64,000 nucleotides of DNA from Candidatus Omnitrophota bacterium (GCA_016867115.1 VGKG01000001.1:29237-93236), one strand, 5' to 3'. Counted from the stretch's first letter, positions 1 to 64,000 are shown. A program made the numbers and translations. The notes: generated by a model not told the origin, from the letters alone.

Positions 1-528
1 TTTGACCTGAGCTGAAGCCACCGGCATGCGGTAGGTTATCGGCCGCAAGGACGTGCCTGTGACAGCGACGGGAGGATATTCTTCTTTAAGATCAGGCAGG
101 CGCTTTTTACAGCGGATTACCGCGCCCATTTTTCTTAAAGGAAGGGTGACGCGGCGCATGGGCCTGCGGGAAAGCGAACGTGCCGCAGCAAGCTTAGACG
201 TAAAGGGCTGCCCTGCCAATACGCCCATAAGCAGCCGCAAAGTAGTGCCGGATTCAGCCGCAAAAAGAGCTCCCGCGGGCTTCTTTAAACCAAAAAGGCC
301 CCTGCCGTAGATTTTAACGGAGGCGCCGTCGCGGTTTATCTTTACCCCTAATCTCTTAAGGCAGCTTAGCGTGGCGAGGCAATCTTTATTGGAGGGGAAA
401 TTTTCTATGCGGGTTACGCCTGCGCTTAATGCGCCCAGGATCGCCGCGCGGTGGGCAATGGATTTATCGCCGGCAAAAGTTACTCTTCCTTTTAACCGGA
501 GGATAGGCCTGACTGCGCAAGGCGCCAT
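1..528 (-). CDS. aroA: 3-phosphoshikimate 1-carboxyvinyltransferase (EPSP synthase). Only the N-terminal part lies in the window; the gene runs off the left edge. ATG at 528..526 on the minus strand.
   Basis: Minus-strand translation from 528: MAPCAVRPILRLKGRVTFAGDKSIAHRAAILGALSAGVTRIENF...ESGTTLRLLMGVLAG, matching the EPSP synthase N-terminal motifs. The frame stays open to position 1. The ORF track misses it because no stop lies inside the window. Confidence 0.75.
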   Translation of the reverse strand, partial: MAPCAVRPILRLKGRVTFAGDKSIAHRAAILGALSAGVTRIENFPSNKDCLATLSCLKRLGVKINRDGASVKIYGRGLFGLKKPAGALFAAESGTTLRLLMGVLAGQPFTSKLAAARSLSRRPMRRVTLPLRKMGAVIRCKKRLPDLKEEYPPVAVTGTSLRPITYRMPVASAQVK

Positions 529-1353
529 CTATTTTCTGACTACCTGATCGCCTTCGTTGATCTTATTCTTCAGATCCGGGACGGTAAAACCTGCGGCAGC
601 CATGGCGTCATGCAGTTTTTCTACTCTGATATCGCCAAGGTACTTATTGTTGCGATAGACCGAGAAAGTATCGCCCATCCTGACGCCGTCTTTACTGCCA
701 AGGCTGATCACGGCGAAATTATAATCTTTATTCATGACCAGGACCTTTCCTTCAAGGGCCTTCGCCTTTACTGCTACTGCTTTTGCCGCTGCCGTCTTTG
801 CCGGGGCCTTGGTCTGCGCCTTGGATGTCTTTGCGGATTTCTGCGCCTCGGGACTGACCACGATCGTGCCTAATTCCACTCCTTCGGTCTTGGCCTCCAG
901 GTCCTTCATCCTTGTCTCCAGGGAAGTCTTCTGCGCCTCCAGGTCTTTTACTACGGCCTGGGTCTTTCTCGCCTCGTCCTGAGCCTGATTGAACTTCTGT
1001 TCCAGGTCCGCCCTCAGGGTCTTCTGCTGTTCAAGGTCAGAACGCAATAGCTCTATCTTGGTGAGGGCCTCCTGCTTCGCGCTCTTCTCATGTTTCAAAT
1101 CCTCACCCAGCCTGTCGATCTGGACTTTTGCCTCCTGGAGTTTAAGCTGCAGTTCAGAGATCTTGGACTTGGCTTCCTGAAACTGCTCCTCCATAGTCCT
1201 GAGTTTCGCATCTGTGTCGCTAAGTTGCTGAGTAAGCAGGGTGCTTTTTTGCTGTTCTTTCTGGAAGAGGTAAAAACCGCCGCCGGCAAGGCCCAGAGAA
1301 ATAATGATCAATACGATTAAGATAACGACCGCGATTTTCGCCTTCTGGTTCAT
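529..1353 (-). CDS. Membrane-anchored coiled-coil protein of unknown function: N-terminal TM helix, long heptad coiled coil, Lys/Ala-rich stretch, small C-terminal domain.
   Basis: 274-aa ORF. TM helix IAVVILIVLIIISLGLAGGGFYLF, then ~150 aa of coiled coil (LEQK..., KDLEAK...), a KTAAAKAVAVKAKA-type low-complexity segment, and a C-terminal ~60-aa domain. Its stop codon abuts the aroA start at 528/529. Confidence 0.6.
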   Translation of the reverse strand: MNQKAKIAVVILIVLIIISLGLAGGGFYLFQKEQQKSTLLTQQLSDTDAKLRTMEEQFQEAKSKISELQLKLQEAKVQIDRLGEDLKHEKSAKQEALTKIELLRSDLEQQKTLRADLEQKFNQAQDEARKTQAVVKDLEAQKTSLETRMKDLEAKTEGVELGTIVVSPEAQKSAKTSKAQTKAPAKTAAAKAVAVKAKALEGKVLVMNKDYNFAVISLGSKDGVRMGDTFSVYRNNKYLGDIRVEKLHDAMAAAGFTVPDLKNKINEGDQVVRK

Positions 1354-1439
1354 ATCGCCTCCCTGTAAAAGATATGGTCTGCCCTTCCTTTATGTTACCC
1401 CTTAATATATCACCACTTAGTGAAAAATCAAGACTTTTT

Positions 1440-1652
1440 AATGAGCAGACAACTTATGGAACCGCCTGCCTACGGCAGGCAGAAAGCGAGTGATATAAGT
1501 TGTAGCTGCCTCATTTAATTATACTCAGCGTCTGCAAATTATCCCAAAAGGGATAGCCCTTCCTACACCTATAAGGAAGGGGCTTAATACCGAGCGTGCG
1601 AAGAAGATTTTTAACTAAGAAATATCGGAAATCTTCGAGCGTTTACGCGAGG
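1440..1652. repeat. Copy 1 of a conserved structured intergenic element (candidate ncRNA or cis-RNA family); copy 2 is at 38890..39029.
   Basis: Blocks shared with copy 2: AATGAGCAGACAACTTATGGA, [variable hairpin], ATAAGTTGTAGCTGCCT, TTTAATTA, CAGCGTCTGC, TTCGAGCGTTTA(C/G)GCGAGG. A long inverted repeat CAGACAACTTATGG / ATAAGTTGTAGCTG encloses a variable GC-rich hairpin (CTGCCTACGGCAGGCAG). Confidence 0.6.
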
Positions 1653-2571
1653 CAGATAGGGCTTCCTTACTAAAGACAACTTTGAATTCTTCCGGAATTT
1701 CGCTTGAGAACTCCATAAATATTCCGGTTGCCGGATGCGTGAAACCGAGGTATGTCGCATGCAGCGCAAGGCGCGTGAATGAGGCCTCCTTTCCGTATTT
1801 TTCATCGCCCAGTATCGGATGCCCGAGAAACGCAAGATGCACCCTTAACTGATGCGTCCTTCCGGTATAGGGCTCAAGCTCAAGGAGGCTGAAAGCGTCC
1901 CCGCGGCGGATGGTACGGTAATGCGTCTTTGCGTATTTTGTCCCTGCGCCGAAACCGGCGGCCATATTTTTGCGCTTTAGCGGATGCCTGCCGATAGGGA
2001 CCTCAATGACGCCTTCATCGAACTCGACTCTTCCTTTTACCAGGGCGACATATTTACGCCTGATCGAATGCTTTGCAAACTGGCGCGCGAGGGCAAGATG
2101 CGATTGATTATCCTTGGCGATCACCAGAAGGCCGCTGGTATCTTTATCCAGCCGATGCACGATGCCGGGCCGCTCGGGATTTATGTCGGAGAGTTTCTTA
2201 AAACGGTGCAATAACGCGTTCACCAGCGTATGGGAAGGATTTCCTGGGGCAGGATGAACCACAAGCCCGCACCCCTTATCGATCACCGCCAGGTGCCCGT
2301 CTTCATAGACAACATCCAGGGGGATGTCTTCTGCCAGGAGCCCGGAGGGAGCGCTTGGCTCGACGCTAAAAGCCACCTCATCTCCCAGTTTTAATTTATG
2401 GTGGCAAGTGGCGACCGCTTTTCCTGAAAGGCGCACCTTTCCTTGGCGGATAAGCTGCTGGATGCGGCTGCGCGACAGGCCTAGGTTATCCCGGCGGGAG
2501 ACCTCAACAAGCAGCAAGTCCAGGCGCTTGCCTGCGCCCTGCTCATCGACCTTGAATACGAACTCCTTCAT
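1615..2571 (-). CDS. rluD: 23S rRNA pseudouridine synthase, RluA/RluD family
   Basis: 318 aa with an N-terminal S4-like region, the catalytic HRLDKDTSGLLV motif and RluA-family core. The last ~22 codons overlap repeat element copy 1. Confidence 0.85.
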   Translation of the reverse strand: MKEFVFKVDEQGAGKRLDLLLVEVSRRDNLGLSRSRIQQLIRQGKVRLSGKAVATCHHKLKLGDEVAFSVEPSAPSGLLAEDIPLDVVYEDGHLAVIDKGCGLVVHPAPGNPSHTLVNALLHRFKKLSDINPERPGIVHRLDKDTSGLLVIAKDNQSHLALARQFAKHSIRRKYVALVKGRVEFDEGVIEVPIGRHPLKRKNMAAGFGAGTKYAKTHYRTIRRGDAFSLLELEPYTGRTHQLRVHLAFLGHPILGDEKYGKEASFTRLALHATYLGFTHPATGIFMEFSSEIPEEFKVVFSKEALSASRKRSKISDIS

Positions 2572-2576
2572 TTTAA

Positions 2577-3272
2577 TTACCTTTTCTTTCTTAAATGCAG
2601 GTATAAAGGCAGGGCGGTGAAAAAGAGCGCAAGGCTTAAGAAATGAAAGAGCGTCAGGCCATCCAGGATCCTGGGATTATCCTGACGCAAGAACTCTACG
2701 ATGAACCTCTTCACGGAATAAAGTATCAGGTAGGCGTAAAAGACCTCTCCTGCCCGGTGCGGCTTCTCCTGCAGGGACCTTAAACCGGCGTAGATCGCCA
2801 CCAGCGCCAGCGAAGAATAAAGTTGTACCGGGATCAGGGACGACTCATCCCCGAAGCAGCAACCGTTCAGCAGGCAACCGACCCTGCCGATGCCCTGGGC
2901 CAGGGCGACAAAGGGCGAAATCAGGTCGAGGATCCTGTAGACGGGAAGCCTCTTGTACTTGATATAAAAAATACTGAAGCCGACGCCGGAAATGAGCCCG
3001 CCGAACCAGGATAGCCCGCCGCGCTGAAACATCACTATCTCAGGCAGATCGGCCAGATAATGCGGCAGGTTCTCCGCAACGTAAAAGAGCCGCGCGCCGA
3101 TGACGCCGGAGACAAAGGCCCCGAAGGTGAGGTTCAGGATCACATCGGGGCTGACCCGCTCCTTTTTAGCCTGGAGGCAGGCCAGGAACGTAGCCACCAA
3201 AAAAGCAATGACCAGCATCAGGCCGTAGCTGTAGACGGTAAACGGTCCGATCCGGCAGATCTCAGGATACAT
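2577..3272 (-). CDS. lgt: Prolipoprotein diacylglyceryl transferase
   Basis: 231-aa polytopic membrane protein with an Lgt-like N-terminus (IGPFTVYSYGLMLVIAFL) and an Lgt signature region GIGRVGCLLNGCCFG. Confidence 0.85.
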   Translation of the reverse strand: MYPEICRIGPFTVYSYGLMLVIAFLVATFLACLQAKKERVSPDVILNLTFGAFVSGVIGARLFYVAENLPHYLADLPEIVMFQRGGLSWFGGLISGVGFSIFYIKYKRLPVYRILDLISPFVALAQGIGRVGCLLNGCCFGDESSLIPVQLYSSLALVAIYAGLRSLQEKPHRAGEVFYAYLILYSVKRFIVEFLRQDNPRILDGLTLFHFLSLALFFTALPLYLHLRKKR

Positions 3273-3288
3273 ATTCGTAAATCATAAA

Positions 3289-3408
3289 TTTCAAGCTATA
3301 AATTAAAAACTTCAAATGAATGTCAAATTGTACAATTTCAAATTAAAAACTTTAATTTGACATTTGTCATTTGGAATTCATTTGGCATTTGAAACTTGAC
3401 ATTTGAAA
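3289..3408. promoter_or_regulatory. AT-rich regulatory island upstream of lgt, with a sigma70-like promoter on the minus strand, a perfect 14-bp palindrome and reiterated CAAATG/TTGACATTTG motifs.
   Basis: Minus strand reads TTGACAttcatttgaagtttttaaTTTATAgc about 20 nt before the lgt ATG. Palindrome AAATTGTACAATTT at 3325..3338. Direct repeats TTGACATTTG(T/A)(C/A)ATT and CAAATG x5. Roughly 80% AT in a ~55% GC context. Confidence 0.5.
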
Positions 3409-3843
3409 TTAACTAACCTTTTTTGTTTTCAAGATAGACAGAGCCAGCAATACGGCGCCGATAGTGATGGCGCTGTCTGCGACATTAAAAACCGGCCAGA
3501 TCCGGAAATCAAGGAAATCGACTACATAACCGAGGGTCAGCCGGTCAATAAGATTTCCCAGCGCCCCTGCCAGGATCAGGCTTAAAGCCGTACAGTAAAG
3601 CAGCGAACCTTTTTTCTCCTTAAGGCTGAACGCGATCAGGATCACGGCAAAGAGGCTGGTGACGATAAACAGGGGCAGCTGATTCTTCAGTATCCCGAAG
3701 GCAGCTCCCCGGTTATGGACCAGGGTAAGATGAAAAATATTCTTTACGACAGGGATCGAATCGTTCAGCGACAGATTCCTTTGCGCGATAAACTTAGTAA
3801 GGCAGTCTAAGGAAAGGACACAAAAAACGATGATGAAGATCAT
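3409..3843 (-). CDS. lspA: Lipoprotein signal peptidase (signal peptidase II)
   Basis: 144 aa with four TM helices and the LspA motifs VHNRGAAFG and FNVADSAI. Confidence 0.88.
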   Translation of the reverse strand: MIFIIVFCVLSLDCLTKFIAQRNLSLNDSIPVVKNIFHLTLVHNRGAAFGILKNQLPLFIVTSLFAVILIAFSLKEKKGSLLYCTALSLILAGALGNLIDRLTLGYVVDFLDFRIWPVFNVADSAITIGAVLLALSILKTKKVS

Positions 3844-3861
3844 CGGGAGGGGTTTTAAAGG

Positions 3862-4245
3862 TTAACGCTTCTCCCTCTTCTCCTGGCACTTGACGCAAAG
3901 GCGCGCGTGAGGGATTGCCTTGAGCCTGTTCTTGGCGATCAGATTCTTGCAGTCTTCGCAGATGCCGAATGTCCCCTCTTCTATCTTTTTGAGGACGTCG
4001 TCGAGCTCATAAAGGAGCTTGCGTTCGTTGGAGGCGAGCCCCAAGGAAAACTCGCGGTCATAGGTGTCCGTGGCCACATCCGCCATGTGGTAGGTATATC
4101 CGGAGATGTCGCCGGCGGCGTCTTTTTGGGATTTTTTCAGGGTGTCTTCGGAGGAATGCTTTATGCTGTCCAGGACCTCTTCCCTGCGCTTCAAGACGAT
4201 CTTTTTAAACTCCTGCAGCTCTTTTTTAGTGTATTTCTTCTTCAA
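3862..4245 (-). CDS. DksA/TraR-family C4 zinc-finger protein
   Basis: 127 aa. N-terminal coiled-coil region and a C-terminal CxxC...CxxC finger (CEDCKNLIAKNRLKAIPHARLCVKC), typical of DksA/TraR. Confidence 0.75.
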   Translation of the reverse strand: MKKKYTKKELQEFKKIVLKRREEVLDSIKHSSEDTLKKSQKDAAGDISGYTYHMADVATDTYDREFSLGLASNERKLLYELDDVLKKIEEGTFGICEDCKNLIAKNRLKAIPHARLCVKCQEKREKR

Positions 4246-4246
4246 C

Positions 4247-7030
4247 TTATTTCTCCTCTCTGATTGCCTGAAGACACTTTTCGCAGATCAGGGGATGCCC
4301 GACGGATTTTCCGACTTGGTCGCTGTAGTTCCAGCAGCGCACGCACTTTGCGCCGCAGGCTTTAAGCGCAACTATCTCTTTATCGAAGCTGGCCCTTTTC
4401 TCCACATTTACCTGTGAAACCTTAAAGATCTCGCAGAGTTCTGGTTTTAAGCTTTCTAAATATTTATAACGAATTTCATCTTTTGTCAACAGATTTATTT
4501 GGGCGTCAAAGGAGCTTCCGATTTCGCCCTTGCCGCGCAGGGCCTCAAGCTCTGCGGCGACAAGAGGCACCAGCTCTAAGACAGGCTTTAACTCGGATTC
4601 GATGTCTTTCCCGGAAGCGGCAAAATCATCCTGGGCAAAGACCGGATTGTGCCTTGGCCAGTCAGCCAGATGCACGTGTTTTAGCGCAACCTCAGCTCCT
4701 TCTTTAGGCATGTTCTGCCAGATCTCTTCTGCGCTGAATACCAGGATCGGAGCCATGATCCTGGCCAGGACGCTGAGGATCTCATAAATTACCGTTTGTG
4801 CCGCCCGCCTGGCAGTCGAATCCGGGGCATAAGTATAGAGCCTGCCCTTGACCATATCCAGATAATACATGGAGAGGTCTTCGTTGCAAAAATCATAGAT
4901 ACCCTTATAGGCCTTATAGAACTCAAAATCTCCGTAAGCCCGGCTGACCGAATCAAGCATCCGCATGAGCCTGAGCAATATCCAACTGTCGATCTTCGAC
5001 ATCTTTTCGTAAGGCACTTTATTTGCCCCGGGCTCAAAGTCATAGAGGTTGCTCAGGATAAACCGGCAGGTATTACGGATCTTGCGGTAAGCCTCGGCCA
5101 ATCGCGAGAGGATCTCGGGAGAGATCCGGATATCCTCGTTGTAGTCGCTTGACGCAGCCCAGAGCCTTAAGATGTCTGCGCCGTAATCTTTGATGATGTC
5201 GAAAGGCGAGATGACATTGCCCAGCGACTTAGACATCTTCCTGCCTTCGCCGTCCACCACGAATCCGTGCGTCAAGACCGCCTTAAAAGGCGGCTTCTGG
5301 TCGATGCACATCGCCGGAATCAGCGAAGACTGGAACCATCCCCGGTGCTGGTCAGAGCCTTCTAAGTACAGGGCGCAGGGAAACTCCAGCTCTTTTCTTT
5401 TTTTCAAGACTGCCTGGGCGCTCACTCCGGAATCAAACCAGACATCCAGGATATCCGTGCCCTTGGAAAACTCTCTTGCCCCGCATTGCGGGCAACTAAA
5501 ATCCGCGGGAAGGAAATCCTTCAGGTCATGCGTAAACCAGCTGTCAGAGCCTTCGGTTTCCACGAAACGGATGAAATTATCGATCACCGCGGGCGAAAGA
5601 GACTCTTCCCCGCACTTGGTGCAGCTGACCGCAGGAATAGGCACTCCCCAGTATCTCTGCCGGGAGAGGCACCAGTCCGGCCTCAGTTCTACCATAGCCG
5701 AGATCCTCTCCTTGCCTGATGCAGGTATCCACTCTACCTCCTTATCTATGGCTGCAAGCAGCTTCTTCCTCAGGTCCTTATGCTCCAGATTCAGGAACCA
5801 CTGCTTTGTCGCCCGGAAGATTATCGGCGTCTTGCAGCGCCAGCAATGCGGATAGGAGTGCCGGATACCGGAATTAAAGAGCAGGGCTCCAAGCGCAGTA
5901 AGATTCTCAAGGATAGCTTTATTCGCGTCGTAAATATTCATGCCCTTGAACTCCCCTGCGCTTGAGTCAAAGTTCCCCTTTGCGTCCACCGGCATCACGA
6001 CCTCCAGTTTATATTTCAGGCCGGTGAGGTAATCTTCGTTTCCGTGGCCGGGAGCGGTATGCACCAGGCCGGTCCCTTCGTCTTTAGAGACGTAATCAGC
6101 CAGGACCACCCTCCCCTTTCTCAGGCCGAACGGATGTTCGTAAGTCAGCCCTTCAAGGTCTTTTCCGCGAATCTCCTTGAGGACTTCGGAACTCTCGATA
6201 CCGGTATCTGCCAGGACTTTACCTGAAAGCTCCTTTGAGATAATCAGGTTTCCTTTTGCCGTCTTTACGTAAATATAGGTAAGACCGGGGTGGACTGCAA
6301 CCGCGACATTACCGATCAGGGTCCAGGGCGTGGTAGTCCAGATCAATAAAAACGCATCCTTACCGAAAGGCCCTGATTCCTGGAGTTTAAACTTTACGTA
6401 GATCGAAGGAGAAGTGCGCTCTTCATATTCCACTTCCGCCTCGGCAAGCGCAGTCTCGCATTTGTAGCACCAGTTCACCGGCTTAAGCCCGCGGTAGATG
6501 TATCCCTGCTTTACCAGTTCGCAGAAGGCGGCCAGTATCCCCTCTTCATAATCGGGCGTAAGCGTCAGATACGGATTCTCCCAGTCTCCGAAGACCCCCA
6601 GGCGCTTGAACTGCTCCCGCTGGGTATTCACGAAGCGCATGGCGTAATCAAAGGCTTTTTTGCGGAAATCCACCTGCCTGATCTGATATTTATTGATGCC
6701 CAGCTCCTTAAAGAGCTGATGCTCTACCGGCAATCCGTGGCAGTCCCATCCCGGGACATAGGCCGAGTCATGGCCCTGCATGGTCTTGAATTTCACGATG
6801 ATATCCTTAAGCGTCTTATTCAGGGCATGCCCTATATGGATATCGCCGTTAGCATAAGGCGGGCCGTCATGAAGGATGTATTTGGGCCTGCCTTTTGATT
6901 TTTCCGAAATAAGCCGGTAAATGCCCTTCTCCTGCCACTCCTTTAAAAGAAGGGGCTCGCGCCTGGGCAGGTCCGCCTTCATGGGAAATGAAGTCTTTGG
7001 CAGATTAAGGGTAGGTTTGTAGTCTGTCAT
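4247..7030 (-). CDS. ileS: Isoleucyl-tRNA synthetase
   Basis: HIGH motif ([15 protein letters not shown]), KMSKS motif (KMSKSLGNV), CP1 editing region and a C-terminal Zn-binding CxxC pair. The track ORF starts at 7108; [11 protein letters not shown] at 7030 is the more likely start and removes the overlap with mtnP. Confidence 0.9.
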
Positions 7031-7031
7031 C

Positions 7032-7892
7032 TTAACTAATGTATTTTCCGATGATGAGCTTAAGCCTTCTCTTGACCTTATCCGGGATGAATCTCCTGTC
7101 GGTGACAATAGCGTATTTCAGGGCGTCCTGACAGGCGCAGGTCCGCTCCTCAGGGATGTCCCGGATCATGCGGGTCAGTATGTTTTTTGCGTTATCGATG
7201 TTCCTGGTCAGGTTCTGGATCACCATCTCAATGGTCACGGAGGCATGGTGCGGATGCCAGCAGTCATAATCCGTCACCGCAGCCAGCGTCGAATAACAGA
7301 TCTCGGCCTCCCTCGCCAGTTTTGCCTCGGCGAAATTGGTCATGCCGATCACATCCATGCCCCAGGAACGGTAGAGATGCGATTCGGCTAAAGTAGAAAA
7401 GGCCGGGCCCTCCATATTTATATAGGTCCCCCGCTCATGGATCCTAAGGTTCAGGTCCTTTCCTGACTTGTATAACAGTCCCCTTAGTTCTTCGCAAACA
7501 GGATGGGCGAATCCGATGTGCGCCACGATACCCTCTTCAAAGAAGCTGGTATCTCTGGCATAATTGGTCCGGTCCACGAACTGGTCCACCGCGACAAAAT
7601 CAAGCGGCCTGAAATCCTCTTTAAGGCTCCCGCAGGCAGTGACCGAAATGATGCGCTCAACGCCCAACTTCTTCATGGCAAAGATATTGGCGCGGTAGTT
7701 GATGTGGCTGGGCGCTATACGGTGGCCCACGTCATGGCGCGGGACAAAGACCACTTCCTTCCCCTCCAGCTCTCCGATCACGAACCTTCCGGAGGGGCGG
7801 CCGAAAGGAGTGTTAAAGCATACTTTCTTTCTCACCTTTATGCCTTCGATCCTGTACAGGCCGCTTCCGCCGATGATCCCGATCCGCCCCAT
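7032..7892 (-). CDS. mtnP: S-methyl-5'-thioadenosine phosphorylase / purine nucleoside phosphorylase family
   Basis: 286 aa. N-terminus [13 protein letters not shown] and PNP/MTAP family core; a CxC...C tail is present as in MTAPs. Confidence 0.8.
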
Positions 7893-7894
7893 AT

Positions 7895-8707
7895 TTAGCC
7901 CCCTCCGGATAATTCCTGCGCCCGCTTGAAAGCCGCTTTTACGGCGTCGGCGACAGAACCGCCTGATTCCAGGACTTTCAGCCCCGCCTCGGTGGTCCCG
8001 CCTTTAGAGGCGACCTTTTTTATTAATTCCGGGCACGTCCAATTCCTGGCTTTCAATAAAGATACCGTTCCTTTCACGGTCTTTTCGGATAATCTTTGCG
8101 CAAGGACTCTGTCAAATCCGATGCCTGCCGCTGCAAGGGTCAATTCTTCAATAAACTTATCCACCCCAGCAGCATCATTAACAGAAGTCTTTACGCAATA
8201 ACAAAAAAATGCAGGCCCGCTCCCCGAAACCGCGGTTACGGCATCCATCATTTTTTCATCAGCAATATCGGCCGATAAACCGATGAACCTCAATAATTGC
8301 CTTGTAATATCAAGGTCTGATTCATTAGCCGACTTGCCCTTATATAGCCCCGAGAAACCTTCTCCGATCACCGCCGGAAGATTAGGCATGGCCCGCACGA
8401 CTCGCGAGCAGTTTAATATGTTCTCGATATAAGACGCCTTGGTCCCCGCGGCGATTGAGATGATGAGCTTATCTTTTACGCCCGGCTTAATCTCCTCTAA
8501 GAGCATTTCCATGTCCTGCGGCTTTACCGCCAGGATCACGGCATCTGCCATCCCCGCTAATTCAGCCGCGCTGCCCGCAAGTTCAAGATTTGAAAGATCG
8601 CCGGTCTTTGAGGCGTCTTTATCAAAGACAAGGACCCTGTAATCTTTTTTGATCCTTTCGGCTATTGCCGAACCCATATTCCCGAATCCTATAATGCCGA
8701 TCGTCAT
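7895..8707 (-). CDS. proC: Pyrroline-5-carboxylate reductase
   Basis: 270 aa with a Rossmann N-terminus IGIIGFGNMGSAI and ProC-family C-terminal domain. Confidence 0.85.
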   Translation of the reverse strand: MTIGIIGFGNMGSAIAERIKKDYRVLVFDKDASKTGDLSNLELAGSAAELAGMADAVILAVKPQDMEMLLEEIKPGVKDKLIISIAAGTKASYIENILNCSRVVRAMPNLPAVIGEGFSGLYKGKSANESDLDITRQLLRFIGLSADIADEKMMDAVTAVSGSGPAFFCYCVKTSVNDAAGVDKFIEELTLAAAGIGFDRVLAQRLSEKTVKGTVSLLKARNWTCPELIKKVASKGGTTEAGLKVLESGGSVADAVKAAFKRAQELSGGG

Positions 8708-9373
8708 CTAACCCTCGAATATCGCCCGGCCGAGGCGGATCATATTCGCGCCTTCTTCTATGGCTGTCTTGTAATCGTCAGTCATGCCCATGGATAAAGC
8801 CAGGGACCCGTAACTCGTAACTCGTAACTCGTAAATTTTGTCCCGTAATTCTTTTAGGCGCCGGAAATAAAGCCGCGCCTTTTCAGGATTGTCGACGAGA
8901 GGGGCGATCGTCATCAATCCTTTGATACTGACGTTTTTTAACGCCTTAATGATCAGAAATGCCTCAATCAGGCTCTCCGGCCGAAGGCCAAATTTGCTTT
9001 CTTCGCCTGAGGTATTCACCTGGATCAGGATATCCTGGACCTTATTGATCTTTGCCGCCTGCCTATCGATCTCTTCGGCAAGATGCAGGCTATCCACCGA
9101 ATGGATCAGGTCAAAAATCCTGACTGCGTCTTTGGCTTTATTCGTCTGCAGGTGACCGACCATGTGCCATCTTATCGGTTGTGTGCCGTAAGCAGTATGC
9201 TGTATGCCGCGGTACTTCGTCAGGGCTTCCTGAGCCTTATTCTCGCCGATATCACGGATCCCGGCTGCGATCACCTCCACGATCTGATCAATAGTCCTGC
9301 CCTTAGTGACGCAGACAATAGCCACCGTATCCGGGACTTCCTTACGTAGCTTGCGGATATTCTCGCTGATCAT
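8708..9373 (-). CDS. yggS: YggS/PLPBP-family pyridoxal-phosphate homeostasis protein
   Basis: 221 aa with an alanine-racemase N-terminal-like barrel and HMVGHLQTNK. Contains an in-frame 7-nt x3 tandem repeat at 8809..8829. Confidence 0.85.
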   Translation of the reverse strand: MISENIRKLRKEVPDTVAIVCVTKGRTIDQIVEVIAAGIRDIGENKAQEALTKYRGIQHTAYGTQPIRWHMVGHLQTNKAKDAVRIFDLIHSVDSLHLAEEIDRQAAKINKVQDILIQVNTSGEESKFGLRPESLIEAFLIIKALKNVSIKGLMTIAPLVDNPEKARLYFRRLKELRDKIYELRVTSYGSLALSMGMTDDYKTAIEEGANMIRLGRAIFEG

Positions 9374-9421
9374 ATCTTGGATTAATATTATACACGAGAA
9401 TCATGGCGGGTCAAGCGAAGC

Positions 9422-10150
9422 TCAGGGGAGAGGGCCGGGCGGGGATTCTTCTTTCCTGCCAAAGGGCGAGCCGTCTACGTGAAGCTCTATCGCCCTAAGC
9501 GAAAGCCTCCAGCAGAAAACAAGAAGACAGAGCATAAAAAGGATCCCCAGACCCGTATGAGAGAAGATAAAGAAGTCGAAGAGCCCGTGCAGCACGACGG
9601 CAAGGCCGACACCGGTGATGATATGCGTGCTTCTTGCGTCCTCATCGGAAGCGAACTTTGCCAGGCCCAGGTAATAACCCATGATCGCGCCGAAAAATGC
9701 GTGCGCCGGGACGCTGAGCATGGCGCGCATGACTCCCGTTGCCGTCGCAGCCAGGATCCCCAGGTTCAGATAGGCTCCCAGGACATACCCGATATTCTCA
9801 AAGGCCGCCAGGCCCAGGGAGACCATCACCGCATATACTATGCCGTCATAGGGCTCATCAAACTCGTCGTTGAAAAAGATGAGGAAATAAAAGACCAGGA
9901 ACTTGAAGAGCTCTTCTATCAGCCCGGCGACAAAAAAAGATTCCAGGAAGATCTTAAGTAGGTGCGACTCCACGGGGCGGATAAGGAAAGACATGATCAT
10001 TTCGGCGATCAATACGCTGATGCTGCCGAAAAACCCCCAGAGGAAGGCCTTGATCAGAAGCTGAAGCGGTTCTTTTTCGTATTTATCCTTATGATAGAAA
10101 TAGACTGCTAAGGCGATCGCAGGCGAGAGGGCAAGCAGTAAAAGATTCAT
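9422..10150 (-). CDS. PrsW-family intramembrane metalloprotease (putative), sitting where ftsZ is normally found after ftsA
   Basis: 242-aa polytopic membrane protein carrying the PrsW motifs: KYEKEPLQLL near the N-terminus, GLIEELFKF (EExxK), AFENIGY, HAFFGAIMGYY and LHGLFDFF. Confidence 0.6.
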   Translation of the reverse strand: MNLLLLALSPAIALAVYFYHKDKYEKEPLQLLIKAFLWGFFGSISVLIAEMIMSFLIRPVESHLLKIFLESFFVAGLIEELFKFLVFYFLIFFNDEFDEPYDGIVYAVMVSLGLAAFENIGYVLGAYLNLGILAATATGVMRAMLSVPAHAFFGAIMGYYLGLAKFASDEDARSTHIITGVGLAVVLHGLFDFFIFSHTGLGILFMLCLLVFCWRLSLRAIELHVDGSPFGRKEESPPGPLP

Positions 10151-10155
10151 CTCAG

Positions 10156-11418
10156 TTAAAAATATTCGTGGTAAACTTCCCTGACTCTCTGGATGGCTTT
10201 TTTCAGGGGATTCCCGCCGGCCTTGTGGATGTCTGAAACAAGGGAATCCTTATCCTCGATAGCCCTTAAGGCCATGCCAAGGCTTGTCAGATACGTCAGG
10301 TATTTTGAGCCGGAGAGCTCCGGGAGCCTGTTTTCTAACGCTACGGGCAGCGCGCTTGAGTCGCTGATGCGGCCAAGCCTGACCGGGATGTTCAGCGTAT
10401 TCTCAAGCAGCTCAATGAACCCTTCAAGAAGCACGCCGCGGCCGACGACCACAAAGTTATTCACTTCGTAAGTCGAGGCCTTCTTTTCAAGGGCTTCTTT
10501 TATCTGGAAAGAGATCTGTTTGGCTCCGGAAGTGAGTATTTCGCAGACGTCTTTCTGCCGGATCGGCCTGTAAAGATACTCCTTCTTTACCAGTATCTCC
10601 TTATCCTCTTTTATCTTCTGCGCTTCTCCGATTATGCCGTAGGAGCGCTTGATGTCTTCGGCGAGTTCCGCAGGGATCTTCAGGACTTCAGCTAACTGCA
10701 GGGTGAGATTAGCCGATCCCGCCGCAAGGATCTGGACATCCTTAAGTATGCCGTCCCTGAAAATGAGCATCTCCGTGATGTCACTCCCGATATCGCAGAA
10801 TATATTCAGGCCTGTCTTTAATTCTTTATCGAGGGCCGCCTTTGCTCCGGCCATCCCCGAGAGAGAAAGGCTCTTTATCTCGAAACCCGCCTGGGCGAAC
10901 GCGCGGCTGATGCTCTGGACCTGGGATAGTTTTGCCAGGACCAGATAGAGATCCACTTCCAGCCTGTGGCTGTAGAGGCCGACCGGATTAGAGATGTTGG
11001 ATTTGGAATCAATGGTGTAGCCGGAAGGAATCATATGAATGATCTCTTCTTCCAGGCTTGAGGCAAGGATGCGCGCCTGTTCGTTGACGCGCTGGACATC
11101 GAGCCCGGTGATCACTTTGTTGCCGCGCTCAGCCAGCGGAACGATCGCGCGGCTGTGCCTGGTGACGATCTCCTGGCCCGAGACATTGACATGGACGACT
11201 TTGATATTTACCCCGGATTTGGCCTTAAGGATCTTCACCAGCCGGTCTATAGCACTTACCAGCTCTATGGAATCGACTACCGCTCCCGCCTTTATGCCCT
11301 TTGCCAGCACCGAATCCAGAAAAAGCTCTTCGATGCGCTTCTTCCTGTATTTAGCCAGGCAGCCGGCGATCTTGCTTGTGCCGATATCGAGTGTACAGAC
11401 GTAGTTATCGTTTATCAT
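10156..11418 (-). CDS. ftsA: Cell division protein FtsA
   Basis: 420 aa, actin-like ATPase (LDIGTSKI at the N-terminus) with FtsA domain architecture; immediately downstream of ftsQ. Confidence 0.9.
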   Translation of the reverse strand: MINDNYVCTLDIGTSKIAGCLAKYRKKRIEELFLDSVLAKGIKAGAVVDSIELVSAIDRLVKILKAKSGVNIKVVHVNVSGQEIVTRHSRAIVPLAERGNKVITGLDVQRVNEQARILASSLEEEIIHMIPSGYTIDSKSNISNPVGLYSHRLEVDLYLVLAKLSQVQSISRAFAQAGFEIKSLSLSGMAGAKAALDKELKTGLNIFCDIGSDITEMLIFRDGILKDVQILAAGSANLTLQLAEVLKIPAELAEDIKRSYGIIGEAQKIKEDKEILVKKEYLYRPIRQKDVCEILTSGAKQISFQIKEALEKKASTYEVNNFVVVGRGVLLEGFIELLENTLNIPVRLGRISDSSALPVALENRLPELSGSKYLTYLTSLGMALRAIEDKDSLVSDIHKAGGNPLKKAIQRVREVYHEYF

Positions 11419-12187
11419 CCCTGTTCTTTATTGTAGGGTCTTTAAAGCGCAGGTCAATATATTTTATGTTCTCCAGTTCCTGCTTATAGGCGATAAAAAG
11501 GCCGCCCAGAAAAACCACCCTCTCCTTGAGGTTCTGTCCGCTTAATTTCACCTCCAGGTCATCCGGAGCAAAGCCTGCGGAGGGAGGCTGGCCCTGAACC
11601 GGGATGGAGATGAATAACGCTATGCTCTCCGGATTATCCACGTCAATCTTCCTTATCCGGTACTCTTTAAAGACATTGTTCCTGCGCATCTCCCTGATCA
11701 GGCTTAAGGCAAGCAGCAGTTCGCGGTTCGTATATTTTGCCCCGGGCACGGGCGAAGAGATCTTTCTTTCAAGCCCGGTGATCACCGGCAGCGTCCCGTC
11801 CTGAGGCAGGAGCGCGCTGTTAAAAAGGACGGCGTTTGCATCCACTGCCAGATACCGGTTAAGCCTCACCAGCGCAAGGGGTATGCGCCTGATGAAATCC
11901 ACGAAGACCTTATCCGGCAGGAGCCTGATGAACCTGACTTCACTGCAGTCAGGCTTCTGCCGCAGGAAATAACGCGCCTCTCTTTTTAGGTCGACGCCGA
12001 AGATATTCCTTCCCTTAAGATAGCTAAGGTCCACTCCCGGCTCTTTGGTAAAGACCTCCCTGATCTTAAAATATTGGGCGTGCGTAAAAAATCTTAAGGC
12101 AAACCACGTGCCTGCCGACAGGGCCAGCAGCGCTATGACTAAAAGTACGGCTATTTTAACCGGAAACTCCGGCTTTCTTTTTTTCAT
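11405..12187 (-). CDS. ftsQ: Cell division protein FtsQ/DivIB
   Basis: 260 aa with an N-terminal TM helix and POTRA-like region; sits between ddl and ftsA. Confidence 0.8.
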   Translation of the reverse strand: MKKRKPEFPVKIAVLLVIALLALSAGTWFALRFFTHAQYFKIREVFTKEPGVDLSYLKGRNIFGVDLKREARYFLRQKPDCSEVRFIRLLPDKVFVDFIRRIPLALVRLNRYLAVDANAVLFNSALLPQDGTLPVITGLERKISSPVPGAKYTNRELLLALSLIREMRRNNVFKEYRIRKIDVDNPESIALFISIPVQGQPPSAGFAPDDLEVKLSGQNLKERVVFLGGLFIAYKQELENIKYIDLRFKDPTIKNRDDKR

Positions 12188-13136
12188 ATGCGATGGCTAA
12201 AAGGCGCAGGCAAAGCCCGCCGAAATCTATTCCCGTGACCTTGGCCGCCTTCGGCAGGAGGCTGGTGGAAGTCATCCCGGGGATAGTGTTAATCTCCAAG
12301 ATATAGGGGACGGAATCGCCGCTTAAGATTATGTCTACGCGCGAACAGCCGAAACAACCAAGCAGCTTATGCGCATGAAGCGCTGCCTCCTGTGCTCTTT
12401 CCGCGTCCTTGTCGCTTAGCTTCGCCGGGACGACATATTCGGTCATCCCTGCCTGGTACTTGGCCTGAAAATCAAAGAACCCGGTCTTAGGGATAATCTC
12501 GATCACCGGAAGGGCCTTTTCTTCAAGGATCCCCACGGTCAGCTCTCTTCCGGAGATATACTCCTGGACAACAGCGCGCCCGTCATAAATAAAGGCCTCA
12601 TCCAGGGCCTGAGGCAGGTCCTCTCTTTTTTCGACGATAGAGAGCCCGATACTTGAGCCATGAGTGGCCGGCTTGATCACTAAAGGCAGTCTCAGGCCGC
12701 TGTTAAATCCCGGCCGCTTATTTTTTTCCACCACTTCAAAGCGGGGAACATCAAGCCCTGCGCGGCGAAAAATCTCTAAAGAAGCGATCTTATCCATGGC
12801 CAATCTGCTTGCCTTGACCCCCGAACCGGTATAAGGAAGGCCCAGCGACTCAAGTATCTCCTGGATCGCGCCGTCTTCGCCGAAACGGCCGTGCAGGGCC
12901 AGGAATGCGCAGTTGATCCCGTGATCCCTTAGCAACCTCTTATTTGATTCGGGGTCTTCGCTTTTAATATCGATACCCGTGACATCCAGCCCCAGGCCCT
13001 TCAGCGCCTCCTCTACCGCATGCCCGCTCTTAAGAGAGATCTCCCGCTCCGAAGAAGGCCCGCCCATCAAGACGCCGATCCTGCCAAAATCGGTTCTTTG
13101 GTTCTTTGGTTCTTTGGTTATTCGGTTTATTTCCAT
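12156..13136 (-). CDS. ddl: D-alanine--D-alanine ligase
   Basis: 326 aa with GVLMGGPSSEREISLKSG and an ATP-grasp core. A short N-terminal extension is encoded by an 8-nt tandem repeat. Confidence 0.88.
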   Translation of the reverse strand: MEINRITKEPKNQRTDFGRIGVLMGGPSSEREISLKSGHAVEEALKGLGLDVTGIDIKSEDPESNKRLLRDHGINCAFLALHGRFGEDGAIQEILESLGLPYTGSGVKASRLAMDKIASLEIFRRAGLDVPRFEVVEKNKRPGFNSGLRLPLVIKPATHGSSIGLSIVEKREDLPQALDEAFIYDGRAVVQEYISGRELTVGILEEKALPVIEIIPKTGFFDFQAKYQAGMTEYVVPAKLSDKDAERAQEAALHAHKLLGCFGCSRVDIILSGDSVPYILEINTIPGMTSTSLLPKAAKVTGIDFGGLCLRLLAIAYEKKKAGVSG

Positions 13137-14008
13137 ATTTTTATTTCCGGCTCCAGAACGATACCGAACTTATTCTTTACCTGTCTTCTGACTGAATTCA
13201 TCAGTTTAACTACGTCGCAGGAACTGGCGTTTCCGCAATTCAAAATAAAATTAGCATGCCTCCTGGATACCTGCGCCCGACCTATCCTCCTGCCTTTGAG
13301 ACCGCATAAATCGATCAGTCTCCCGGCGGAGCTATCTTCGGGGTTCTTGAAAATACAGCCGGCGTTGGGCAGAGCCGCATCCTGGGTACTGCGGCGCTTT
13401 CTCAGGTAATCCTGTTCGTCCTTTCTGATCACTGCTCTATCTTTCCTGGTGAGGCCAAGGGTCGCGCCGAGGATGACGTAATCGCTTAAACCCGAACTGC
13501 GGTAGCCGTAACGGATACCCTTTTTATTCAAATTTTTTATCCTGCCATTATAATCCATAACCTCGCAACTTTCCACTAAATCCATTATGCTCTTTCCGAA
13601 GCATCCGGCATTCATGGCTAAGGCTCCGCCCAGCGAACCCGGGATCCCGGATAAGAACTCAAGCCCGGATAAACCAAGAGCCCCGGCTTTGCGGATCAGC
13701 CGGCTAAGCATGATGCCGCTGCCTGCCTCTAAATCCGTTCCCGAAGGGCAGGACCTGTTAAAAAAAGGGGAGTCCAGCTTGATCACCAGGGCCTTCAGCC
13801 CTTTATCACTGACCAGGATATTACTTCCCGCTCCCAGGACATAGACCGGCAGCCGGTGCTTCTTTGCCGCCCTCACCAGTAAAGACAATTCTACGGCGTC
13901 TTTTGGGCAGGCAAACCACCTGGCCCTGCCGCCGATGCGAAAAGTCGTCTTTGACCTTAAGGGCGCGTTTGACTCAACCCTGACTTTTAAGCCTTTCTGC
14001 CAGTTCAT
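13127..14008 (-). CDS. murB: UDP-N-acetylenolpyruvoylglucosamine reductase
   Basis: 293 aa with an FAD-binding domain (RIGGRA...LGAGSN) and MurB C-terminal domain. Confidence 0.88.
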   Translation of the reverse strand: MNWQKGLKVRVESNAPLRSKTTFRIGGRARWFACPKDAVELSLLVRAAKKHRLPVYVLGAGSNILVSDKGLKALVIKLDSPFFNRSCPSGTDLEAGSGIMLSRLIRKAGALGLSGLEFLSGIPGSLGGALAMNAGCFGKSIMDLVESCEVMDYNGRIKNLNKKGIRYGYRSSGLSDYVILGATLGLTRKDRAVIRKDEQDYLRKRRSTQDAALPNAGCIFKNPEDSSAGRLIDLCGLKGRRIGRAQVSRRHANFILNCGNASSCDVVKLMNSVRRQVKNKFGIVLEPEIKIWK

Positions 14009-15350
14009 CGCTTACCTTGACAATATCGCCTGCTCCCAGAGTGATGACCAGGTCTTCATTCTTTAAGATATTAAGGATGTGGCCGGAGATCTCTTCCTTA
14101 GCCAGATACACCACCTCTTTGGCGGGATCAAACGCTTTGATCTTATCCGCAAGGGCCCTTGCGTGTACACCTTTGATCGCCGGCTCGCTTGCCGCGTAGA
14201 TATCCGTGATCACCACGTAATCCGCCAGCCCGAAACTGCGGCTGAAATCATCCATCAAAAGGTGCGTGCGGGTAAAACGGTGGGGCTGGAATACCGCAAT
14301 CATACGGCCGCGCCCCAGCCTCCTGGCTGCATTCAGGGTAGCCTTTATCTCCGTGGGATGATGCGCGTAATCGTCGATCAGAAGCAGGCCGTTATTTTTG
14401 AACTTTACTTCAAGGCGCCTGCCTGCCCCCCGGTATTCGGCAAGCGCCGCCTTGATCGCCTCAAGGTCTATCCCCAGTTCAAGGCCGACGCCCACAACAG
14501 CCAGCGCATTAGAAATATTGTGCTCTCCCGCGAGCGCAAGCCTGAATCTGGCGATGAACTTATTCCTGAGGAAACAATCGAACTCGGAACTCAAGCCTTC
14601 TATCTTTATATTATCCGGATAGATGTCCGAGCCGTGTTTTAATCCGAAAAGCAGGTATCTGTCCTTGTAGTCTGCGAGGATCTTCCTTACATTCGCATCG
14701 TCACCGCAGCCGAAGACTACGCCCCCCTCCTGCGTGCGCTCCAGGAACTTCCGGAAGGCGGCGACCTCCGAGTCAAAATCTTTATAATAATCCAGGTGCT
14801 CCCGGTCGATATTGGTGATACAGGAGTATTTCGGGCGGTAATAGAGGAACGATCCGTCGGACTCATCCGCCTCGGCGACAAAGAACGCACCGTTACCCAT
14901 GCAGGCGTTAGTGTCTATATTCTTCAGTATCCCGCCGACGGCGACAGTAGGATTGAGCCCCGCCCTTATCAGCATATAAGAGATCAGGGAGGTGGTGGTC
15001 GTCTTTCCGTGGCTGCCGGTGACCGTGATCACTGACTTCTCCTGCATCAGCTGCGCCAGCGCCTCCGCCCTCTTGATCAGGGGCAAGTTAAGTTTCCTGG
15101 CCCGGATGATCTCGGGATTATCCTCTTTGATCGCGGAGGAATAGATCACCAGGTTTGCATCCCCGATGTTTTCCTGGCGGTGGCCAAGGTATATGTCCGC
15201 GCCGAGAGCCTTGAGCTCTCCGGTGACCCTCGTCTCCTTTATGTCCGAGCCGCTCACCTTCACCCCGCAGGCAAGGAGGAGCCGCGCAATCCCGCTCATG
15301 CCGATACCGCCGATGCCGATCAGAAAATAATGTTTTTTCATGTCTATCAA
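13974..15350 (-). CDS. murC: UDP-N-acetylmuramate--L-alanine ligase
   Basis: 458 aa, Mur ligase with P-loop GSHGKTTTT; position in the dcw cluster. Confidence 0.9.
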   Translation of the reverse strand: MIDMKKHYFLIGIGGIGMSGIARLLLACGVKVSGSDIKETRVTGELKALGADIYLGHRQENIGDANLVIYSSAIKEDNPEIIRARKLNLPLIKRAEALAQLMQEKSVITVTGSHGKTTTTSLISYMLIRAGLNPTVAVGGILKNIDTNACMGNGAFFVAEADESDGSFLYYRPKYSCITNIDREHLDYYKDFDSEVAAFRKFLERTQEGGVVFGCGDDANVRKILADYKDRYLLFGLKHGSDIYPDNIKIEGLSSEFDCFLRNKFIARFRLALAGEHNISNALAVVGVGLELGIDLEAIKAALAEYRGAGRRLEVKFKNNGLLLIDDYAHHPTEIKATLNAARRLGRGRMIAVFQPHRFTRTHLLMDDFSRSFGLADYVVITDIYAASEPAIKGVHARALADKIKAFDPAKEVVYLAKEEISGHILNILKNEDLVITLGAGDIVKVSDELAERLKSQG

Positions 15351-16459
15351 TACCGGGCCAGCGCGATAGCCGCATTGGCTAACCTGACGCCGGAGTCTTC
15401 TATCTTCATGCCGCGATAACCTGAACGCATACTGCTAAGCGCCTGCCGGTCATCCAGAAAACCTTTCAGTTTCTCGGCAAGTATCTCCTTATCGAGGTCT
15501 GCGTCATTGATTATGCAGGCGCACCCCTTCTTCTCAAGGATGCGGGCGTTGTTCAACTGATGCTGATAGGCGTAAGGGTAGGGAATGAGGATAGCGGGGA
15601 GCGCAAATTGCATGATCTCGGTGACGGTGATCGCCCCCGAACGCGATAGGACCAGGTCGCTTGCGCTGTAGGCGTAATGCACGGGCTTAAGGAAATCGAA
15701 TACCTTGGCCGAAATGTTCAGGCCGCGGTAACTTTCCCTTACTTTCAGATAATCCTCTCTTCCGCTTAGATGGATGATCTGGAACCTGTCTTTTTGCGGG
15801 ATAGATGAGACCGCCGCAAGCAGGCCCTGATTGATGCTGCGGCTCCCCTGGCTTCCGCCCATGACCAGAAGCGTGAACTTATCCGGTTCAAGGCCGAGGA
15901 AACTAAGGGCCTCATTTTTTTCCACTCTTTTTAATTCCCGGCGGACGGGATTTCCCGTAAAAATGAGTTTATCGGGATCGATCCTTATGAAATCGCGCGT
16001 CTGGTCAAAAGAAATCGCCACCCGGTCGGCAAAGCGCATGAGCAGCCGGTTAGCCCTTCCCGGATGGACATTCTGTTCATGGATCATGGTCCTGATGCGA
16101 AAGAGCCAGGCAAAGACCAATAGCGGCACGCTGTTAATGCCGCCAAACCCCACGACCAGGTCGGGCCGGAATCCGGCCAGGAGCAGGAAGCTCATTAATG
16201 TCCCCTTAAAAAATTTAAAAAGCGCGCCGATATTCTTCCGGTTGAGCTTCGGTTTTATCGAGCATATCGGCAGATACTCTACGCGGTAGGCCTCAAGGTT
16301 TATTTTATCCTTAAGGCAGCTTGCCGGAAGGACAAGGAGCGCATCCAGGTCCTTCTCTTTTTCCCTGAGGGCCTCCAGAAAGCTCAGGGCCGGAAAGATG
16401 TGGCCTCCGCTTTCGCCGGTTGCGACGATGATCTTCAATGGCCTGTGCCTGGCGGTCAT
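15347..16459 (-). CDS. murG: UDP-GlcNAc:undecaprenyl-PP-MurNAc-pentapeptide GlcNAc transferase
   Basis: 370 aa, GT28 family, with N-terminus IVATGESGGHIFPAL. Confidence 0.9.
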   Translation of the reverse strand: MTARHRPLKIIVATGESGGHIFPALSFLEALREKEKDLDALLVLPASCLKDKINLEAYRVEYLPICSIKPKLNRKNIGALFKFFKGTLMSFLLLAGFRPDLVVGFGGINSVPLLVFAWLFRIRTMIHEQNVHPGRANRLLMRFADRVAISFDQTRDFIRIDPDKLIFTGNPVRRELKRVEKNEALSFLGLEPDKFTLLVMGGSQGSRSINQGLLAAVSSIPQKDRFQIIHLSGREDYLKVRESYRGLNISAKVFDFLKPVHYAYSASDLVLSRSGAITVTEIMQFALPAILIPYPYAYQHQLNNARILEKKGCACIINDADLDKEILAEKLKGFLDDRQALSSMRSGYRGMKIEDSGVRLANAAIALARY

Positions 16460-16460
16460 T

Positions 16461-17555
16461 CTACGGATATTCTCCTGTGCGGGCGATATTGATCAGAAAC
16501 CCCACGCTGATCAGGTCAAAGATAAATGACGAGCCGCCGTAGCTGATAAAGGGCAGCGGCAGGCCCTTTGTCGGGAGCATCCCGCAGGAGACCCCGATAT
16601 TGATCACAGCCTTCAATGCGATCATCAACACAAGGCCCAGAGCCAGAAAATAACTGAACTTGTCCGGCGCGTTCTTGATGATCTTTAATCCCTGCAGGAT
16701 GAAGACGATAAAAAGGATGACTACGGCGGTCGTACCGATCAGGCCCAGCTCCTCTCCGATGATGGAGAAGATGAAATCGGTGTGCCCCGCAGGAAGATAA
16801 AACAGCTTCTGCCGTGAATGGCCCAGCCCCACGCCGAAGAGCCCGCCTGAACCCAGGGCGATCTGCGACTGGATGATCTGAAAACCGCTTCCCCGCGGGT
16901 CAGCCCAGGGATTCAAGAAAGCCAGGATCCGCGCCCGGCGGTAAGGTACGCGGAAGATCAACAGGTACAGCGCAGGCAGGCTCCCCAAGACCACAGAGCC
17001 CAGATACGCCGTCCTTGTGCCGGCTACAAAGAGCATGATGAAAACTACGCTGCCGATAGCTATCGTCGTGCCCAGGTCCGGCTGCATCAGGATCAGGAGG
17101 CAGGTGCATCCGAGGACCGCTACCGGAGGGAGGAACCCTTTGAGAAAATCCCTCATCCGCTCGCCCCTGCGGCTGATAAAATCCGCGACATAGACGATCA
17201 CCGCAAGGTTAGCCAGCTCCGACGGCTGGAAACTGATGAACTTGAAACGGAACCATCGCCGCGCGCCGGAGACCTCCCTTCCTATACCCGGGATCAGGAC
17301 CAATACCAGCAGCAGAAGCGAGACCATAAGCAGGGGCTTGGCATAGCGGCGCAGTTTCTGATAATCGACGGTCATGGCCGCAAACATAAGCAGGATGCCG
17401 ATGGCCAGAAAACTTAAGTGCCGCTTCAGGAAGAACAGGGAATCCTTGTATCTCTCCCAGGCATAGATGCTGGAAGCGCTGTAGATCATCACGATACCGA
17501 TACAGACCAAAATGACAGTGACGGTAAAAATATTTATGCGGGTCTCTCTGATCAT
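16461..17555 (-). CDS. ftsW: Peptidoglycan glycosyltransferase FtsW (SEDS family)
   Basis: 364-aa polytopic SEDS protein lying between murD and murG. Confidence 0.88.
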   Translation of the reverse strand: MIRETRINIFTVTVILVCIGIVMIYSASSIYAWERYKDSLFFLKRHLSFLAIGILLMFAAMTVDYQKLRRYAKPLLMVSLLLLVLVLIPGIGREVSGARRWFRFKFISFQPSELANLAVIVYVADFISRRGERMRDFLKGFLPPVAVLGCTCLLILMQPDLGTTIAIGSVVFIMLFVAGTRTAYLGSVVLGSLPALYLLIFRVPYRRARILAFLNPWADPRGSGFQIIQSQIALGSGGLFGVGLGHSRQKLFYLPAGHTDFIFSIIGEELGLIGTTAVVILFIVFILQGLKIIKNAPDKFSYFLALGLVLMIALKAVINIGVSCGMLPTKGLPLPFISYGGSSFIFDLISVGFLINIARTGEYP

Positions 17556-18826
17556 CTCTTGCTCACGGAATCAGCCAACGCCAGGACCGCCTGCCTAAAA
17601 GCCTCTCCCCTCTCTTCGTAATCAGAGAACATATCGAAACTTGAACACATCGGCGAAAGCAGGACCGTATCTCCGGGAGAAGCCAGGGAATATGCCCTTG
17701 AAACTGCCGCCTGCATATCTTCGGCGTCTTCTAACGGCAGGGCGCCTGAGAGGGCACGGCGGATCTTGTCTTTGGCCTCTCCGATCAGGACCGCGTACTT
17801 CACCTTTTTTCCGGCGGCCCCCAGGATCATGCTGTAGTCTACGCCCTTATCCCTACCCCCTGCGATCAGGACTACGCCGGAGGGGATATTCTTGATCGCC
17901 CAGGCCGTGGATTCGGCGACCGTGGCCTTGGAATCATTGACGAACTTGACATCGTTCAATGTAGCAACGTACTCCATCCTGTGCTTCAACCCTTTGAAAT
18001 CAGCGAAGACTTTCCGGCAGATTCCGCTATCTATCCCGATGATACCCGCCACGCTGGCCACCGCTGCCTGGTTGGGATTAAAAGATGCATTCTCACTGAA
18101 ATAGACGACTTTTGATCTTGCCTGGCGCGATAGCCCTTTCAAGGCAGGATCGCGTTCATTCAGGACCAGATAATCCGCAGCATCCTGATTCATAAAGATG
18201 CGCATCTTTGCCTCGAGGTATTCCTGCATATCCTTGTGCCGGTCAAGGTGATTGCGGTTAAAATTGAGCATCAGTGCGATCTTCGGCTTAAAAGCGGCGA
18301 TGCGTTCAAGCTGGAAGGAACTTGCCTCAAGCACCGCGTAATCGCCTGTTTGCATCTTCGGGACTTCCTGGGCAAAAGGCGTACCGATATTACCGCAGAC
18401 ATATGCTCTCCTGCCGCCTGTCTTAAGCACCTCGCCGATCAGGGTAGTCACGGTAGTCTTTCCGGTAGAACCCGTCACCGCGATCACCTCTGCCGGGCAG
18501 AGCATCCAGGCAAACTCTATCTCGCTGATCACCGGTATCGACTCTTCTTCTGCCCGGGCGATCACCGGGCTGTTGTTCGCAACACCCGGAGATACAATCA
18601 AAAGGTCTGCCCCGCGGATAAAATCCCGGGTGTGCCCGCCGACCTCGCTGGCAATGCTTTTTGACTTAAGGCGGGCGATGTTTCTGCGGATTGCCTCATT
18701 ATCCTGATTATCGCTGATGCGCACCCTCGCGCCAAGATCAAATAACAGGTTTGCGCAGGCAAGTCCTGAGCGCGCAAGACCTACTACCGTAACTGACTTA
18801 TCCTTGAAATATCCCGGATTTCTCAT
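17552..18826 (-). CDS. murD: UDP-N-acetylmuramoylalanine--D-glutamate ligase
   Basis: 424 aa, Mur ligase (GSTGKTTVT) with an N-terminal Rossmann fold VVGLARSG. Confidence 0.9.
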   Translation of the reverse strand: MRNPGYFKDKSVTVVGLARSGLACANLLFDLGARVRISDNQDNEAIRRNIARLKSKSIASEVGGHTRDFIRGADLLIVSPGVANNSPVIARAEEESIPVISEIEFAWMLCPAEVIAVTGSTGKTTVTTLIGEVLKTGGRRAYVCGNIGTPFAQEVPKMQTGDYAVLEASSFQLERIAAFKPKIALMLNFNRNHLDRHKDMQEYLEAKMRIFMNQDAADYLVLNERDPALKGLSRQARSKVVYFSENASFNPNQAAVASVAGIIGIDSGICRKVFADFKGLKHRMEYVATLNDVKFVNDSKATVAESTAWAIKNIPSGVVLIAGGRDKGVDYSMILGAAGKKVKYAVLIGEAKDKIRRALSGALPLEDAEDMQAAVSRAYSLASPGDTVLLSPMCSSFDMFSDYEERGEAFRQAVLALADSVSKR

Positions 18827-19915
18827 CTACCTTATCTTAAGCGTCACTATCGTCATCAGGGCCAGGAGCCCGGCGATGATCCAGAACCTGACGATCACCT
18901 TATTCTCCTTCCAGTCAAGAAACTGAAAATGATGATGCAGGGGGGCGATCTTAAAAAGCCGCTTCTTGAAAAACTTAAAAGTTCCCACCTGCAGGATGAC
19001 TGAAAGGGCCTCCAGCACAAAGATTCCGCCTACTACCATAAGCAGGAGCTCTTTTTTGATCATCAAGGCTACGGTCCCGATTGCACCACCGAGGGCCAGA
19101 GACCCGACATCGCCCATAAACACGGAGGCCGGGTAACAATTAAACCATAGGAATCCGAGGCTGGCTCCGATGATGCTGGAGCAGAATACGGTCAGCTCTG
19201 CGCCTGACTTGATATAAGGAATAAGCAGGTATTCGCTAAAACGCATGTTTCCTGAGACATAAGAAAGTATGGCAAAGGCCACCGCCACCATCACCATGAT
19301 CCCGGCAGCCAGGCCGTCAAGGCCGTCAGTAAGGTTAACTGCGTTGGAAGACCCGGTGATGACCAGCATGACAAACACGATATAGAGGCCGTCAAGATTC
19401 ACGGAGACGTCTTTTAAAAAGGGAAAATCCAGCCTGATGCTGTTCTGCGGCTCAAGGTAGAGGATGGTCCCCAGGATCAGCCCCAGGACGATCTGGCTGG
19501 TCAATTTAGTAGTGGCGGCAAGGCCTTTGGCCTGCTTCTTTACCTGTTTCAGATAATCGTCGATAAACCCCGTGATCCCCAGCCAGAGGATGACGAACAG
19601 GCATACCAGGATATATTTGTTAAGTATATCCGCCCATAAAACAGTGGAAATGATTATCGCAGCCAGGATCAAAACTCCGCCCATAGTCGGTGTGCCTGCC
19701 TTACCGCTATGCAGTTCGTCCAGCCGCAGGCTATCCTGCTTATTGATCTTCTCTCCGATCTTCAATCTCTTTAGCTTCCTGATCACAAAGGGGCCGAAGA
19801 TCAGGCTCAATAAAAAGGCGGTCAGTGCCGCCATTGCCGAGCGGAAGGTGATATAACGGAAGAGGTTAAAAAAGGTGAAGGTATCGTGTAAAGGAAAAAG
19901 CAGGTAATAGAGCAT
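18827..19915 (-). CDS. mraY: Phospho-N-acetylmuramoyl-pentapeptide transferase
   Basis: 362-aa polytopic membrane protein with MraY motifs (NAVNLTDGLDGLA; the HHHFQ/HHH region). Confidence 0.9.
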   Translation of the reverse strand: MLYYLLFPLHDTFTFFNLFRYITFRSAMAALTAFLLSLIFGPFVIRKLKRLKIGEKINKQDSLRLDELHSGKAGTPTMGGVLILAAIIISTVLWADILNKYILVCLFVILWLGITGFIDDYLKQVKKQAKGLAATTKLTSQIVLGLILGTILYLEPQNSIRLDFPFLKDVSVNLDGLYIVFVMLVITGSSNAVNLTDGLDGLAAGIMVMVAVAFAILSYVSGNMRFSEYLLIPYIKSGAELTVFCSSIIGASLGFLWFNCYPASVFMGDVGSLALGGAIGTVALMIKKELLLMVVGGIFVLEALSVILQVGTFKFFKKRLFKIAPLHHHFQFLDWKENKVIVRFWIIAGLLALMTIVTLKIR

Positions 19916-21274
19916 TTAAGTCAGGATCTCCTCAAGTTTCATGGAACGCGAGCCCTTGACCAGCACCACATCATCCGCAGAGGGCGCTATTTTTTCAAAA
20001 AGGGCTTTACGCGCCTCAAGATTCGAGCTACAAAAATAAATTCTTCCTGAGTCAAAACCCAGGGCTTTCGCTTCTTCTGCCGCAAAGTGCGAGAGTTTCC
20101 CCACGGCGACAAATACGTCGCAGGATGAGGCCGCCAGCCTCCCAGCCTGGCGGTGAAAGTCTTCTGACCGGCCCCCTAATTCCAGCATGTCTCCCATTAC
20201 CAGGACCTTCCTGCCTTTAGAATCAAAATTGCGCAGGGCCTCAAGCGCCATGGCAAACGAGACAGGATTCGAATTATAAGTATCATTGATGAACTTGACG
20301 CGGTTCAGCTCTATCAGATTCAGGCGGCTCCGGGGGAACTTAAAAGTAGCCAGGCGCCGCGCAATCGTCCCGTAATCAAGCCCCAGGAGCCTGGCTGCGG
20401 CAACGGCTATCAGCGCATTATAAACATTATGCCGGCCGAGGGTATTCAGGCAAAATCCGTTCCTGCCGTTGACCGCGAACTCCAGGCCCCCTCCCTGCGG
20501 GCCAAAGAACCGGCCTTTGAAGTCGCATTTGTTTCTCACGCCGAAACTAAAGGTAAGGGGCCTTTTCTTTTGCGAAGAAATGATCTTCTCAAGCATCGCA
20601 TCATCTGCGTTTAAAAGCGAGATAAAAGGCGCTTCCAGGTACCTTAAAAGAGAACTCTTTTCTCGTAAGACCCCGGAGAGGTCCCTGAGAAACTCAAGAT
20701 GCGAATGGCCGATATTAGTGATAGCGCAGATGTTCGGCCGGCAGATCGAGGCAAGATATTCGATCTCGCCGAAATGGTTCGTGCCTGCCTCTAAAACACA
20801 GCAATCATAAGCGTCATCCAGTTTCAGCAACGTCTGGGGCAGGCCGATATGATTGTTCTTTGTGCCCTCATTCTTTAAAACTTTATACCTGGCGCTTAGT
20901 ACATGCGCAAGCATCTCCTTGGTAGTGGTCTTGCCGTTACTTCCGGTAATGGCGATCACTACGCCGGAGAACTTCTTTCTCCGGGCCCTTGCGATATCTC
21001 CCAGGGCCCTAGTCGTATCTCTTACCTGAAGGAATGCCGGCCCGCGCTTAGTCAACCCCTTAGGTATTGTCTCGGCAATGACGATACTGGCCCCTTTATC
21101 AATAACGTCTTTGATAAAATCGTGCCCGTCAAAGTTATCGCCTCTTAGCGCAATAAAAGCTTCGCCCGGACGGATCAGCCGGGAATCAGTAGAGATGCCC
21201 GTAGCCGAGGCGCGCTCATTCCCGCCTGCCGATTTTGCGGCCGCAGCCCCTATGAGTTCAGTTGTCTTATACAT
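19916..21274 (-). CDS. murF: UDP-MurNAc-tripeptide--D-alanyl-D-alanine ligase
   Basis: 452 aa, Mur ligase with P-loop GSNGKTTTKE. Confidence 0.88.
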   Translation of the reverse strand: MYKTTELIGAAAAKSAGGNERASATGISTDSRLIRPGEAFIALRGDNFDGHDFIKDVIDKGASIVIAETIPKGLTKRGPAFLQVRDTTRALGDIARARRKKFSGVVIAITGSNGKTTTKEMLAHVLSARYKVLKNEGTKNNHIGLPQTLLKLDDAYDCCVLEAGTNHFGEIEYLASICRPNICAITNIGHSHLEFLRDLSGVLREKSSLLRYLEAPFISLLNADDAMLEKIISSQKKRPLTFSFGVRNKCDFKGRFFGPQGGGLEFAVNGRNGFCLNTLGRHNVYNALIAVAAARLLGLDYGTIARRLATFKFPRSRLNLIELNRVKFINDTYNSNPVSFAMALEALRNFDSKGRKVLVMGDMLELGGRSEDFHRQAGRLAASSCDVFVAVGKLSHFAAEEAKALGFDSGRIYFCSSNLEARKALFEKIAPSADDVVLVKGSRSMKLEEILT

Positions 21275-22716
21275 TTACGGATGACTTCGCGGTCGTCAAA
21301 GGCGATCGTCTGCTCTTTAATGACCTGATAATTCTCATGCCCCTTTCCGGCAACCAGGATGATGTCTCCGGGCTTAGCCAGGGACAAAGATTCCCTGATC
21401 GCCAGCTCCCTCTCCGGGATCACGCAGTAGTTTGATTTTTTTATCCCACGCCTGATATCCGCGATGATCTCTTCCGGCTCTTCTGAGCGGGGATTGTCGC
21501 TGGTGATGATGGCATAATCCGAAAGCTGGGTCACTACCCTGCCCATCTTCGGACGCTTAGCCTTATCGCGTTCTCCGCCGCAGCCGAAGACCACGATCAG
21601 CCGGTTCTTGGAAAGCGGCCTGAGGGTACGGATGACATTATCCAGCGCATCTTCGGTGTGCGCGTAATCTACAAAGACCTCAAAGTCCCGGGGGATGTTC
21701 ACTTTTTCCAGCCTCCCCGGGACGGCTGAAAATTTCTCGATTGCCCGCTGAATATCCCTGATCCCGAATCCGGAGCGCAGGGCCCAGGCGAATGCCGCCA
21801 GGACATTTAAGACATTGTGCCTGCCGATAAGGTTTGTTTTCACTCTTATCGACTCGCCTAAGACAGAAATACTGAACTCCGTGTGCGCAATGTCGTAATT
21901 AATGCCCGAGGCGCGCACATCTGCCGGGCTGTCTATGGCATAAGTGACTACTTCCGCGGCGGTAAGAGAGCTTATCTTCCTTCCGTATCTGTCGTCGTTA
22001 TTGGTGACGGCAAATGCATCGGCCCTCAACCCCTCAAAAAGCCTGGCCTTGCTCTTAAAATAATTCGCTAAAGTCTTATGGTAATCCAGGTGATCCTGGG
22101 TAAGGTTGGTAAAGATAGCGGAATGAAAGGTTATCCCTTCTGTCCTTGCCTGGTCCAGGGCGTGCGAAGAGACTTCCATCGCCAGATAATCCGCCCCCCG
22201 GTTGCTCATATCGGCAAGCATCGCCTGCAGTTCCACCGGGCCGGGGGTGGTGTTTTTTGAGACGGCGGATTCGCCCCCGAAACGGTAGTTGATCGTGCCG
22301 ATCACAGCCGGCTGCCCGCCGCACTCTTTGATTATCGCCTCCAGGATATAGGTGAGCGTGGTCTTGCCGTTGGTGCCGGTGATACCGACGACCTTCACTT
22401 TTTGCGAAGGATAACCGTAGAACTTCGCCGCAAGCAGGCCAAGCGCAAGACGTGTATCGCTGACTCCGATAAAAGAGGCCCCCTTATGATCTCTGAACGG
22501 CCGGACGTGCGGACTATGCACGACCACCGCCTTTGCTCCCCTGGCGATCGCCTCGGCGATGAACTTATTGCCGTCCTGGCGGTTCCCTTTGATAGCCACA
22601 AAGACAAACCCCTTATCCACAGAGCGGGAATCACAGGTAACGCCCATGACTTCAAAATCCGGGATGCCTCTGGCCGTAGACTTACCTAATGTTTTAACGA
22701 GCTCTTTTATCTTCAT
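21250..22716 (-). CDS. murE: UDP-MurNAc-L-Ala-D-Glu--2,6-diaminopimelate ligase
   Basis: 488 aa, Mur ligase with P-loop GTNGKTT and DNPR motif (meso-DAP type). Confidence 0.88.
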   Translation of the reverse strand: MKIKELVKTLGKSTARGIPDFEVMGVTCDSRSVDKGFVFVAIKGNRQDGNKFIAEAIARGAKAVVVHSPHVRPFRDHKGASFIGVSDTRLALGLLAAKFYGYPSQKVKVVGITGTNGKTTLTYILEAIIKECGGQPAVIGTINYRFGGESAVSKNTTPGPVELQAMLADMSNRGADYLAMEVSSHALDQARTEGITFHSAIFTNLTQDHLDYHKTLANYFKSKARLFEGLRADAFAVTNNDDRYGRKISSLTAAEVVTYAIDSPADVRASGINYDIAHTEFSISVLGESIRVKTNLIGRHNVLNVLAAFAWALRSGFGIRDIQRAIEKFSAVPGRLEKVNIPRDFEVFVDYAHTEDALDNVIRTLRPLSKNRLIVVFGCGGERDKAKRPKMGRVVTQLSDYAIITSDNPRSEEPEEIIADIRRGIKKSNYCVIPERELAIRESLSLAKPGDIILVAGKGHENYQVIKEQTIAFDDREVIRKCIRQLNS

Positions 22717-24418
22717 TTAAAGCGACTCTTTCTGCCGTAGGGAGCTTTGCTTTAAGATAACGGATCGTATCGCCGGCTACGTTTTTAAAGACCGGGGCAG
22801 CCACCACTCCGCCGAAATAATAGGGACGGGGCTCATCCACGCAGACCACAATAGCCACCAGCGGCTCTTCCGCCGGAGCAAAACCTATGAATGAAGCGAC
22901 AAACTTGCTATGAGAGTAAGTGCCGTTAGGTTCCACTTTCTGCGCGGTGCCCGTCTTTCCCGCAGCGGTAAAGCCTTTGACCTTGGCTGATTTACCTGTC
23001 CCTTCTTCTATTACGCCGGTAAGGATCTTCCTGGCCCGGTCTGCGGTTTGAGCAGAGATGACCTTGCGCCCGGGTTCGGGGATAAACTCCCTGATCACCG
23101 TACCGTGTTTATCACGGATCTCCTGTACGATATAAGGCCTGACATATTCTCCGCCGTTGGCGATGGCCGAGACCGCACTGGCCAGCTGCATACTCGTCAC
23201 CCCTACTTCCTGTCCGATAGGGATAGCACCGATTGAGACCTTAGACCAGAAGCGCGGTTCTTTAGCCATGCCGGAGATCTCACCCGGCAGGTCCACGCCT
23301 GTCTTCTGGCCGAAGCCGAAGAGTTTTATGTAGTGATAGAGTGCATCCGGCCCCAGGATCTGCGCGACCTTGGTCGTGCCGATATTGCTCGACTCTTCGA
23401 TAACCTGCCGGAAAGTAAGCCAGCCGTGCGGCTGGTGATCGTGAAGGATGTGCGGCCCGACGCGGTAGGAGCCGTTCTCGCAAAAGAACCTGTCCTCCTC
23501 ACTTACCTTGTTCTCTTCAAGGGCGGCTGCGGCAGTGACTATTTTAAAGACCGAACCCGGCTCAAAAAGGTCGCAGACAGCGCGGTTACGGATCTCATCC
23601 TTTGTGGCACGGTTTGCGTGATTCGGATCAAAGGTAGGACGGTTAGCCAGGGCCAGGATCGCTCCGGTATAAGGATCCATGACGATAATCGTGGCTGCGC
23701 GGGCACGGTAAGTCTGATAGGCCTTATCCAACTCCCTCTCGGCGATGAACTGGATGACCTCATCAATGGTCAATACCAAATCAAGGCCGTCTTTGGGCAG
23801 GACCATCTTCTCCCAGAGGTCTAACTTCTTCTGGCGCGCATCGCGTAAATACACGGCCCAGCCCGGCTCTCCGCGCAGGTAGCGGTCATAATACATCTCA
23901 AGCCCTTCAAGCCCGGAATTATCCAGGCCGGCAAAACCGAGGACCTGGCTTTCCATGAAGCCGTTAGGATAAGAACGCCTGCTCTCCCTGATTAACCCCA
24001 GGCCTTTGAGTTTAAGCTTCTTTATCTGGTCTGCCTGCTGTGGAGTGACCTTGCGGGCGATCCAGATGAAAGATTTTTTCCGGGAAAGCCTGTCGCGCAC
24101 GTAGGCAGGATTTAAATCTAGAAGGGGCGAGACCTTAAGGATGATCGCTTCCTTCTCTTTATCGGAGAGTTCGTTTGGCGAGGCAAAAAGGGAATCCGCG
24201 GGCAGATTTATGGCCTGAGGCTTGAGGTTACAGTCAAAAATCGTGCCTCTTAAAGGCTCAAGCTCAACGAAGAGATTGTGTTGTTTTCGGGCGATCGTAG
24301 CAAGGTAGGCGGAACGGAAGAACTGGATGTAGAAAAGCCGGCCGATGCAAAGGAATAGAAAAGAAAGAAAAAAGAGGAATACCGCCTTGTTCCTGGCGCG
24401 ATAGTTGCTTATATACAC
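22694..24418 (-). CDS. ftsI: Peptidoglycan D,D-transpeptidase FtsI (class B PBP)
   Basis: 574 aa with an N-terminal TM helix, PBP dimerisation domain and transpeptidase motifs (SVFK, SSN, KTGT). Confidence 0.88.
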   Translation of the reverse strand: MYISNYRARNKAVFLFFLSFLFLCIGRLFYIQFFRSAYLATIARKQHNLFVELEPLRGTIFDCNLKPQAINLPADSLFASPNELSDKEKEAIILKVSPLLDLNPAYVRDRLSRKKSFIWIARKVTPQQADQIKKLKLKGLGLIRESRRSYPNGFMESQVLGFAGLDNSGLEGLEMYYDRYLRGEPGWAVYLRDARQKKLDLWEKMVLPKDGLDLVLTIDEVIQFIAERELDKAYQTYRARAATIIVMDPYTGAILALANRPTFDPNHANRATKDEIRNRAVCDLFEPGSVFKIVTAAAALEENKVSEEDRFFCENGSYRVGPHILHDHQPHGWLTFRQVIEESSNIGTTKVAQILGPDALYHYIKLFGFGQKTGVDLPGEISGMAKEPRFWSKVSIGAIPIGQEVGVTSMQLASAVSAIANGGEYVRPYIVQEIRDKHGTVIREFIPEPGRKVISAQTADRARKILTGVIEEGTGKSAKVKGFTAAGKTGTAQKVEPNGTYSHSKFVASFIGFAPAEEPLVAIVVCVDEPRPYYFGGVVAAPVFKNVAGDTIRYLKAKLPTAERVALNEDKRAR

Positions 24419-24463
24419 CGTGATTTGAGATTGACCTGAGCGCCCCTGAAAGAGGCGCGCAAA

Positions 24464-24832
24464 TTAAGGATTGATCGTTCTTGCCTCGGCCTGCCTCTTG
24501 ATACCGAAGAAGCGCGAAAAGAGCGTTTCCCGGAGAGCAGGGCCTTGCGCCAGCTTCAGGGAATTCCTGGCGGGCCTGACCCTGACCAACCGGTAAGTAT
24601 CGGGCATCTGGAATTCGGTAGAGCCTGAGATCCTGTTGCCGATCTCAACCAGGGAAGCCTTTCTTTGTATATTGTAACGCAGAACCGCGTTTTTATCAAG
24701 TAAATCATCGACAGAAGACTGCCTCTTCTGGCCCATGTAGGCCATGCGGAAGACCTCTGTCTGCTGGTAGACATAAAGGAGGCTGAAGCAGGTCACACAG
24801 CTGACTATGGCAAGAAAACGGGACACTCTCAT
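24464..24832 (-). CDS. ftsL: Cell division protein FtsL-like
   Basis: 122 aa, single TM (FLAIVSCVTCFSLLYVY) followed by a short periplasmic region; position between rsmH and ftsI. Confidence 0.65.
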   Translation of the reverse strand: MRVSRFLAIVSCVTCFSLLYVYQQTEVFRMAYMGQKRQSSVDDLLDKNAVLRYNIQRKASLVEIGNRISGSTEFQMPDTYRLVRVRPARNSLKLAQGPALRETLFSRFFGIKRQAEARTINP

Positions 24833-25755
24833 ATCTTCTCCGCTGCCCTCAGTTTGGCGCTGCGGCTTAACGGGTTAGTCTCGACTTCCGCCTGCGAAGG
24901 CGTCTTGGGTTTCGGGGTGATGACCTCAATCGCTCCGCTTGCAGAAAGGCGCTTAAAAGTGTGCTTGGCGATACGGTCTTCAAGCGAATGAAAAGAGATC
25001 ACACAGATACGCCCGCCCCTATTCAGGAGACCGACCGCCTTTTCTATCGCCGGCTCCAGGATCTCCAGTTCCCGGTTGACCGCGATGCGCACCGCCTGAA
25101 AAGTGCGGGTCGCCGGATGTATTCGCTGATATTTATAACGGTAACGTCCGGGGATGGACCGTAATACTATATTCACCAGTTGCTGCGTAGTCGAGATCGG
25201 ATGCCTCTGTCTTTCTTCCACGATCAAGCGGGCAATACGCCTGTGCCATCTCTCTTCGCCGAAGTTCCACAGGAGTGCGGAGATCTCTTCTTCGTTAAGG
25301 TTATTAAGCAGGTCGTAAGCGGAAATGTAACTGTCTCTATCCATGCGCATGTCTAACGGCGCATCTACCTGAAAACTAAAACCCCGGCGCGGATCTGCGA
25401 GCTGAAAGCTTGAGATGCCCAGGTCAAACAGTATGCCGTCGACCCTATTGACCTTCAGTCTATTCAGTATCTCATCAAGCCGGGTGAAGTTCCCGTGCAC
25501 AAAATTACAGGAATCGCTGTACCTGATCAGCCTCATCCGTGCAGTCTCCAGCGACTCTTTATCCCGGTCAATAGCGATGGCGCGCCCTCCCGGCATGATA
25601 CGCTCCAGAATCGCCAGGGTATGCCCGCCTGTTCCGCAGGTGGCGTCGACTATGGTCTTCCCCGGCCCGAGATTCAGGCGGGTAATCACCTCTTCGAGCA
25701 TCACCGGGATATGATATTTATTTTCCACTTGCGTTCCGTCCAGCGTAGCGAGCAT
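24829..25755 (-). CDS. rsmH: 16S rRNA (cytosine1402-N4)-methyltransferase
   Basis: 308 aa with an RsmH/MraW family N-terminus (YHIPVMLEEV...DATCGTGGHT). Confidence 0.9.
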   Translation of the reverse strand: MLATLDGTQVENKYHIPVMLEEVITRLNLGPGKTIVDATCGTGGHTLAILERIMPGGRAIAIDRDKESLETARMRLIRYSDSCNFVHGNFTRLDEILNRLKVNRVDGILFDLGISSFQLADPRRGFSFQVDAPLDMRMDRDSYISAYDLLNNLNEEEISALLWNFGEERWHRRIARLIVEERQRHPISTTQQLVNIVLRSIPGRYRYKYQRIHPATRTFQAVRIAVNRELEILEPAIEKAVGLLNRGGRICVISFHSLEDRIAKHTFKRLSASGAIEVITPKPKTPSQAEVETNPLSRSAKLRAAEKI

Positions 25756-25756
25756 T

Positions 25757-26194
25757 TTAAGCCTGCGTCAGATTTTCGGCAATCTCTTCGTAAGCCTGCC
25801 GGGAATTGCCGTAAAATTCCTGCCACTTATCCTTCGACCATATTTCGATTAGATTGGAGACGCCTACGATGCAGACGTCTTTTTTGATGCCCGCAAAATC
25901 CTTTAAGAACTGCGGGATGAGGATCCTGCCCTGCCTGTCCGGGACCACGTCGATGGCTCCGGAAAAAAAGATACGGTTGAAGGTGCGCGATTTCTTATCG
26001 GTAAAAGGCATGGCCTTGAACTTGGCCTCCTGCTTTTTCCATTCCTCTTCTGCGAACATATAGAGGCAGTTGTCCATGCCGCGGGTGACGAAAAACTTTT
26101 CGATGAAGTTTGCCTTTGAGGCTTCGCGAAATTTGGCAGGCAAGATTAGACGACCTTTACGGTCTATGGAATGTAAATATTCGCCATAGAACAT
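25757..26194 (-). CDS. mraZ: Transcriptional regulator MraZ
   Basis: 145 aa, two MraZ/SpoVT-AbrB-like half domains (MFYGEY...DRKGRLILPAKFR); first gene of the dcw cluster. Confidence 0.9.
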   Translation of the reverse strand: MFYGEYLHSIDRKGRLILPAKFREASKANFIEKFFVTRGMDNCLYMFAEEEWKKQEAKFKAMPFTDKKSRTFNRIFFSGAIDVVPDRQGRILIPQFLKDFAGIKKDVCIVGVSNLIEIWSKDKWQEFYGNSRQAYEEIAENLTQA

Positions 26195-26212
26195 GGCTTA
26201 AGGACCCTCCTC

Positions 26213-26274
26213 CCACTTTCCTCCACTTTGTGCCACTTTGATGAGATTTTAATAAAAAATCAGCCTTTTGTCAA
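26213..26274 (-). promoter_or_regulatory. mraZ promoter with three direct MraZ-box repeats (AAAGTGG, 10-bp periodicity) just downstream of the -10
   Basis: Minus strand reads TTGACA, 17 nt, TAAAAT, ctcatc, AAAGTGG cac AAAGTGG agg AAAGTGG gaggagg, then ATG. Boxes at 26213-19, 26223-29 and 26233-39. This matches the described MraZ operator architecture of direct repeats overlapping the TSS. Confidence 0.7.
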
Positions 26275-26374
26275 GAAAAATATTTTCCTAACTTACTGAA
26301 AAACAACAAGTAGTGGCTAATTATTCAGGGGGCGCAATATATGGGGGTATGTTTAAGGAGGGAAAAGGACTTTG

Positions 26375-27265
26375 TTAAACTGCTTTAATATCTTTGGCGA
26401 TCTGGCGGATAAGATTTGAAAGGGAAGAAAACTTTCTTTCTCCTCTTATCTTTTTAAGGAAACGGATTTCAAGGTCCCTGCCGTAAATTTTTCTGGCGAA
26501 ATCGAGGATATGTACTTCCACGTGGATATGTTTATATTTTCTTTTTCCGAGGGTGGGCCGGCTGCCGATGTAACAAACTCCTTTGTAAGTTCTATCGCCG
26601 AAAACTACCCTTACCGCATAGACGCCGCAGGGCGGGATGACTTCATGGTGCGGATTGATATTAGAGGTGGCGTATCCGAGCCACCTGCCTAAAGCATTCC
26701 CCCTGATCACTGTCCCCAGGATGCTCACCGGACGGCCGAGGAGCTTTTGCGCATCCTCAAGCCGGCCTTTCTTAATGAGCCTTCGGATATAAGTGCTGCT
26801 GATGGGTTTACCCGCGACTTTAAGGACAGAGAAACCTTTGACTTTAAAATCATGTACCCGGGAGAGCTTCTCTAGGGTCTTAAAGTCGCCTTTCGCATTC
26901 CTGCCGAAGCGGAAGTTCTTTCCGACGTAAACTGTATTTACCCCGATATGTCCAACCAGTATTTTTTTAATAAAATCTTCGGGCGTTATGCGGCCAAAAT
27001 CAGGAGTGAAGTTTATCACTATGCAGGCATCGACACTGAGCAATGCGATTAACCTCAGGCGATGCTCCAGAGAGTAAATCGCCTCTTCTTTCTGCGGATG
27101 CGGCCAAAAGGTCATGGCTATGCTCGTTCCGCCGATCTGCCGCGCCCTCCTGGCTGCAGCCTGCAGGATCTGCCTGTGGCCCAGATGTAGGCCGTCAAAA
27201 ACCCCGAGTGCTGCCACCGGATTTTTAAATTTTCTGAGCTGATTGATGCCGTGGAAAATGATCAT
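26375..27265 (-). CDS. ribF: Bifunctional riboflavin kinase / FMN adenylyltransferase
   Basis: 296 aa with an FAD synthetase N-terminal domain (GVFDGLHLGHRQIL) and riboflavin kinase C-terminal domain. Confidence 0.88.
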   Translation of the reverse strand: MIIFHGINQLRKFKNPVAALGVFDGLHLGHRQILQAAARRARQIGGTSIAMTFWPHPQKEEAIYSLEHRLRLIALLSVDACIVINFTPDFGRITPEDFIKKILVGHIGVNTVYVGKNFRFGRNAKGDFKTLEKLSRVHDFKVKGFSVLKVAGKPISSTYIRRLIKKGRLEDAQKLLGRPVSILGTVIRGNALGRWLGYATSNINPHHEVIPPCGVYAVRVVFGDRTYKGVCYIGSRPTLGKRKYKHIHVEVHILDFARKIYGRDLEIRFLKKIRGERKFSSLSNLIRQIAKDIKAV

Positions 27266-28234
27266 CTAGAGGCTTTCTTTGATCCTGGCGAGGATCTTCT
27301 TCCTTACGGTGTCAAGCTTTCCGCGGACTGTGGCCCCGCTTGCGGTGCGGTGGCCGCCTCCGCCGAAATGGGAAGCGATTCTATTCACGTCGACCTTACC
27401 CTGCGAGCGCAGGTTCACGCGAATCTCATCCTTCACCCCGAGGTTCTCTTTGAAAAGTGCGACCACCTCCACGCCCTTGACCGCCCGGGCAAAGCTTAAG
27501 ATGTGTTCGGTCAAGTCAAAGGAGAGTTTTCTGTTTTTAAGGAGGTCCTGCCGGATACTGCACCAGGCAAGCCTGCCCTTTGCCTCGAGCCGGATACAGG
27601 GAAGGATCTTGATCAGAAGCTGCATATCGCTAAAAGGAATATTCTCATAGACGCTCTTATAGATAAAGGGGATGTCCAGTTTGAACTTAAGGAGCTCTGC
27701 GGCGATGCGGTGGGTCGTGGCTGTGGCATTGGGATAACGGAATGATCCGGTATCCACCATGATCCCGGCATAAAGGCAGGTTGCAGCCTCCCTATCCAGG
27801 GGCACGCCTAATTTTTTATAAAGCTCAAAGATCATCTCGGCGCACGATGAGGCATGAGGCTTGACCCAGTTCACCTCTGCGAACTTTTCATTGCTGATGT
27901 GGTGGTCGATGTTCAGTACCGGTTTATTTTCCGAATTCAGGCGGTAGACCTCTCCGGTGCGCCGGAGATCCGAACAATCAAGCACGGTGAAGCAATCGAA
28001 TTTAAAACGCCGCGAATAACGGTTGAGCCTGGTCACCTTGTCCATGTCCGGAAAAAAATCATAGCCGAAAGGAAGCGGATCTTCGTTTATGATCAATCCG
28101 CTCTTGCCCATCTTCCTGACCAGGCGCAGGAATGCCAGTTCCGAACCCAGGGCATCCCCTTCAAGGTTGGTATGGGCGGTGATCAGAAAATTCTTATACT
28201 TTCTTACGGCTGCGGCGCACTTTTGTAGCGACAC
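27266..28234 (-). CDS. nrnA: DHH/DHHA1 phosphoesterase, NrnA-like nanoRNase / pAp phosphatase
   Basis: 322 aa with the DHH motif (NIDHHISNEKF) and DHHA1 motif (GGGGHRTASGAT). Confidence 0.8.
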   Translation of the reverse strand: MSLQKCAAAVRKYKNFLITAHTNLEGDALGSELAFLRLVRKMGKSGLIINEDPLPFGYDFFPDMDKVTRLNRYSRRFKFDCFTVLDCSDLRRTGEVYRLNSENKPVLNIDHHISNEKFAEVNWVKPHASSCAEMIFELYKKLGVPLDREAATCLYAGIMVDTGSFRYPNATATTHRIAAELLKFKLDIPFIYKSVYENIPFSDMQLLIKILPCIRLEAKGRLAWCSIRQDLLKNRKLSFDLTEHILSFARAVKGVEVVALFKENLGVKDEIRVNLRSQGKVDVNRIASHFGGGGHRTASGATVRGKLDTVRKKILARIKESL

Positions 28235-28616
28235 TCTTTCTTCCCCTTTTTGTTTTTAGCGGAGGCGTTTTCTCCGCATCATCTTCCTTGATCTTATCCA
28301 GGACCTCCTGGATACGCACGCTGTATTCGCTGGAGTGGTCCTCATAGAAGATGATCTCCGGGGCAAAGCGCAGGTTTATCCGTTCGGCGATCAGCATGCG
28401 GATATAGCCTAAAGCCGAATCCAGGGCGTCTTTGGTCTTCTTGAAATCTTCGGGCTTACCCAGGACACTAAAGTAGATCTTGGCTATCCTCAGATCCGGC
28501 GCCATCTCCACCCGCGTGACCGTGACAAATCCCAGGCGCGGGTCCTTTAATTTATCGTGGATGATTAAACTTGCCTCCTGCCTGACCGCCTCAGCAACCT
28601 TGTCTATCCTTGACAT
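28194..28616 (-). CDS. rbfA: Ribosome-binding factor A
   Basis: 140 aa, RbfA KH-like fold (RIDKVAEAVRQEASLII...VTRVEMAPDLRIAKIYF) plus a basic C-terminal tail. Confidence 0.88.
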   Translation of the reverse strand: MSRIDKVAEAVRQEASLIIHDKLKDPRLGFVTVTRVEMAPDLRIAKIYFSVLGKPEDFKKTKDALDSALGYIRMLIAERINLRFAPEIIFYEDHSSEYSVRIQEVLDKIKEDDAEKTPPLKTKRGRKSVATKVRRSRKKV

Positions 28617-28897
28617 TATAGCAGCTCCGTTTCATGGTTAATTAACTGCACCCTTGAGAAATCTTCCACAAAATCGATGACTTTTGACAGAGTGCTATCC
28701 ATGCTTCTCCTGTCCCGCTCTACGCCTACAATAGCAAAGGTGGCCTTCTGCCATTTGTCTTCATCTCCTATCTGGGCAAGCGCCACATTAAAATTATTGC
28801 GTAGTCTGGCCTTCAGGCTATGCAGGACGAACCTCTTTTCTTTCAACGAACTGCTCTCCGGGATGAAAAGTTCAAGTCTCAGTATGCCTATAGTCAT
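28616..28897 (-). CDS. DUF503 (YlxP-like) protein
   Basis: 93 aa beginning MTIGILRLELFIPESSSLKEKR, typical of DUF503; often found adjacent to rbfA/infB. Confidence 0.75.
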   Translation of the reverse strand: MTIGILRLELFIPESSSLKEKRFVLHSLKARLRNNFNVALAQIGDEDKWQKATFAIVGVERDRRSMDSTLSKVIDFVEDFSRVQLINHETELL

Positions 28898-30168
28898 CTC
28901 TTTTTGATCAGCCTCCTGATCAATGCCAGCTCCACCTCGCGGTTAGGCGCTTCTCCGTCGAGTTTCGCATTCAGCACACGGGTGAATATCTTCTGGTAAT
29001 ACGGTCCCGGCGCAAGGCCTAATCTGCGCAGGTCATCCCCGGTGATCAGGATGCGCATCCCGTTATAAATCTCAAAAAAGTCTTCGATGTGCTTCTGGAC
29101 AGAGGCATTCCTGTATTCGGCCTTGATCAGAAGGATCTCTTCGTAACTAAGCGGCTCAAGCAGGGCGAATATCTTCGACGGCCGGGTATCCGGCCGGCTT
29201 AAGGAAGCGATAAGCTTGCCGGTATGTTTCTTTGCGTTAAGTATCCTCTTCTCTTCGCCCCGGCGCAGCGCAAGCCTGCGGCAGACGACCCTGGTGAACC
29301 TCGGGCTTAAACAATCCAGGAGCCCCATGAAATAAATGACCCAGGCGTCGAGGGGGCGGCGGTAGAAATGCGAATTTTCAAACCAGCTGACCTCTTCTTC
29401 TATCCGCCCTAAGAGCTTGTAATTCCTGGCGTAGACACATAGGCGCGGATGAAGAAAAGAAAGACCAGCCAGTTCTTTAAGCCGCTTAATCTCTTTAAGC
29501 GGCTCTTTTTCTTTCAGCATCAAAATAAGATCATCCCGGACGCGCTGCGGCTCTACCCGCTCCAGGTACTTGCCTTTTACCGCCTCTTTCAGGAGTTTAA
29601 GGGTCTTTGGCTCGATATGAAAATCATACCTTTTTTCAAACCGGATCGCCCTTAAGATGCGGGTGGGGTCGTCGATAAAACTCAGGTCATGCAGGACGCG
29701 GATCTTTTTCTTGCGCAGGTCATCTCTGCCGGAGAAAAAATCCACTAACTTCCCGAAGTTCTCGCTTGAGAGGCTGATCGCCATGGCGTTGATGGTGAAA
29801 TCCCTGCGGAAGAGGTCATCCTTGAGGCTGCCCGGCGCGACTACGGGCAGGTGCGCGGGTTTGGGATAATACTCTTTTCTGGCAGTGGAAAAGTCTACTT
29901 TCAGGTGCGATTCTAGAATGACGGTGGCTGTGCCGAACCTTCTGTGACGGATGAGTTTTGCGTTCAGGGCATGGGCAAAATCTTCGGCGACCTTTATGCC
30001 GCTGCCCTCAACCACGATATCCAGGTCCAGGTTCTTTACTCCCAGGATCAGATCGCGCACAAAACCTCCGACGAGGTATACGGGCATGTCGTTACTGGAG
30101 GCGATATCGCGCGCCAGATACACCAGATCCAATATCTCCTTGGGTAACTTCTCTAAATAATCTTTCAT
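28894..30168 (-). CDS. cca: CCA-adding tRNA nucleotidyltransferase / poly(A) polymerase family
   Basis: 424 aa with a Pol-beta-like NT domain (LVGGFVRDLILG...DLDIVVEG) and an RNA-binding region. Confidence 0.85.
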   Translation of the reverse strand: MKDYLEKLPKEILDLVYLARDIASSNDMPVYLVGGFVRDLILGVKNLDLDIVVEGSGIKVAEDFAHALNAKLIRHRRFGTATVILESHLKVDFSTARKEYYPKPAHLPVVAPGSLKDDLFRRDFTINAMAISLSSENFGKLVDFFSGRDDLRKKKIRVLHDLSFIDDPTRILRAIRFEKRYDFHIEPKTLKLLKEAVKGKYLERVEPQRVRDDLILMLKEKEPLKEIKRLKELAGLSFLHPRLCVYARNYKLLGRIEEEVSWFENSHFYRRPLDAWVIYFMGLLDCLSPRFTRVVCRRLALRRGEEKRILNAKKHTGKLIASLSRPDTRPSKIFALLEPLSYEEILLIKAEYRNASVQKHIEDFFEIYNGMRILITGDDLRRLGLAPGPYYQKIFTRVLNAKLDGEAPNREVELALIRRLIKKR

Positions 30169-30221
30169 TACACCTTTCTACTTCCCGCAGTGTGCAGTAT
30201 ACGGTATAGAGCCTACTGCAT

Positions 30222-31109
30222 TTACGGACGGGGATGAAACTGCTTATGGATGCTTTTCAGCCGGTCCTTGTTTACATGCGTATAAAGCTGGGTCGTAGAG
30301 ATATTGGAGTGCCCCAGCATCTCCTGCACCGAACGCAGGTCCGCCCCCCGCTCTAATAGGTGCGTGGCAAAAGAGTGCCGCAGGATGTGCGGCCGCATGG
30401 GCTTGGCGATCTTCGCCTTTCTGGCATAACCCTTCACCATCTTCCACATGGAGATACGCGAAAGCTTCCTGCCGAAGCGGTTAACGAAAAGGTATTCGCA
30501 TATCCTAGCCTTGACCAGCTTCGGCCGCGACGCTTCCAGGTAACGATTAATGCTTGAGATCGCCTTTTTTCCAAGCGGGATCACGCGCTCTTTATTGCCT
30601 TTTCCGATGGCGCGCAAAAAACCGATATCCAGGTTTACGCTGTCAGTCTTAAGGTTCACTGCTTCGGAAACGCGCATTCCCGTAGCATACAGGGTTTCGA
30701 GTATTGCCTTATCCCTTATACCCTGGATGCTGCGGATATCGGGCTGGGCGATCAGGGCCTCCACTTCATTCAGGGAGAGCGTATCCGGGATCTTCTTCCA
30801 GAGCTTAGGCGAATCTACCAGATTGCTGGGATCGGCTTTAGTGATCCTCTCCCGGGCAAGGAAACGGTGGAACATGCGGATCGCAGCCAACCGCCGGGAG
30901 ATGGAATTCGCAGAAATACCCTTGTCTTTCTGGAACATCATAAAACCGGTGATCTCGGCCTTAGTGATCCTGGATACGGCATCCACATGATGCTGAATAA
31001 GATACTCTGTATAAGCATCCAGGTCCCTGCGGTATGAGAGAATAGTATTCTGCGCCAGCCCGCGTTCCACAGAAAGATAATCCAGAAAAGAATCGATGAA
31101 CTCCTTCAC
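30222..31109 (-). CDS. xerD: Tyrosine site-specific recombinase XerC/XerD
   Basis: 295 aa with a SAM-like N-terminal domain and catalytic R...HxxR...Y (ILRHSFATHLLERGADLRSVQEMLGHSNISTTQLYTHV). Confidence 0.85.
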   Translation of the reverse strand: MKEFIDSFLDYLSVERGLAQNTILSYRRDLDAYTEYLIQHHVDAVSRITKAEITGFMMFQKDKGISANSISRRLAAIRMFHRFLARERITKADPSNLVDSPKLWKKIPDTLSLNEVEALIAQPDIRSIQGIRDKAILETLYATGMRVSEAVNLKTDSVNLDIGFLRAIGKGNKERVIPLGKKAISSINRYLEASRPKLVKARICEYLFVNRFGRKLSRISMWKMVKGYARKAKIAKPMRPHILRHSFATHLLERGADLRSVQEMLGHSNISTTQLYTHVNKDRLKSIHKQFHPRP

Positions 31110-31725
31110 GATATTAAAAATGGGTTGTGCTTCCTCTCCTCTCCGATAGTCGATGCCGGCCCGTGCCCGGGATAAATCACTGTGTCATCGCTAAGGCTGA
31201 GCAGCTTCTCTTTGATAGTGCGGATCAAGAGCGTTTCATCCCCGCCTTCAAGGTCCGTGCGGCCGATCCCGCCGCAAAAGAGATTGTCGCCTGTGAATAC
31301 TATCCTTTCCTCCGGCTCGACCACTTTAAGCGCAATGCCTCCGCGGGTATGCCCGGGTATATGCAGGACTTTCAGTTTTAATCCTTCAAGGCCGATGACA
31401 TCACCGTCTTCAAGCGGGATTATCTTTGACTTCACCCTGTAAGGCAGGCCGAACATGCCCGAAAGGTTAAGCGCGCTATCCTCCAATAACGGGACATCCG
31501 CCCGGTGCGCATAGACCGGAGAGCCGAATTTATCGTCGGCGCCGATGTGGTCGTAGTGGCCGTGCGTATTCACCACCAAAATCGGCTTTAACTTGTGCCT
31601 GCTTAAGGCATGCATGATCTTACGGGGTTCTGCCCCGGGATCGATAATGACCGCCTCTGAAGCCTCTCTCAAGGCCAGGCAATAACAATTGACTTCCAGC
31701 GATCCCACGCTGACATGCTCTATGA

Positions 31726-31729
<4 letters not shown>
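31106..31729 (-). CDS. MBL-fold metallo-hydrolase (glyoxalase II-like)
   Basis: 207 aa with the metallo-beta-lactamase motif VNTHGHYDHIGA and downstream His/Asp ligands. Confidence 0.8.
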
Positions 31730-34229
<2,500 letters not shown>

Positions 34230-34958
34230 TTATTTTCCCGCTAAAAGCCGGTTGCCCAGGTATTCGGGAAGCCCTGCCCGGATGATCTTTTCCCTGGCTG
34301 CCTCGGCGTCATATTCTACGCGCTTAACCTGGATCTGTCTCTTTGCCGTATCGTATACGCAATACGCTGCCCGCGGGTCACCGTCCCGGGGCTGGCCCAC
34401 GCTGCCGACATTCACGATATAGCTGTGTTTGGGCCTGACCTCGACAGAGAGCTCTTCCGGATAGTGTATCTGGCTATGTTTGTCCCGGATAAAGATGCCG
34501 GGGACATGCGAATGGCCGACAAAACAGACCGCCGCCTGCATCAGCTTAAAGGTCTCTTCAGCGGTGAGGCTATCCAGCATATAATCGAAATCCTGGGGGT
34601 TATCGAGCGTGCCGTGCACCAGGGTGAGATCCTCGTTTTCGTAGACGAATTTCAGGCTCTCCAGAAAAGACTTCTCCCGCGGATTGAGCCTCTCTTTGGT
34701 CCACAGCAGAGCCTGGCGGGCAAAAGAGTTGAAATAGTCGCTTGAGAACTGGTCTACCGCTGCCCAGTCGTGGTTACCGGCTACGATGACACTGGCAATT
34801 TGCCCGGTCTTTTCAATGCACTCATGGAGATCGCTGCCGTAGCCGACGATGTCTCCCCCGCAGAAATACGTATCGATCCCTTCCCGGCCGTAGGCCTTGA
34901 TCACCGCTTCAAGGGCTTCAAGATTAGAATGGATATCGGAGAAGATGCCGTAGCGCAC
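34230..34958 (-). CDS. Calcineurin-like metallophosphoesterase (YfcE/MJ0936-like)
   Basis: 242 aa with MRYGIFSDIHSN...GDIVGYG...GNHD motifs. Confidence 0.75.
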   Translation of the reverse strand: MRYGIFSDIHSNLEALEAVIKAYGREGIDTYFCGGDIVGYGSDLHECIEKTGQIASVIVAGNHDWAAVDQFSSDYFNSFARQALLWTKERLNPREKSFLESLKFVYENEDLTLVHGTLDNPQDFDYMLDSLTAEETFKLMQAAVCFVGHSHVPGIFIRDKHSQIHYPEELSVEVRPKHSYIVNVGSVGQPRDGDPRAAYCVYDTAKRQIQVKRVEYDAEAAREKIIRAGLPEYLGNRLLAGK

Positions 34959-35233
34959 TAGTATCCTATCCCGAAATCCTTGAACTCATCGCTGGCCTCG
35001 AGCCATTCGATGTCAGCGTCACGGATATAGCGGGAAAAATACTGGTTGATCCGGGTGAGAAAATCTTTTAGGGTTTCTTCGTCTGCTTCAGCAATGAGCT
35101 CAACGCGGCCGTCGCGCAAGTTCCTTACCCGGCCGTTCACGCCAAGGTCATCTGCGACATCGACCGCAGTAAACCTGAAACCTACTCCTTGGACATTGCC
35201 CGAGAAAAAAGCATGCAGGCGCTTCTTAGCCAT
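34958..35233 (-). CDS. acyP: Acylphosphatase
   Basis: 91 aa carrying the acylphosphatase signature GNVQGVGFR...GRVRNLRDGRVE. Confidence 0.85.
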   Translation of the reverse strand: MAKKRLHAFFSGNVQGVGFRFTAVDVADDLGVNGRVRNLRDGRVELIAEADEETLKDFLTRINQYFSRYIRDADIEWLEASDEFKDFGIGY

Positions 35234-35264
35234 TTACTGATTTGGTCGGGGCGGACAGACTTGT

Positions 35265-35324
35265 CCCGCCAAGCGAATCAAATCTAGGGCGGGATCCCGC
35301 CCTCGCGTAATATTGCTTGGCGGG
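35265..35324 (-). other. Nested GC-rich inverted repeats (stem-loop cluster) between tRNA-Pro and acyP; possibly a terminator or processing structure.
   Basis: CCCGCCAAGC at 35265-74 pairs with GCTTGGCGGG at 35315-24, enclosing the perfect 16-bp palindrome GGGCGGGATCCCGCCC (35287-35302). A further hairpin GGCGGACAGACTTGTCCCGCC lies at 35249-70. No U-tract follows. Confidence 0.45.
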
Positions 35325-35349
35325 AAACCGTCTATACCTAGATATCAAG

Positions 35350-35424
35350 TCGGGGCGCACGGACTTGAACCGTGGACCTCAGCGTCCCGAACGCTGCGCT
35401 CTAGCCAAACTGAGCCACGCCCCG
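35350..35424 (-). tRNA. tRNA-Pro (anticodon CGG)
   Basis: Minus strand reads CGGGGCGTGGCTCAGTTTGGCTAGAGCGCAGCGTTCGGGACGCTGAGGTCCACGGTTCAAGTCCGTGCGCCCCGA. It has a 7-bp acceptor stem, D, anticodon (loop TTCGGGA) and T arms (GGTTCAAGTCC). CCA is not encoded. A TTGCCA, 17 nt, TATACT promoter lies at 35474..35446. Confidence 0.85.
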
Positions 35425-35489
35425 ATAGATTTTTTATAACACATTAGTATAACAGAAATTATGAAAGTTGGCAAATATTTCAGGCGGGT

Positions 35490-36059
35490 TTAAGTTCTTT
35501 TGGCCAGGATGTCGAACTCGATATTGACCTTGTCTGAAGGGCCTTTGAATCCGAGTGTAGTGTTCTTGAGGGTGTGGGGAATAATGTAGGCGCTGAAGGT
35601 AGTGGCAGTCTTACGGGCAACGGTCAGGCTGATGCCGTCTACTGCGACCGAACCTTTTGGCAGGATATATTTCATAAAAGAGGCCGGCACGCTTATCTCA
35701 AAACCAAGGTTCCCTGCGGCGTAACCCTTCCTGCGGATAATTCCGGTGCAGTCGACGTGGCCGGTGACAAAATGCCCGGAGACCCTGTCGCCTAACTTTA
35801 GGCTGCGCTCAAGATTCACCTTATCGCAAGCCTTAAGGCTCCCTAAGTTCGTCAGCTTCAGAGTTTCAGGCATTGCTTCAAAAACAAGGGCTCCCCATGT
35901 TTTCTTAACCGCCGTAAGGCAGGCGCCGTTGACGCTGATGCTGTCTCCGATCTTGGTCTCTCTAAGAACCGTTTCGCCGGCGATCTCTAAAAGCGTATTC
36001 CCGCCGCGACGGGATATGCTTTTAACCTGGCCTAATTCTTCAATTATTCCGGTAAACAT
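35490..36059 (-). CDS. ribE: Riboflavin synthase alpha subunit
   Basis: 189 aa beginning MFTGIIEELG, with two lumazine-binding repeats. Confidence 0.88.
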   Translation of the reverse strand: MFTGIIEELGQVKSISRRGGNTLLEIAGETVLRETKIGDSISVNGACLTAVKKTWGALVFEAMPETLKLTNLGSLKACDKVNLERSLKLGDRVSGHFVTGHVDCTGIIRRKGYAAGNLGFEISVPASFMKYILPKGSVAVDGISLTVARKTATTFSAYIIPHTLKNTTLGFKGPSDKVNIEFDILAKRT

Positions 36060-37160
36060 CTATTTCGGGTATCCTTCTATGAGCAGGTCCTCGCCAAGGC
36101 GGCGCAATTTTATATCTTTCAGCCTGATCGCGCTGTCAATGCGCGTAATGCCCCTGCCCATCACCGAGCCGATCGCCTCCTTTCCTCCGATGATCTTTGG
36201 GCTGATGAAGAACATCGCCTTATCTACCAGCCCTTCGTCAAAGAATGAACCGATCAGGGTCCCTCCGCCTTCCACAAGGATATTGGCAATCTCAAGCTGG
36301 GCTAATCTTTTAAGCATGTCGCGCAGGTTTATCTGGCCTGACTTTTCCTTCACCTCAAGGATCCTGGCCTTGGCTGCCAGGACCTTCCTATTCTCTGTCT
36401 CCTGTCCCGGCCGGGTAGGCAGAGTAACCAGGATCACATTAGGATTGCCGCCGAATAGGGAGGCGTCCTCCGGCGTGCTTAGCTGGGTATCCACGATGAC
36501 TTTTATCGGATGCCGCCTGGAATACCATGCATCTAGGCGCGGATTATCCCTGAGGACCGTATTCACCCCGACCATCACCGCGTCAAAGTCGCCGCGCATG
36601 CGGTGGGCGAAACTGCGGGACTTATCCGAAGTGATCCACTTGGAATCGCCGGTCCGGGTGGCGATCCTGCCGTCAAGGGATTCGGCGACCTTTACCGTAA
36701 CAAACGGGATCCTCTGGCTGATATATTTAATAAAGACTTCGTTCGCCTTTCTTAAATCCTTCTCCAGGAACCCCACCCTCACCTTTATTTTATTCTGCCG
36801 CAGGATCGACACTCCTTTTCCGTTGTTCAGAGGATTGGGGTCGATCATGCCTATGAAGACCTCCTTTATACCGCTTGCGATGATCCGGTTTACACAGGGC
36901 GGGGTGCGGCCAAAGTGCACGCAGGGCTCTAAGGTCACGTAAAGCTGGGCCCCGCGGCTGGACTTGCCCGCTTTGTCGAGGGCAATGACTTCGGCATGCG
37001 GCGAGCCTGCCTTCTCATGAAAACCCCTGGCTATCACGCGGCCGTTCTTTACCACCAGTGCGCCGACCATGGGATTAGGCAGAGTCCTGCCCCTGGCTTT
37101 AAGCGCGAGCTTCAAAGCCTGCGACATGAATTTTTCGTGGATATCCTTATATTTTTTCAT
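36060..37160 (-). CDS. ribD: Bifunctional diaminohydroxyphosphoribosylaminopyrimidine deaminase / 5-amino-6-(5-phosphoribosylamino)uracil reductase
   Basis: 366 aa with a CMP/dCMP-type deaminase domain (HAEVIAL...PCVHFGRTPPC) and a C-terminal RibD reductase domain. Confidence 0.88.
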   Translation of the reverse strand: MKKYKDIHEKFMSQALKLALKARGRTLPNPMVGALVVKNGRVIARGFHEKAGSPHAEVIALDKAGKSSRGAQLYVTLEPCVHFGRTPPCVNRIIASGIKEVFIGMIDPNPLNNGKGVSILRQNKIKVRVGFLEKDLRKANEVFIKYISQRIPFVTVKVAESLDGRIATRTGDSKWITSDKSRSFAHRMRGDFDAVMVGVNTVLRDNPRLDAWYSRRHPIKVIVDTQLSTPEDASLFGGNPNVILVTLPTRPGQETENRKVLAAKARILEVKEKSGQINLRDMLKRLAQLEIANILVEGGGTLIGSFFDEGLVDKAMFFISPKIIGGKEAIGSVMGRGITRIDSAIRLKDIKLRRLGEDLLIEGYPK

Positions 37161-37163
37161 ATC

Positions 37164-37991
37164 TTATCTCTCAATTGCGGCTTTTGCTTCTTTGAGTTTC
37201 TCTACTAATTCATAAGGTATCTTCATCGAGCCGATGCGCACTGCCGGCTTTGCTTCACCGTGGCAATCCGAGCCGCCGGTAACCAGCAGGTTATATTTCT
37301 TCACCAGGCTCAGGTACACATTGATCATGGACTGGGTGTGTTCCGGATAATAGACCTCTAAGCCCATTATCCCGTAGTCGATAAAACGGATAACCAGCTC
37401 GTCGTTATTCAGGCTGTAGGGGTGGGCCAGGACCGGCACTGCGCCGATATCCCGGATCAATCCGATCGCCTCTTCGGCGCTGAATTTAAAACCTAAGACA
37501 TAGCCGGGGCACTTATCGCCGATGTATTTATGGAAGGCCTCGTAAACAGAGTTGATTATCCCTTCCCGGACCATTGCCCGCGCCACATGAAGCCTGCCTA
37601 CCGAACCGCCGCCTGCGATAGCGAATATCGTCTCGGGGTTTAATACGATGCCTATTCTCTTAAGCCTCTCCACGATTTTATAGATACGTTCCCGGCGCTT
37701 GATCTTCAGGTCGCCAAGCCTGCTCAATAACTCTCTATTGCGGTAATCAATGAGGTAACCCAGGATGTGGACTTCCTGCTCCTGGTATTCCGCGGAGAGC
37801 TCGATGCCGGCTAAGACCTCCAGGCCTTCTCCTGATGCTGCCTTTATCACCGGCTCAATGCCGTCAACAGTATCGTGATCAACCACGGCGATCGCAGAGA
37901 GGCCGGCCTTTACACTTGCTGAAACCAGCTGCTCGGGCGAGTATGTGCCGTCGGAAAAAGAGGTGTGCAGATGAAGGTCGGCGTATTTCAT
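37164..37991 (-). CDS. PHP-domain phosphoesterase (TrpH/YciV-like) embedded in the rib operon
   Basis: 275 aa with the PHP motifs MKYADLHLHTSFSDG...VVDHD...GGSDCHG. It overlaps nusB by 4 nt and lies 3 nt upstream of ribD. Confidence 0.75.
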   Translation of the reverse strand: MKYADLHLHTSFSDGTYSPEQLVSASVKAGLSAIAVVDHDTVDGIEPVIKAASGEGLEVLAGIELSAEYQEQEVHILGYLIDYRNRELLSRLGDLKIKRRERIYKIVERLKRIGIVLNPETIFAIAGGGSVGRLHVARAMVREGIINSVYEAFHKYIGDKCPGYVLGFKFSAEEAIGLIRDIGAVPVLAHPYSLNNDELVIRFIDYGIMGLEVYYPEHTQSMINVYLSLVKKYNLLVTGGSDCHGEAKPAVRIGSMKIPYELVEKLKEAKAAIER

Positions 37992-38404
37992 GCGCCCTTT
38001 TCTATTTTTATTTTATCGAGGATGGCGTTGACGAACTTTCCGGATTCGACACCGGAATACTTCTTGGCAAGTTCAACCGCTTCATTGATGGCTACCTTCG
38101 GAGGGATATCCTGCCGGAAGAGAAGCTCAAAAGCGCCGAGGCGCAATACATTCCTATCCACCACCGCCATGCGCTCAAGCTGCCAGTTGGTGGCAAACTG
38201 CGAGATCTTTACGTCAATGGCTCTCAGGTTCTCCGCTACTCCCGTGACCAGCTGCGAGGTGAACTCTTTCATCGCCTCGTCATGATGCTCTTCTTTATTC
38301 GTCTCCCAGAAGTTCTTAAGCGAGTCCGCAGGAGGATCGTGAGTGATGTCCATCTGATAGAGGATCTGCAGGGCGAACTCCCTGGCCTTTGTACGTTTAC
38401 GCAC
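37988..38404 (-). CDS. nusB: Transcription antitermination factor NusB
   Basis: 138-aa all-helical protein in the NusB family (AREFALQILYQMD); ribH-nusB linkage is conserved. Confidence 0.85.
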   Translation of the reverse strand: MRKRTKAREFALQILYQMDITHDPPADSLKNFWETNKEEHHDEAMKEFTSQLVTGVAENLRAIDVKISQFATNWQLERMAVVDRNVLRLGAFELLFRQDIPPKVAINEAVELAKKYSGVESGKFVNAILDKIKIEKGA

Positions 38405-38405
38405 G

Positions 38406-38873
38406 TTATTTTATCTGGCTCATAAGATTGACCATCTCAATGGCTGAGACTGCCGCATCCCTACCCTTGTTGCCGTCCTTGGTCCCTGCGCGCTCGACCG
38501 CCTGTTCGATGGTGTCGGCAGTGATTACTCCAAAGATCACCGGCTTCGCAGAATCCAGAGACACCTTAGCTACGCCTTTGGCCGCCTCTGAAGCGATAAA
38601 ATCAAAATGCGGGGTGGAACCGCGGATGATCGTCCCGAGGCAGATCACCGCATCGTAATCCTTGGATTTCGCAAGATTCTGCGCCGCAAGCGGCATCTCA
38701 AACGCTCCGGGGACCCAGACTACTGCCTGATCCGTCTCCTGAGCGCCGTGACGTACCAGGGTATCAATGCATCCTGAAACAAGCTCCTTGGTCAGAAAAT
38801 CATTGAAGCGTGACGCTACGATCGCGAATCTCTTTCCCTTCACAATTAATCCCCCTTCAATTGTCTTTACCAT
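38406..38873 (-). CDS. ribH: 6,7-dimethyl-8-ribityllumazine synthase
   Basis: 155 aa with lumazine synthase motifs ([19 protein letters not shown]). Strong RBS GGAGG 7 nt upstream. Confidence 0.9.
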
Positions 38874-38889
38874 CTTCCTACCTCCTTTA

Positions 38890-39029
38890 AATGAGCAGAC
38901 AACTTATGGAGCGCACAAAGTAAGCGGACATAAGTTGTAGCTGCCTAGTTTAATTACTGTCAGCGTCTGCGAATTTACCCCGAGCCTGCGATGAAAATTC
39001 TGCAAGAATTTTCGAGCGTTTAGGCGAGG
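38890..39029. repeat. Copy 2 of the conserved structured intergenic element, located between ribBA and ribH
   Basis: Shares all conserved blocks with copy 1 (1440..1652). The variable internal hairpin is different and shorter. It ends right next to the ribH Shine-Dalgarno sequence. Confidence 0.6.
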
Positions 39030-39047
39030 GGCTATCTTCTGCTCAAT

Positions 39048-40253
39048 TTATTCAATATTCAACTCGTGCCCCAACTTCTCTTTCTTCGTCTTCAGATACC
39101 TGTAATTCACCGGATTCGGCTCTGATTCAAGCGCCAGGCGCTCCACTACGCGCAGGCCGTAACCCTCGAGTCCGACGATCTTTCTGGGATTATTGGTCAA
39201 GAGCCGGATATTCTTTACCCCTAAATCCACAAGGATCTGCGCACCGATGCCGTAATCGCGCAGGTCCGCTTTATGGCCCAGGGCCTCATTAGCCTGGACC
39301 GTATCCAGGCCTTTATCCTGCAGGGAATAGGCCCGGATCTTCTCCACTAATCCTATGCCGCGGCCCTCCTGGTTCATGTACAGGATCACGCCTTTCTTCT
39401 CGTTGCCGATGATCTGCATCGCCTTCTCAAGCTGCCGGCCGCAGTCGCAGCGCAGCGACCCGAAAACATCTCCGGTAAGGCACTCCGAATGCACGCGCAC
39501 TATCGCGGTCTGATCCCTGAACTCTCCCATGACCAGGGCAGTATGCACTTTATTATCGGTCAGGTCGCGGTAAAGGACCAGCCTGAAATCGCCGTATTCC
39601 GTGGGCAGCGTAGTCTCGGCAGCGCGCTCGATCAATTTTTCCGAGCGGCGGCGGAACTCAATGAGGTCGGCGATAGAACAGATCTTCAGATTGTGTTTAC
39701 GGGAGAATTCCAGTAATTGCGCAAGCCGCGCCATGGAGCCGTCTTCATTCATGATCTCGCAGATCACTCCTGCAGGATAAAGCCCGGCTAAACGCATCAG
39801 GTCTACCGAAGCTTCGGTATGGCCTGCCCTGACCAGGCAACCGCCTTTACGCGCGCGTAAGGGAAAGACATGCCCCGGCCGGATCAGGTCTTCTACGCTA
39901 CTCTGAGGATTTATCAGGACTTCTATCGTGCGGCTGCGGTCATGTGCGGAGATACCGGTGGTTATGCCGCGCGAGGCATCTACCGAGATCATCCAGGCAG
40001 TGGCAAAAGGGTCCTGCTTGGCGTTCGCCTCTTTTAGCATAGGTTCAAGGCCAAGCCGACGCAGCCGCTCTTCTTCCATGGGCACGCAAATGAGCCCGCG
40101 GCCGTATTTGGCCATGAAATTAATACTCTCAGGCCGGGCGAAAGAGGCAGCCATGATCAGATCGCCTTCGTTCTCACGGTCCTCATCATCTACGACCACG
40201 ACCATTTTACCGGTTTTGAGATCTTCTAGAATATCTGGGATGGAATTGAACAT
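39048..40253 (-). CDS. ribBA: Bifunctional 3,4-dihydroxy-2-butanone-4-phosphate synthase / GTP cyclohydrolase II
   Basis: 401 aa with an N-terminal DHBP synthase domain (VVDDEDRENEGDL) and a C-terminal GTP cyclohydrolase II domain with a Cys zinc site. Confidence 0.9.
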   Translation of the reverse strand: MFNSIPDILEDLKTGKMVVVVDDEDRENEGDLIMAASFARPESINFMAKYGRGLICVPMEEERLRRLGLEPMLKEANAKQDPFATAWMISVDASRGITTGISAHDRSRTIEVLINPQSSVEDLIRPGHVFPLRARKGGCLVRAGHTEASVDLMRLAGLYPAGVICEIMNEDGSMARLAQLLEFSRKHNLKICSIADLIEFRRRSEKLIERAAETTLPTEYGDFRLVLYRDLTDNKVHTALVMGEFRDQTAIVRVHSECLTGDVFGSLRCDCGRQLEKAMQIIGNEKKGVILYMNQEGRGIGLVEKIRAYSLQDKGLDTVQANEALGHKADLRDYGIGAQILVDLGVKNIRLLTNNPRKIVGLEGYGLRVVERLALESEPNPVNYRYLKTKKEKLGHELNIE

Positions 40254-40402
40254 GGATTGTTTGTATGCTTAGCTCCTGCTGATTTGCTCGTCAAACACAC
40301 TCGCAAATCAAAACGCAGGAGTTAATTCGCGGGCGCCCTCGTTTCACTCGGGCTACACTTTACGTTCACTCACTTAGTTCGTTCCGTAAAGTGTCCGCTC
40401 AT

Positions 40403-40428
40403 TAAAAAGCCCGAAGATGATCTTCGGG
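40403..40428 (-). terminator. Intrinsic terminator / attenuator hairpin of the FMN riboswitch expression platform
   Basis: Minus strand reads CCCGAAGATCATCTTCGGGC followed by TTTTTAAT, about 15 nt downstream of the aptamer 3' end and upstream of the ribBA start. Confidence 0.7.
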
Positions 40429-40440
40429 TAAGGGGTGATC

Positions 40441-40622
40441 AATCTTCTCTCATCTGGACTCTAACCATCGGCTCTGGCATCTTACCAGATCCTGCCCTGA
40501 CTTGCGTCTGGGCTCGCGGGCTCTCACCCGGCGCTATAGGATGCGCCGGTGCGCGCTTGCTGCGCGACCGCCGGTCAGGAATCCCTGCCTTCTACAGACA
40601 GGTCACCTTGCCCCGAAGATTA
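40441..40622 (-). ncRNA. FMN riboswitch (RFN element) controlling ribBA-ribH-nusB-PHP-ribD-ribE
   Basis: Minus strand carries the RFN conserved blocks: GGCAGGGATTCCTGACCGGCGGT, AGCCCGCGAGCC, GATCTGGTAAGATGCCAGAGCCGATGGTTAGAGTCCAGATGAGAGAAGA. A TTGACA, 16 nt, TACACT promoter lies just upstream at 40658..40631. Confidence 0.85.
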
Positions 40623-40691
40623 ACAAAGTTAGTGTAGCATAAAATCTTATCTTGTCAATAGCATAAAATATACCTATAATAAGGTAATCCT

Positions 40692-41162
40692 ATGGAACGT
40701 ATTGTAAATCAGATACATTCGCTCCTGATCAAAAGGCAAAAGAGCGTAGCCGTGGCTGAATCCTGCACCGGCGGCCTCCTCTCCGAGCTCCTCACCGACC
40801 TCTCCGGCAGTTCAGAATACTTCATTCTGGGCATAGTCGCTTATAGCAACGCCGCAAAAATGCGCATCCTAAATGTTTTGCCCAGGTTAATCGCCAAAAA
40901 CGGCGCAGTTTCAGGAGCTGTAGCCAGGAAAATGGCACGATCCGTAAGGTCACTGGCAAAGTCTGACTTTGGTCTCGGCATCACCGGCATTGCCGGCCCT
41001 ACAGGTGGCACTCCCCAGAAACCCATAGGCACTATATTCATCTCTATAGATGGCAAAACCAGGAGTATCTGCAAAAAGTTCTTATTCAAGGGAAACCGCC
41101 AAACTATCCGCAAAAAATCAGCCCTCAAAGCGCTTGAGATGTTAAAGGAACTGATAAAATGA
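40692..41162 (+). CDS. CinA C-terminal domain protein (PncC-like nicotinamide-nucleotide amidohydrolase)
   Basis: 156 aa, CinA C-terminal family (SVAVAESCTGGLL...GLGITGIAGP). A TTGTCA, 17 nt, TATAAT promoter ends 11 nt before the ATG, so the leader is very short. Confidence 0.8.
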   Translation: MERIVNQIHSLLIKRQKSVAVAESCTGGLLSELLTDLSGSSEYFILGIVAYSNAAKMRILNVLPRLIAKNGAVSGAVARKMARSVRSLAKSDFGLGITGIAGPTGGTPQKPIGTIFISIDGKTRSICKKFLFKGNRQTIRKKSALKALEMLKELIK

Positions 41163-41731
41163 GGACCTTTATCGCAATTGAGTTACCGGAAGAAATCAAA
41201 GGAGCTCTCTCCAGACTTCAGGAGAAGCTGAAAGCCGCCGGTGCGGATGTAAAGTGGGTCGAACCCGAGAATATCCACTTAACCCTGAAATTCCTGGGTG
41301 AGCGGGATGATAAGCGGGTAGAAAAAATCAAGGAGCTCCTTGACGAGGCCTGCGCAGGCAGAAAACCCTTTCTCATGCGGCTTGATAAGGTAGGTGCCTT
41401 TCCTTCCCTGAACTCGCCCCGCGTCATCTGGGTCAGCGTCAGAGAGGGAGATACCGAAGCTAAAGAGATCGCCGCGGATTTAGAAGAAAAAATATGCCGC
41501 CTGGGGATCCCCAAAGAAGAACGGCCATTTCAATCCCACATCACTATCGCGAGATTACGTTCACCGCAAAACAGGCAGCCTTTGGTTCAGGAATTGAAGA
41601 AGCTCGAAGATAAACCCTTGCCGGAAAACCTCGGATTCACCGTAAAAAAGATCACCCTCTTTAAGAGCACCCTCACTCCCAAAGGCCCCGTCTACGAAAG
41701 CCTCAAAGAAGCAAACCTCAAGATAAGCTGA
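41159..41731 (+). CDS. thpR: RNA 2',3'-cyclic phosphodiesterase (2H family, ThpR/LigT)
   Basis: 190 aa with two H-x-T/S-x motifs (HLTLKFLGE and HITIAR). Confidence 0.82.
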   Translation: MRTFIAIELPEEIKGALSRLQEKLKAAGADVKWVEPENIHLTLKFLGERDDKRVEKIKELLDEACAGRKPFLMRLDKVGAFPSLNSPRVIWVSVREGDTEAKEIAADLEEKICRLGIPKEERPFQSHITIARLRSPQNRQPLVQELKKLEDKPLPENLGFTVKKITLFKSTLTPKGPVYESLKEANLKIS

Positions 41732-42150
41732 AGCGCAAGATTAGTGTAGAGCGCAGCTATAATATCATCGCTCATTATGCCCGCACTTCCTTTTAATTTC
41801 TGGAATGCGCCGCAGGGGTATGGCTTTACCATATCAAAAAAACGGAATACCAAAAATCCGATGAGCATGAACTTCGGGGCGAAGGGTACAAACAAAAGGC
41901 TAAGCAGCATACCCGCCACTTCATCGATCACGATCACGCGGTTATCTTTTCTGCCGGTGGCCCTTTCCGCCTCGCCACTCACCAGAAATCCGAGCACAAG
42001 GATTACCAGGGTCAGTAAGACAACCTTACCTCCTGCCAGATAATAAAGCAGGAGCCCGGCGAGGCTTCCGAAAGTGCCCGGAATGAGCGGCAGATACCCG
42101 ACATAAAAAAATGTGGCCAGTATTTTTATGGTTTTTTCACGAATTGGCAT
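41692..42150 (-). CDS. pgpA: Phosphatidylglycerophosphatase A
   Basis: 152-aa membrane protein, PgpA family (GTFGSLAGLLLYY). Its 3' end overlaps thpR convergently by 40 nt. Confidence 0.8.
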   Translation of the reverse strand: MPIREKTIKILATFFYVGYLPLIPGTFGSLAGLLLYYLAGGKVVLLTLVILVLGFLVSGEAERATGRKDNRVIVIDEVAGMLLSLLFVPFAPKFMLIGFLVFRFFDMVKPYPCGAFQKLKGSAGIMSDDIIAALYTNLALQLILRFASLRLS

Positions 42151-42154
42151 AAGG

Positions 42155-42739
42155 TTAGAAGCGCGCGATGATCTTGCGGTTCTCCCAGAGATACGATATG
42201 CCCGAATAGAGGGTGAGGGCTACGGTGACGAGCATGAGAAAATAGATGCCGCGGCTGAAGATCTTTTCCCAGGCGGGATTCCAGGTGTAATAATTAAGCA
42301 TCACTTCCTTGGCTACCATGAATAGAAGGATCAGGAGGATCACCGTCATCTGGAATGCGGTCTTATGTTTCCCCGCGCGCGTAGCGGAGAGGACCTTTCC
42401 TTTATTCAAAGCAAATAGCCTTAAAGACGTGATTAGGATCTCGCGCGAGACGATGATCACAAACATCCAGGCGTCGATCAGCTGCATCTGCACAAAAGCG
42501 GCAAAGGCAGCCAGTACCAGTATTTTGTCGGCGATCGGATCCATGAGGCGGCCGAAATCGGAGATCAGGTTTTTCTTCTGCGCGATAAAGCCGTCGAGAA
42601 AATCCGAGAGTGCCGCCAGGATAAATACGCCGAGGGCACTTGCCTTTGCCCAGAGCCCGTGGCAGAGAGGCGATAAAAAGAACATGAAGACAAAAGCCAG
42701 GAGGATCCTTGCCATCGTCAGTTTATTGGCTATATTCAT
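42155..42739 (-). CDS. pgsA: CDP-diacylglycerol--glycerol-3-phosphate 3-phosphatidyltransferase
   Basis: 194 aa with the CDP-alcohol phosphatidyltransferase motif DFLDGFIAQKKNLISDFGRLMDPIADK. Confidence 0.85.
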   Translation of the reverse strand: MNIANKLTMARILLAFVFMFFLSPLCHGLWAKASALGVFILAALSDFLDGFIAQKKNLISDFGRLMDPIADKILVLAAFAAFVQMQLIDAWMFVIIVSREILITSLRLFALNKGKVLSATRAGKHKTAFQMTVILLILLFMVAKEVMLNYYTWNPAWEKIFSRGIYFLMLVTVALTLYSGISYLWENRKIIARF

Positions 42740-43983
42740 GAAGTTACCTCCCCCACTAAATCATACTCCAGGGTATCAGTGACCCTTACCCTGACAAAAT
42801 CACCGGGGCTGAAGTTTTGGCGGGAGTTTATATAGACCATACCGTCCACTTCCGGAGCATCATATTCGCTACGGCCAAAATATGCCCCCTCTTCTTTTTC
42901 CTCGACCATGACCCTTAAAGTCTTGCCTAATAACCTGGCATTTAATTCCCGGGAGATCTCCTGCTGCAGCTGCATGACCTGGTTAAAACGCTCTTCCTTG
43001 ACTTTCTGGGGGATCTGACCCTTAAGATGATAGGCAGGAGTCCCTTCTTCACGCGAGTAGATAAACGCTCCCAGGCGCTCAAACTTCGTTTCTTCGATAA
43101 AGGAGAGCAATTCTTTGAACTCTTTATCCGTCTCTGAAGGAAACCCCACGATTACCGAAGTGCGTAGCGCCACCCCGGGGATGTTTTTTCTGACCTTCCC
43201 GATCGTCTTCAGGATATCCTTTTTTGCGGTCTTACGGTTCATCGCCTTGAGGATCCGTTCATTGATATGCTGCACCGGGATATCCATATACTTACAGATG
43301 CGCGGCTCATCCCTCACCAGCTTCAATAAAGCATTATCGATACGGCACGGATTCAGATAAAGAAGCCTGATCCAACCGATTTTTCCCGTAACCTTGAGTA
43401 CCTTCTTTAACAGTGCGCTTAAAGCGAACTTCCCGCAGAGGTCTATGCCGTAGCCGGTGATATCCTGTCCGACGATATTCAGTTCGGAGATCCTCTGGCG
43501 GTTAAACGACTGCGCCCGCTTAAGTACAGAATCCGTATCAAGACTGATGAACCTGCCTTTGATCCTGGGGATGATACAGTAACTGCAGTTATTGACGCAA
43601 CCTTCGCAGATCTTTAAATAAGCGTAGTGGCGGGGCGTAATGGGGAATCTTTCCAAAGAGTGGTTTAAAGAGACTTTACCGATAAAGGCGTCGACTTCGG
43701 GAAGTTCTCTTTTTAATTCATCCCGGTAACGCTGGGTAAGGCAGCCATAGACCAGGATCTTTTTAAGTTTCCCTTCTTTTTTTAACTCTACCAGGTCCAG
43801 GATCGCATCTATGGACTCGCGCTTGGCCTGTTCGATAAAGCCGCAGGTATTTACGATGGCGACCTGCGCCTTATCCATATCCACCACGGAATAACCTTTG
43901 CGGCATAGCCTGCCCAGGATATTTTCGGAATCTACGATATTTCTGGGGCAGCCGAGGCTAAGAATCGCAACCTTTGGTTTCAT
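42736..43983 (-). CDS. rimO: Ribosomal protein S12 methylthiotransferase (radical SAM MTTase)
   Basis: 415 aa. RimO-like N-terminus MKPKVAILSLGCPRNIVDSE, radical SAM CVNNCSYC and a C-terminal TRAM domain. Confidence 0.78.
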   Translation of the reverse strand: MKPKVAILSLGCPRNIVDSENILGRLCRKGYSVVDMDKAQVAIVNTCGFIEQAKRESIDAILDLVELKKEGKLKKILVYGCLTQRYRDELKRELPEVDAFIGKVSLNHSLERFPITPRHYAYLKICEGCVNNCSYCIIPRIKGRFISLDTDSVLKRAQSFNRQRISELNIVGQDITGYGIDLCGKFALSALLKKVLKVTGKIGWIRLLYLNPCRIDNALLKLVRDEPRICKYMDIPVQHINERILKAMNRKTAKKDILKTIGKVRKNIPGVALRTSVIVGFPSETDKEFKELLSFIEETKFERLGAFIYSREEGTPAYHLKGQIPQKVKEERFNQVMQLQQEISRELNARLLGKTLRVMVEEKEEGAYFGRSEYDAPEVDGMVYINSRQNFSPGDFVRVRVTDTLEYDLVGEVTS

Positions 43984-44792
43984 CTGGGTATGTGCAGGCC
44001 CCCGTCTCTGGTGATCACGATGTTTTTCAACTGTTGGTTCCTTGCGCCAAGATTTGAAAAACGCTGGCCGTCCACTTCTATCTCCACCCCGCCGGCATTG
44101 CCCAGGGAGAACTCTATCTTATTTTTAGCTTCCCAGCTCTCTGACCTGCCCTTTTCCAGGATCCGGTTAAAAACCGTCTGGCCGTCTTTCTTCAGGATGA
44201 CCATGCAGTTTTCGCGCGCCAGGATGGTCAGATTTATTCCTGAAGCGGCGTCTCTTTTCAGGGGGACGCTTTTAGGCAGGGCCTTCTGCGCTGCAGGAGG
44301 CCCTGCTTTAGGCGCCTGTTTCTTAGCCGCCGGCGACGCAGGCGAAGAAACGCTCCTGGAAGCGGCCTCTTTACGCTTTGCCGAAATGAACTTACCCAGG
44401 CTATAGAGCCCCCAGACCGCGATACCGCCGGCCAGAATGAATACGAATACGCCTTTTAATTTTTTAAGAGGCTGCAAAGAACGCAGCTTGCTGCCCGCCT
44501 CTTTCAGAAGGACGAACTTTTCTGCCTTCCGGGCTCCTGCCGCAGCGACAGTGCCCGGATGCGCCGGAGGCTCTTTATAATCGGCAATACACTCTTTGGG
44601 GTCTACCCCTAAAAACTTACAGTAGATCTTCAGGAAGCTTTTCAGGTACACCGGGCTCAGGTTGCTGATAGTGTCTCCCTCGATAGCCTTGAGGATATTG
44701 AGGTGGACCTTGGTCTTCTTCTGCACCTCTTCAAGGCTTAACCCCTTTTCCAGGCGTAGTTTTTTTAGCCTTTCGCCGGCTGCTTCCATCAC
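43980..44792 (-). CDS. rodZ: RodZ-like cytoskeleton protein (HTH-XRE, TM, DUF4115)
   Basis: 270 aa. N-terminal XRE HTH (LKKLRLEKGLSLEEVQKKTKV), one TM helix, a Pro/Ala/Lys-rich linker and a C-terminal DUF4115-like domain. Confidence 0.7.
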   Translation of the reverse strand: MMEAAGERLKKLRLEKGLSLEEVQKKTKVHLNILKAIEGDTISNLSPVYLKSFLKIYCKFLGVDPKECIADYKEPPAHPGTVAAAGARKAEKFVLLKEAGSKLRSLQPLKKLKGVFVFILAGGIAVWGLYSLGKFISAKRKEAASRSVSSPASPAAKKQAPKAGPPAAQKALPKSVPLKRDAASGINLTILARENCMVILKKDGQTVFNRILEKGRSESWEAKNKIEFSLGNAGGVEIEVDGQRFSNLGARNQQLKNIVITRDGGLHIPR

Positions 44793-46987
44793 TGCTCCTC
44801 GCTTTGCCCGACCTGCCTGGCCCTATCCAGCCACTCTTCCCGGTTGACCAGGATCTTACGCGGCTTGCTTCCTTCATAAGGGCCAACCAACCCTTCCTGC
44901 TCCATGGAATCGATAATGCGCGCGGCACGCACATGGCTTAAGCGCATCCTGCGCATCAGGATGGATACCGAAGCCTGATTGCTCTCCATGACCACCCGCA
45001 CCGCCTCGTCGTAAAACTCGTCTTTCTCGCCGTTGACTGCCGTGGCGCTCTTCTGCTGCTCTTTCACGATCTCTTCGTTGTAGAGCGGTTCTGCCTGGGA
45101 CTTAATGAAATCCACCACCCGCTCGATCTCCTTGTCGTAAACCAGCGTCCCTTGCAGCCGGATCATCTCCGATTCGCCCGGCTGCATAAAAAGCATATCG
45201 CCCTTGCCCAGTAGTTTTTCCGAGGTCTTGGTGGAATCAAGGATCGTACGGGCATCCACGCCCGAGGCTACCTTAAAAGATATGCGTGCCGGGAGATTGG
45301 CCTTGATCACGCCGGTGATCACATCGACCGACGGCCTCTGCGTAGCCAGAATCAGGTGGATACCTACTGCGCGGGCCATCTGAGCTAAACGCGTCACCGC
45401 ATTTTCGATCTGGTCTCCGGCAACCACCATAAGGTCGGCAAACTCATCGATGATGATCACGATATAAGGAATAGGCTCGTTCTTCTCGTTGTATGACTCG
45501 ATCGTCCTTGAGCCGGCCTTGGCCAGGAGCTTATAGCGCTCGTCCATCTCCGCCAGGACCCAGTTTAAGGCCGCCGAAACTTTTTTGGCGTCAGTGACCA
45601 CCGGGCACAAGAGGTGGGGCAGGCCGTTAAAGGGCATAAGTTCCACGCGCTTGGGATCGACCATCAGGAACTTAAGCTCATGCGGGGCGTTCTTATAAAG
45701 CAGGGAGAGTATCAACGAATTGACGCAGACGGTCTTGCCGCTTCCAGTAGTGCCTGCGATCAATAGATGCGGCATCTCATCGAGGTCTGCGACGATTGGG
45801 TGTCCGGTAATATCCTTGCCCAAGGCCAGGGCTAACTTGTATTTTGCCCCCTGGAAGACCTGGGAGGTGAGAACTTCCTTTAAATAAACAAAATCCGTGC
45901 GCGCATTGGGGACCTCTACGCCGACGCGCGCCTTTCCCGGGATAGGTGCCAGGATCCTTACGGTCTGGGCTTTCATCGCCAGGGCAATATCATCATCCAG
46001 GGCCTCGATGCGGTTGACTTTGACCCCGGGTGCAGGCTCAAGCTCATAACGCGTGATCGCAGGGCCCCTAAGGATGTCCGTTACCTTGGCTGAGACGTCA
46101 AAATCCTGCAAAGTGGCAACCAGCGTGCGGGCATTCGCTTCCAGGTCATCTTTCATCTGCCTGGCTTCGATCACCGGAGGGCTATCCAGTAGATCCGGGG
46201 AAGGCAACTGATAATCGCCGATCCTGACCTCCTGGGGCCTGGCCTTAGCCTGAGCAGGCTGAGGCCCTGGCTTCGGCTCATGGATTTTCGGCTTAGGCGT
46301 CTGAGTTGCCTCTTCGGGCTTAGGCTTAAACCTATCCTTTACCGCAGCCAGGAGAGACTCTTTTTTCTGAGGAGCTTCCGGAACAGGCTTGGGTGCGGGC
46401 TTTATCCTTATCGGCAGCTCTCTTCTTTTCGGCAGCCTAAAAAAGGGAGCAAAAATATCTCTGGCCTTATTTGCGGTGCCGATAAAAAGCGAGGAGATAA
46501 GTATCTCGGTGACCAGGGCCAGGGATAATATAATAAAGGTAATAAAAATGATGAAGCCGCCAAGGCGGCTGAAATAGGCAGTAATAAAATTAGAGGTCAC
46601 TGCACCCAGTAAGCCCGCGGTGTAGAAACGGACGAACTCGTTCTTAAGATGGGACATCCCCCAGAGCGATGCCACGGATAAGAGGAGCACAAACATGCCG
46701 ATAAAACGGGGGATGCTTAAGTAAGGAGGCTCCTGCCGGAAAAACTTCACCCCCAATAGCAGGATCAGCAAAGGAAGGACAAAGCTTGTGGGCATGCCGA
46801 ATAAAAAAACCAGTATCCCGCCGATATAAGCGCCGAAGTATCCTAAGAGGTTCCTGGGTGGGTGATTGGGATTAGAGGTGTAGAAGGGAAGGTCGAGGCG
46901 GTCAAAACCGGTGAGGCTGGCCAGCAGCATAAGCCCGATAGCGACAAGGATTACGCCCTTGACCTCGTTTAATCTCTTTTCTTTCAC
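44789..46987 (-). CDS. ftsK: DNA translocase FtsK/SpoIIIE
   Basis: 732 aa with four N-terminal TM helices, a Pro-rich linker, a motor domain with Walker A GTTGSGKTV, and a C-terminal gamma winged helix. Confidence 0.9.
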   Translation of the reverse strand: MKEKRLNEVKGVILVAIGLMLLASLTGFDRLDLPFYTSNPNHPPRNLLGYFGAYIGGILVFLFGMPTSFVLPLLILLLGVKFFRQEPPYLSIPRFIGMFVLLLSVASLWGMSHLKNEFVRFYTAGLLGAVTSNFITAYFSRLGGFIIFITFIILSLALVTEILISSLFIGTANKARDIFAPFFRLPKRRELPIRIKPAPKPVPEAPQKKESLLAAVKDRFKPKPEEATQTPKPKIHEPKPGPQPAQAKARPQEVRIGDYQLPSPDLLDSPPVIEARQMKDDLEANARTLVATLQDFDVSAKVTDILRGPAITRYELEPAPGVKVNRIEALDDDIALAMKAQTVRILAPIPGKARVGVEVPNARTDFVYLKEVLTSQVFQGAKYKLALALGKDITGHPIVADLDEMPHLLIAGTTGSGKTVCVNSLILSLLYKNAPHELKFLMVDPKRVELMPFNGLPHLLCPVVTDAKKVSAALNWVLAEMDERYKLLAKAGSRTIESYNEKNEPIPYIVIIIDEFADLMVVAGDQIENAVTRLAQMARAVGIHLILATQRPSVDVITGVIKANLPARISFKVASGVDARTILDSTKTSEKLLGKGDMLFMQPGESEMIRLQGTLVYDKEIERVVDFIKSQAEPLYNEEIVKEQQKSATAVNGEKDEFYDEAVRVVMESNQASVSILMRRMRLSHVRAARIIDSMEQEGLVGPYEGSKPRKILVNREEWLDRARQVGQSEEQ

Positions 46988-49065
46988 TTTTGCTGTTCAG
47001 CCTGCTTCTTGCTCAGGTTTATCCGGCCCATTTCGTCTATGCCGATAACCTTGACCTTGAACTCATCGCCGAGCTTTACCACTTCGTCGACGCTCTTGAC
47101 AAAACGGTCAGCCAGCTCAGAAATATGCACCAGGCCTTCTTTTCCGGGAGCAATCTCGCAGAAGGCGCCGAAGTTCACGATGCGCTTGACCTTGGCGTTA
47201 TAGATCGTGCCTACGGCTATTTCTTCCACGATGGTCTTGATCATCTTGATCGCCTCGGCGGATTTTGCCGCGTCGGTAGAGCCGACCAGGACAGTGCCGT
47301 CATCCTGGATGTCTACGCTCACCCCGGTTGCGGCGATAATCGCTTTCACGTTCTTGCCGCCCGGGCCGATCAATTCTCCGATCTTATCCTGGTTGATCTT
47401 AAGCATCTCGATGCGCGGGGCGTAACTTGATAATTCCGGACGCGGCGCGTTGATCGCCTCGCTCATCTTATCCAAAATAAAGGTTCGCGCCTCTTTTGAC
47501 TGCGCAAGGCAATCTTTCAGCAGCTCCACGGAAATACCTTCGATCTTCAGATCCAGCTGCACTGCGGTCATGCCTTTTCTTGTGCCTGCGACCTTAAAAT
47601 CCATATCGCCGAAATGATCCTCAAGGCCGGCGATATCCGTAAGGATCACTGCCTTCTCGCCTTCTTTGACCAGGCCTAAGGCAATGCCACCTACCGGATC
47701 CTTTACGGGGACACCGGCATCCATCAGCGAGAGCGCTGCGGCACAGACTGTAGCCATGCTGGATGAACCATTAGATTCCAGGATCTCAGAAACTACTCTG
47801 ATGGTATAGGGGAACTTCTCTTTGGCGGGAACCACGGCAAGGAGCGACTTCTCGGCTAATGCGCCGTGGCCGATCTCCCGCCTTCCCGGTCCGCGCACCG
47901 GCGCTGTCTCTCCGACGCTAAAAGGCGGGAAGCTGTAGTGCAGCATAAAAGTCTTATATTTTTCACCTTCCAATGCCTCGATCAGCTGCTCGTCTTCTCC
48001 GGTACCTAAAGTGGTCACCGCAAGGCTCTGGGTCTGGCCGCGCGTAAAGAGCGCTGAGCCGTGCGTGCGCGGCAGGACCGAAACCTGACAAGTGATCGGC
48101 CGGACGTCCCTGAAACCCCTGCCGTCAAGGCGCGCATTCTCTACCAGTATCTTATGCCGGATCTGCGCCTTCTGCACCTCATCCAGTGCCATATTGATAT
48201 CGGCGCTGGTGCAATCTTCGCATACGTATTTTTCTTCCAGCTCTTTGGTCAGAAGATGCACCTGCTCCACTCTTTCGTCGTGGTTAGTCAGTTTATAGAT
48301 CTCTTTCAGCTTCCCTGTTGCGGCAGCCTCCACGTTCTTCTTCAGCTCCGGGCTGATCAATTTTAAGGCTACTTCCGCCTTGGGTTTTCCGGCCTTCTTT
48401 TTAAACTCCTCCTGGACATGCAAGAGGCCCTGCAGATTATCATAGCCGAACTTTACGGCTTCCAGATATACGTCTTCCGAAACTTCCCTCCCGCGGGACT
48501 CCAGCATGATGATGCCTTTTGCGGTAAGGGCCACTACCACGTCCAATTCCGCTTTTTCCAGTTCCGCATAAGTCGGATTAAGGATAAACTGATTATCAAG
48601 CCTGGCTACCCGGCAGCAGGCTACCGGCCCGCCGAAGGGAATGTCTGAGATCATCAGGGCGCATGAGGCGCCGTTCACCGCCAGTATATCGGGGTCATTC
48701 TCCCCGTCGCTGGAGAGGACGATCGCCATGATCTGGACTTCGTTTAAGAAGCCTTTGGGAAAGAGCGGCCGGATGGGCCGGTCGATGAGGCGGGCGGTAA
48801 GGATCTCGCTCTCCGAAGGCCGGCCTTCCCTCTTAAAGAAACCGCCGGGGATCCTGCCTGCGGCATAGGTCTTCTCCTGGCATTCTACGGTGAGGGGAAA
48901 GAAATCCTGACCTGCGCGTATCTCCTTGGACATGCACGCGGTCACCAGGACCACAGTCCCGCCAAGGGAAACCATGACCGAACCATTCGCTTGTTTGGCG
49001 ATCTTTCCGGTCTCAAAAATTATATCAGCTTTTCCGAATTTCGTTTTCAGAGTGTGCTCTTGCAT
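46984..49065 (-). CDS. pnp: Polyribonucleotide nucleotidyltransferase (PNPase)
   Basis: 693 aa with two RNase PH domains, KH and S1 domains; directly downstream of rpsO. Confidence 0.92.
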   Translation of the reverse strand: MQEHTLKTKFGKADIIFETGKIAKQANGSVMVSLGGTVVLVTACMSKEIRAGQDFFPLTVECQEKTYAAGRIPGGFFKREGRPSESEILTARLIDRPIRPLFPKGFLNEVQIMAIVLSSDGENDPDILAVNGASCALMISDIPFGGPVACCRVARLDNQFILNPTYAELEKAELDVVVALTAKGIIMLESRGREVSEDVYLEAVKFGYDNLQGLLHVQEEFKKKAGKPKAEVALKLISPELKKNVEAAATGKLKEIYKLTNHDERVEQVHLLTKELEEKYVCEDCTSADINMALDEVQKAQIRHKILVENARLDGRGFRDVRPITCQVSVLPRTHGSALFTRGQTQSLAVTTLGTGEDEQLIEALEGEKYKTFMLHYSFPPFSVGETAPVRGPGRREIGHGALAEKSLLAVVPAKEKFPYTIRVVSEILESNGSSSMATVCAAALSLMDAGVPVKDPVGGIALGLVKEGEKAVILTDIAGLEDHFGDMDFKVAGTRKGMTAVQLDLKIEGISVELLKDCLAQSKEARTFILDKMSEAINAPRPELSSYAPRIEMLKINQDKIGELIGPGGKNVKAIIAATGVSVDIQDDGTVLVGSTDAAKSAEAIKMIKTIVEEIAVGTIYNAKVKRIVNFGAFCEIAPGKEGLVHISELADRFVKSVDEVVKLGDEFKVKVIGIDEMGRINLSKKQAEQQK

Positions 49066-49095
49066 TATATTGTCCTTAGGGATTTTCTTAGGGGA

Positions 49096-49365
49096 TTATT
49101 TTCTCAGGCCAAGCTTCTCCAGAACCTCTTCATACTTCTTAATGTCCCTGTTCTTGAGATAGTTGAGGAGCCTGCGGCGTCTGCCTACAAGCGCAAGCAG
49201 TCCGCGGCGGGAGTGGAAATCGTTCTTGTGGATCTTGAAATGCTCTCCTAAGACGTTGATCCTCTCGGTTAAAATCGCAATCTGGACTTCTGCCGAACCG
49301 GTATCGCGGGCATGGACTTTGAACTCTTCGATGATCTTGGATTTTTTATCTTTTAGCAAAACCAA
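49096..49365 (-). CDS. rpsO: 30S ribosomal protein S15
   Basis: 89 aa, S15 family (...[40 protein letters not shown]...). Probable TTG start with GGAGGTG RBS; TTGACT, 17 nt, TATAAT promoter upstream (49429..49401). Confidence 0.88.
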
Positions 49366-49456
49366 CCTTTTTCACCTCCTCTTCTCTTAATTTGGATCAT
49401 TATATGATACTTTAAAGCATAAGTCAATAAAATCAACATATTTTTTCGGGGGCTTA

Positions 49457-49597
49457 TTAAGGGTTATATTCGGGGACCGTACGGTAGAAAGTCTTTGTCT
49501 TTTCCCTTCCCGATTCTATCAGCGGCCTGAACATATGCTTATAGCAAAAATAAACCGCGCCCGCAATCAAGGCTAAAAGGAGAACTTTTCTGATCAT
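49457..49597 (-). CDS. Unannotated small membrane protein (46 aa), translationally coupled to eda (ATGA overlap)
   Basis: Minus-strand ORF MIRKVLLLALIAGAVYFCYKHMFRPLIESGREKTKTFYRTVPEYNP with SD AAGGAGG 5 nt upstream. It is below the size cutoff of the ORF track. Confidence 0.45.
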   Translation of the reverse strand: MIRKVLLLALIAGAVYFCYKHMFRPLIESGREKTKTFYRTVPEYNP

Positions 49598-50235
49598 AAG
49601 GCCTCCTTTTCTAAGGCGACAAGCTGATCAGTGAAGCTTTTTATATTTTTGGCGATGCTTAAATAATCGCCTGCCTCAAGCCACTCTCGCTTAAAGGTAC
49701 TTGCGCCGATGGCCACGGCACTCGCCCCCTGGGCGAAAAAATCCTTCAAATTCTCGGGCCGCACCCCGCCGCAGGCAAGGAGCTCTATACCGCTAAACGG
49801 GGCCTTAACCTCCTTAAAATACGCGGGGCCGAAGAAGTTCGCCGGAAAGACCTTGACCATGCTCGCACCCGCATTCCAGGCGCGGTAGATCTCCGCAGGG
49901 CTAAGGGCGCCAGGAAAGACCGGGATCTTAAACTTTGCGCAGTAGCTGACTACTTCCTCCACAAACACCGGCAGCACGATAAAGGTGGCTCCGCCGGATA
50001 ACGCCAGTTTTAAATCCTCCGTATTCAGGACTGTCCCTGCGCCGATAGTCAGGCGCCCGCCGGATGCTTGAATAGCCTTACGGATGAGATCCGGCGCTCC
50101 CGGGGTATTCATGGTGATCTCGATCGTCTCCAAGCCGCTTGAGGCGATTACCTCTACGAGGGGTGCTATCTCCTGAGGTTTGATTCCCCTTAAGATCCCC
50201 AGGATCGGCTTTTCTTTGAACCTCTTAATATCCAT
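49594..50235 (-). CDS. eda: KDPG/KHG aldolase family protein (Eda-like)
   Basis: 213 aa, Eda family (ILGILRG...IEITMNTPGA...GAGTVL...VKVFPA...GGV). Confidence 0.75.
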   Translation of the reverse strand: MDIKRFKEKPILGILRGIKPQEIAPLVEVIASSGLETIEITMNTPGAPDLIRKAIQASGGRLTIGAGTVLNTEDLKLALSGGATFIVLPVFVEEVVSYCAKFKIPVFPGALSPAEIYRAWNAGASMVKVFPANFFGPAYFKEVKAPFSGIELLACGGVRPENLKDFFAQGASAVAIGASTFKREWLEAGDYLSIAKNIKSFTDQLVALEKEAL

Positions 50236-50237
50236 GA

Positions 50238-51197
50238 TTATTTTTCCACGTCCGTGATCAGGCTCTCGTAAAACTCGCGGTAATTCTCTTTCTTTTCGCT
50301 CTCGCGCAAAGCTATGGCTGCGCGCGGATGCTCATCCAGGATGCCAGTGATGGCATAAGGTATGATGTAGCCCCATTCCATTTTATCACGTAACGGAATA
50401 AACTCTTTAGAGATGATATCCAGCACCGGGCGGATATCGAACTTGGGGTTCTTTAAGAAACCGAGCAGCAGCTCAAGCGGACAATTCCCCGCAGCCCTGC
50501 CCAGGCCATAGACCGTAGCATCCAGGTAATTGGCGTCGTGGATGATGGCTTCAATGGTGTTGGCAAAAGCGAGCTGCTGGTTATTATGCGCATGGATCCC
50601 GACTTCCTTGGTCTTTAAGATGTGCCTTGCCTTCTTGATCAGGAACTCGGTAGTCTCCTGATAAAGCGAACCGAAGCTGTCCACGACGTAGACCACCCCG
50701 GCCTTGCACTCTTCCTCCAGCTGATGCAGCGCTTCATTCAATTCGTTATCCAGGGCGCGCGAAATCGCCATGATATTGATCGTAGTTTCATAGCCCTTGT
50801 CCGCGAAATGATTGCATAAGAATATCGCCTTATCGATATCCTTGACATAGGAGGCGACGCGGATCATGTCTACCGGGCTCTCTTTTTTGGGCTTTACGTC
50901 ATCGATATCCACCCGATCCACATCCACCATCACCGAGAGCTTCATCTTATCCGACTCAATGCCTTCGATCGTCCTCTTGATATCGTCCTCTTCGCAGAAC
51001 TTCCACTTTCCGTACTCCTTGGGATTAAAGAGGCGGCGGGAGTTCTTGTAACCGATCTCCATATAGTCTATGCCGGCATCGGAAAGCGACTTATAGAGCG
51101 CGCGCACAAAATGCAGGTCAAAATCGTGGTTATTGATCAGGCCGCCGTCTCTTATGGTACAATCCAGGATTTTAATCTTCTCACGGAACATGCTCAA
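50238..51197 (-). CDS. HMGL-like DRE-TIM metallolyase family aldolase (pyruvate carboxyltransferase domain)
   Basis: 319 aa: DCTIRDGG near the N-terminus, DSFGSL, and HAHNNQQLAFANTIEAI. Exact substrate class cannot be assigned from sequence. Confidence 0.65.
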   Translation of the reverse strand: MSMFREKIKILDCTIRDGGLINNHDFDLHFVRALYKSLSDAGIDYMEIGYKNSRRLFNPKEYGKWKFCEEDDIKRTIEGIESDKMKLSVMVDVDRVDIDDVKPKKESPVDMIRVASYVKDIDKAIFLCNHFADKGYETTINIMAISRALDNELNEALHQLEEECKAGVVYVVDSFGSLYQETTEFLIKKARHILKTKEVGIHAHNNQQLAFANTIEAIIHDANYLDATVYGLGRAAGNCPLELLLGFLKNPKFDIRPVLDIISKEFIPLRDKMEWGYIIPYAITGILDEHPRAAIALRESEKKENYREFYESLITDVEK

Positions 51198-51202
51198 CCC
51201 TC

Positions 51203-51239
51203 CTTAAAAATTAAGCCCATCGTAAGAATTGATGGGCTT
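51203..51239 (-). terminator. Hairpin with a T-tract between pmbA and the aldolase gene (terminator or attenuator)
   Basis: Minus strand reads AAGCCCATC-aattcttac-GATGGGCTT followed by AATTTTTAAGGAGG, so the RBS of the downstream gene follows immediately. Confidence 0.5.
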
Positions 51240-51302
51240 CTGCCTCAACTTTTCTACTCGCACAAGTATAGCATAAAATTATGTATTTGGTAGGAAAATT
51301 TA

Positions 51303-52643
51303 TTAAGAAGTGAAGTTAAAATCCCGGATATAAAGGGTAGGCACACAGGCTGAACCTAACCCCTCAAGATGGTCTGCCACAGTCTGTCTCTCTCTGGAAA
51401 CGTATTTTATCCGCTTGAACGCCTCAAGGACGGATTCGGTAAAACGCATATTGGTCAGGGCGCTCTTGGGAATGCCGTTTTCTATAAGAAAGGTCCCGTC
51501 GCGGGTCATCCCGGTCATCAGGGCCCGGTGCGTATCTAAAAAACCGTTAATATAATGGAAGCGGCTCACCAGGATCGCGCGCTTCGCCGAAGCAACAATC
51601 TTATCGTAAGAGGCCTTACCCTGCTCCATCACCAGGTTATATCCTACCGGGCCGCCGGTATCATCGGGAAAACTCGCATGACCGTTCGGTTTTAATTTTA
51701 GCAGCCGGGCATAATGGCTGTCGGTAAGCGGTTCACCGGCAGCACCCTTCCTGATCAGGTAAACCTTTTTGCGGCTTAAGCCCTCAAAATCAAAGGGCAG
51801 GATAAAAGTATCCGGGTCAAGGCCGGAATCGTAAATACTCACTTCTTCCCCGGTAATGCTCCTGCCGGCCTTCTTCCATAAGAAACTGGTCTCTTCAAGC
51901 ACGGACTTTGCGCCAAAACCGATATAATTGAGCCACTGGATGAGTTCAGCTACGGCAGCAGGCTCAAGGATGACGTCGTATTTGTCCGGCTTCAAGGTTT
52001 CGGTCTTTAAGCCGTGCAGGCACTTCTTCATCGCCGTATCCGCAAGGTTTTCTATGCCTAATTTATGGATATCGTGATTTGCCTGGGCAGCGTACCCGGA
52101 TGAACCTGCGCCTGTAGCGATCAGCTTCATGCCGGCCAGGGAATATCTGTGATGATTTATCTTGCCTTCGGAAGATATCACCGCCAGCGTACTTTCTCCG
52201 TTATAGAGGTTACCGGAAAACTTCACCCCCAGTTCCTGGCCTCCGCTAAAAACTCGCTGCAGGATCCCCGCCCTCTTCTGTGCGGGCAAAGAGGCCGTCT
52301 CCTCGGAATAAAGATGCGCTGCCGCTTTCACCGGTTTAAAAAAAGGTATATCCTTTTTTTCTTTTACCTGCAGCCTTAAATGCGCAAGGGCAAGCGCCCT
52401 CTTAAGCGCCTCTTTCAGGTTATGTTCATCGATAGAATTAGTGGAGGCGATACCGATGCGTCCGTCTTTTAAAACCCGGAAATAGACGGTCTGGTCCTCA
52501 TCCTGCATGTGCTGGTGGATCAGGGAATTGGCAAAGCGGCTCACCTGAAGGCAGGTGCGCATAAAAACAATCGCGGCCTTATCCGCCTCTTTTGTCCTGG
52601 CTAAAGGCAGAAGCTTCTCTTTCAGCCACTCCGCAGTGATCAT
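51303..52643 (-). CDS. pmbA: TldE/PmbA-family protein (partner of TldD)
   Basis: 446 aa, TldD/PmbA fold without an HExxxH motif; start overlaps the tldD stop (52640-52643). Confidence 0.75.
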   Translation of the reverse strand: MITAEWLKEKLLPLARTKEADKAAIVFMRTCLQVSRFANSLIHQHMQDEDQTVYFRVLKDGRIGIASTNSIDEHNLKEALKRALALAHLRLQVKEKKDIPFFKPVKAAAHLYSEETASLPAQKRAGILQRVFSGGQELGVKFSGNLYNGESTLAVISSEGKINHHRYSLAGMKLIATGAGSSGYAAQANHDIHKLGIENLADTAMKKCLHGLKTETLKPDKYDVILEPAAVAELIQWLNYIGFGAKSVLEETSFLWKKAGRSITGEEVSIYDSGLDPDTFILPFDFEGLSRKKVYLIRKGAAGEPLTDSHYARLLKLKPNGHASFPDDTGGPVGYNLVMEQGKASYDKIVASAKRAILVSRFHYINGFLDTHRALMTGMTRDGTFLIENGIPKSALTNMRFTESVLEAFKRIKYVSRERQTVADHLEGLGSACVPTLYIRDFNFTS

Positions 52644-54121
52644 CTCCTCACTCCCGCTTTGATCTTTTCAAAACGCGCAGGGCTGGTGGCATGGCCTACA
52701 TGCATGGATTGCGAAGGCTCCCCCTTGCCGCAGGAAGGTATGCCCCAGACATACCAGGAATCCTTGTTTGCGACCGCGCTGCAATTACCCCAGAAATAGG
52801 GGGTATTGGAATAATAGACCGGATTTTTATAGGCCTGCTTAAGCTTGCCGTTCTTGATCTGCCAGGCGATCTCGGTGCCGAACTGGAAGTTTAGCCTCAG
52901 GTCGTCGATGCTCCAGCTCTTATTCGTACACAGATACAGCCCGTCCTTAGTATCGGCGACGATCTCTTCAAGGCTCTCTTTTCCCGGTTCAAGATTGATA
53001 TTAGTCATGCGGATAAGCGGGATGCAATTCCAGGATTCGGCGCGCATAGTGGCATTACTGGCCCTTTTTAAGGTAGTAGCGGTCTCACGCGAACTTAAAT
53101 AATCGTCAAATAACCCCTGTCTGACCAGCCCTATGCGCTGGGCTGCCACTCCCTCATCGTCATAGGCAAAGCTTCCCACCCCGCCGGAAAGATTTGCATC
53201 CGCGGTGATATTCACCTGCCTTGAGCCGTACCTGAACTTAGAGAGCTTATCCAGCGTCAGGAAGCTTCCTCCGGCGTAACTGATCTCTGAGCCCAGGACC
53301 CTATCAAGCTCTGCCGGATGGCCGCAGGATTCATGCACCTGCAGGGCCATCTGATAGCCGTCCAGGATGATCGTCGTTTCCTTATCCGGGCAGTCAGGCG
53401 CATCCAGGAGCATGAGCGCCTCGTCGCGCACGCGGCCGGCATGATGCGGAAAATCCAGTTCCCGGATGTACTCATAACCTGCCTGGCGTATCTGGGAGTG
53501 GTGGGAGATAGGATAGGAACGTTTCTGGACGTTTGAGCCTTCACCGGCGACTGCCTCGAAATAACCGCCGCTTTCGATAAAAGACTGCTCGATCTGTGAG
53601 CCTTCGGAGTTCACAAAGAACTTGGTGGTGTGGTAGAAATCAAGGGTGGACTGGGCGAATTTTATTTTAGGTTCCTTAAGCAGGAGTTCGTTGGTGTAAA
53701 AGAGATAGTGGAGCTTGGTATCCAGTGCCACTTCAAAGGGATTGATCTGGTAGGCTGAAGAATAGGTGGCATGCACTGCCGGATACGCCGGAAAGGCGAC
53801 CTTCTCCTTATTGATGAAGCTTGAGACGCGGGCGATCTCGATAGCCAGGGCGATATTCTTCTCTATCAGGCCCTCTTCAAAGATGCTTCCGCAACTGAAG
53901 CCCCATGCTCCGTCGCAGAGGACCCGGATGCCGTAGCCTTCGTCGATATGGCTGGAGATGTTCTCCACGTCATAATTAAAGACCGACAGGCTCTCATGCT
54001 GCTTCTTTACCCAGCGGATATCGGCGTAATCTACGCCTTTTCCCTTGAGCTTATGCATCATGGAGCGGATGATCGCCTTTCTCATAAGGTTTACTATAGC
54101 AAAGCTGAACTTACGATGCAA
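52640..54121 (-). CDS. tldD: TldD metalloprotease
   Basis: 493 aa, TldD/PmbA family with the metal-binding motif HESCGHPAELD. Confidence 0.8.
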   Translation of the reverse strand: MHRKFSFAIVNLMRKAIIRSMMHKLKGKGVDYADIRWVKKQHESLSVFNYDVENISSHIDEGYGIRVLCDGAWGFSCGSIFEEGLIEKNIALAIEIARVSSFINKEKVAFPAYPAVHATYSSAYQINPFEVALDTKLHYLFYTNELLLKEPKIKFAQSTLDFYHTTKFFVNSEGSQIEQSFIESGGYFEAVAGEGSNVQKRSYPISHHSQIRQAGYEYIRELDFPHHAGRVRDEALMLLDAPDCPDKETTIILDGYQMALQVHESCGHPAELDRVLGSEISYAGGSFLTLDKLSKFRYGSRQVNITADANLSGGVGSFAYDDEGVAAQRIGLVRQGLFDDYLSSRETATTLKRASNATMRAESWNCIPLIRMTNINLEPGKESLEEIVADTKDGLYLCTNKSWSIDDLRLNFQFGTEIAWQIKNGKLKQAYKNPVYYSNTPYFWGNCSAVANKDSWYVWGIPSCGKGEPSQSMHVGHATSPARFEKIKAGVRR

Positions 54122-54198
54122 TATTTTTTCCCGCTAAGCCATTAAAATCCGAGGGTGGGACCCCGCCCAAAATTAAACGGGCAGCGGGAAAATGTAGT

Positions 54199-54226
54199 TT
54201 GAAATCTTGCGATAATCCTCTATAAT
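54199..54226 (+). promoter_or_regulatory. Sigma70-type promoter (TTGAAA, 16 nt, TATAAT) placed so that the ATP-grasp gene mRNA would be leaderless or nearly so
   Basis: -35 at 54199..54204 and -10 at 54221..54226. The GTG start at 54234 lies 7 nt after the -10, and there is no SD. Confidence 0.5.
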
Positions 54227-54233
54227 AAGACCT

Positions 54234-55634
54234 GTGCGAAAAACCGCTATCCGCAAGATCGATGGTTACCTGCGCTCCTTAAGCGCCAAAGAGACCGGAG
54301 CCCTGCAGAGGCTCTTCCTGCGCGAAGTCGAGCGCCTGAACATCCGCTATCTTAACGATTTCGGGAAACCGCGCAATATTGCCCTGGTCCTCAGGCCCTG
54401 GCTGGTCGAGCCCGGGGAGGCAAAGCTCCTCCATCGGCTCATCTATTCCTTCCGGAACATGCACGCAAAGTTATTTCCCCTCTATTTCAGCCATCCGGGG
54501 ATCCGACAGGCCCTGCCTCTACGCCGCCAGGAAAAAGAGTGGTTTGAACTGATCAACCGCAAGAGCCTTCAAAAATACCAGGTGGTCTTCGGCCGCTGGG
54601 ATACGAATGCCTGCTTCGATAAAGAGTCCCGTGTCGGCGACATAATGTTCCTTGAGACCAACACCGTAGGGATAGGCGGCATCCACTATATCCCGGTCGT
54701 CTCCGAAGCGCTGAGCAGCATTTTAAAGGCTAGCCTTGAACACAGGATCCGCCCCTGCTGCCTGGGGCACCAGGCAGACCCGCGGCTCCTTCTGGCGGAA
54801 GAAATAAAACGCCACGCCAGGCTCATCAACAGAAAGAGCCTTAACGTCGCTTTTATCGAAAACCGGGAATTCCTCGCCGGAACGGTGGAATTGCCTGAGC
54901 TGACCAAGTTTTTCAATAACCTCGGCATAAAGGCGATCCTGGCTGACCCGCGGGACCTTAAGGCTAAAGGCCAAGAGATCTATTACCGTGACGTGCGCCT
55001 GGATATTATCTATCGCGATTCAGAACTTCAGGAGCTCATCGATATCGAGAAAAAAGGCCACGGCATGCAGGCCCTGAAGCAGGCCTTCATCAATAATCAG
55101 GTCATCTCATCGATCGCCGGAGAGCTTGACCATAAGAGCGTCTTTGAGGTCTTCAGCAGCCCGGAGTTCTATTCTCTTTTTAACGCAAAGGAGAGGCAGC
55201 TGCTAAAAAGACATGTGCCCTGGACACGCCTGCTTAAAGAAAGATGCACCGCGGATGAATCCCTACGCAGGATCGACCTTGCGCCTTTTGTCGAAAAGAA
55301 TAAGGATAAACTGATCATAAAGCCTAACCGCGCTTACGGCGGAAAAGGCGTGGTCATCGGCAAATTGACGGGTAAAAAAGTATGGCGGGATTATTTAGAG
55401 AAGGCGCTGGCCAAACCCGGAACTTACGTAGTGCAGCGCCTGGTCATGATCCATCAAGAGGAGTTTCCCTACTTCAGTGACGAAGAAAAAATCACCTTTG
55501 ACAGATTTTATGGCGTTTCCGGATTTGTGGTCACCGCAAAATCCACCGCGGTCTTAGGCAGGTTCTCTAAGGAAATGGTGGTGAATGTGGCGCGTAAAGG
55601 CGGGATCATCCCCACCCTGATGCTGCATCACTAA
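54234..55634 (+). CDS. ATP-grasp family amide ligase with an N-terminal pre-ATP-grasp region (glutathionylspermidine-synthase-like / CP-ATP-grasp-like)
   Basis: 466 aa. The C-terminal ATP-grasp core has IIKPNRAYGGKGVVIG, YVVQRLV and VVNVARKGG. The N-terminal region has WDT...FLETNT resembling the GSP-synthase pre-ATP-grasp block. Divergent from tldD; GTG start. Confidence 0.6.
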   Translation: MRKTAIRKIDGYLRSLSAKETGALQRLFLREVERLNIRYLNDFGKPRNIALVLRPWLVEPGEAKLLHRLIYSFRNMHAKLFPLYFSHPGIRQALPLRRQEKEWFELINRKSLQKYQVVFGRWDTNACFDKESRVGDIMFLETNTVGIGGIHYIPVVSEALSSILKASLEHRIRPCCLGHQADPRLLLAEEIKRHARLINRKSLNVAFIENREFLAGTVELPELTKFFNNLGIKAILADPRDLKAKGQEIYYRDVRLDIIYRDSELQELIDIEKKGHGMQALKQAFINNQVISSIAGELDHKSVFEVFSSPEFYSLFNAKERQLLKRHVPWTRLLKERCTADESLRRIDLAPFVEKNKDKLIIKPNRAYGGKGVVIGKLTGKKVWRDYLEKALAKPGTYVVQRLVMIHQEEFPYFSDEEKITFDRFYGVSGFVVTAKSTAVLGRFSKEMVVNVARKGGIIPTLMLHH

Positions 55635-55636
55635 TA

Positions 55637-57658
55637 CTAAACCCCGACCCTCACCTGTTCCGGCATCTTCCAGACCAGGCTTTTATATTCATCCAGCATC
55701 CGATAGGTATTGAATCTTTCACTCTGGATGAGGCAGTTGATCATCAGGTCTATCCAGCTTGAAGAGTAGTCTATTTTTCCGGAGGCGTTAGTCTTGTAAT
55801 AAAGCCTGGCCATCTCTTCAAGTGCGTCATAAAGCTTTGAGGCATCCTCAGCCATGTGCAGGTCGAACTCGCTGCCGATCTTTCCTCCCTCAAATTGATA
55901 CCCGAAGATCCTGCCCATCTCTTCCGTGGCCTCGACCACCCATCCATCCAGGGTAGTCAGTTGCAACACGCTATTCATGATCGCCTTCATGCCGCTTGTG
56001 CCCGAAGCTTCAAACGGAGGAAGAGGATTATTCAGCCAGACATCCACACCCTGCACCAGCCTCCTGGCCCAGGCAATATCGTAATTCTCAAGCATGATCA
56101 CTTTCAGGTAATCGTAAACCTCAGAAAGCCCGTCTATCTTATCCAGCATCTGATTAATATAGGTAAAGCCGAGGCTGTCCTTGGGATGCGCCTTTCCGGC
56201 AAGGATCACCTGGATAGGCCCGGTCTTCTTGGCGATACTGATCAGGCGGTTAATATCCTGCAGGACGAGGCTTGGCCTCTTGTAGGCAGCCATACGCCTG
56301 GCCCAACAGACGGTAAAGGTATCCTTATCCAGTTTCCATTTTGCAAGCATGTTGCACAAGGCGACCTTATTTTCCTGATGTGCGCCAAAGACCTCCTGCC
56401 TGAAGGCGCTGTCGCTCTTCAGGTCCTCTGCTTTTTTCAAGGCATAGGGGTTAGCCTTTATATCGCCGATGCGGTCTTCGAATTTTTCAAATAAACGCTT
56501 GAAGTTCTCCGACATCCAGGTGTGCGTGTGCACCCCGTTAGTCACGAAATTGATCTTATCTTTGTATTGCGGGAACTGCTGCAGCATGACCTCATAGTGC
56601 CTTTTAGAGACCGCGTTCACGCTGTTTGAGGCCTCTATGGCCAGCTGCGTCAGGTTGACCATGGCATGGCCCGCTTCTGTCCCGAACCTCTCCGCGACTT
56701 TTGCGTCTTCATCCCTGAGTATGCGCTCAAGCTCAAAGAAAGGGAAACGATCATGGCCTGCCTCAACCGGCGTATGGCAGGTGTAGGCAAAATGTTTTTT
56801 TAATTCCGCAAGCGCCTCTTCCGATAAGCCTCTTGCCTTTTCTACGAAAGCAAAGACGGCATGGCCTTCGTTAAGATGAAAGAGGTCGATATTATAACCC
56901 AGGTCTGCCAGGGCGCGCGCTCCGCCCATGCCCAGGATCGCTCTTTGCATGATGCGGATGGCGTTGCTCTCGCTGCGGTAAAGCTGATCAGTAAGGTGGC
57001 GGTTATTTTCGCTGTTCTCCGGGATATTTGAATCCAGGAGTATGAGCGGTATGGCATAATCCTGCGTATAATTGTAGACGTAATATTTCCAGAGCCGTAA
57101 GACTAACTCTCCGGATTTAAAGGAGAGCTTTATCCTGTTTTTCAAAGGAATGAGCCCGGGATAAGTATAGGGGTCCCAGTGCATCTCTTCGGGCGCCTGG
57201 CCGTATTTAAACCAGAACTTCTGCCGGAAATACCCGGTGCTCCAGAGCATGCCGATACCTGCCGCAGGAAGGCGGAAATCCGCCATGGTCTTTAAGGTGT
57301 CTCCTGCCAATACTCCGAGGCCTCCGCTATAAATCGGCAGGTCGATCAAATCGCTCGGCCTGACCGTAAAAAAATAATCCGCCAGGCGGTAATTGGAAAA
57401 AACCTCATGCTCCCGTGATTCGTTCTGTTCATCGATCCGGCGCAGGGTCGAAAACCGGTTGTAGAAACTGGAGGCAAGGCCGTACTCCATGGAGAAGTAG
57501 GCTATTGAACGCTCGGAGCGCAGCCTCTTTTCCGCGGCGATGAGCGCTTGAAGCGGCAGGCCGAAAAACTTTCCATCCCGGATATCCTTGCTGTAGGTAT
57601 CTTCGTAATTTTCTATCTGGACCAGAGAAAGGAACTCTTCAACCTGGGGATCCGGCAT
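55637..57658 (-). CDS. glgP: Alpha-glucan phosphorylase (GT35 family)
   Basis: 673 aa with the PLP-lysine signature FEASGTSGMKAIMN and the GT35 'alpha-glucan phosphorylase' core. Confidence 0.82.
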   Translation of the reverse strand: MPDPQVEEFLSLVQIENYEDTYSKDIRDGKFFGLPLQALIAAEKRLRSERSIAYFSMEYGLASSFYNRFSTLRRIDEQNESREHEVFSNYRLADYFFTVRPSDLIDLPIYSGGLGVLAGDTLKTMADFRLPAAGIGMLWSTGYFRQKFWFKYGQAPEEMHWDPYTYPGLIPLKNRIKLSFKSGELVLRLWKYYVYNYTQDYAIPLILLDSNIPENSENNRHLTDQLYRSESNAIRIMQRAILGMGGARALADLGYNIDLFHLNEGHAVFAFVEKARGLSEEALAELKKHFAYTCHTPVEAGHDRFPFFELERILRDEDAKVAERFGTEAGHAMVNLTQLAIEASNSVNAVSKRHYEVMLQQFPQYKDKINFVTNGVHTHTWMSENFKRLFEKFEDRIGDIKANPYALKKAEDLKSDSAFRQEVFGAHQENKVALCNMLAKWKLDKDTFTVCWARRMAAYKRPSLVLQDINRLISIAKKTGPIQVILAGKAHPKDSLGFTYINQMLDKIDGLSEVYDYLKVIMLENYDIAWARRLVQGVDVWLNNPLPPFEASGTSGMKAIMNSVLQLTTLDGWVVEATEEMGRIFGYQFEGGKIGSEFDLHMAEDASKLYDALEEMARLYYKTNASGKIDYSSSWIDLMINCLIQSERFNTYRMLDEYKSLVWKMPEQVRVGV

Positions 57659-57822
57659 TATTTTCTCCTCTTTCTTTCTGTCCGGCGCAGGGCCTTAACC
57701 ATGCGCTCGTAAGCCTGGCCAGGCGTCCTGCCCTCGGTAAGGTGGTCGCAACAGATCGCAGCAAAACCTACGCGGTTCCTGATCCTGAAGAGGTCTACTT
57801 TGAGGTGGCCGATCTTAGGCAT
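57658..57822 (-). CDS. Unannotated small basic protein (54 aa) coupled to the phosphorylase gene
   Basis: Minus-strand ORF MPKIGHLKVDLFRIRNRVGFAAICCDHLTEGRTPGQAYERMVKALRRTERKRRK with SD GGAGGT 5 nt upstream. Its stop TAA overlaps the glgP ATG (ATAATG). Confidence 0.5.
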   Translation of the reverse strand: MPKIGHLKVDLFRIRNRVGFAAICCDHLTEGRTPGQAYERMVKALRRTERKRRK

Positions 57823-57830
57823 ATTACCTC

Positions 57831-58079
57831 CTATTTCTTCTTGAGGTTGTCGGGCGAGTTCACCGACATCACGTTCTGCGACTGCACAAAATACACCGGA
57901 TTGCCTTCGGCGTCATACTTATTATCCACGCGCAGCACCTTAGTGGCAACTAATTTCATCTTGATCACCGAACCGTCGTCCAGGAGATACTGGTTCCAGT
58001 ATTCGCTGGCCTGGTTCACCTCGATCGGAGTCGCATCTACTTCCTCTCCGCCGAAGTTTATTTTTATCTTCTCTTCCAT
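57831..58079 (-). CDS. Hypothetical small protein (82 aa)
   Basis: ORF MEEKIKINFGGEEVDATPIEVNQASEYWNQYLLDDGSVIKMKLVATKV... lies in the same operon orientation with tight spacing. No recognisable family. Confidence 0.5.
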   Translation of the reverse strand: MEEKIKINFGGEEVDATPIEVNQASEYWNQYLLDDGSVIKMKLVATKVLRVDNKYDAEGNPVYFVQSQNVMSVNSPDNLKKK

Positions 58080-58092
58080 CTCTGTCTCCCGG

Positions 58093-58515
58093 TTATCTAT
58101 ACCTGACTACTTCTGCCTCAACGCTTACCCTTTCGTAAGCATAGGGCTCGGTCACCGGCTTAACGCCTCCGGCAGGGATAGTCTCTTTCTCAACCGTAAA
58201 GTAAGTGCCTCCTGCTTTTTCGCGCTTGGTCTTGATATTTATCGCAGCATCCCCTCCTGCCTCGCGCACCCGCATCATTAACATCTCCTCCAGGTATTTT
58301 TCCCGGTCAATAGAACCGGCGATCTTGCCGATAGTTTCAAAATCCTTTGCGGGCTTTCCCTCAAAATACAGATCTACCGGATAATCCGAAGGCCTGGCGG
58401 AGAATCCCGCGCCGTAGCCGGTAAACTTAAGCTGCCTGCCTGCGGCCTTCTCTACGCTCATGCATCCGCTAAAAATAAATACGGCCGTCAAAAGAATACT
58501 TAAGATTTTTTTCAT
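58093..58515 (-). CDS. Putative lipoprotein of unknown function
   Basis: 140 aa with signal peptide and lipobox (AVFIFSGC); 4-nt overlap with the upstream gene. Confidence 0.55.
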   Translation of the reverse strand: MKKILSILLTAVFIFSGCMSVEKAAGRQLKFTGYGAGFSARPSDYPVDLYFEGKPAKDFETIGKIAGSIDREKYLEEMLMMRVREAGGDAAINIKTKREKAGGTYFTVEKETIPAGGVKPVTEPYAYERVSVEAEVVRYR

Positions 58516-58943
58516 GCGGCAGCCTCCCTGCGGTGCTCTTTCACGCCCTTAAGCGCCTCGATCACCTTTACCGCCTCCCTGCGGGTCAGCTTGTTGATCG
58601 CGGCCTTATGAAAATATTTATGGATGAAATTATCCAGGTGGTCCGGCGTCCAGCCCAGATTCCCGGCCAGATACTGAATGAATAATTTCTGCCTGATAGT
58701 AAGGCCGTAAGGATTGAGGCGGTAATGCGAGCTGCGTACGAAATAGTTCATCAGCTTACGGAACTTCTCGTCATCCAGGTCTTTGGCGCTCTCTACCCCT
58801 GCTGCCTCATGCAGGATCCTTCTATACTCTTCGTCGCTAAGATTCAGCTCCTTTTTTACGATATGGATAACCGCCAGCCTTTTCTTATCCATAGTAAAAA
58901 GGGGGCGAGGCAACTTTAAACAAAGACGCCTCACCCCTGTCAA
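58512..58943 (-). CDS. DUF1018 / phage Mu GemA (gp16)-like protein
   Basis: 143 aa (more likely starting at the internal MDKKRLAVIHI). The block LAVIHIVKKELNLSDEEYRRILHEAAGVESAKDLDDEKFRKLMNYF resembles the GemA/DUF1018 N-terminal signature. Confidence 0.6.
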   Translation of the reverse strand: MTGVRRLCLKLPRPLFTMDKKRLAVIHIVKKELNLSDEEYRRILHEAAGVESAKDLDDEKFRKLMNYFVRSSHYRLNPYGLTIRQKLFIQYLAGNLGWTPDHLDNFIHKYFHKAAINKLTRREAVKVIEALKGVKEHRREAAA

Positions 58944-58951
58944 GCATAAGG

Positions 58952-59449
58952 TTACTCAATAATTATCTTTTTCGCGTTAAACTCAAGAGCTCCGGTAAAG
59001 ACGCCTTCGCATCCGGCATAAACCGAAGGCCTCAGTTCTTCAAAAGCGACCCTTAAGTCCTGCGGCCCCTCGAGCCAGGTATCCGGCCTCACCTTTACCT
59101 TTACCCCTGAGATGATGATCTCTCCTGCCACGGCATCCGCGGAAGTGATCTTACCCTTGATCTCGTCGTAACCGGAAAAGTCCTCGGCGATCTTCCTGGC
59201 GGACATCCTGGCCTTATCCGTGAAGGCGCCTTCTATGCCGACCCGGTCTCCGACAGCAAGCGCTGAAAGGTTGACCGCCTTATCCGCGTCGTTCTTGATT
59301 TCTGCTGCCCGGGCGTTGACCTGCACTCCAAAGACATCTATAGTGGCTGCCTCGGCATCCACTGCCTGGATCTTGCCCTTGAGCTCATCGGCGGCGGCAA
59401 CTGCGACAAAGAATAATAAAGTAAGAAGGCAACTTAAAAAAAGCCGCAT
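58952..59449 (-). CDS. Secreted DUF5666-like protein (two tandem beta-domain repeats)
   Basis: 165 aa with a signal peptide and two repeats of the form GKIxxVDxxAxTIxVxGVxVxxxxxT. RBS GGAGG and a TTGGTA, 17 nt, TATAAT promoter lie upstream (59499..59471). Confidence 0.55.
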   Translation of the reverse strand: MRLFLSCLLTLLFFVAVAAADELKGKIQAVDAEAATIDVFGVQVNARAAEIKNDADKAVNLSALAVGDRVGIEGAFTDKARMSARKIAEDFSGYDEIKGKITSADAVAGEIIISGVKVKVRPDTWLEGPQDLRVAFEELRPSVYAGCEGVFTGALEFNAKKIIIE

Positions 59450-59515
59450 CTCGATCCTCCTGTTGCTTTTATTATAATTCCAAAAAGCGAAAATACCAAG
59501 AAAAATAAAGCGGGC

Positions 59516-60268
59516 TTATTCGATGGCGAAACTCGCCGAGACTACCGCAGTCACCTTCTTATCAAGGGAACTTGTGTCATTGACCCCCCCGTCAGAGACC
59601 TCGGTGGAATTGACCGGAGTGATCTGGAAGACCCCCATCCGGGCTGAGCGCATAAAGCCGATCTTGTTTCCGGTGGCCTTGACCATGTTCTCGGCGCGCA
59701 GTTTCGCATTTTCCGTAGCCCGGGCGAGCATCTCGATCTTCAACTCATCGAGTTTGGTATAGAAATAATCCGGCGCAAGAGAAATAAACTCAACGCCCTG
59801 GTTGATCAACTCCGTGGATTCCCTCGATACTGCCGTGACCTTATCCACGTCGCCGGATTTGACCTCGACACTCTGGCTCAGGCGGTAGGCCTCGACTTCA
59901 TTGGTGTCAAAACCTTTATCGTTCTTCTTGTAAATAGTCTCCGTATCGATCTGCAGGAAGGTGATCTCATTTTCTTTGATGCCTTTAGAAACAAGGTATC
60001 CCTTTACCTTATCCAGATTTTCCTTCAGCGACTTATACGCCCCGGAAAGGGTCGCCTGGCGCGCAGAGAATGACCCCCTCCAGACGATCAGGTCGCTTTT
60101 AATATCCTTCTGCGCGGAACCGGTGACGTTAATGACCTCCTTGACAAACTTGGTGACCTTCAAAAAACCCTGCGACAGGATCACGCTTGAGGCTATCGTC
60201 GCCACCGCAATGCATACCCCAAGGACCACGATCTGCGTATTCTTCAAAAATCCGCCGTTCTCCCCCAT
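59516..60268 (-). CDS. SIMPL/DUF541-domain periplasmic protein
   Basis: 250 aa with an N-terminal TM/signal anchor and SIMPL-family features (YggE-like). RBS AAGGAGG. Confidence 0.6.
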   Translation of the reverse strand: MGENGGFLKNTQIVVLGVCIAVATIASSVILSQGFLKVTKFVKEVINVTGSAQKDIKSDLIVWRGSFSARQATLSGAYKSLKENLDKVKGYLVSKGIKENEITFLQIDTETIYKKNDKGFDTNEVEAYRLSQSVEVKSGDVDKVTAVSRESTELINQGVEFISLAPDYFYTKLDELKIEMLARATENAKLRAENMVKATGNKIGFMRSARMGVFQITPVNSTEVSDGGVNDTSSLDKKVTAVVSASFAIE

Positions 60269-60363
60269 ATCCGCCTCCTTATGCCTTAAAATGCCTTAAA
60301 CAGGCCCTCACCGTAGGGGCCACTGTTTATATCCCGATATCCCTCTTGTCGCGCTGAGATTGT

Positions 60364-61221
60364 CTATTTATTATAAGGCGGGATTATAATGTCCTTGGTC
60401 TGTTTTCTTACTTTTCCCCCGAAACTGCGGGAGTCAAACTTATCCGTCACCTCAAAAATGATCCTGCCGTTCTTAAGCCTCAAGAATTTATAAGAAACAG
60501 TAAGGTGGCGACTGTCAGTTAAGACACAGGACTCTCCCGGCTTCAAAACAGCTTCATCAATGACTGCGCCTTTCGGATCCAGCATCAGAAGCGTATAGCC
60601 GTAGCCGCTATTTTTGCTGTCGGCAAGGGTGATGCTTCCTCCGGAATTGATCCTGCATGAGGAGATCCCCGGGAGTTTTGAGGTCTTGCGGATATAATCA
60701 AACCTGCTGCGGTATCCTGCCTCTTCTTCTTCCTCTTGCGCCGGGCCAAGCTTTTTTAAGTTTTCTTTGACCTTTGCTTCGGCGACTTCTTTTCTTGCTT
60801 TTGCCCTTTTTAAGAGATCCGCGGCATCTTTTCTGATGATCCCTAATTCTTTCTCCCCGAGAATAATGCCCAGGTCCTGCATGATCCTGCCCCAGGACTT
60901 GGCTTCTCCTGCTTTGTACTCATCCGCTATCGCATCTAACGGCCTGGCGCTTGAGCGGCTTATGGCAAGCGCGATAAAGGCATTGCGCAGATAGATCTTT
61001 TTGGCAAGGCCGGCGATCTTCTCCTGCGGTATCCCGTAAGTAGAGCTAAGATCCGCGATAAATCCGGATTCATCAAAAGACGCATTATAGCCGATGTCCT
61101 CGATCATCTGGTCAAGGTTGCGGTCTCCGGTGACCTTAAGCGGGCCGGTAGGCTCATAGGCATGCGCCTTAAAACCGGCTGCAAATACAAAGAGCATCAT
61201 CAATATAAAATATTTTTTCAC
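60364..61221 (-). CDS. Secreted protein of unknown function
   Basis: Probable GTG start at 61221 with SD AAAGGAGG; the track ORF begins at 61245. Signal peptide VKKYFILMMLFVFAAGFKAHA, a central charged helical region and a C-terminal beta-rich domain. Confidence 0.5.
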   Translation of the reverse strand: MKKYFILMMLFVFAAGFKAHAYEPTGPLKVTGDRNLDQMIEDIGYNASFDESGFIADLSSTYGIPQEKIAGLAKKIYLRNAFIALAISRSSARPLDAIADEYKAGEAKSWGRIMQDLGIILGEKELGIIRKDAADLLKRAKARKEVAEAKVKENLKKLGPAQEEEEEAGYRSRFDYIRKTSKLPGISSCRINSGGSITLADSKNSGYGYTLLMLDPKGAVIDEAVLKPGESCVLTDSRHLTVSYKFLRLKNGRIIFEVTDKFDSRSFGGKVRKQTKDIIIPPYNK

Positions 61222-61255
61222 TTCCTGCCTCCTTTTTGCGTCCATGCGCAGCCCC

Positions 61256-62914
61256 TTACGGCCCGATCTGGCGCAGTTTATTCAGGACTTCCGACATATT
61301 AAAGATGGCCAGAGTAAGCTGGGAGACTGCCTCGGAGACCTTATCAGGCTCAAGGGAATAAATCAGCTCCCGGAACTCTTCCATCCTGGAGAACATATCT
61401 TCGCCTCCCAGCGCGTATATCTTATACACTTTTGCGCGGGCAAGATCCCCTTTTTCCTCGGCGATATAGGAGCGCGCCTCCATGCGCCGGCTAAGATAGG
61501 CGATCCTTGATACCGCATCCTCTGCCCGGTCAAACTTCCCGGCCCTGGTCCAGGCCCTGGCCAACTGCGCATAAGCATCGTATTGGCTCTCTTTATTCAG
61601 TAAGCTGACCAGCTTTTCCGCGGCAGAAGGATTTCCGGAGTTTATCCGGGCGGCGACCATGGCAAGATAAATACCCTGAATCAGGCCCGGTTTATACACC
61701 TTCTGATACGCCGCATCCTTCGGTTGATAATCTTTTTCAATGCGCTCTGCTATTTTCTTGGCAGCGGCGGACTCTCCGGCTGCTGCCTGACCTTCTGCCA
61801 AAGCAGCCAGCGCGCTGTAACGGCTATACTCATCCTGCCCTTTAAACTGCTCGATGAACTCATCCGGCATCGGCCTTCCGTCATGGGTAGTAATAGCGCT
61901 GTAATCCGGGGCCTTGTTAAAAACCTTCCAGGCGAGCTCCTCCGCGGTCTTCAATGTATTTTTCGCAGCCTTCTTATCCCCGGAAGCAGCCTGCGCCTTT
62001 ATTATCTTGACGTAAGGCCTGACACCCAGGCCGAATGTCTGCGCTATCCTTAAGGCAGCGCCTGTATCAGGCGCTTCAAGCAAAAAGCCAACCACATCTT
62101 CGGCGGCACTTGATTGTTCATAAGCATCATCTATCTCGCTGACCGTCTCTTCCGCCGCGGTAAGGTCTCCCATGGACAGCTGCGCCATGGCTATGCCTGC
62201 CAGTCCGTCGTTTTTAATCGTTCTCGTGCTGTATTTGCACTCTTGGGCCTTGCGCTCCACAAACCTCCTGGCCTCCTCAATACCCCGGTCCTCAGCCACA
62301 GCCTTGACCAGCGCGCTAAAATCTGCGGAGTTCATGGAATCAGGCGGGATAAGTTCGCTTAACCTGACTGCTTCTGCGGTATCTCCCAGTGAAAGCTCCA
62401 CTTCCACTACCAGCCAGAAATCCTTCCAATCCCAGCCCTCAAGAAAACCGCTAGGTATCTGTTTGACCGCATCTTCTGTCTGGCCGATGAATGACCGGAT
62501 ACACTCAAGCACCAGCTCATCCAGCTGCTGTATCCTGCGCTGCACTGCCTCTCTGTTTTGCGCATCGGGCTTAAGGATCAAATACGCCCTGTACCAGGCA
62601 AGGCTCTTGATATCGTTATTTCCCAGCTTGTCGCTGGCCAGGGCAAGATTGAATATTGCCGCCGGGTCAAAAGGAGAATACTGCAGCGCAGACTGGAAAT
62701 ACGCCACAGCCGTCTTCCAGTCCTCTTTTTTTGCCGCTTCCAGGCCGCCGTTGATCATCTCCTGCGCTCCTGCCGAAGATTCATCCGCCTTAACCGCTCT
62801 GGCCGGATGGCGTGGCGGCTTTTTTACCTTAAGCATCCGGAAGGTGAATAAGGCTAAACCCAGCGCAATTACCGCAAAGATAACGGCGCCAAACCATAAA
62901 GGCCTATTCTTCAT
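61256..62914 (-). CDS. Membrane-anchored TPR-repeat protein
   Basis: 552 aa with an N-terminal TM helix (LWFGAVIFAVIALGLALF) followed by multiple TPR-like helical repeats. Confidence 0.6.
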   Translation of the reverse strand: MKNRPLWFGAVIFAVIALGLALFTFRMLKVKKPPRHPARAVKADESSAGAQEMINGGLEAAKKEDWKTAVAYFQSALQYSPFDPAAIFNLALASDKLGNNDIKSLAWYRAYLILKPDAQNREAVQRRIQQLDELVLECIRSFIGQTEDAVKQIPSGFLEGWDWKDFWLVVEVELSLGDTAEAVRLSELIPPDSMNSADFSALVKAVAEDRGIEEARRFVERKAQECKYSTRTIKNDGLAGIAMAQLSMGDLTAAEETVSEIDDAYEQSSAAEDVVGFLLEAPDTGAALRIAQTFGLGVRPYVKIIKAQAASGDKKAAKNTLKTAEELAWKVFNKAPDYSAITTHDGRPMPDEFIEQFKGQDEYSRYSALAALAEGQAAAGESAAAKKIAERIEKDYQPKDAAYQKVYKPGLIQGIYLAMVAARINSGNPSAAEKLVSLLNKESQYDAYAQLARAWTRAGKFDRAEDAVSRIAYLSRRMEARSYIAEEKGDLARAKVYKIYALGGEDMFSRMEEFRELIYSLEPDKVSEAVSQLTLAIFNMSEVLNKLRQIGP

Positions 62915-64000
62915 TTTTCCTCTTCATCATCCGCCCTGCATCCACGACGCCATGCATATAGTGGTATGTGTCGCGCACAGCCTGGTCTTCGGGATCAAGT
63001 TCATAAGCTTCTTTTGCATAGCCGTAAGCTGCCTCATGGTCATAGCGCAGATTCGCGATCAGGACCTGTACGAGCAGGCCGTCGATTTTTTTTGACTTCT
63101 CCTTATCTTCTTCTTTGGCGGCAAAGAATTCCTCCGTCATCTTTAACCAATCATCGGCAAACTGGTCTAAGGGATCGGGCCGCTTGGCCTTCTCTAATAT
63201 TTCATTCGCCTCCTGCAGTTTCAACCACTCTTCAGCTCGAGGCGTACCCTCAAAAAGCCCCAGCAGATCATCGGCCGTAGGTAGCTCAAGGGCCGGCACC
63301 ATTGTTTCCTCTGCGCGCATCCCCTCTATGTACCTGAGCGCGGTCCGGATATTCTTGTTATCCGTATATTCATCCGCCGCCTTCTTCAAATAAGAGATAC
63401 TCGCCTGCCAATCACCCTTGCCGTAGGTGATGGCATCTAAAAGCAGCGGCCACTGCGGGTTTAATTCCACCTTTCCCTCGCTCATGTCTTTGATATAGTT
63501 TACATAGTTTAAAGCCATTTGGATCCCCTTGTCGCCGGGAGCCTCTTCTTTAGCCTTATTAAGCATCTCGAGCGAATCGTCAAACTTCGATAACATGAGC
63601 GAAGAAGAAGCTATAGCCAGACGCGCCTTTATCTTCATCTCTCTTTCATCCTGCGCCTTTTTTTCTTTAAACTTATCCATCAGCTGGATCTCAAGGACCC
63701 CCATCAGGCTTTTAACGTAAGTCTGGCGATTGATCAGGTCAGCGCGCCTTACAGGGTCCTTCTCGTTTTTGATCCTGCCCTCAAGGTCCCAGTATTCCTT
63801 TTCCAGCTGCTGCATCTCGGCATTAGTCTCCTTACCCGAAGCCTCGGGCCCGCTTCCCGGCCTCAGAAGCGCGGTGGGGACTGCCACGGGTACGGACTTT
63901 TCATCTACCTTGGCAAAAATGGGCTTTTCCGGCTCGATAAATTGCAGCTCGCTTGAAGGCTGGCTTAATCGCTGGTCAAAATCAACCCTCAGGTTATCCA
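62904..64000 (-). CDS. TPR/helical-repeat protein; only the C-terminal part is in the window, as the frame stays open to the right edge.
   Basis: The track starts it at 63887, but there is no in-frame stop from there to position 64000, so the gene continues upstream beyond the window. Confidence 0.5.
   Translation of the reverse strand, partial: DNLRVDFDQRLSQPSSELQFIEPEKPIFAKVDEKSVPVAVPTALLRPGSGPEASGKETNAEMQQLEKEYWDLEGRIKNEKDPVRRADLINRQTYVKSLMGVLEIQLMDKFKEKKAQDEREMKIKARLAIASSSLMLSKFDDSLEMLNKAKEEAPGDKGIQMALNYVNYIKDMSEGKVELNPQWPLLLDAITYGKGDWQASISYLKKAADEYTDNKNIRTALRYIEGMRAEETMVPALELPTADDLLGLFEGTPRAEEWLKLQEANEILEKAKRPDPLDQFADDWLKMTEEFFAAKEEDKEKSKKIDGLLVQVLIANLRYDHEAAYGYAKEAYELDPEDQAVRDTYHYMHGVVDAGRMMKRKNEE

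Follow-up and report, generated by a model that had tools for sequence, protein, structure and literature searches.

Omnitrophota are uncultured, mostly ultra-small bacteria with very compact operons, and a conserved structured insert of 100-250 nt between a stop codon and the following start codon is either tolerated in one polarity only or used by the cell. Such an insert was noticed in a 64-kb stretch of DNA from a Candidatus Omnitrophota bacterium (the whole stretch that was analysed, referred to here as the window), where it had been proposed, from two copies, as a candidate new ncRNA or cis-regulatory RNA family. What is this element, and why does it stand where it does? In this study, we trace it to a large family and find it probable that this is a phylum-wide Omnitrophota family of small non-coding interspersed mosaic repeats, not a gene-specific regulator, for which we infer a punctuation role at the RNA level.

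The two copies are present on the minus strand at 1440-1652 and 38890-39029 and align with long identical blocks. Four conserved blocks each occur exactly twice in the 64-kb window, and in 100 dinucleotide-preserving shuffles two matches were never obtained for three of them and once for the 17-mer. Furthermore, both copies fold far better than shuffled sequences (z = -4.1 and -5.0), and the element is, as first described, conserved, structured and non-coding, its apical inserts being variable. Searched at the gathering score, Rfam 15 reports only an FMN riboswitch and one tRNA in the whole window, and a search of both copies at E <= 10 yields only sub-threshold chance matches of 13-16 bits and no ribozyme family, in keeping with the earlier impression that no known RNA family matches. 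No Omnitrophota repeat or RNA motif of this kind was found in the literature searched, including recent Omnitrophota genome surveys; with no account in Rfam 15 or the searchable literature, the family is previously undescribed.

The number of two copies did not hold. In ~0.9 Mb of DNA from Omnitrophota MAGs and metagenomes, more than 200 copies stand beside unrelated genes. In a collection of species-representative genomes, 30 loci match an 18-mer taken from the 3' block, and about 20 of them have the whole motif (17 under the label Candidatus Omnitrophota, 3 under 'Planctomycetales' and 1 under 'bacterium'); the other 18-mer loci, without the rest of the motif, are chance matches. The proteins encoded in the window are likewise annotated as those of Candidatus Omnitrophota MAGs. 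A gapped pattern matches at least 119 loci in JGI metagenomes, mostly from freshwater and sediment, with possible redundancy across samples, and viral contigs scanned with the pattern gave no match. Covariance model R1 (CM R1), built from 37 short members, gives 209 matches in ~0.88 Mb of collected loci. In the window, it picks up a third, diverged copy on the plus strand (40319-40408), and CM R2, which models the shorter types, finds none beyond these three.

The repeated unit consists of a palindromic module, P0, followed by an A unit of 60-130 nt that forms a three-way junction. Of its three arms, P1 is the basal helix, P2 a variable hairpin and P3 (ACAACUUAYG/CRUAAGUUGU) a conserved helix, with one 2x2 UC/UC internal loop in each of P1 and P3. 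Read on the strand of the downstream gene, the A unit runs P1a, UC/UC, P1b, P2, a CUAC junction, P3a, UC/UC and P3b, where P1a comprises five mostly A-U pairs, P1b is GCAGAC/GUCUGC, P2 is a variable GC hairpin and P3b is a variable apical hairpin. The palindrome of P0 varies, belonging to one or another of a few recurrent families; the type in the window is CCC-UC-GCC...GGC-UC-GGG. Two further types, B and C, have a bulge of 1-3 nt in place of P2, type C having the ends UAAGU...ACUUA, and types A, B and C are set apart by compensatory changes.

This anatomy redraws the element in two respects. The helix with arms ACAACTTATGG and ATAAGTTGT, which the preliminary description took for the basal stem, is the inner arm P3 of the three-way junction, the real basal helix being P1 (UAAAU-UC-GCAGAC / GUCUGC-UC-AUUUA). 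Likewise mistaken was the statement that terminal inverted repeats are missing: the arms of P1, UAAAUUCGCAGAC and GUCUGCUCAUUUA, are the core's own terminal inverted repeats, copy 2 has in addition a candidate outer one at 39047-39035, and composites of several units (see below) have inverted units of ~60 nt at both ends. The extent first outlined for the element stands, since direct repeats flanking some copies bound the insert as P0 plus A unit; blocks 1 and 2 of the five first listed are the P0 module.

Further homologues with compensatory base changes, which the preliminary description had set as the test of a structured RNA, were found in large numbers, with covariation in two alignments. 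Aligned by the model, 74 sequences show pairing in 96.7% of cells and both-side changes at 20 of 25 pairs; 0 of 500 shuffles reach the observed covariation, and slid controls are 28-43% paired. A MAFFT alignment of 33 type B/C units, which was not fitted to the structure, is 95.2% paired, with both-side changes at 17 of 21 pairs. Moreover, neither the UC/UC loops nor the UUA/UAA step in P3a vary in the alignments of all three types. The aligned sequences are related copies, and redundancy among some loci is possible. Table 1 gives the coordinates of the three copies in the window and of the signals around them.

Table 1. Positions of the repeat units and adjacent signals in the 64-kb window
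Feature	Position	Strand	Basis and remarks
Copy 1, A unit	1438..1542	-	CM R1 58.3 bits, alignment, fold
Copy 1, extra hairpins between P0 and A unit	1541..1584	-	Gaps relative to copy 2 in alignment, fold
Copy 1, P0 type-1 module	1590..1652	-	Alignment, fold
Sigma-70-like promoter, TTGATT-16-(TG)a-TATATT	1404..1431	-	Promoter scan, consensus match only
Copy 2, A unit (three-way junction)	38888..38977	-	CM R1 67.5 bits, MFE fold, family covariation
Copy 2, P1a	38977-38973 / 38892-38888	-	
Copy 2, P1 UC/UC loop	38972-71 / 38894-93	-	
Copy 2, P1b (GCAGAC / GUCUGC)	38970-65 / 38900-895	-	
Copy 2, P2	38964-38940	-	
Copy 2, P3a	38936-29 / 38908-01	-	Followed by second UC/UC loop and apical hairpin P3b
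Copy 2, P0 type-1 module, hairpin CCCC-UC-GCC...GGC-UC-GGGG with its own UC/UC internal loop	38977..39032	-	Fold
UAAAUUGAGCAGA, directly after the ribBA stop codon	39035..39047	-	MFE of 211-nt context, paired with 38899-38888
ribH SD AAGGAGGU (38887-38880) and ATG (38873-38871)	38871..38887	-	Sequence, fold
Copy 3, diverged A unit	40322..40405	+	CM R1 57.8 bits, 24/25 pairs Watson-Crick
Copy 3, P0 hairpin CUCCUGC-UGAUUUGC...GCAAAUCA-GCAGGAG	40273..40321	+	Read from sequence

Copy 2 lies between ribBA (39048-40253) and ribH (38406-38873), in the order ribBA stop codon, 13-nt inverted complement, P0, A unit and SD. The SD of ribH (AAGGAGG) begins 1 nt past P1a, and both SD and AUG are unpaired in the predicted MFE structure. 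The 13-nt UAAAUUGAGCAGA forms a 12-bp, one-bulge complement to the 3' end of copy 2, UCUGCUCAUUUA, and could represent either an outer terminal inverted repeat or what is left of an inverted unit. The P0 type-1 module of this copy recurs upstream of A units at six other loci (L015, L082, L119, L132, L137, L150).

Copy 1, between the gene for an RluA-family pseudouridine synthase (1615-2571) and a 274-aa gene (529-1353), has the same P0 and P2 subfamilies as copy 2, with UU in place of UC on the 5' side of the P1 loop. Its P0 holds the last 12 codons of the RluA-family gene (SRKRSKISDIS) and the TAG stop codon (1617-1615). The extra hairpin inserts first reported for this copy are real: two hairpins, which are gaps in the alignment with copy 2, lie between P0 and the A unit, AGCCCCUUCC...GGAAGGGCU (1584-1555) and AUCCCUUUUGGGAU (1554-1541), and a long GC hairpin is inserted in P3b. 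Each copy was said to end at a ribosome-binding site, which is true of copy 2 but not of copy 1, where 87 nt separate the unit from the ATG at 1353. A promoter-like site stands between copy 1 and the 274-aa gene, so that copy 1 is here a 3'-side element and not a leader. Copy 3, which differs from the other two in its P0 and P2 subfamilies, is antisense in the ribBA leader, between the terminator of the FMN riboswitch and the ribBA ATG, and carries compensatory changes in P1b (GCGGGC/GUCCGC) and P3a (ACACUUUACG/CGUAAAGUGU). Three such differing contexts do not fit one gene-specific regulatory role.

Across the family, the surroundings of the units point to an amplifying repeat of the REP, BIME or MITE kind, a class that the preliminary description had excluded. 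This reading draws on filled and empty junctions, near-identical copies, mosaic inverted pairs, terminal inverted repeats and flank duplications. A typical composite leads from the UAA of one gene through an inverted type C unit, a P0 palindrome and an A unit to the SD and AUG of the next gene, that is, rc(C)-P0-A. About a third of A units (28 of 84) have an inverted B or C partner within 300 nt, the median spacer being 51 nt, and the composite is predicted to form one long REPIN-like hairpin (z = -7). Additionally, tandem arrays with repeated flanks occur at L032 and L062, and full-length identity is 90-95% in seven pairs of A units whose adjacent genes are unrelated.

Comparison of orthologous junctions shows gain and loss. 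For example, the operon ribBA-ribH-nusB-PHP of the window has a unit between ribBA and ribH and a spacer of 1 nt between ribH and nusB, whereas L082 has a plain 28-nt spacer between ribBA and ribH, and P0 plus an A unit between ribH and nusB. DUF503 and rbfA overlap as TAATG in the window's organism, and the same junction is filled in L091, reading TAA, then GUGAGG, the rest of the composite ending in CUCAUUAAAA, then AUG. Three more loci were compared by their downstream gene, which we read from its N-terminus as pnp (L069), murD (L040) or ftsA (L043) and which has a unit in front of it. The window's organism has no room for a unit at these genes, since its murD and ftsA adjoin or overlap the preceding gene and its pnp begins ~30 nt after rpsO.

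Direct repeats of 20-60 nt flank P0 plus A unit in 8-9 of 110 copies (~7%), the maximum null score being 11. The duplicated sequences include the last 21 nt of ilvC in two species, where a relic ORF, MPWMKK (stop), is left, the last 51 nt of another gene, the 5' parts of tRNA-His, tRNA-Met, tRNA-Glu and tRNA-Gly genes, and the 3' end of 5S rRNA. A search of 110 copies showed no consistent short target duplication of fixed length, only these long and variable ones, which fit neither DDE nor HUH transposition, nor any other standard transposition chemistry. Orthologous units are 72-88% identical, compared with 34-70% at third codon positions of the downstream gene. L019 and L046, which have one insertion and duplication in common, differ wholly in P0, P2 and P3b, which indicates module turnover or homogenisation.

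Type-A units with scores of 50 bits or more number 142; with crude gene calls (long ORFs only), an ORF on the same strand starts no more than 30 nt from the 3' end in 98 of them. Of these 98, 37 have an AUG at most 4 nt past P1, without an SD, and among 56 with an SD-like core downstream the offset is 0-1 nt in 47. At co-directional junctions where both neighbours could be called, A units are sense in 67 cases and antisense in 6, which upholds the co-orientation with genes first seen in the window; a further 12 lie in divergent regions, and convergent regions hold 6. Some units have a neighbouring unit on the opposite strand, as at L057, L110, L088 and L059. Type C has the reverse polarity (9 antisense, 2 sense), with the TAA of the upstream gene placed within P1a at a fixed offset. 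In the window, genes are almost entirely on the minus strand. As a sole cause of the polarity, replication-strand bias is unlikely, because each of two neighbouring opposite-strand units is oriented with its own gene. Both the fixed polarity and the tight abutment to SD or AUG suggest a constraint or role at the level of RNA.

The genes beside the units are diverse, comprising at least 96 unrelated housekeeping genes. Ninety-six downstream proteins match 697 NCBIfam families, with no family having more than three members, and the genes named through NCBIfam are dxr, trpD, aroC and pnp. Reading N-termini, we take downstream genes to be dnaK, groES, groEL, tig, pnp, aroC, trpD, metK, nusB, rbfA, ftsA, murD, acpP and ribH, together with those for ribosomal proteins S3, S8, S16, L6, L18, L19, L20, L21 and L24. 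Units are found within ribosomal-protein, groESL and dcw operons and, since they lie inside core operons, must be co-transcribed. The window has three units among ~60 genes, and most junctions are without one.

Taken together, the mosaic-repeat reading that we favour can be put as follows. The family amplifies within genomes, its units coming and going where the stop and start codons of compact operons lie very close together, and in this it resembles REP, BIME, ERIC and Correia elements, not a gene-specific regulator. Its shorter B and C relatives, often inverted upstream, give rise to REPIN- or BIME-like composites. An A unit lies in the sense orientation, with its weak basal helix of A-U pairs and a UC/UC loop ending 0-4 nt before the SD or AUG, and a type C unit in the antisense orientation, with the UAA of the upstream gene in its basal helix, a polarity that may be enforced at the RNA level. 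Once folded, the unit could serve as a generic intercistronic punctuation hairpin that protects the 3' end of the upstream message and defines or insulates the start of downstream translation, and it may possibly also be a processing site for a double-strand RNase. Several observations go against a repeat. Neither the annotated parts of the window, which hold no transposase or RT Pfam domains, nor a tblastn search of 0.95 Mb (8-kb fragments from many genomes) with IS200 TnpA and E. coli RAYT queries, which gave nothing at E <= 0.5, revealed a transposase, and a consistent short target duplication is missing in the copies searched. Moreover, the phylum-wide core, the fixed polarity and an SD abutment of 0-1 nt are unusually tight for selfish repeats, and polarity and abutment would fit a dedicated host function equally well.

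Such a function is the first alternative to be weighed. The unit could be a dedicated host RNA module, the binding or processing site of a phylum-specific factor that recognises the UCGC/GCUC loop motif and the UUA/UAA step, selected by the host at each locus, with repeat-like spread being secondary; an RNA-binding protein, RNase III or a new self-cleaving fold are candidates, and the module's job would be the processing of operon transcripts or SD-poor translation initiation. The strict sense polarity (67:6) favours this possibility, as do the SD placed 0-1 nt past P1 in 47 of 56 units and the AUG lying flush in 37 copies without an SD, the 12 units that form 5' leaders in divergent regions, and the invariance of the UC/UC loops and UUA/UAA step in all three types. 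In the same direction point the conservation of orthologous units well beyond saturated third codon positions and the many units before genes that, in our reading of N-termini, are of usually highly expressed kinds (chaperones, ribosomal proteins, acpP). Against it, the junction that holds the unit within one operon differs from genome to genome, and most junctions lack a unit, with only three for ~60 genes in the window. In addition, a promoter follows copy 1, copy 3 is antisense in a leader, variable modules have been swapped at the orthologous insertion of L019 and L046, and flank duplications and tandem arrays occur; G-U pairs barely exceed A-C mismatches, and no ribozyme family matches at E <= 10. 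We hold a dedicated host module to be a serious rival, though clearly less probable than the repeat.

A further proposal is a mobile 'operon punctuation' RNA, a self-contained structured module with a hairpin near the stop codon, a palindrome as spacer and a three-way junction near the start, which would act through an Omnitrophota-specific UC/UC-motif factor or self-processing and spread in a non-canonical manner with target duplications of 20-60 nt. Its spread might take, for example, an RNA/cDNA (SINE-like) or a replication-fork-dependent route. As a whole, this proposal is speculative and in our view rather improbable.

Less probable still is a function of the DNA itself, in which a single-stranded or cruciform hairpin would be bound by a nucleoid, gyrase, recombination or replication protein and transcription would be irrelevant. 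Both DNA strands fold well, the stems are 97% Watson-Crick, and G-U and A-C are nearly symmetric (43:26 in type A stems), an excess that argues only weakly for selection on RNA over selection on a DNA palindrome; the mosaic organisation resembles that of BIMEs (PMC3733652). Against this stands the orientation of the units, which tracks the local gene strand even for opposite-strand neighbours, and their exact phasing with stop codons, SD and AUG, which is hard to explain without transcription or translation. Finally, a gene-specific riboswitch or attenuator for ribH and the 274-aa gene, suggested by the place of copy 2 between ribBA and ribH, where it ends at the ribH SD, and by the strong folding (z = -4 to -5), is effectively refuted by the diversity of downstream genes (697 families for 96 genes) and has next to no probability left, given also that an FMN riboswitch, complete with a terminator, is already present in the rib operon, that no terminator-like site was found at copy 1 or copy 2 and no SD-sequestering alternative is predicted, and that the relative L082 has no unit between ribBA and ribH.

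Several other classes of element were considered and rejected. None of the known ribozymes (hammerhead, twister, twister-sister, hairpin, hatchet, pistol, HDV-like) has an Rfam model matching at E <= 10, and as regards a tRNA- or tmRNA-like fold, ARAGORN calls only tRNA-Pro (35349-35424) in the window. A stretch of the unit, UGCUCAUUAA, has what we take to be a resemblance to boxA (UGCUCUUUAA); an antitermination site of the boxA or nut type was set aside, as UGCUCAUUAA forms the 3' side of the P1 helix, where it is paired and covaries. Integron attC sites were dismissed on inspection, because the unit does not fit the R' and R'' cores and is flanked by genes of core operons. Inverted pairs could in principle be the 5'-UTRs of divergent promoters, but some pairs overlap (L084/L116) and the partner covers the upstream stop codon.

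For practical purposes, a false lead is removed, in that the element is not a new riboswitch for riboflavin genes. The two covariance models turn it into a model-searchable family in which the passage of selfish hairpin repeats into operon components can be studied. Its long, variable target duplications without a transposase in sight flag a non-standard route of mobilisation. The family also carries a warning for annotation, as its elements lengthen or end ORFs and make sites in core operons look hypervariable.

Among known systems, the nearest are the REP, BIME and REPIN elements (PMC3733652, PMC3116915), which are likewise high-copy intergenic palindromes whose stems form subfamilies related by compensatory changes. 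REPs occur as inverted dimers, which, 20-100 bp apart, can form larger hairpins, in mosaic clusters reiterated together with their flanks, and with termini that provide stop codons to ORFs (PMC3733652), all of which has a parallel in the Omnitrophota family, as does the location mostly between co-directional genes, where they are presumably transcribed. The short tags of REPs may have a counterpart, the P2 of A units being flanked by nearly invariant GACG and CUAC, or CGTC and GTAG on the other strand; REP tags, however, are unpaired and located at the ends (PMC3733652), whereas those of the Omnitrophota family are internal, partly paired and absent from types B and C. The differences extend to size and architecture, a REP being a simple stem-loop of 20-40 nt and the Omnitrophota units measuring 60-130 nt with a three-way junction and UC/UC loops; only the inner P2 hairpin of type A falls in the REP size range. 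Furthermore, REPs are species-specific and hug the upstream stop codon at a variable distance from the next gene, while the Omnitrophota family has a core sequence conserved across the phylum and A units that abut the downstream start, with strict polarity and, in some copies, flank duplications of 20-60 nt. The RAYT gene that accompanies REPs had no counterpart in the 0.95 Mb of fragments searched with IS200 TnpA and RAYT queries.

ERIC (IRU) and Correia (NEMIS/CREE) elements (PMC10969869, PMC2229807) come closer in size, as imperfect palindromes of ~100-200 bp within transcription units, and ERIC resembles the Omnitrophota family in being conserved across related genera. Both fold in mRNA and alter its processing or stability through RNase E (ERIC) or RNase III (Correia), and transcribed MITEs processed by RNase III or RNase E are documented (PMC10969869). 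Some carry promoter-like boxes, and one P0 family of the Omnitrophota has CTTGACA. Correia elements have 26-bp terminal inverted repeats and a TA duplication, unlike the Omnitrophota family, in which no fixed short duplication was seen. Both orientations are common for ERIC and Correia, in contrast to the 11:1 sense bias found here, and their hosts belong to a phylum unrelated to Omnitrophota.

The early mRNA of phage T7 carries intercistronic RNase III processing hairpins, which are long and have internal loops. The geometry is similar, in that a hypothetical cleavage on the 3' side of an Omnitrophota unit, ending 0-4 nt before the SD or AUG, would leave a protective hairpin on the upstream 3' end and a short leader on the downstream message; T7 sites, however, are not genome-spreading repeats. 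Riboswitches and other cis-acting leaders share with the family structured, covarying helices on the sense strand upstream of coding regions. They differ from it in that the family has no functional coherence among downstream genes, no expression platform and a variable presence at orthologous junctions, and in that its conserved nucleotides lie mainly within helices. Compared with REP, ERIC and Correia elements, the Omnitrophota family thus differs in its size and three-way junction, its UC/UC loops, its phylum-wide conservation, its polarity, its abutment to the start of the next gene and its long, variable duplications.

At several loci the palindromic P0 module and the A unit (a three-way junction of basal helix P1, variable helix P2 and helix P3) are together enclosed by direct repeats that range from 20 to at least 55 nt, derive from the end of the flanking gene and look like target duplications of variable length. 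The genes flanking these units are ilvC, tRNA-His/Met/Glu/Gly, 5S rRNA and another ORF, and the direct repeats leave relic mini-ORFs such as MPWMKK*. Repeat units are also placed within core operons. In groESL they precede groES and also lie between it and groEL. Judging by the downstream N-termini, other units stand before S3, L24, S8, L18 and L6 of the ribosomal-protein cluster and before two genes of the dcw cluster, murD and ftsA. A 2026 preprint reported 'hypervariable' windows that include ribosomal-protein operons in 150/223 Omnitrophota genomes, a signal to which repeat insertion polymorphism could contribute.

Coordinates of features in the window and in Omnitrophota genome and metagenome loci (L-numbers)
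Feature	Position	Strand	Remark
Loci with bracketing direct repeats	L019 60-260; L046 3680-3840; L137, L094, L117, L095, L058, L078, L032
Loci with units in groES/groEL, ribosomal-protein and dcw clusters	L112 1490-2084; L059, L049, L136, L142; L040; L043
P2 of window copies 2 and 1	38940-38964 and 1505-1529	-	3' half AAUUAAACUAGGCAG
Copy 3, diverged	40319-40408	+	P0 at 40273-40321
Promoter-like TTGACA-16-TACACT	within 40631-40694	-	divergent pair with plus-strand site
Promoter-like TTGTCA-17-TATAAT	within 40631-40694	+	ends 12 nt before cinA-like ATG at 40692

Several P0 families were distinguished. One is the palindrome CTTGACATTT...AAATGTCAAG (L138, L140, L093, L072, L026, L102, L124, L083), in which, because of the palindrome, each strand has a TTGACA (-35-like) box, with weak -10 matches in its loop; others are CCCACCACTTTT.., CGCCCTTTTGGG.. 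and CCACACCCAG... In copy 1 of the window, an RluA-family ORF runs 12 codons into the repeat (SRKRSKISDIS; 1615-1652, minus strand) before a TAG in the loop of P0 ends it, so that the repeat encodes the C-terminus annotated for this protein. Copy 3 lies antisense in the ribBA leader; on the minus strand the terminator of the FMN riboswitch (40428-40410) precedes it and the ATG of ribBA (40253) follows. The 5' arm of its P0 is complementary to an SD-like GCAGGAG located 19 nt before ribBA. The FMN riboswitch and ribBA would be transcribed from the minus-strand promoter-like site; the position of its plus-strand partner suggests that the cinA-like mRNA is nearly leaderless. Elsewhere in the window, small ORFs form a run at about 57.7-59.5 kb (4673-6464 of L161, a piece of the window itself), one with a weak Pfam match to GemA of Mu-like phages; this run could be a prophage remnant, the rest of the window being housekeeping.

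Within the A unit, the 3' half of P2 in copies 1 and 2 (AAUUAAACUAGGCAG) resembles the P1 5' strand (UAAAUUCGCAGAC). Owing to this mimicry, R2, the covariance model of the shorter types B and C, can align an alternative two-way fold that bypasses the true 5' strand of P1. P2 hairpins of this subfamily are also present in L051, L100, L135, L142 and L148; the P1-like half may be a partial duplication nested in the unit, or may provide an alternative pairing. In one subfamily (many metagenome loci, e.g. L071, L082, L087, L098, L118, L132) the loop of apical P3b contains GACGUAAGU, a copy of the P3a 3' strand, which could pair with AACUUACGUC as a predicted competing 10-bp hairpin.

P2 is flanked in type A units generally by nearly invariant GACG and CUAC (window 38965-38937, minus strand). 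Read on the opposite strand, GACG and CUAC give CGTC and GTAG, the tags by which the two REP superfamilies are defined (PMC3733652). Type A may consist of a type B backbone into whose bulge, the counterpart of P2 in the shorter types, a REP-like hairpin is nested.

Follow-up and report, generated by a model that had tools for sequence, protein, structure and literature searches.

The window analysed here, a 64 kb stretch of DNA, comes from a freshwater member of Candidatus Omnitrophota, in the PVC superphylum. All nine genome relatives of its FtsA (GTDB species genomes, 54–60% identity) are Candidatus Omnitrophota MAGs, and the exact sequence of its PrsW-family protein is named in NCBI as that of a Candidatus Omnitrophica bacterium (MAG). 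The minus strand carries a complete and collinear dcw cluster (positions 26194–10156; Table 1) in the canonical order mraZ-mraW-ftsL-ftsI-murE-murF-mraY-murD-ftsW-murG-murC-murB-ddl-ftsQ-ftsA, with ftsA as the terminal gene. MraZ, MraW, FtsI, MurE, MurF, MraY, MurD, FtsW, MurG, MurC, MurB, Ddl and FtsQ all score above curated cutoffs, and for the murE to ddl block the precomputed Pfam annotation of an identical contig (L001) was used in addition; ftsL is placed by position and topology only. The family models thus confirm what the earlier note had read from this DNA, a canonical dcw order as far as ftsA and no ftsZ, with no FtsZ found anywhere in the 64 kb. Its description of the genes beyond ftsA, a gene for a 242-aa PrsW-family protein followed by yggS and proC, is likewise upheld by scores above the cutoffs of PF13367, TIGR00044 and TIGR00112. 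In another part of the window, ftsK and rodZ adjoin each other (46987–43980).

Table 1. Genes and signals of the dcw region and its downstream flank, in window coordinates.
Feature	Coordinates	Strand	Evidence
mraZ, first dcw gene	25757..26194	-	TIGR00242, 135.9 bits (cutoff 98.35)
mraW/rsmH	24829..25755	-	PF01795, E = 1.6e-104
ftsL-like, 122 aa, one N-terminal TM segment	24464..24832	-	Position only (ORF and hydropathy); no family match
ftsI (PBP3-type transpeptidase)	22694..24418	-	PF00905 and PF03717
murE, murF, mraY, murD, ftsW, murG, murC, murB, ddl, in canonical order	12156..22716	-	NCBIfam equivalog/subfamily models above cutoff; Pfam
ftsQ, divergent	11405..12187	-	PF03799, 22.3 bits (weak; cutoff 21); relatives 40–46% identical
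ftsA, 420 aa, last canonical dcw gene	10156..11418	-	TIGR01174 above cutoff; PDB FtsA matches
PrsW-family glutamic-type intramembrane protease (predicted), 242 aa, apparent lineage-specific insertion	9422..10150	-	PF13367
Predicted sigma-70-type promoter TTGACC-16-TATAAT, 5′ of yggS	9387..9414	-	11/12 match
yggS/ylmE (PLP homeostasis protein)	8708..9373	-	TIGR00044, 187.7 bits (cutoff 106.25)
proC	7895..8707	-	TIGR00112, 204.4 bits (cutoff 196.75)
mtaP, ileS, dksA/ylyA-like (DksA-type) zinc-finger gene, lspA, lgt, rluD	1615..7892	-	Downstream synteny block

The terminal FtsA reaches 198.7 bits with the TIGR01174 equivalog model (cutoff 175.85). It carries the SHS2 (1C) insert, with the Pfam domains PF02491 (SHS2_FTSA) and PF14450 (FtsA), and its best matches in the PDB are FtsA structures (7q6f, E = 1.5e-25, and also those of S. 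aureus and T. maritima). Mean column identity across ten Omnitrophota sequences is 84%, and the C-terminal amphipathic tail shares in this conservation. The tail (KKAIQRVREVYHEYF; conserved ...KAxNRVKEVYQEYF) shows a hydrophobic periodicity and is, as read from the sequence, a candidate membrane-targeting helix. The protein is predicted to be actin-like and functional, and appears to be kept under strong constraint; as it is strongly conserved across the clade, amphipathic tail included, FtsA evidently retains an essential role. [quoted passage not shown] The positions that align with R300 and E303 of E. coli FtsA, which we take to be residues contacting the FtsZ tail, are occupied by G and Q in the window and by S and S in the relatives.

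The gene that follows begins only 5 nt past the ftsA stop codon, and the reading frames here are tight and intact. Its product matches the PrsW family model PF13367 with 150.7 bits (gathering cutoff 23.5, E = 4.7e-44) but scores 168.9 bits with NF033739, the equivalog model of B. subtilis PrsW, below the cutoff of 225, so that it does not classify as PrsW sensu stricto. Residues E79, E80 and K83 (the EExxK motif), E118, N119, H150 and H188 show no variation across 22 aligned homologues, and D192 is nearly invariant. The catalytic motifs (EExxK, H and HxxxD) sit in multiple hydrophobic segments. A dN/dS of about 0.09, at a dS of about 1.5, was obtained in comparison with a 79% identical homologue, denoting purifying selection. 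The gene thus appears to be intact and under selection, and is predicted to encode an active membrane protease. Given the 5 nt gap and the position of the next promoter, it is probably transcribed together with ftsA and the other dcw genes. No partner of the ECF sigma/anti-sigma type (SigW/RsiW-like) was found in the 64 kb or beside the Omnitrophota homologues, and a sequence search of the PDB gave no structure matching the protein.

The tubulin signature does not occur in the six-frame translation of the 64 kb window, and a tblastn search of it with E. coli FtsZ gave no match at E ≤ 10. The probe was validated against the PDB, where it aligned end to end with E. coli FtsZ (808 bits) and picked up the FtsZ of Thermotoga, Aquifex and Methanocaldococcus, bacteria and archaea alike, at E ≤ 1e-73. 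The Pfam families Tubulin and FtsZ_C had no match among the scanned ORFs of at least 150 aa (nearly all of those that are plausibly coding), the unannotated ones being searched at E ≤ 1. PVC bacteria are known to have divergent FtsZ-like families, and several ORFs of the window have no family match, so a very divergent FtsZ, a tubulin-like protein or an unrecognised cytoskeletal protein might replace FtsZ and escape the standard models. This is unlikely, given that at a threshold as loose as E ≤ 1 the window shows nothing tubulin-like and that in relatives no conserved unknown gene adjoins ftsA.

The organisation of this region in related genomes was examined in 89 Omnitrophota loci (9 genome loci and 80 metagenome loci, the latter retrieved with an FtsA alignment; 854 kb in all), which encode FtsA proteins 52–64% identical to that of the window. 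None of them contains FtsZ, as judged by a tubulin-motif regular expression, tblastn and Pfam, and ftsZ does not follow ftsA as the terminal dcw gene in any of these loci or in the window. A PrsW gene beside ftsA is also absent from all 89. At least 300 bp of sequence past ftsA is available in 76 loci, which were taken as informative for the next gene. In 63 of these it is yggS, at a median distance of 106 bp, and this immediate succession of ftsA and yggS is the arrangement most often seen for a dcw cluster ending at ftsA. Two further loci have yggS after a single unrelated inserted gene, one for a 299 aa secreted protein (L014) and the other pilin-like (L098), while the remaining 11 have some other gene next to ftsA, including a convergent polyprenyl synthase gene, a glycosyltransferase gene and a thioredoxin gene. 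Relatives with a sufficiently long flank share the block yggS-proC-mtaP-ileS-dksA-like-lspA-lgt-rluD, the order from mtaP to rluD being identical in L007, L011, L012, L013 and L014. With yggS next in 63 of 76 loci and FtsZ in none of 89, a dcw cluster that ends at ftsA is therefore a state common to a large Omnitrophota clade.

The ftsA-yggS spacers of the relatives also locate the point at which PrsW entered. A near-consensus promoter, TTGACC-N16/17-TATAAT, is present in 58 of the 63 spacers, and its -35 box often starts right past the ftsA stop codon (...TTT TAA TTGACC...). The window has a matching promoter, which lies between PrsW and yggS, and the PrsW gene therefore seems to have been inserted precisely past the ftsA stop codon and ahead of the yggS promoter. 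The insertion appears to be restricted to the lineage of the window and to be recent and local. The earlier note was right that ftsZ is gone from the place it ancestrally held after ftsA and before yggS, where none of the 89 relatives has it. The statement that PrsW occupies the ftsZ position does not hold, evolutionarily or functionally, in that the state of the relatives is ftsA, yggS promoter, yggS, to which PrsW would have been added later and in this lineage only; nor is PrsW conserved at this position in relatives (0/89). The case that the note had set against its own reading, relatives with ftsZ directly after ftsA and no PrsW gene, is seen in one half, with PrsW missing as described and ftsZ missing as well.

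Misassembly or faulty binning, by which ftsZ was dropped or PrsW wrongly joined to the cluster, might be considered for a MAG-derived sequence, and some short assemblies do end near this region. However, the ftsA-PrsW-yggS junction recurs in independent JGI and Logan freshwater assemblies from several different samples, and because of this a one-off misassembly is ruled out. The ftsA-yggS junction is found in 63 independent contigs of relatives, and the tight, intact reading frames at the PrsW gene also speak against an artefact, the probability of which is negligible.

The closest homologue of the PrsW protein (79% identity) is encoded in locus L016, where the order PrsW-yggS-proC-mtaP is kept. 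The 173 nt available upstream of PrsW in L016 do not encode the C-terminus of FtsA, and for this reason the tight ftsA-PrsW junction may be younger than the adjacency of PrsW and yggS. The next homologues (52–56% identity), one of them from NCBI assembly GCA_021796115.1, are found in unrelated neighbourhoods; one lies between a gene for a DegT-type aminotransferase and a radical-SAM gene, and another follows rpmB and precedes a DUF362 gene. Matches at 47–51% identity include sequences named Omnitrophota in NCBI, and named Bacteroidota appear only at about 40–45%. Horizontal acquisition from another phylum was considered and rejected, the nearest named homologues (47–56%) being Omnitrophota and ranking ahead of those from Bacteroidota (about 40–45%). 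Since the Bacteroidota homologues are more distant than the Omnitrophota ones, PrsW is most likely an Omnitrophota-type gene that moved.

The dcw cluster is fragmented in some bacteria, with ftsZ encoded elsewhere, and the locus could in principle reflect a simple rearrangement of this kind, in which ftsZ merely moved and a canonical FtsZ is encoded at another site in the genome. The window makes 64 kb of this genome visible, and a 2025 paper counts Omnitrophota among the phyla with "highly conserved" dcw genes, without singling out ftsZ. Against a moved ftsZ stand the related loci, none of which (0/89) has ftsZ within 8–10 kb of ftsA, and two published surveys. In Seymour 2023 (Supplementary Note 1; 421 genomes, 276 species), the Omnitrophota species representatives lack ftsZ with one exception, and since the product of that ftsZ shares 89% identity with a protein from archaea, the exception represents contamination or a recent transfer. 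Pende 2021 (Fig. 4 legend and Supplementary Data) counts Omnitrophica, like Planctomycetes and Chlamydiae, as FtsZ-less, and reports FtsA without FtsZ in Ca. Omnitrophus magneticus, RIFOXYB12_FULL_50_7 and WOR_2 SM23_29, and neither protein in GWA2_41_15, so that among bona fide Omnitrophica proteomes FtsA is present in three of four and FtsZ in none of four. On this evidence a relocated ftsZ is very unlikely.

The only FtsZ-positive "Omnitrophica" of Pende 2021, OLB16, has since been moved out of Omnitrophota into a phylum of its own, Hinthialibacterota. A 2016 review stated that Omnitrophica have FtsZ because it relied on OLB16, now in another phylum, and the reclassification thus accounts for the conflicting statements on FtsZ in Omnitrophica within the PVC literature. 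The main texts of two large Omnitrophota genome papers make no mention of division. That Omnitrophota have lost ftsZ but kept ftsA was thus already known from Seymour 2023 and Pende 2021, although it is little discussed, and the suggestion in the earlier note of an FtsZ-less lineage of the PVC type agrees with the assignment of the window to Omnitrophota, for which the lack of ftsZ is reported phylum-wide. The genome-wide and phylum-wide absence of the gene rests on these published MAG surveys, our own search covering the 64 kb and the 89 loci.

The best explanation of the locus, to which we give a probability of about 0.88, is a phylum-level loss of ftsZ followed later by a lineage-specific insertion of PrsW past the ftsA stop codon and ahead of the yggS promoter. 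Under this scheme ftsZ would have been cleanly deleted in Omnitrophota while mraZ to ftsA stayed collinear, bringing the dcw cluster up against the old downstream block yggS-proC-mtaP-ileS-dksA-like-lspA-lgt-rluD. Long after this loss, an Omnitrophota-type PrsW gene would have entered just where the ftsA stop codon gave way to the conserved yggS promoter, and would now close the dcw transcription unit as its 3′-terminal gene. Division would be FtsZ-independent and would presumably involve membrane-bound FtsA together with FtsQ, FtsL, FtsW, FtsI and FtsK, possibly assisted by MreB and RodZ as in Chlamydia. Published abstracts on the FtsZ-less division of Chlamydia describe MreB/RodZ and FtsK as central.

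A closer tie between PrsW and division can also be envisaged. Regulated intramembrane proteolysis is known to act on a division protein in B. subtilis, where FtsL is a target of RasP. PrsW could by analogy have been recruited to the dcw operon to cleave a membrane protein of the divisome or envelope, as part of FtsZ-less division or in compensation for it, and the 5 nt gap to ftsA, the location upstream of the next promoter, and the intact state of the gene under purifying selection are all consistent with such a role. However, the position is not conserved (0/89 relatives), homologues occur in unrelated contexts, other lineages have unrelated genes (for a secreted protein and a pilin-like protein) inserted at the same junction, and the loss of ftsZ would long predate the insertion, making a recruitment for division quite improbable. 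Nothing found here speaks for PrsW as a replacement of FtsZ, and a substrate in division is conceivable but unsupported. A bolder proposal, and a long shot, is that Omnitrophota run an FtsA-centred, FtsZ-independent divisome, as the sole known lineage to keep the actin-like anchor without its tubulin partner, and that PrsW was in this lineage captured into the dcw operon for the regulated proteolysis of a bitopic protein of the divisome or envelope, for example FtsL or FtsQ. With ftsZ loss and a later PrsW insertion as the preferred reading, the PrsW gene is a minor, lineage-specific addition to, or rearrangement of, the operon.

Among known systems, the PrsW of Bacillus subtilis resembles the window protein in family (PF13367, MEROPS M82), in the motifs EExxK, FEN, H and HxxxD, and in being a multi-pass membrane protein. 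In the sigma-W pathway of Bacillus subtilis, PrsW acts on the anti-sigma factor RsiW as the site-1 protease, and the term "site-2-like", applied to the gene in the earlier note, is therefore a misnomer. The window protein differs from its Bacillus subtilis counterpart in its equivalog score (168.9 against 225), in having no ECF sigma/anti-sigma genes nearby, and in its predicted operon with ftsA.

The flanks of the vacant slot recall the gene order of Firmicutes. The B. subtilis map, which we take to read ftsA-ftsZ ... ylmE(yggS)-sepF ... divIVA-ileS-ylyA-lspA-rluD, has ftsA on one side of the ftsZ slot and yggS, ileS, a DksA-like zinc-finger gene, lspA and rluD on the other, as does the window. 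In contrast to the Firmicute order, ftsZ, sepF and divIVA are missing from the window, and proC, mtaP and lgt are interleaved.

The surveys of Seymour 2023 and Pende 2021 concern the same phylum and likewise find ftsA present and ftsZ absent, but, as records of presence and absence, they give no description of the locus, of the clean excision of ftsZ (ftsA directly followed by the yggS promoter) or of the inserted PrsW gene. The present analysis gives a locus-level view of what they tabulate, with ftsZ apparently removed cleanly, the rest of the dcw cluster left intact and ftsA seemingly still under strong constraint. Chlamydiota and Planctomycetota, also of the PVC superphylum, are like the window in lacking FtsZ while keeping ftsI, ftsW, ftsQ, ftsK and mur genes. 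They differ in that ftsA has been lost too and the dcw cluster is fragmented, whereas in the window ftsA is highly conserved and mraZ to ftsA remain collinear. Omnitrophota thus offer a natural example of FtsA persisting in the absence of FtsZ, and represent an intermediate different from Chlamydiota and Planctomycetota, in which both genes have been lost.

Lineage-specific insertions or rearrangements are concentrated at the 3′ junction of ftsA, a hot spot for such changes, and examples of altered loci among the relatives compared with the window are given in the table below. Among the genes met at this junction, one codes for a 299-aa secreted protein and others are pilin-like; a polyprenyl synthase gene there lies in convergent orientation, and genes for a glycosyltransferase and for a thioredoxin also occur. 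Upstream of the PrsW gene in L016, the locus carrying the closest PrsW homologue (79% identity), positions 1-173 are non-coding and contain an inverted repeat (ACACTTTACG...CGTAAAGTGT) as well as a repeated CAGACACTTTAC motif. The 3′ end of ftsA is not encoded within L016 1-173, where the contig ends.

The near-consensus promoter of yggS is kept across Omnitrophota, being found in the equivalent spacers of 58 of the 63 relatives that have yggS directly after ftsA. The stop codon of ftsA often abuts the start of this promoter (TAA TTGACC), and only about 10-25 nt separate the -10 box from the yggS start.

Residues 297-302 or so of the window FtsA (10156-11418) read 'TSGAKQI' and align with 'EPRYTEL' of E. 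coli/Vibrio FtsA, which includes R300 and E303, the residues that we take to contact the FtsZ tail in E. coli. The FtsA proteins of relatives carry 'TSSAKSI' at the same positions, and the FtsZ-tail binding site may, to judge by this alignment, have decayed. The window also encodes adjacent ftsK and rodZ, with pnp lying upstream of the pair. In the FtsZ-less division of Chlamydia, the central roles fall to FtsK and MreB/RodZ.

The statement that Omnitrophica has FtsZ was traced through the literature to a single genome, OLB16, which has since been reclassified and now belongs to the phylum Hinthialibacterota. Both ftsY and ribosomal protein L30 are also absent phylum-wide in Omnitrophota (Seymour 2023).

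Elsewhere in the window, a divergently oriented 466-aa ORF adjoins the tandem TldD/PmbA-family genes. Its only match is a weak one to circularly permuted ATP-grasp (E=1.3e-4, below cutoff), and together the three genes may form a peptide-modification module. The 274-aa ORF has a hydrophobic N-terminal segment and a long coiled-coil-like region, and its family matches are weak and to coiled coils only. The FMN riboswitch is followed by ribBA, ribH, a PHP-domain gene, ribD, ribE and, last, tRNA-Pro(CGG) (35349-40624).

Features of the window and of related loci (L-numbers)
Feature	Locus	Positions	Strand	Remarks
yggS promoter, TTGACC-N16/17-TATAAT	window	9387-9414		
yggS promoter, TTGACC-N16/17-TATAAT	L007	11249-11295 (spacer)		
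Altered site after ftsA	L014	5265-6164		
Altered site after ftsA	L098	1702-2169		
Altered site after ftsA	L008-L010, L022, L031, L044, L048			
ftsK, then directly rodZ	window	43980-46987		rodZ: HTH_25 + RodZ_C
Two tandem TldD/PmbA-family peptidase genes	window	51303-55634 region	minus	
274-aa ORF	window	529-1353		just downstream of rluD
FMN riboswitch	window	40438-40624		79.3 bits; precedes ribBA
tRNA-Pro(CGG)	window	35349-35424		after rib genes

The gene order across 1615-11418 of the window is ftsA, yggS ... ileS, a DksA-type zinc-finger gene, lspA, (lgt) and rluD. Since this order, from ftsA to rluD, mirrors the ftsAZ-rluD neighbourhood of B. subtilis, ftsAZ ... ylmE-sepF ... divIVA-ileS-ylyA-lspA-rluD, the comparison suggests that the region is a very old synteny block from within which ftsZ was excised.
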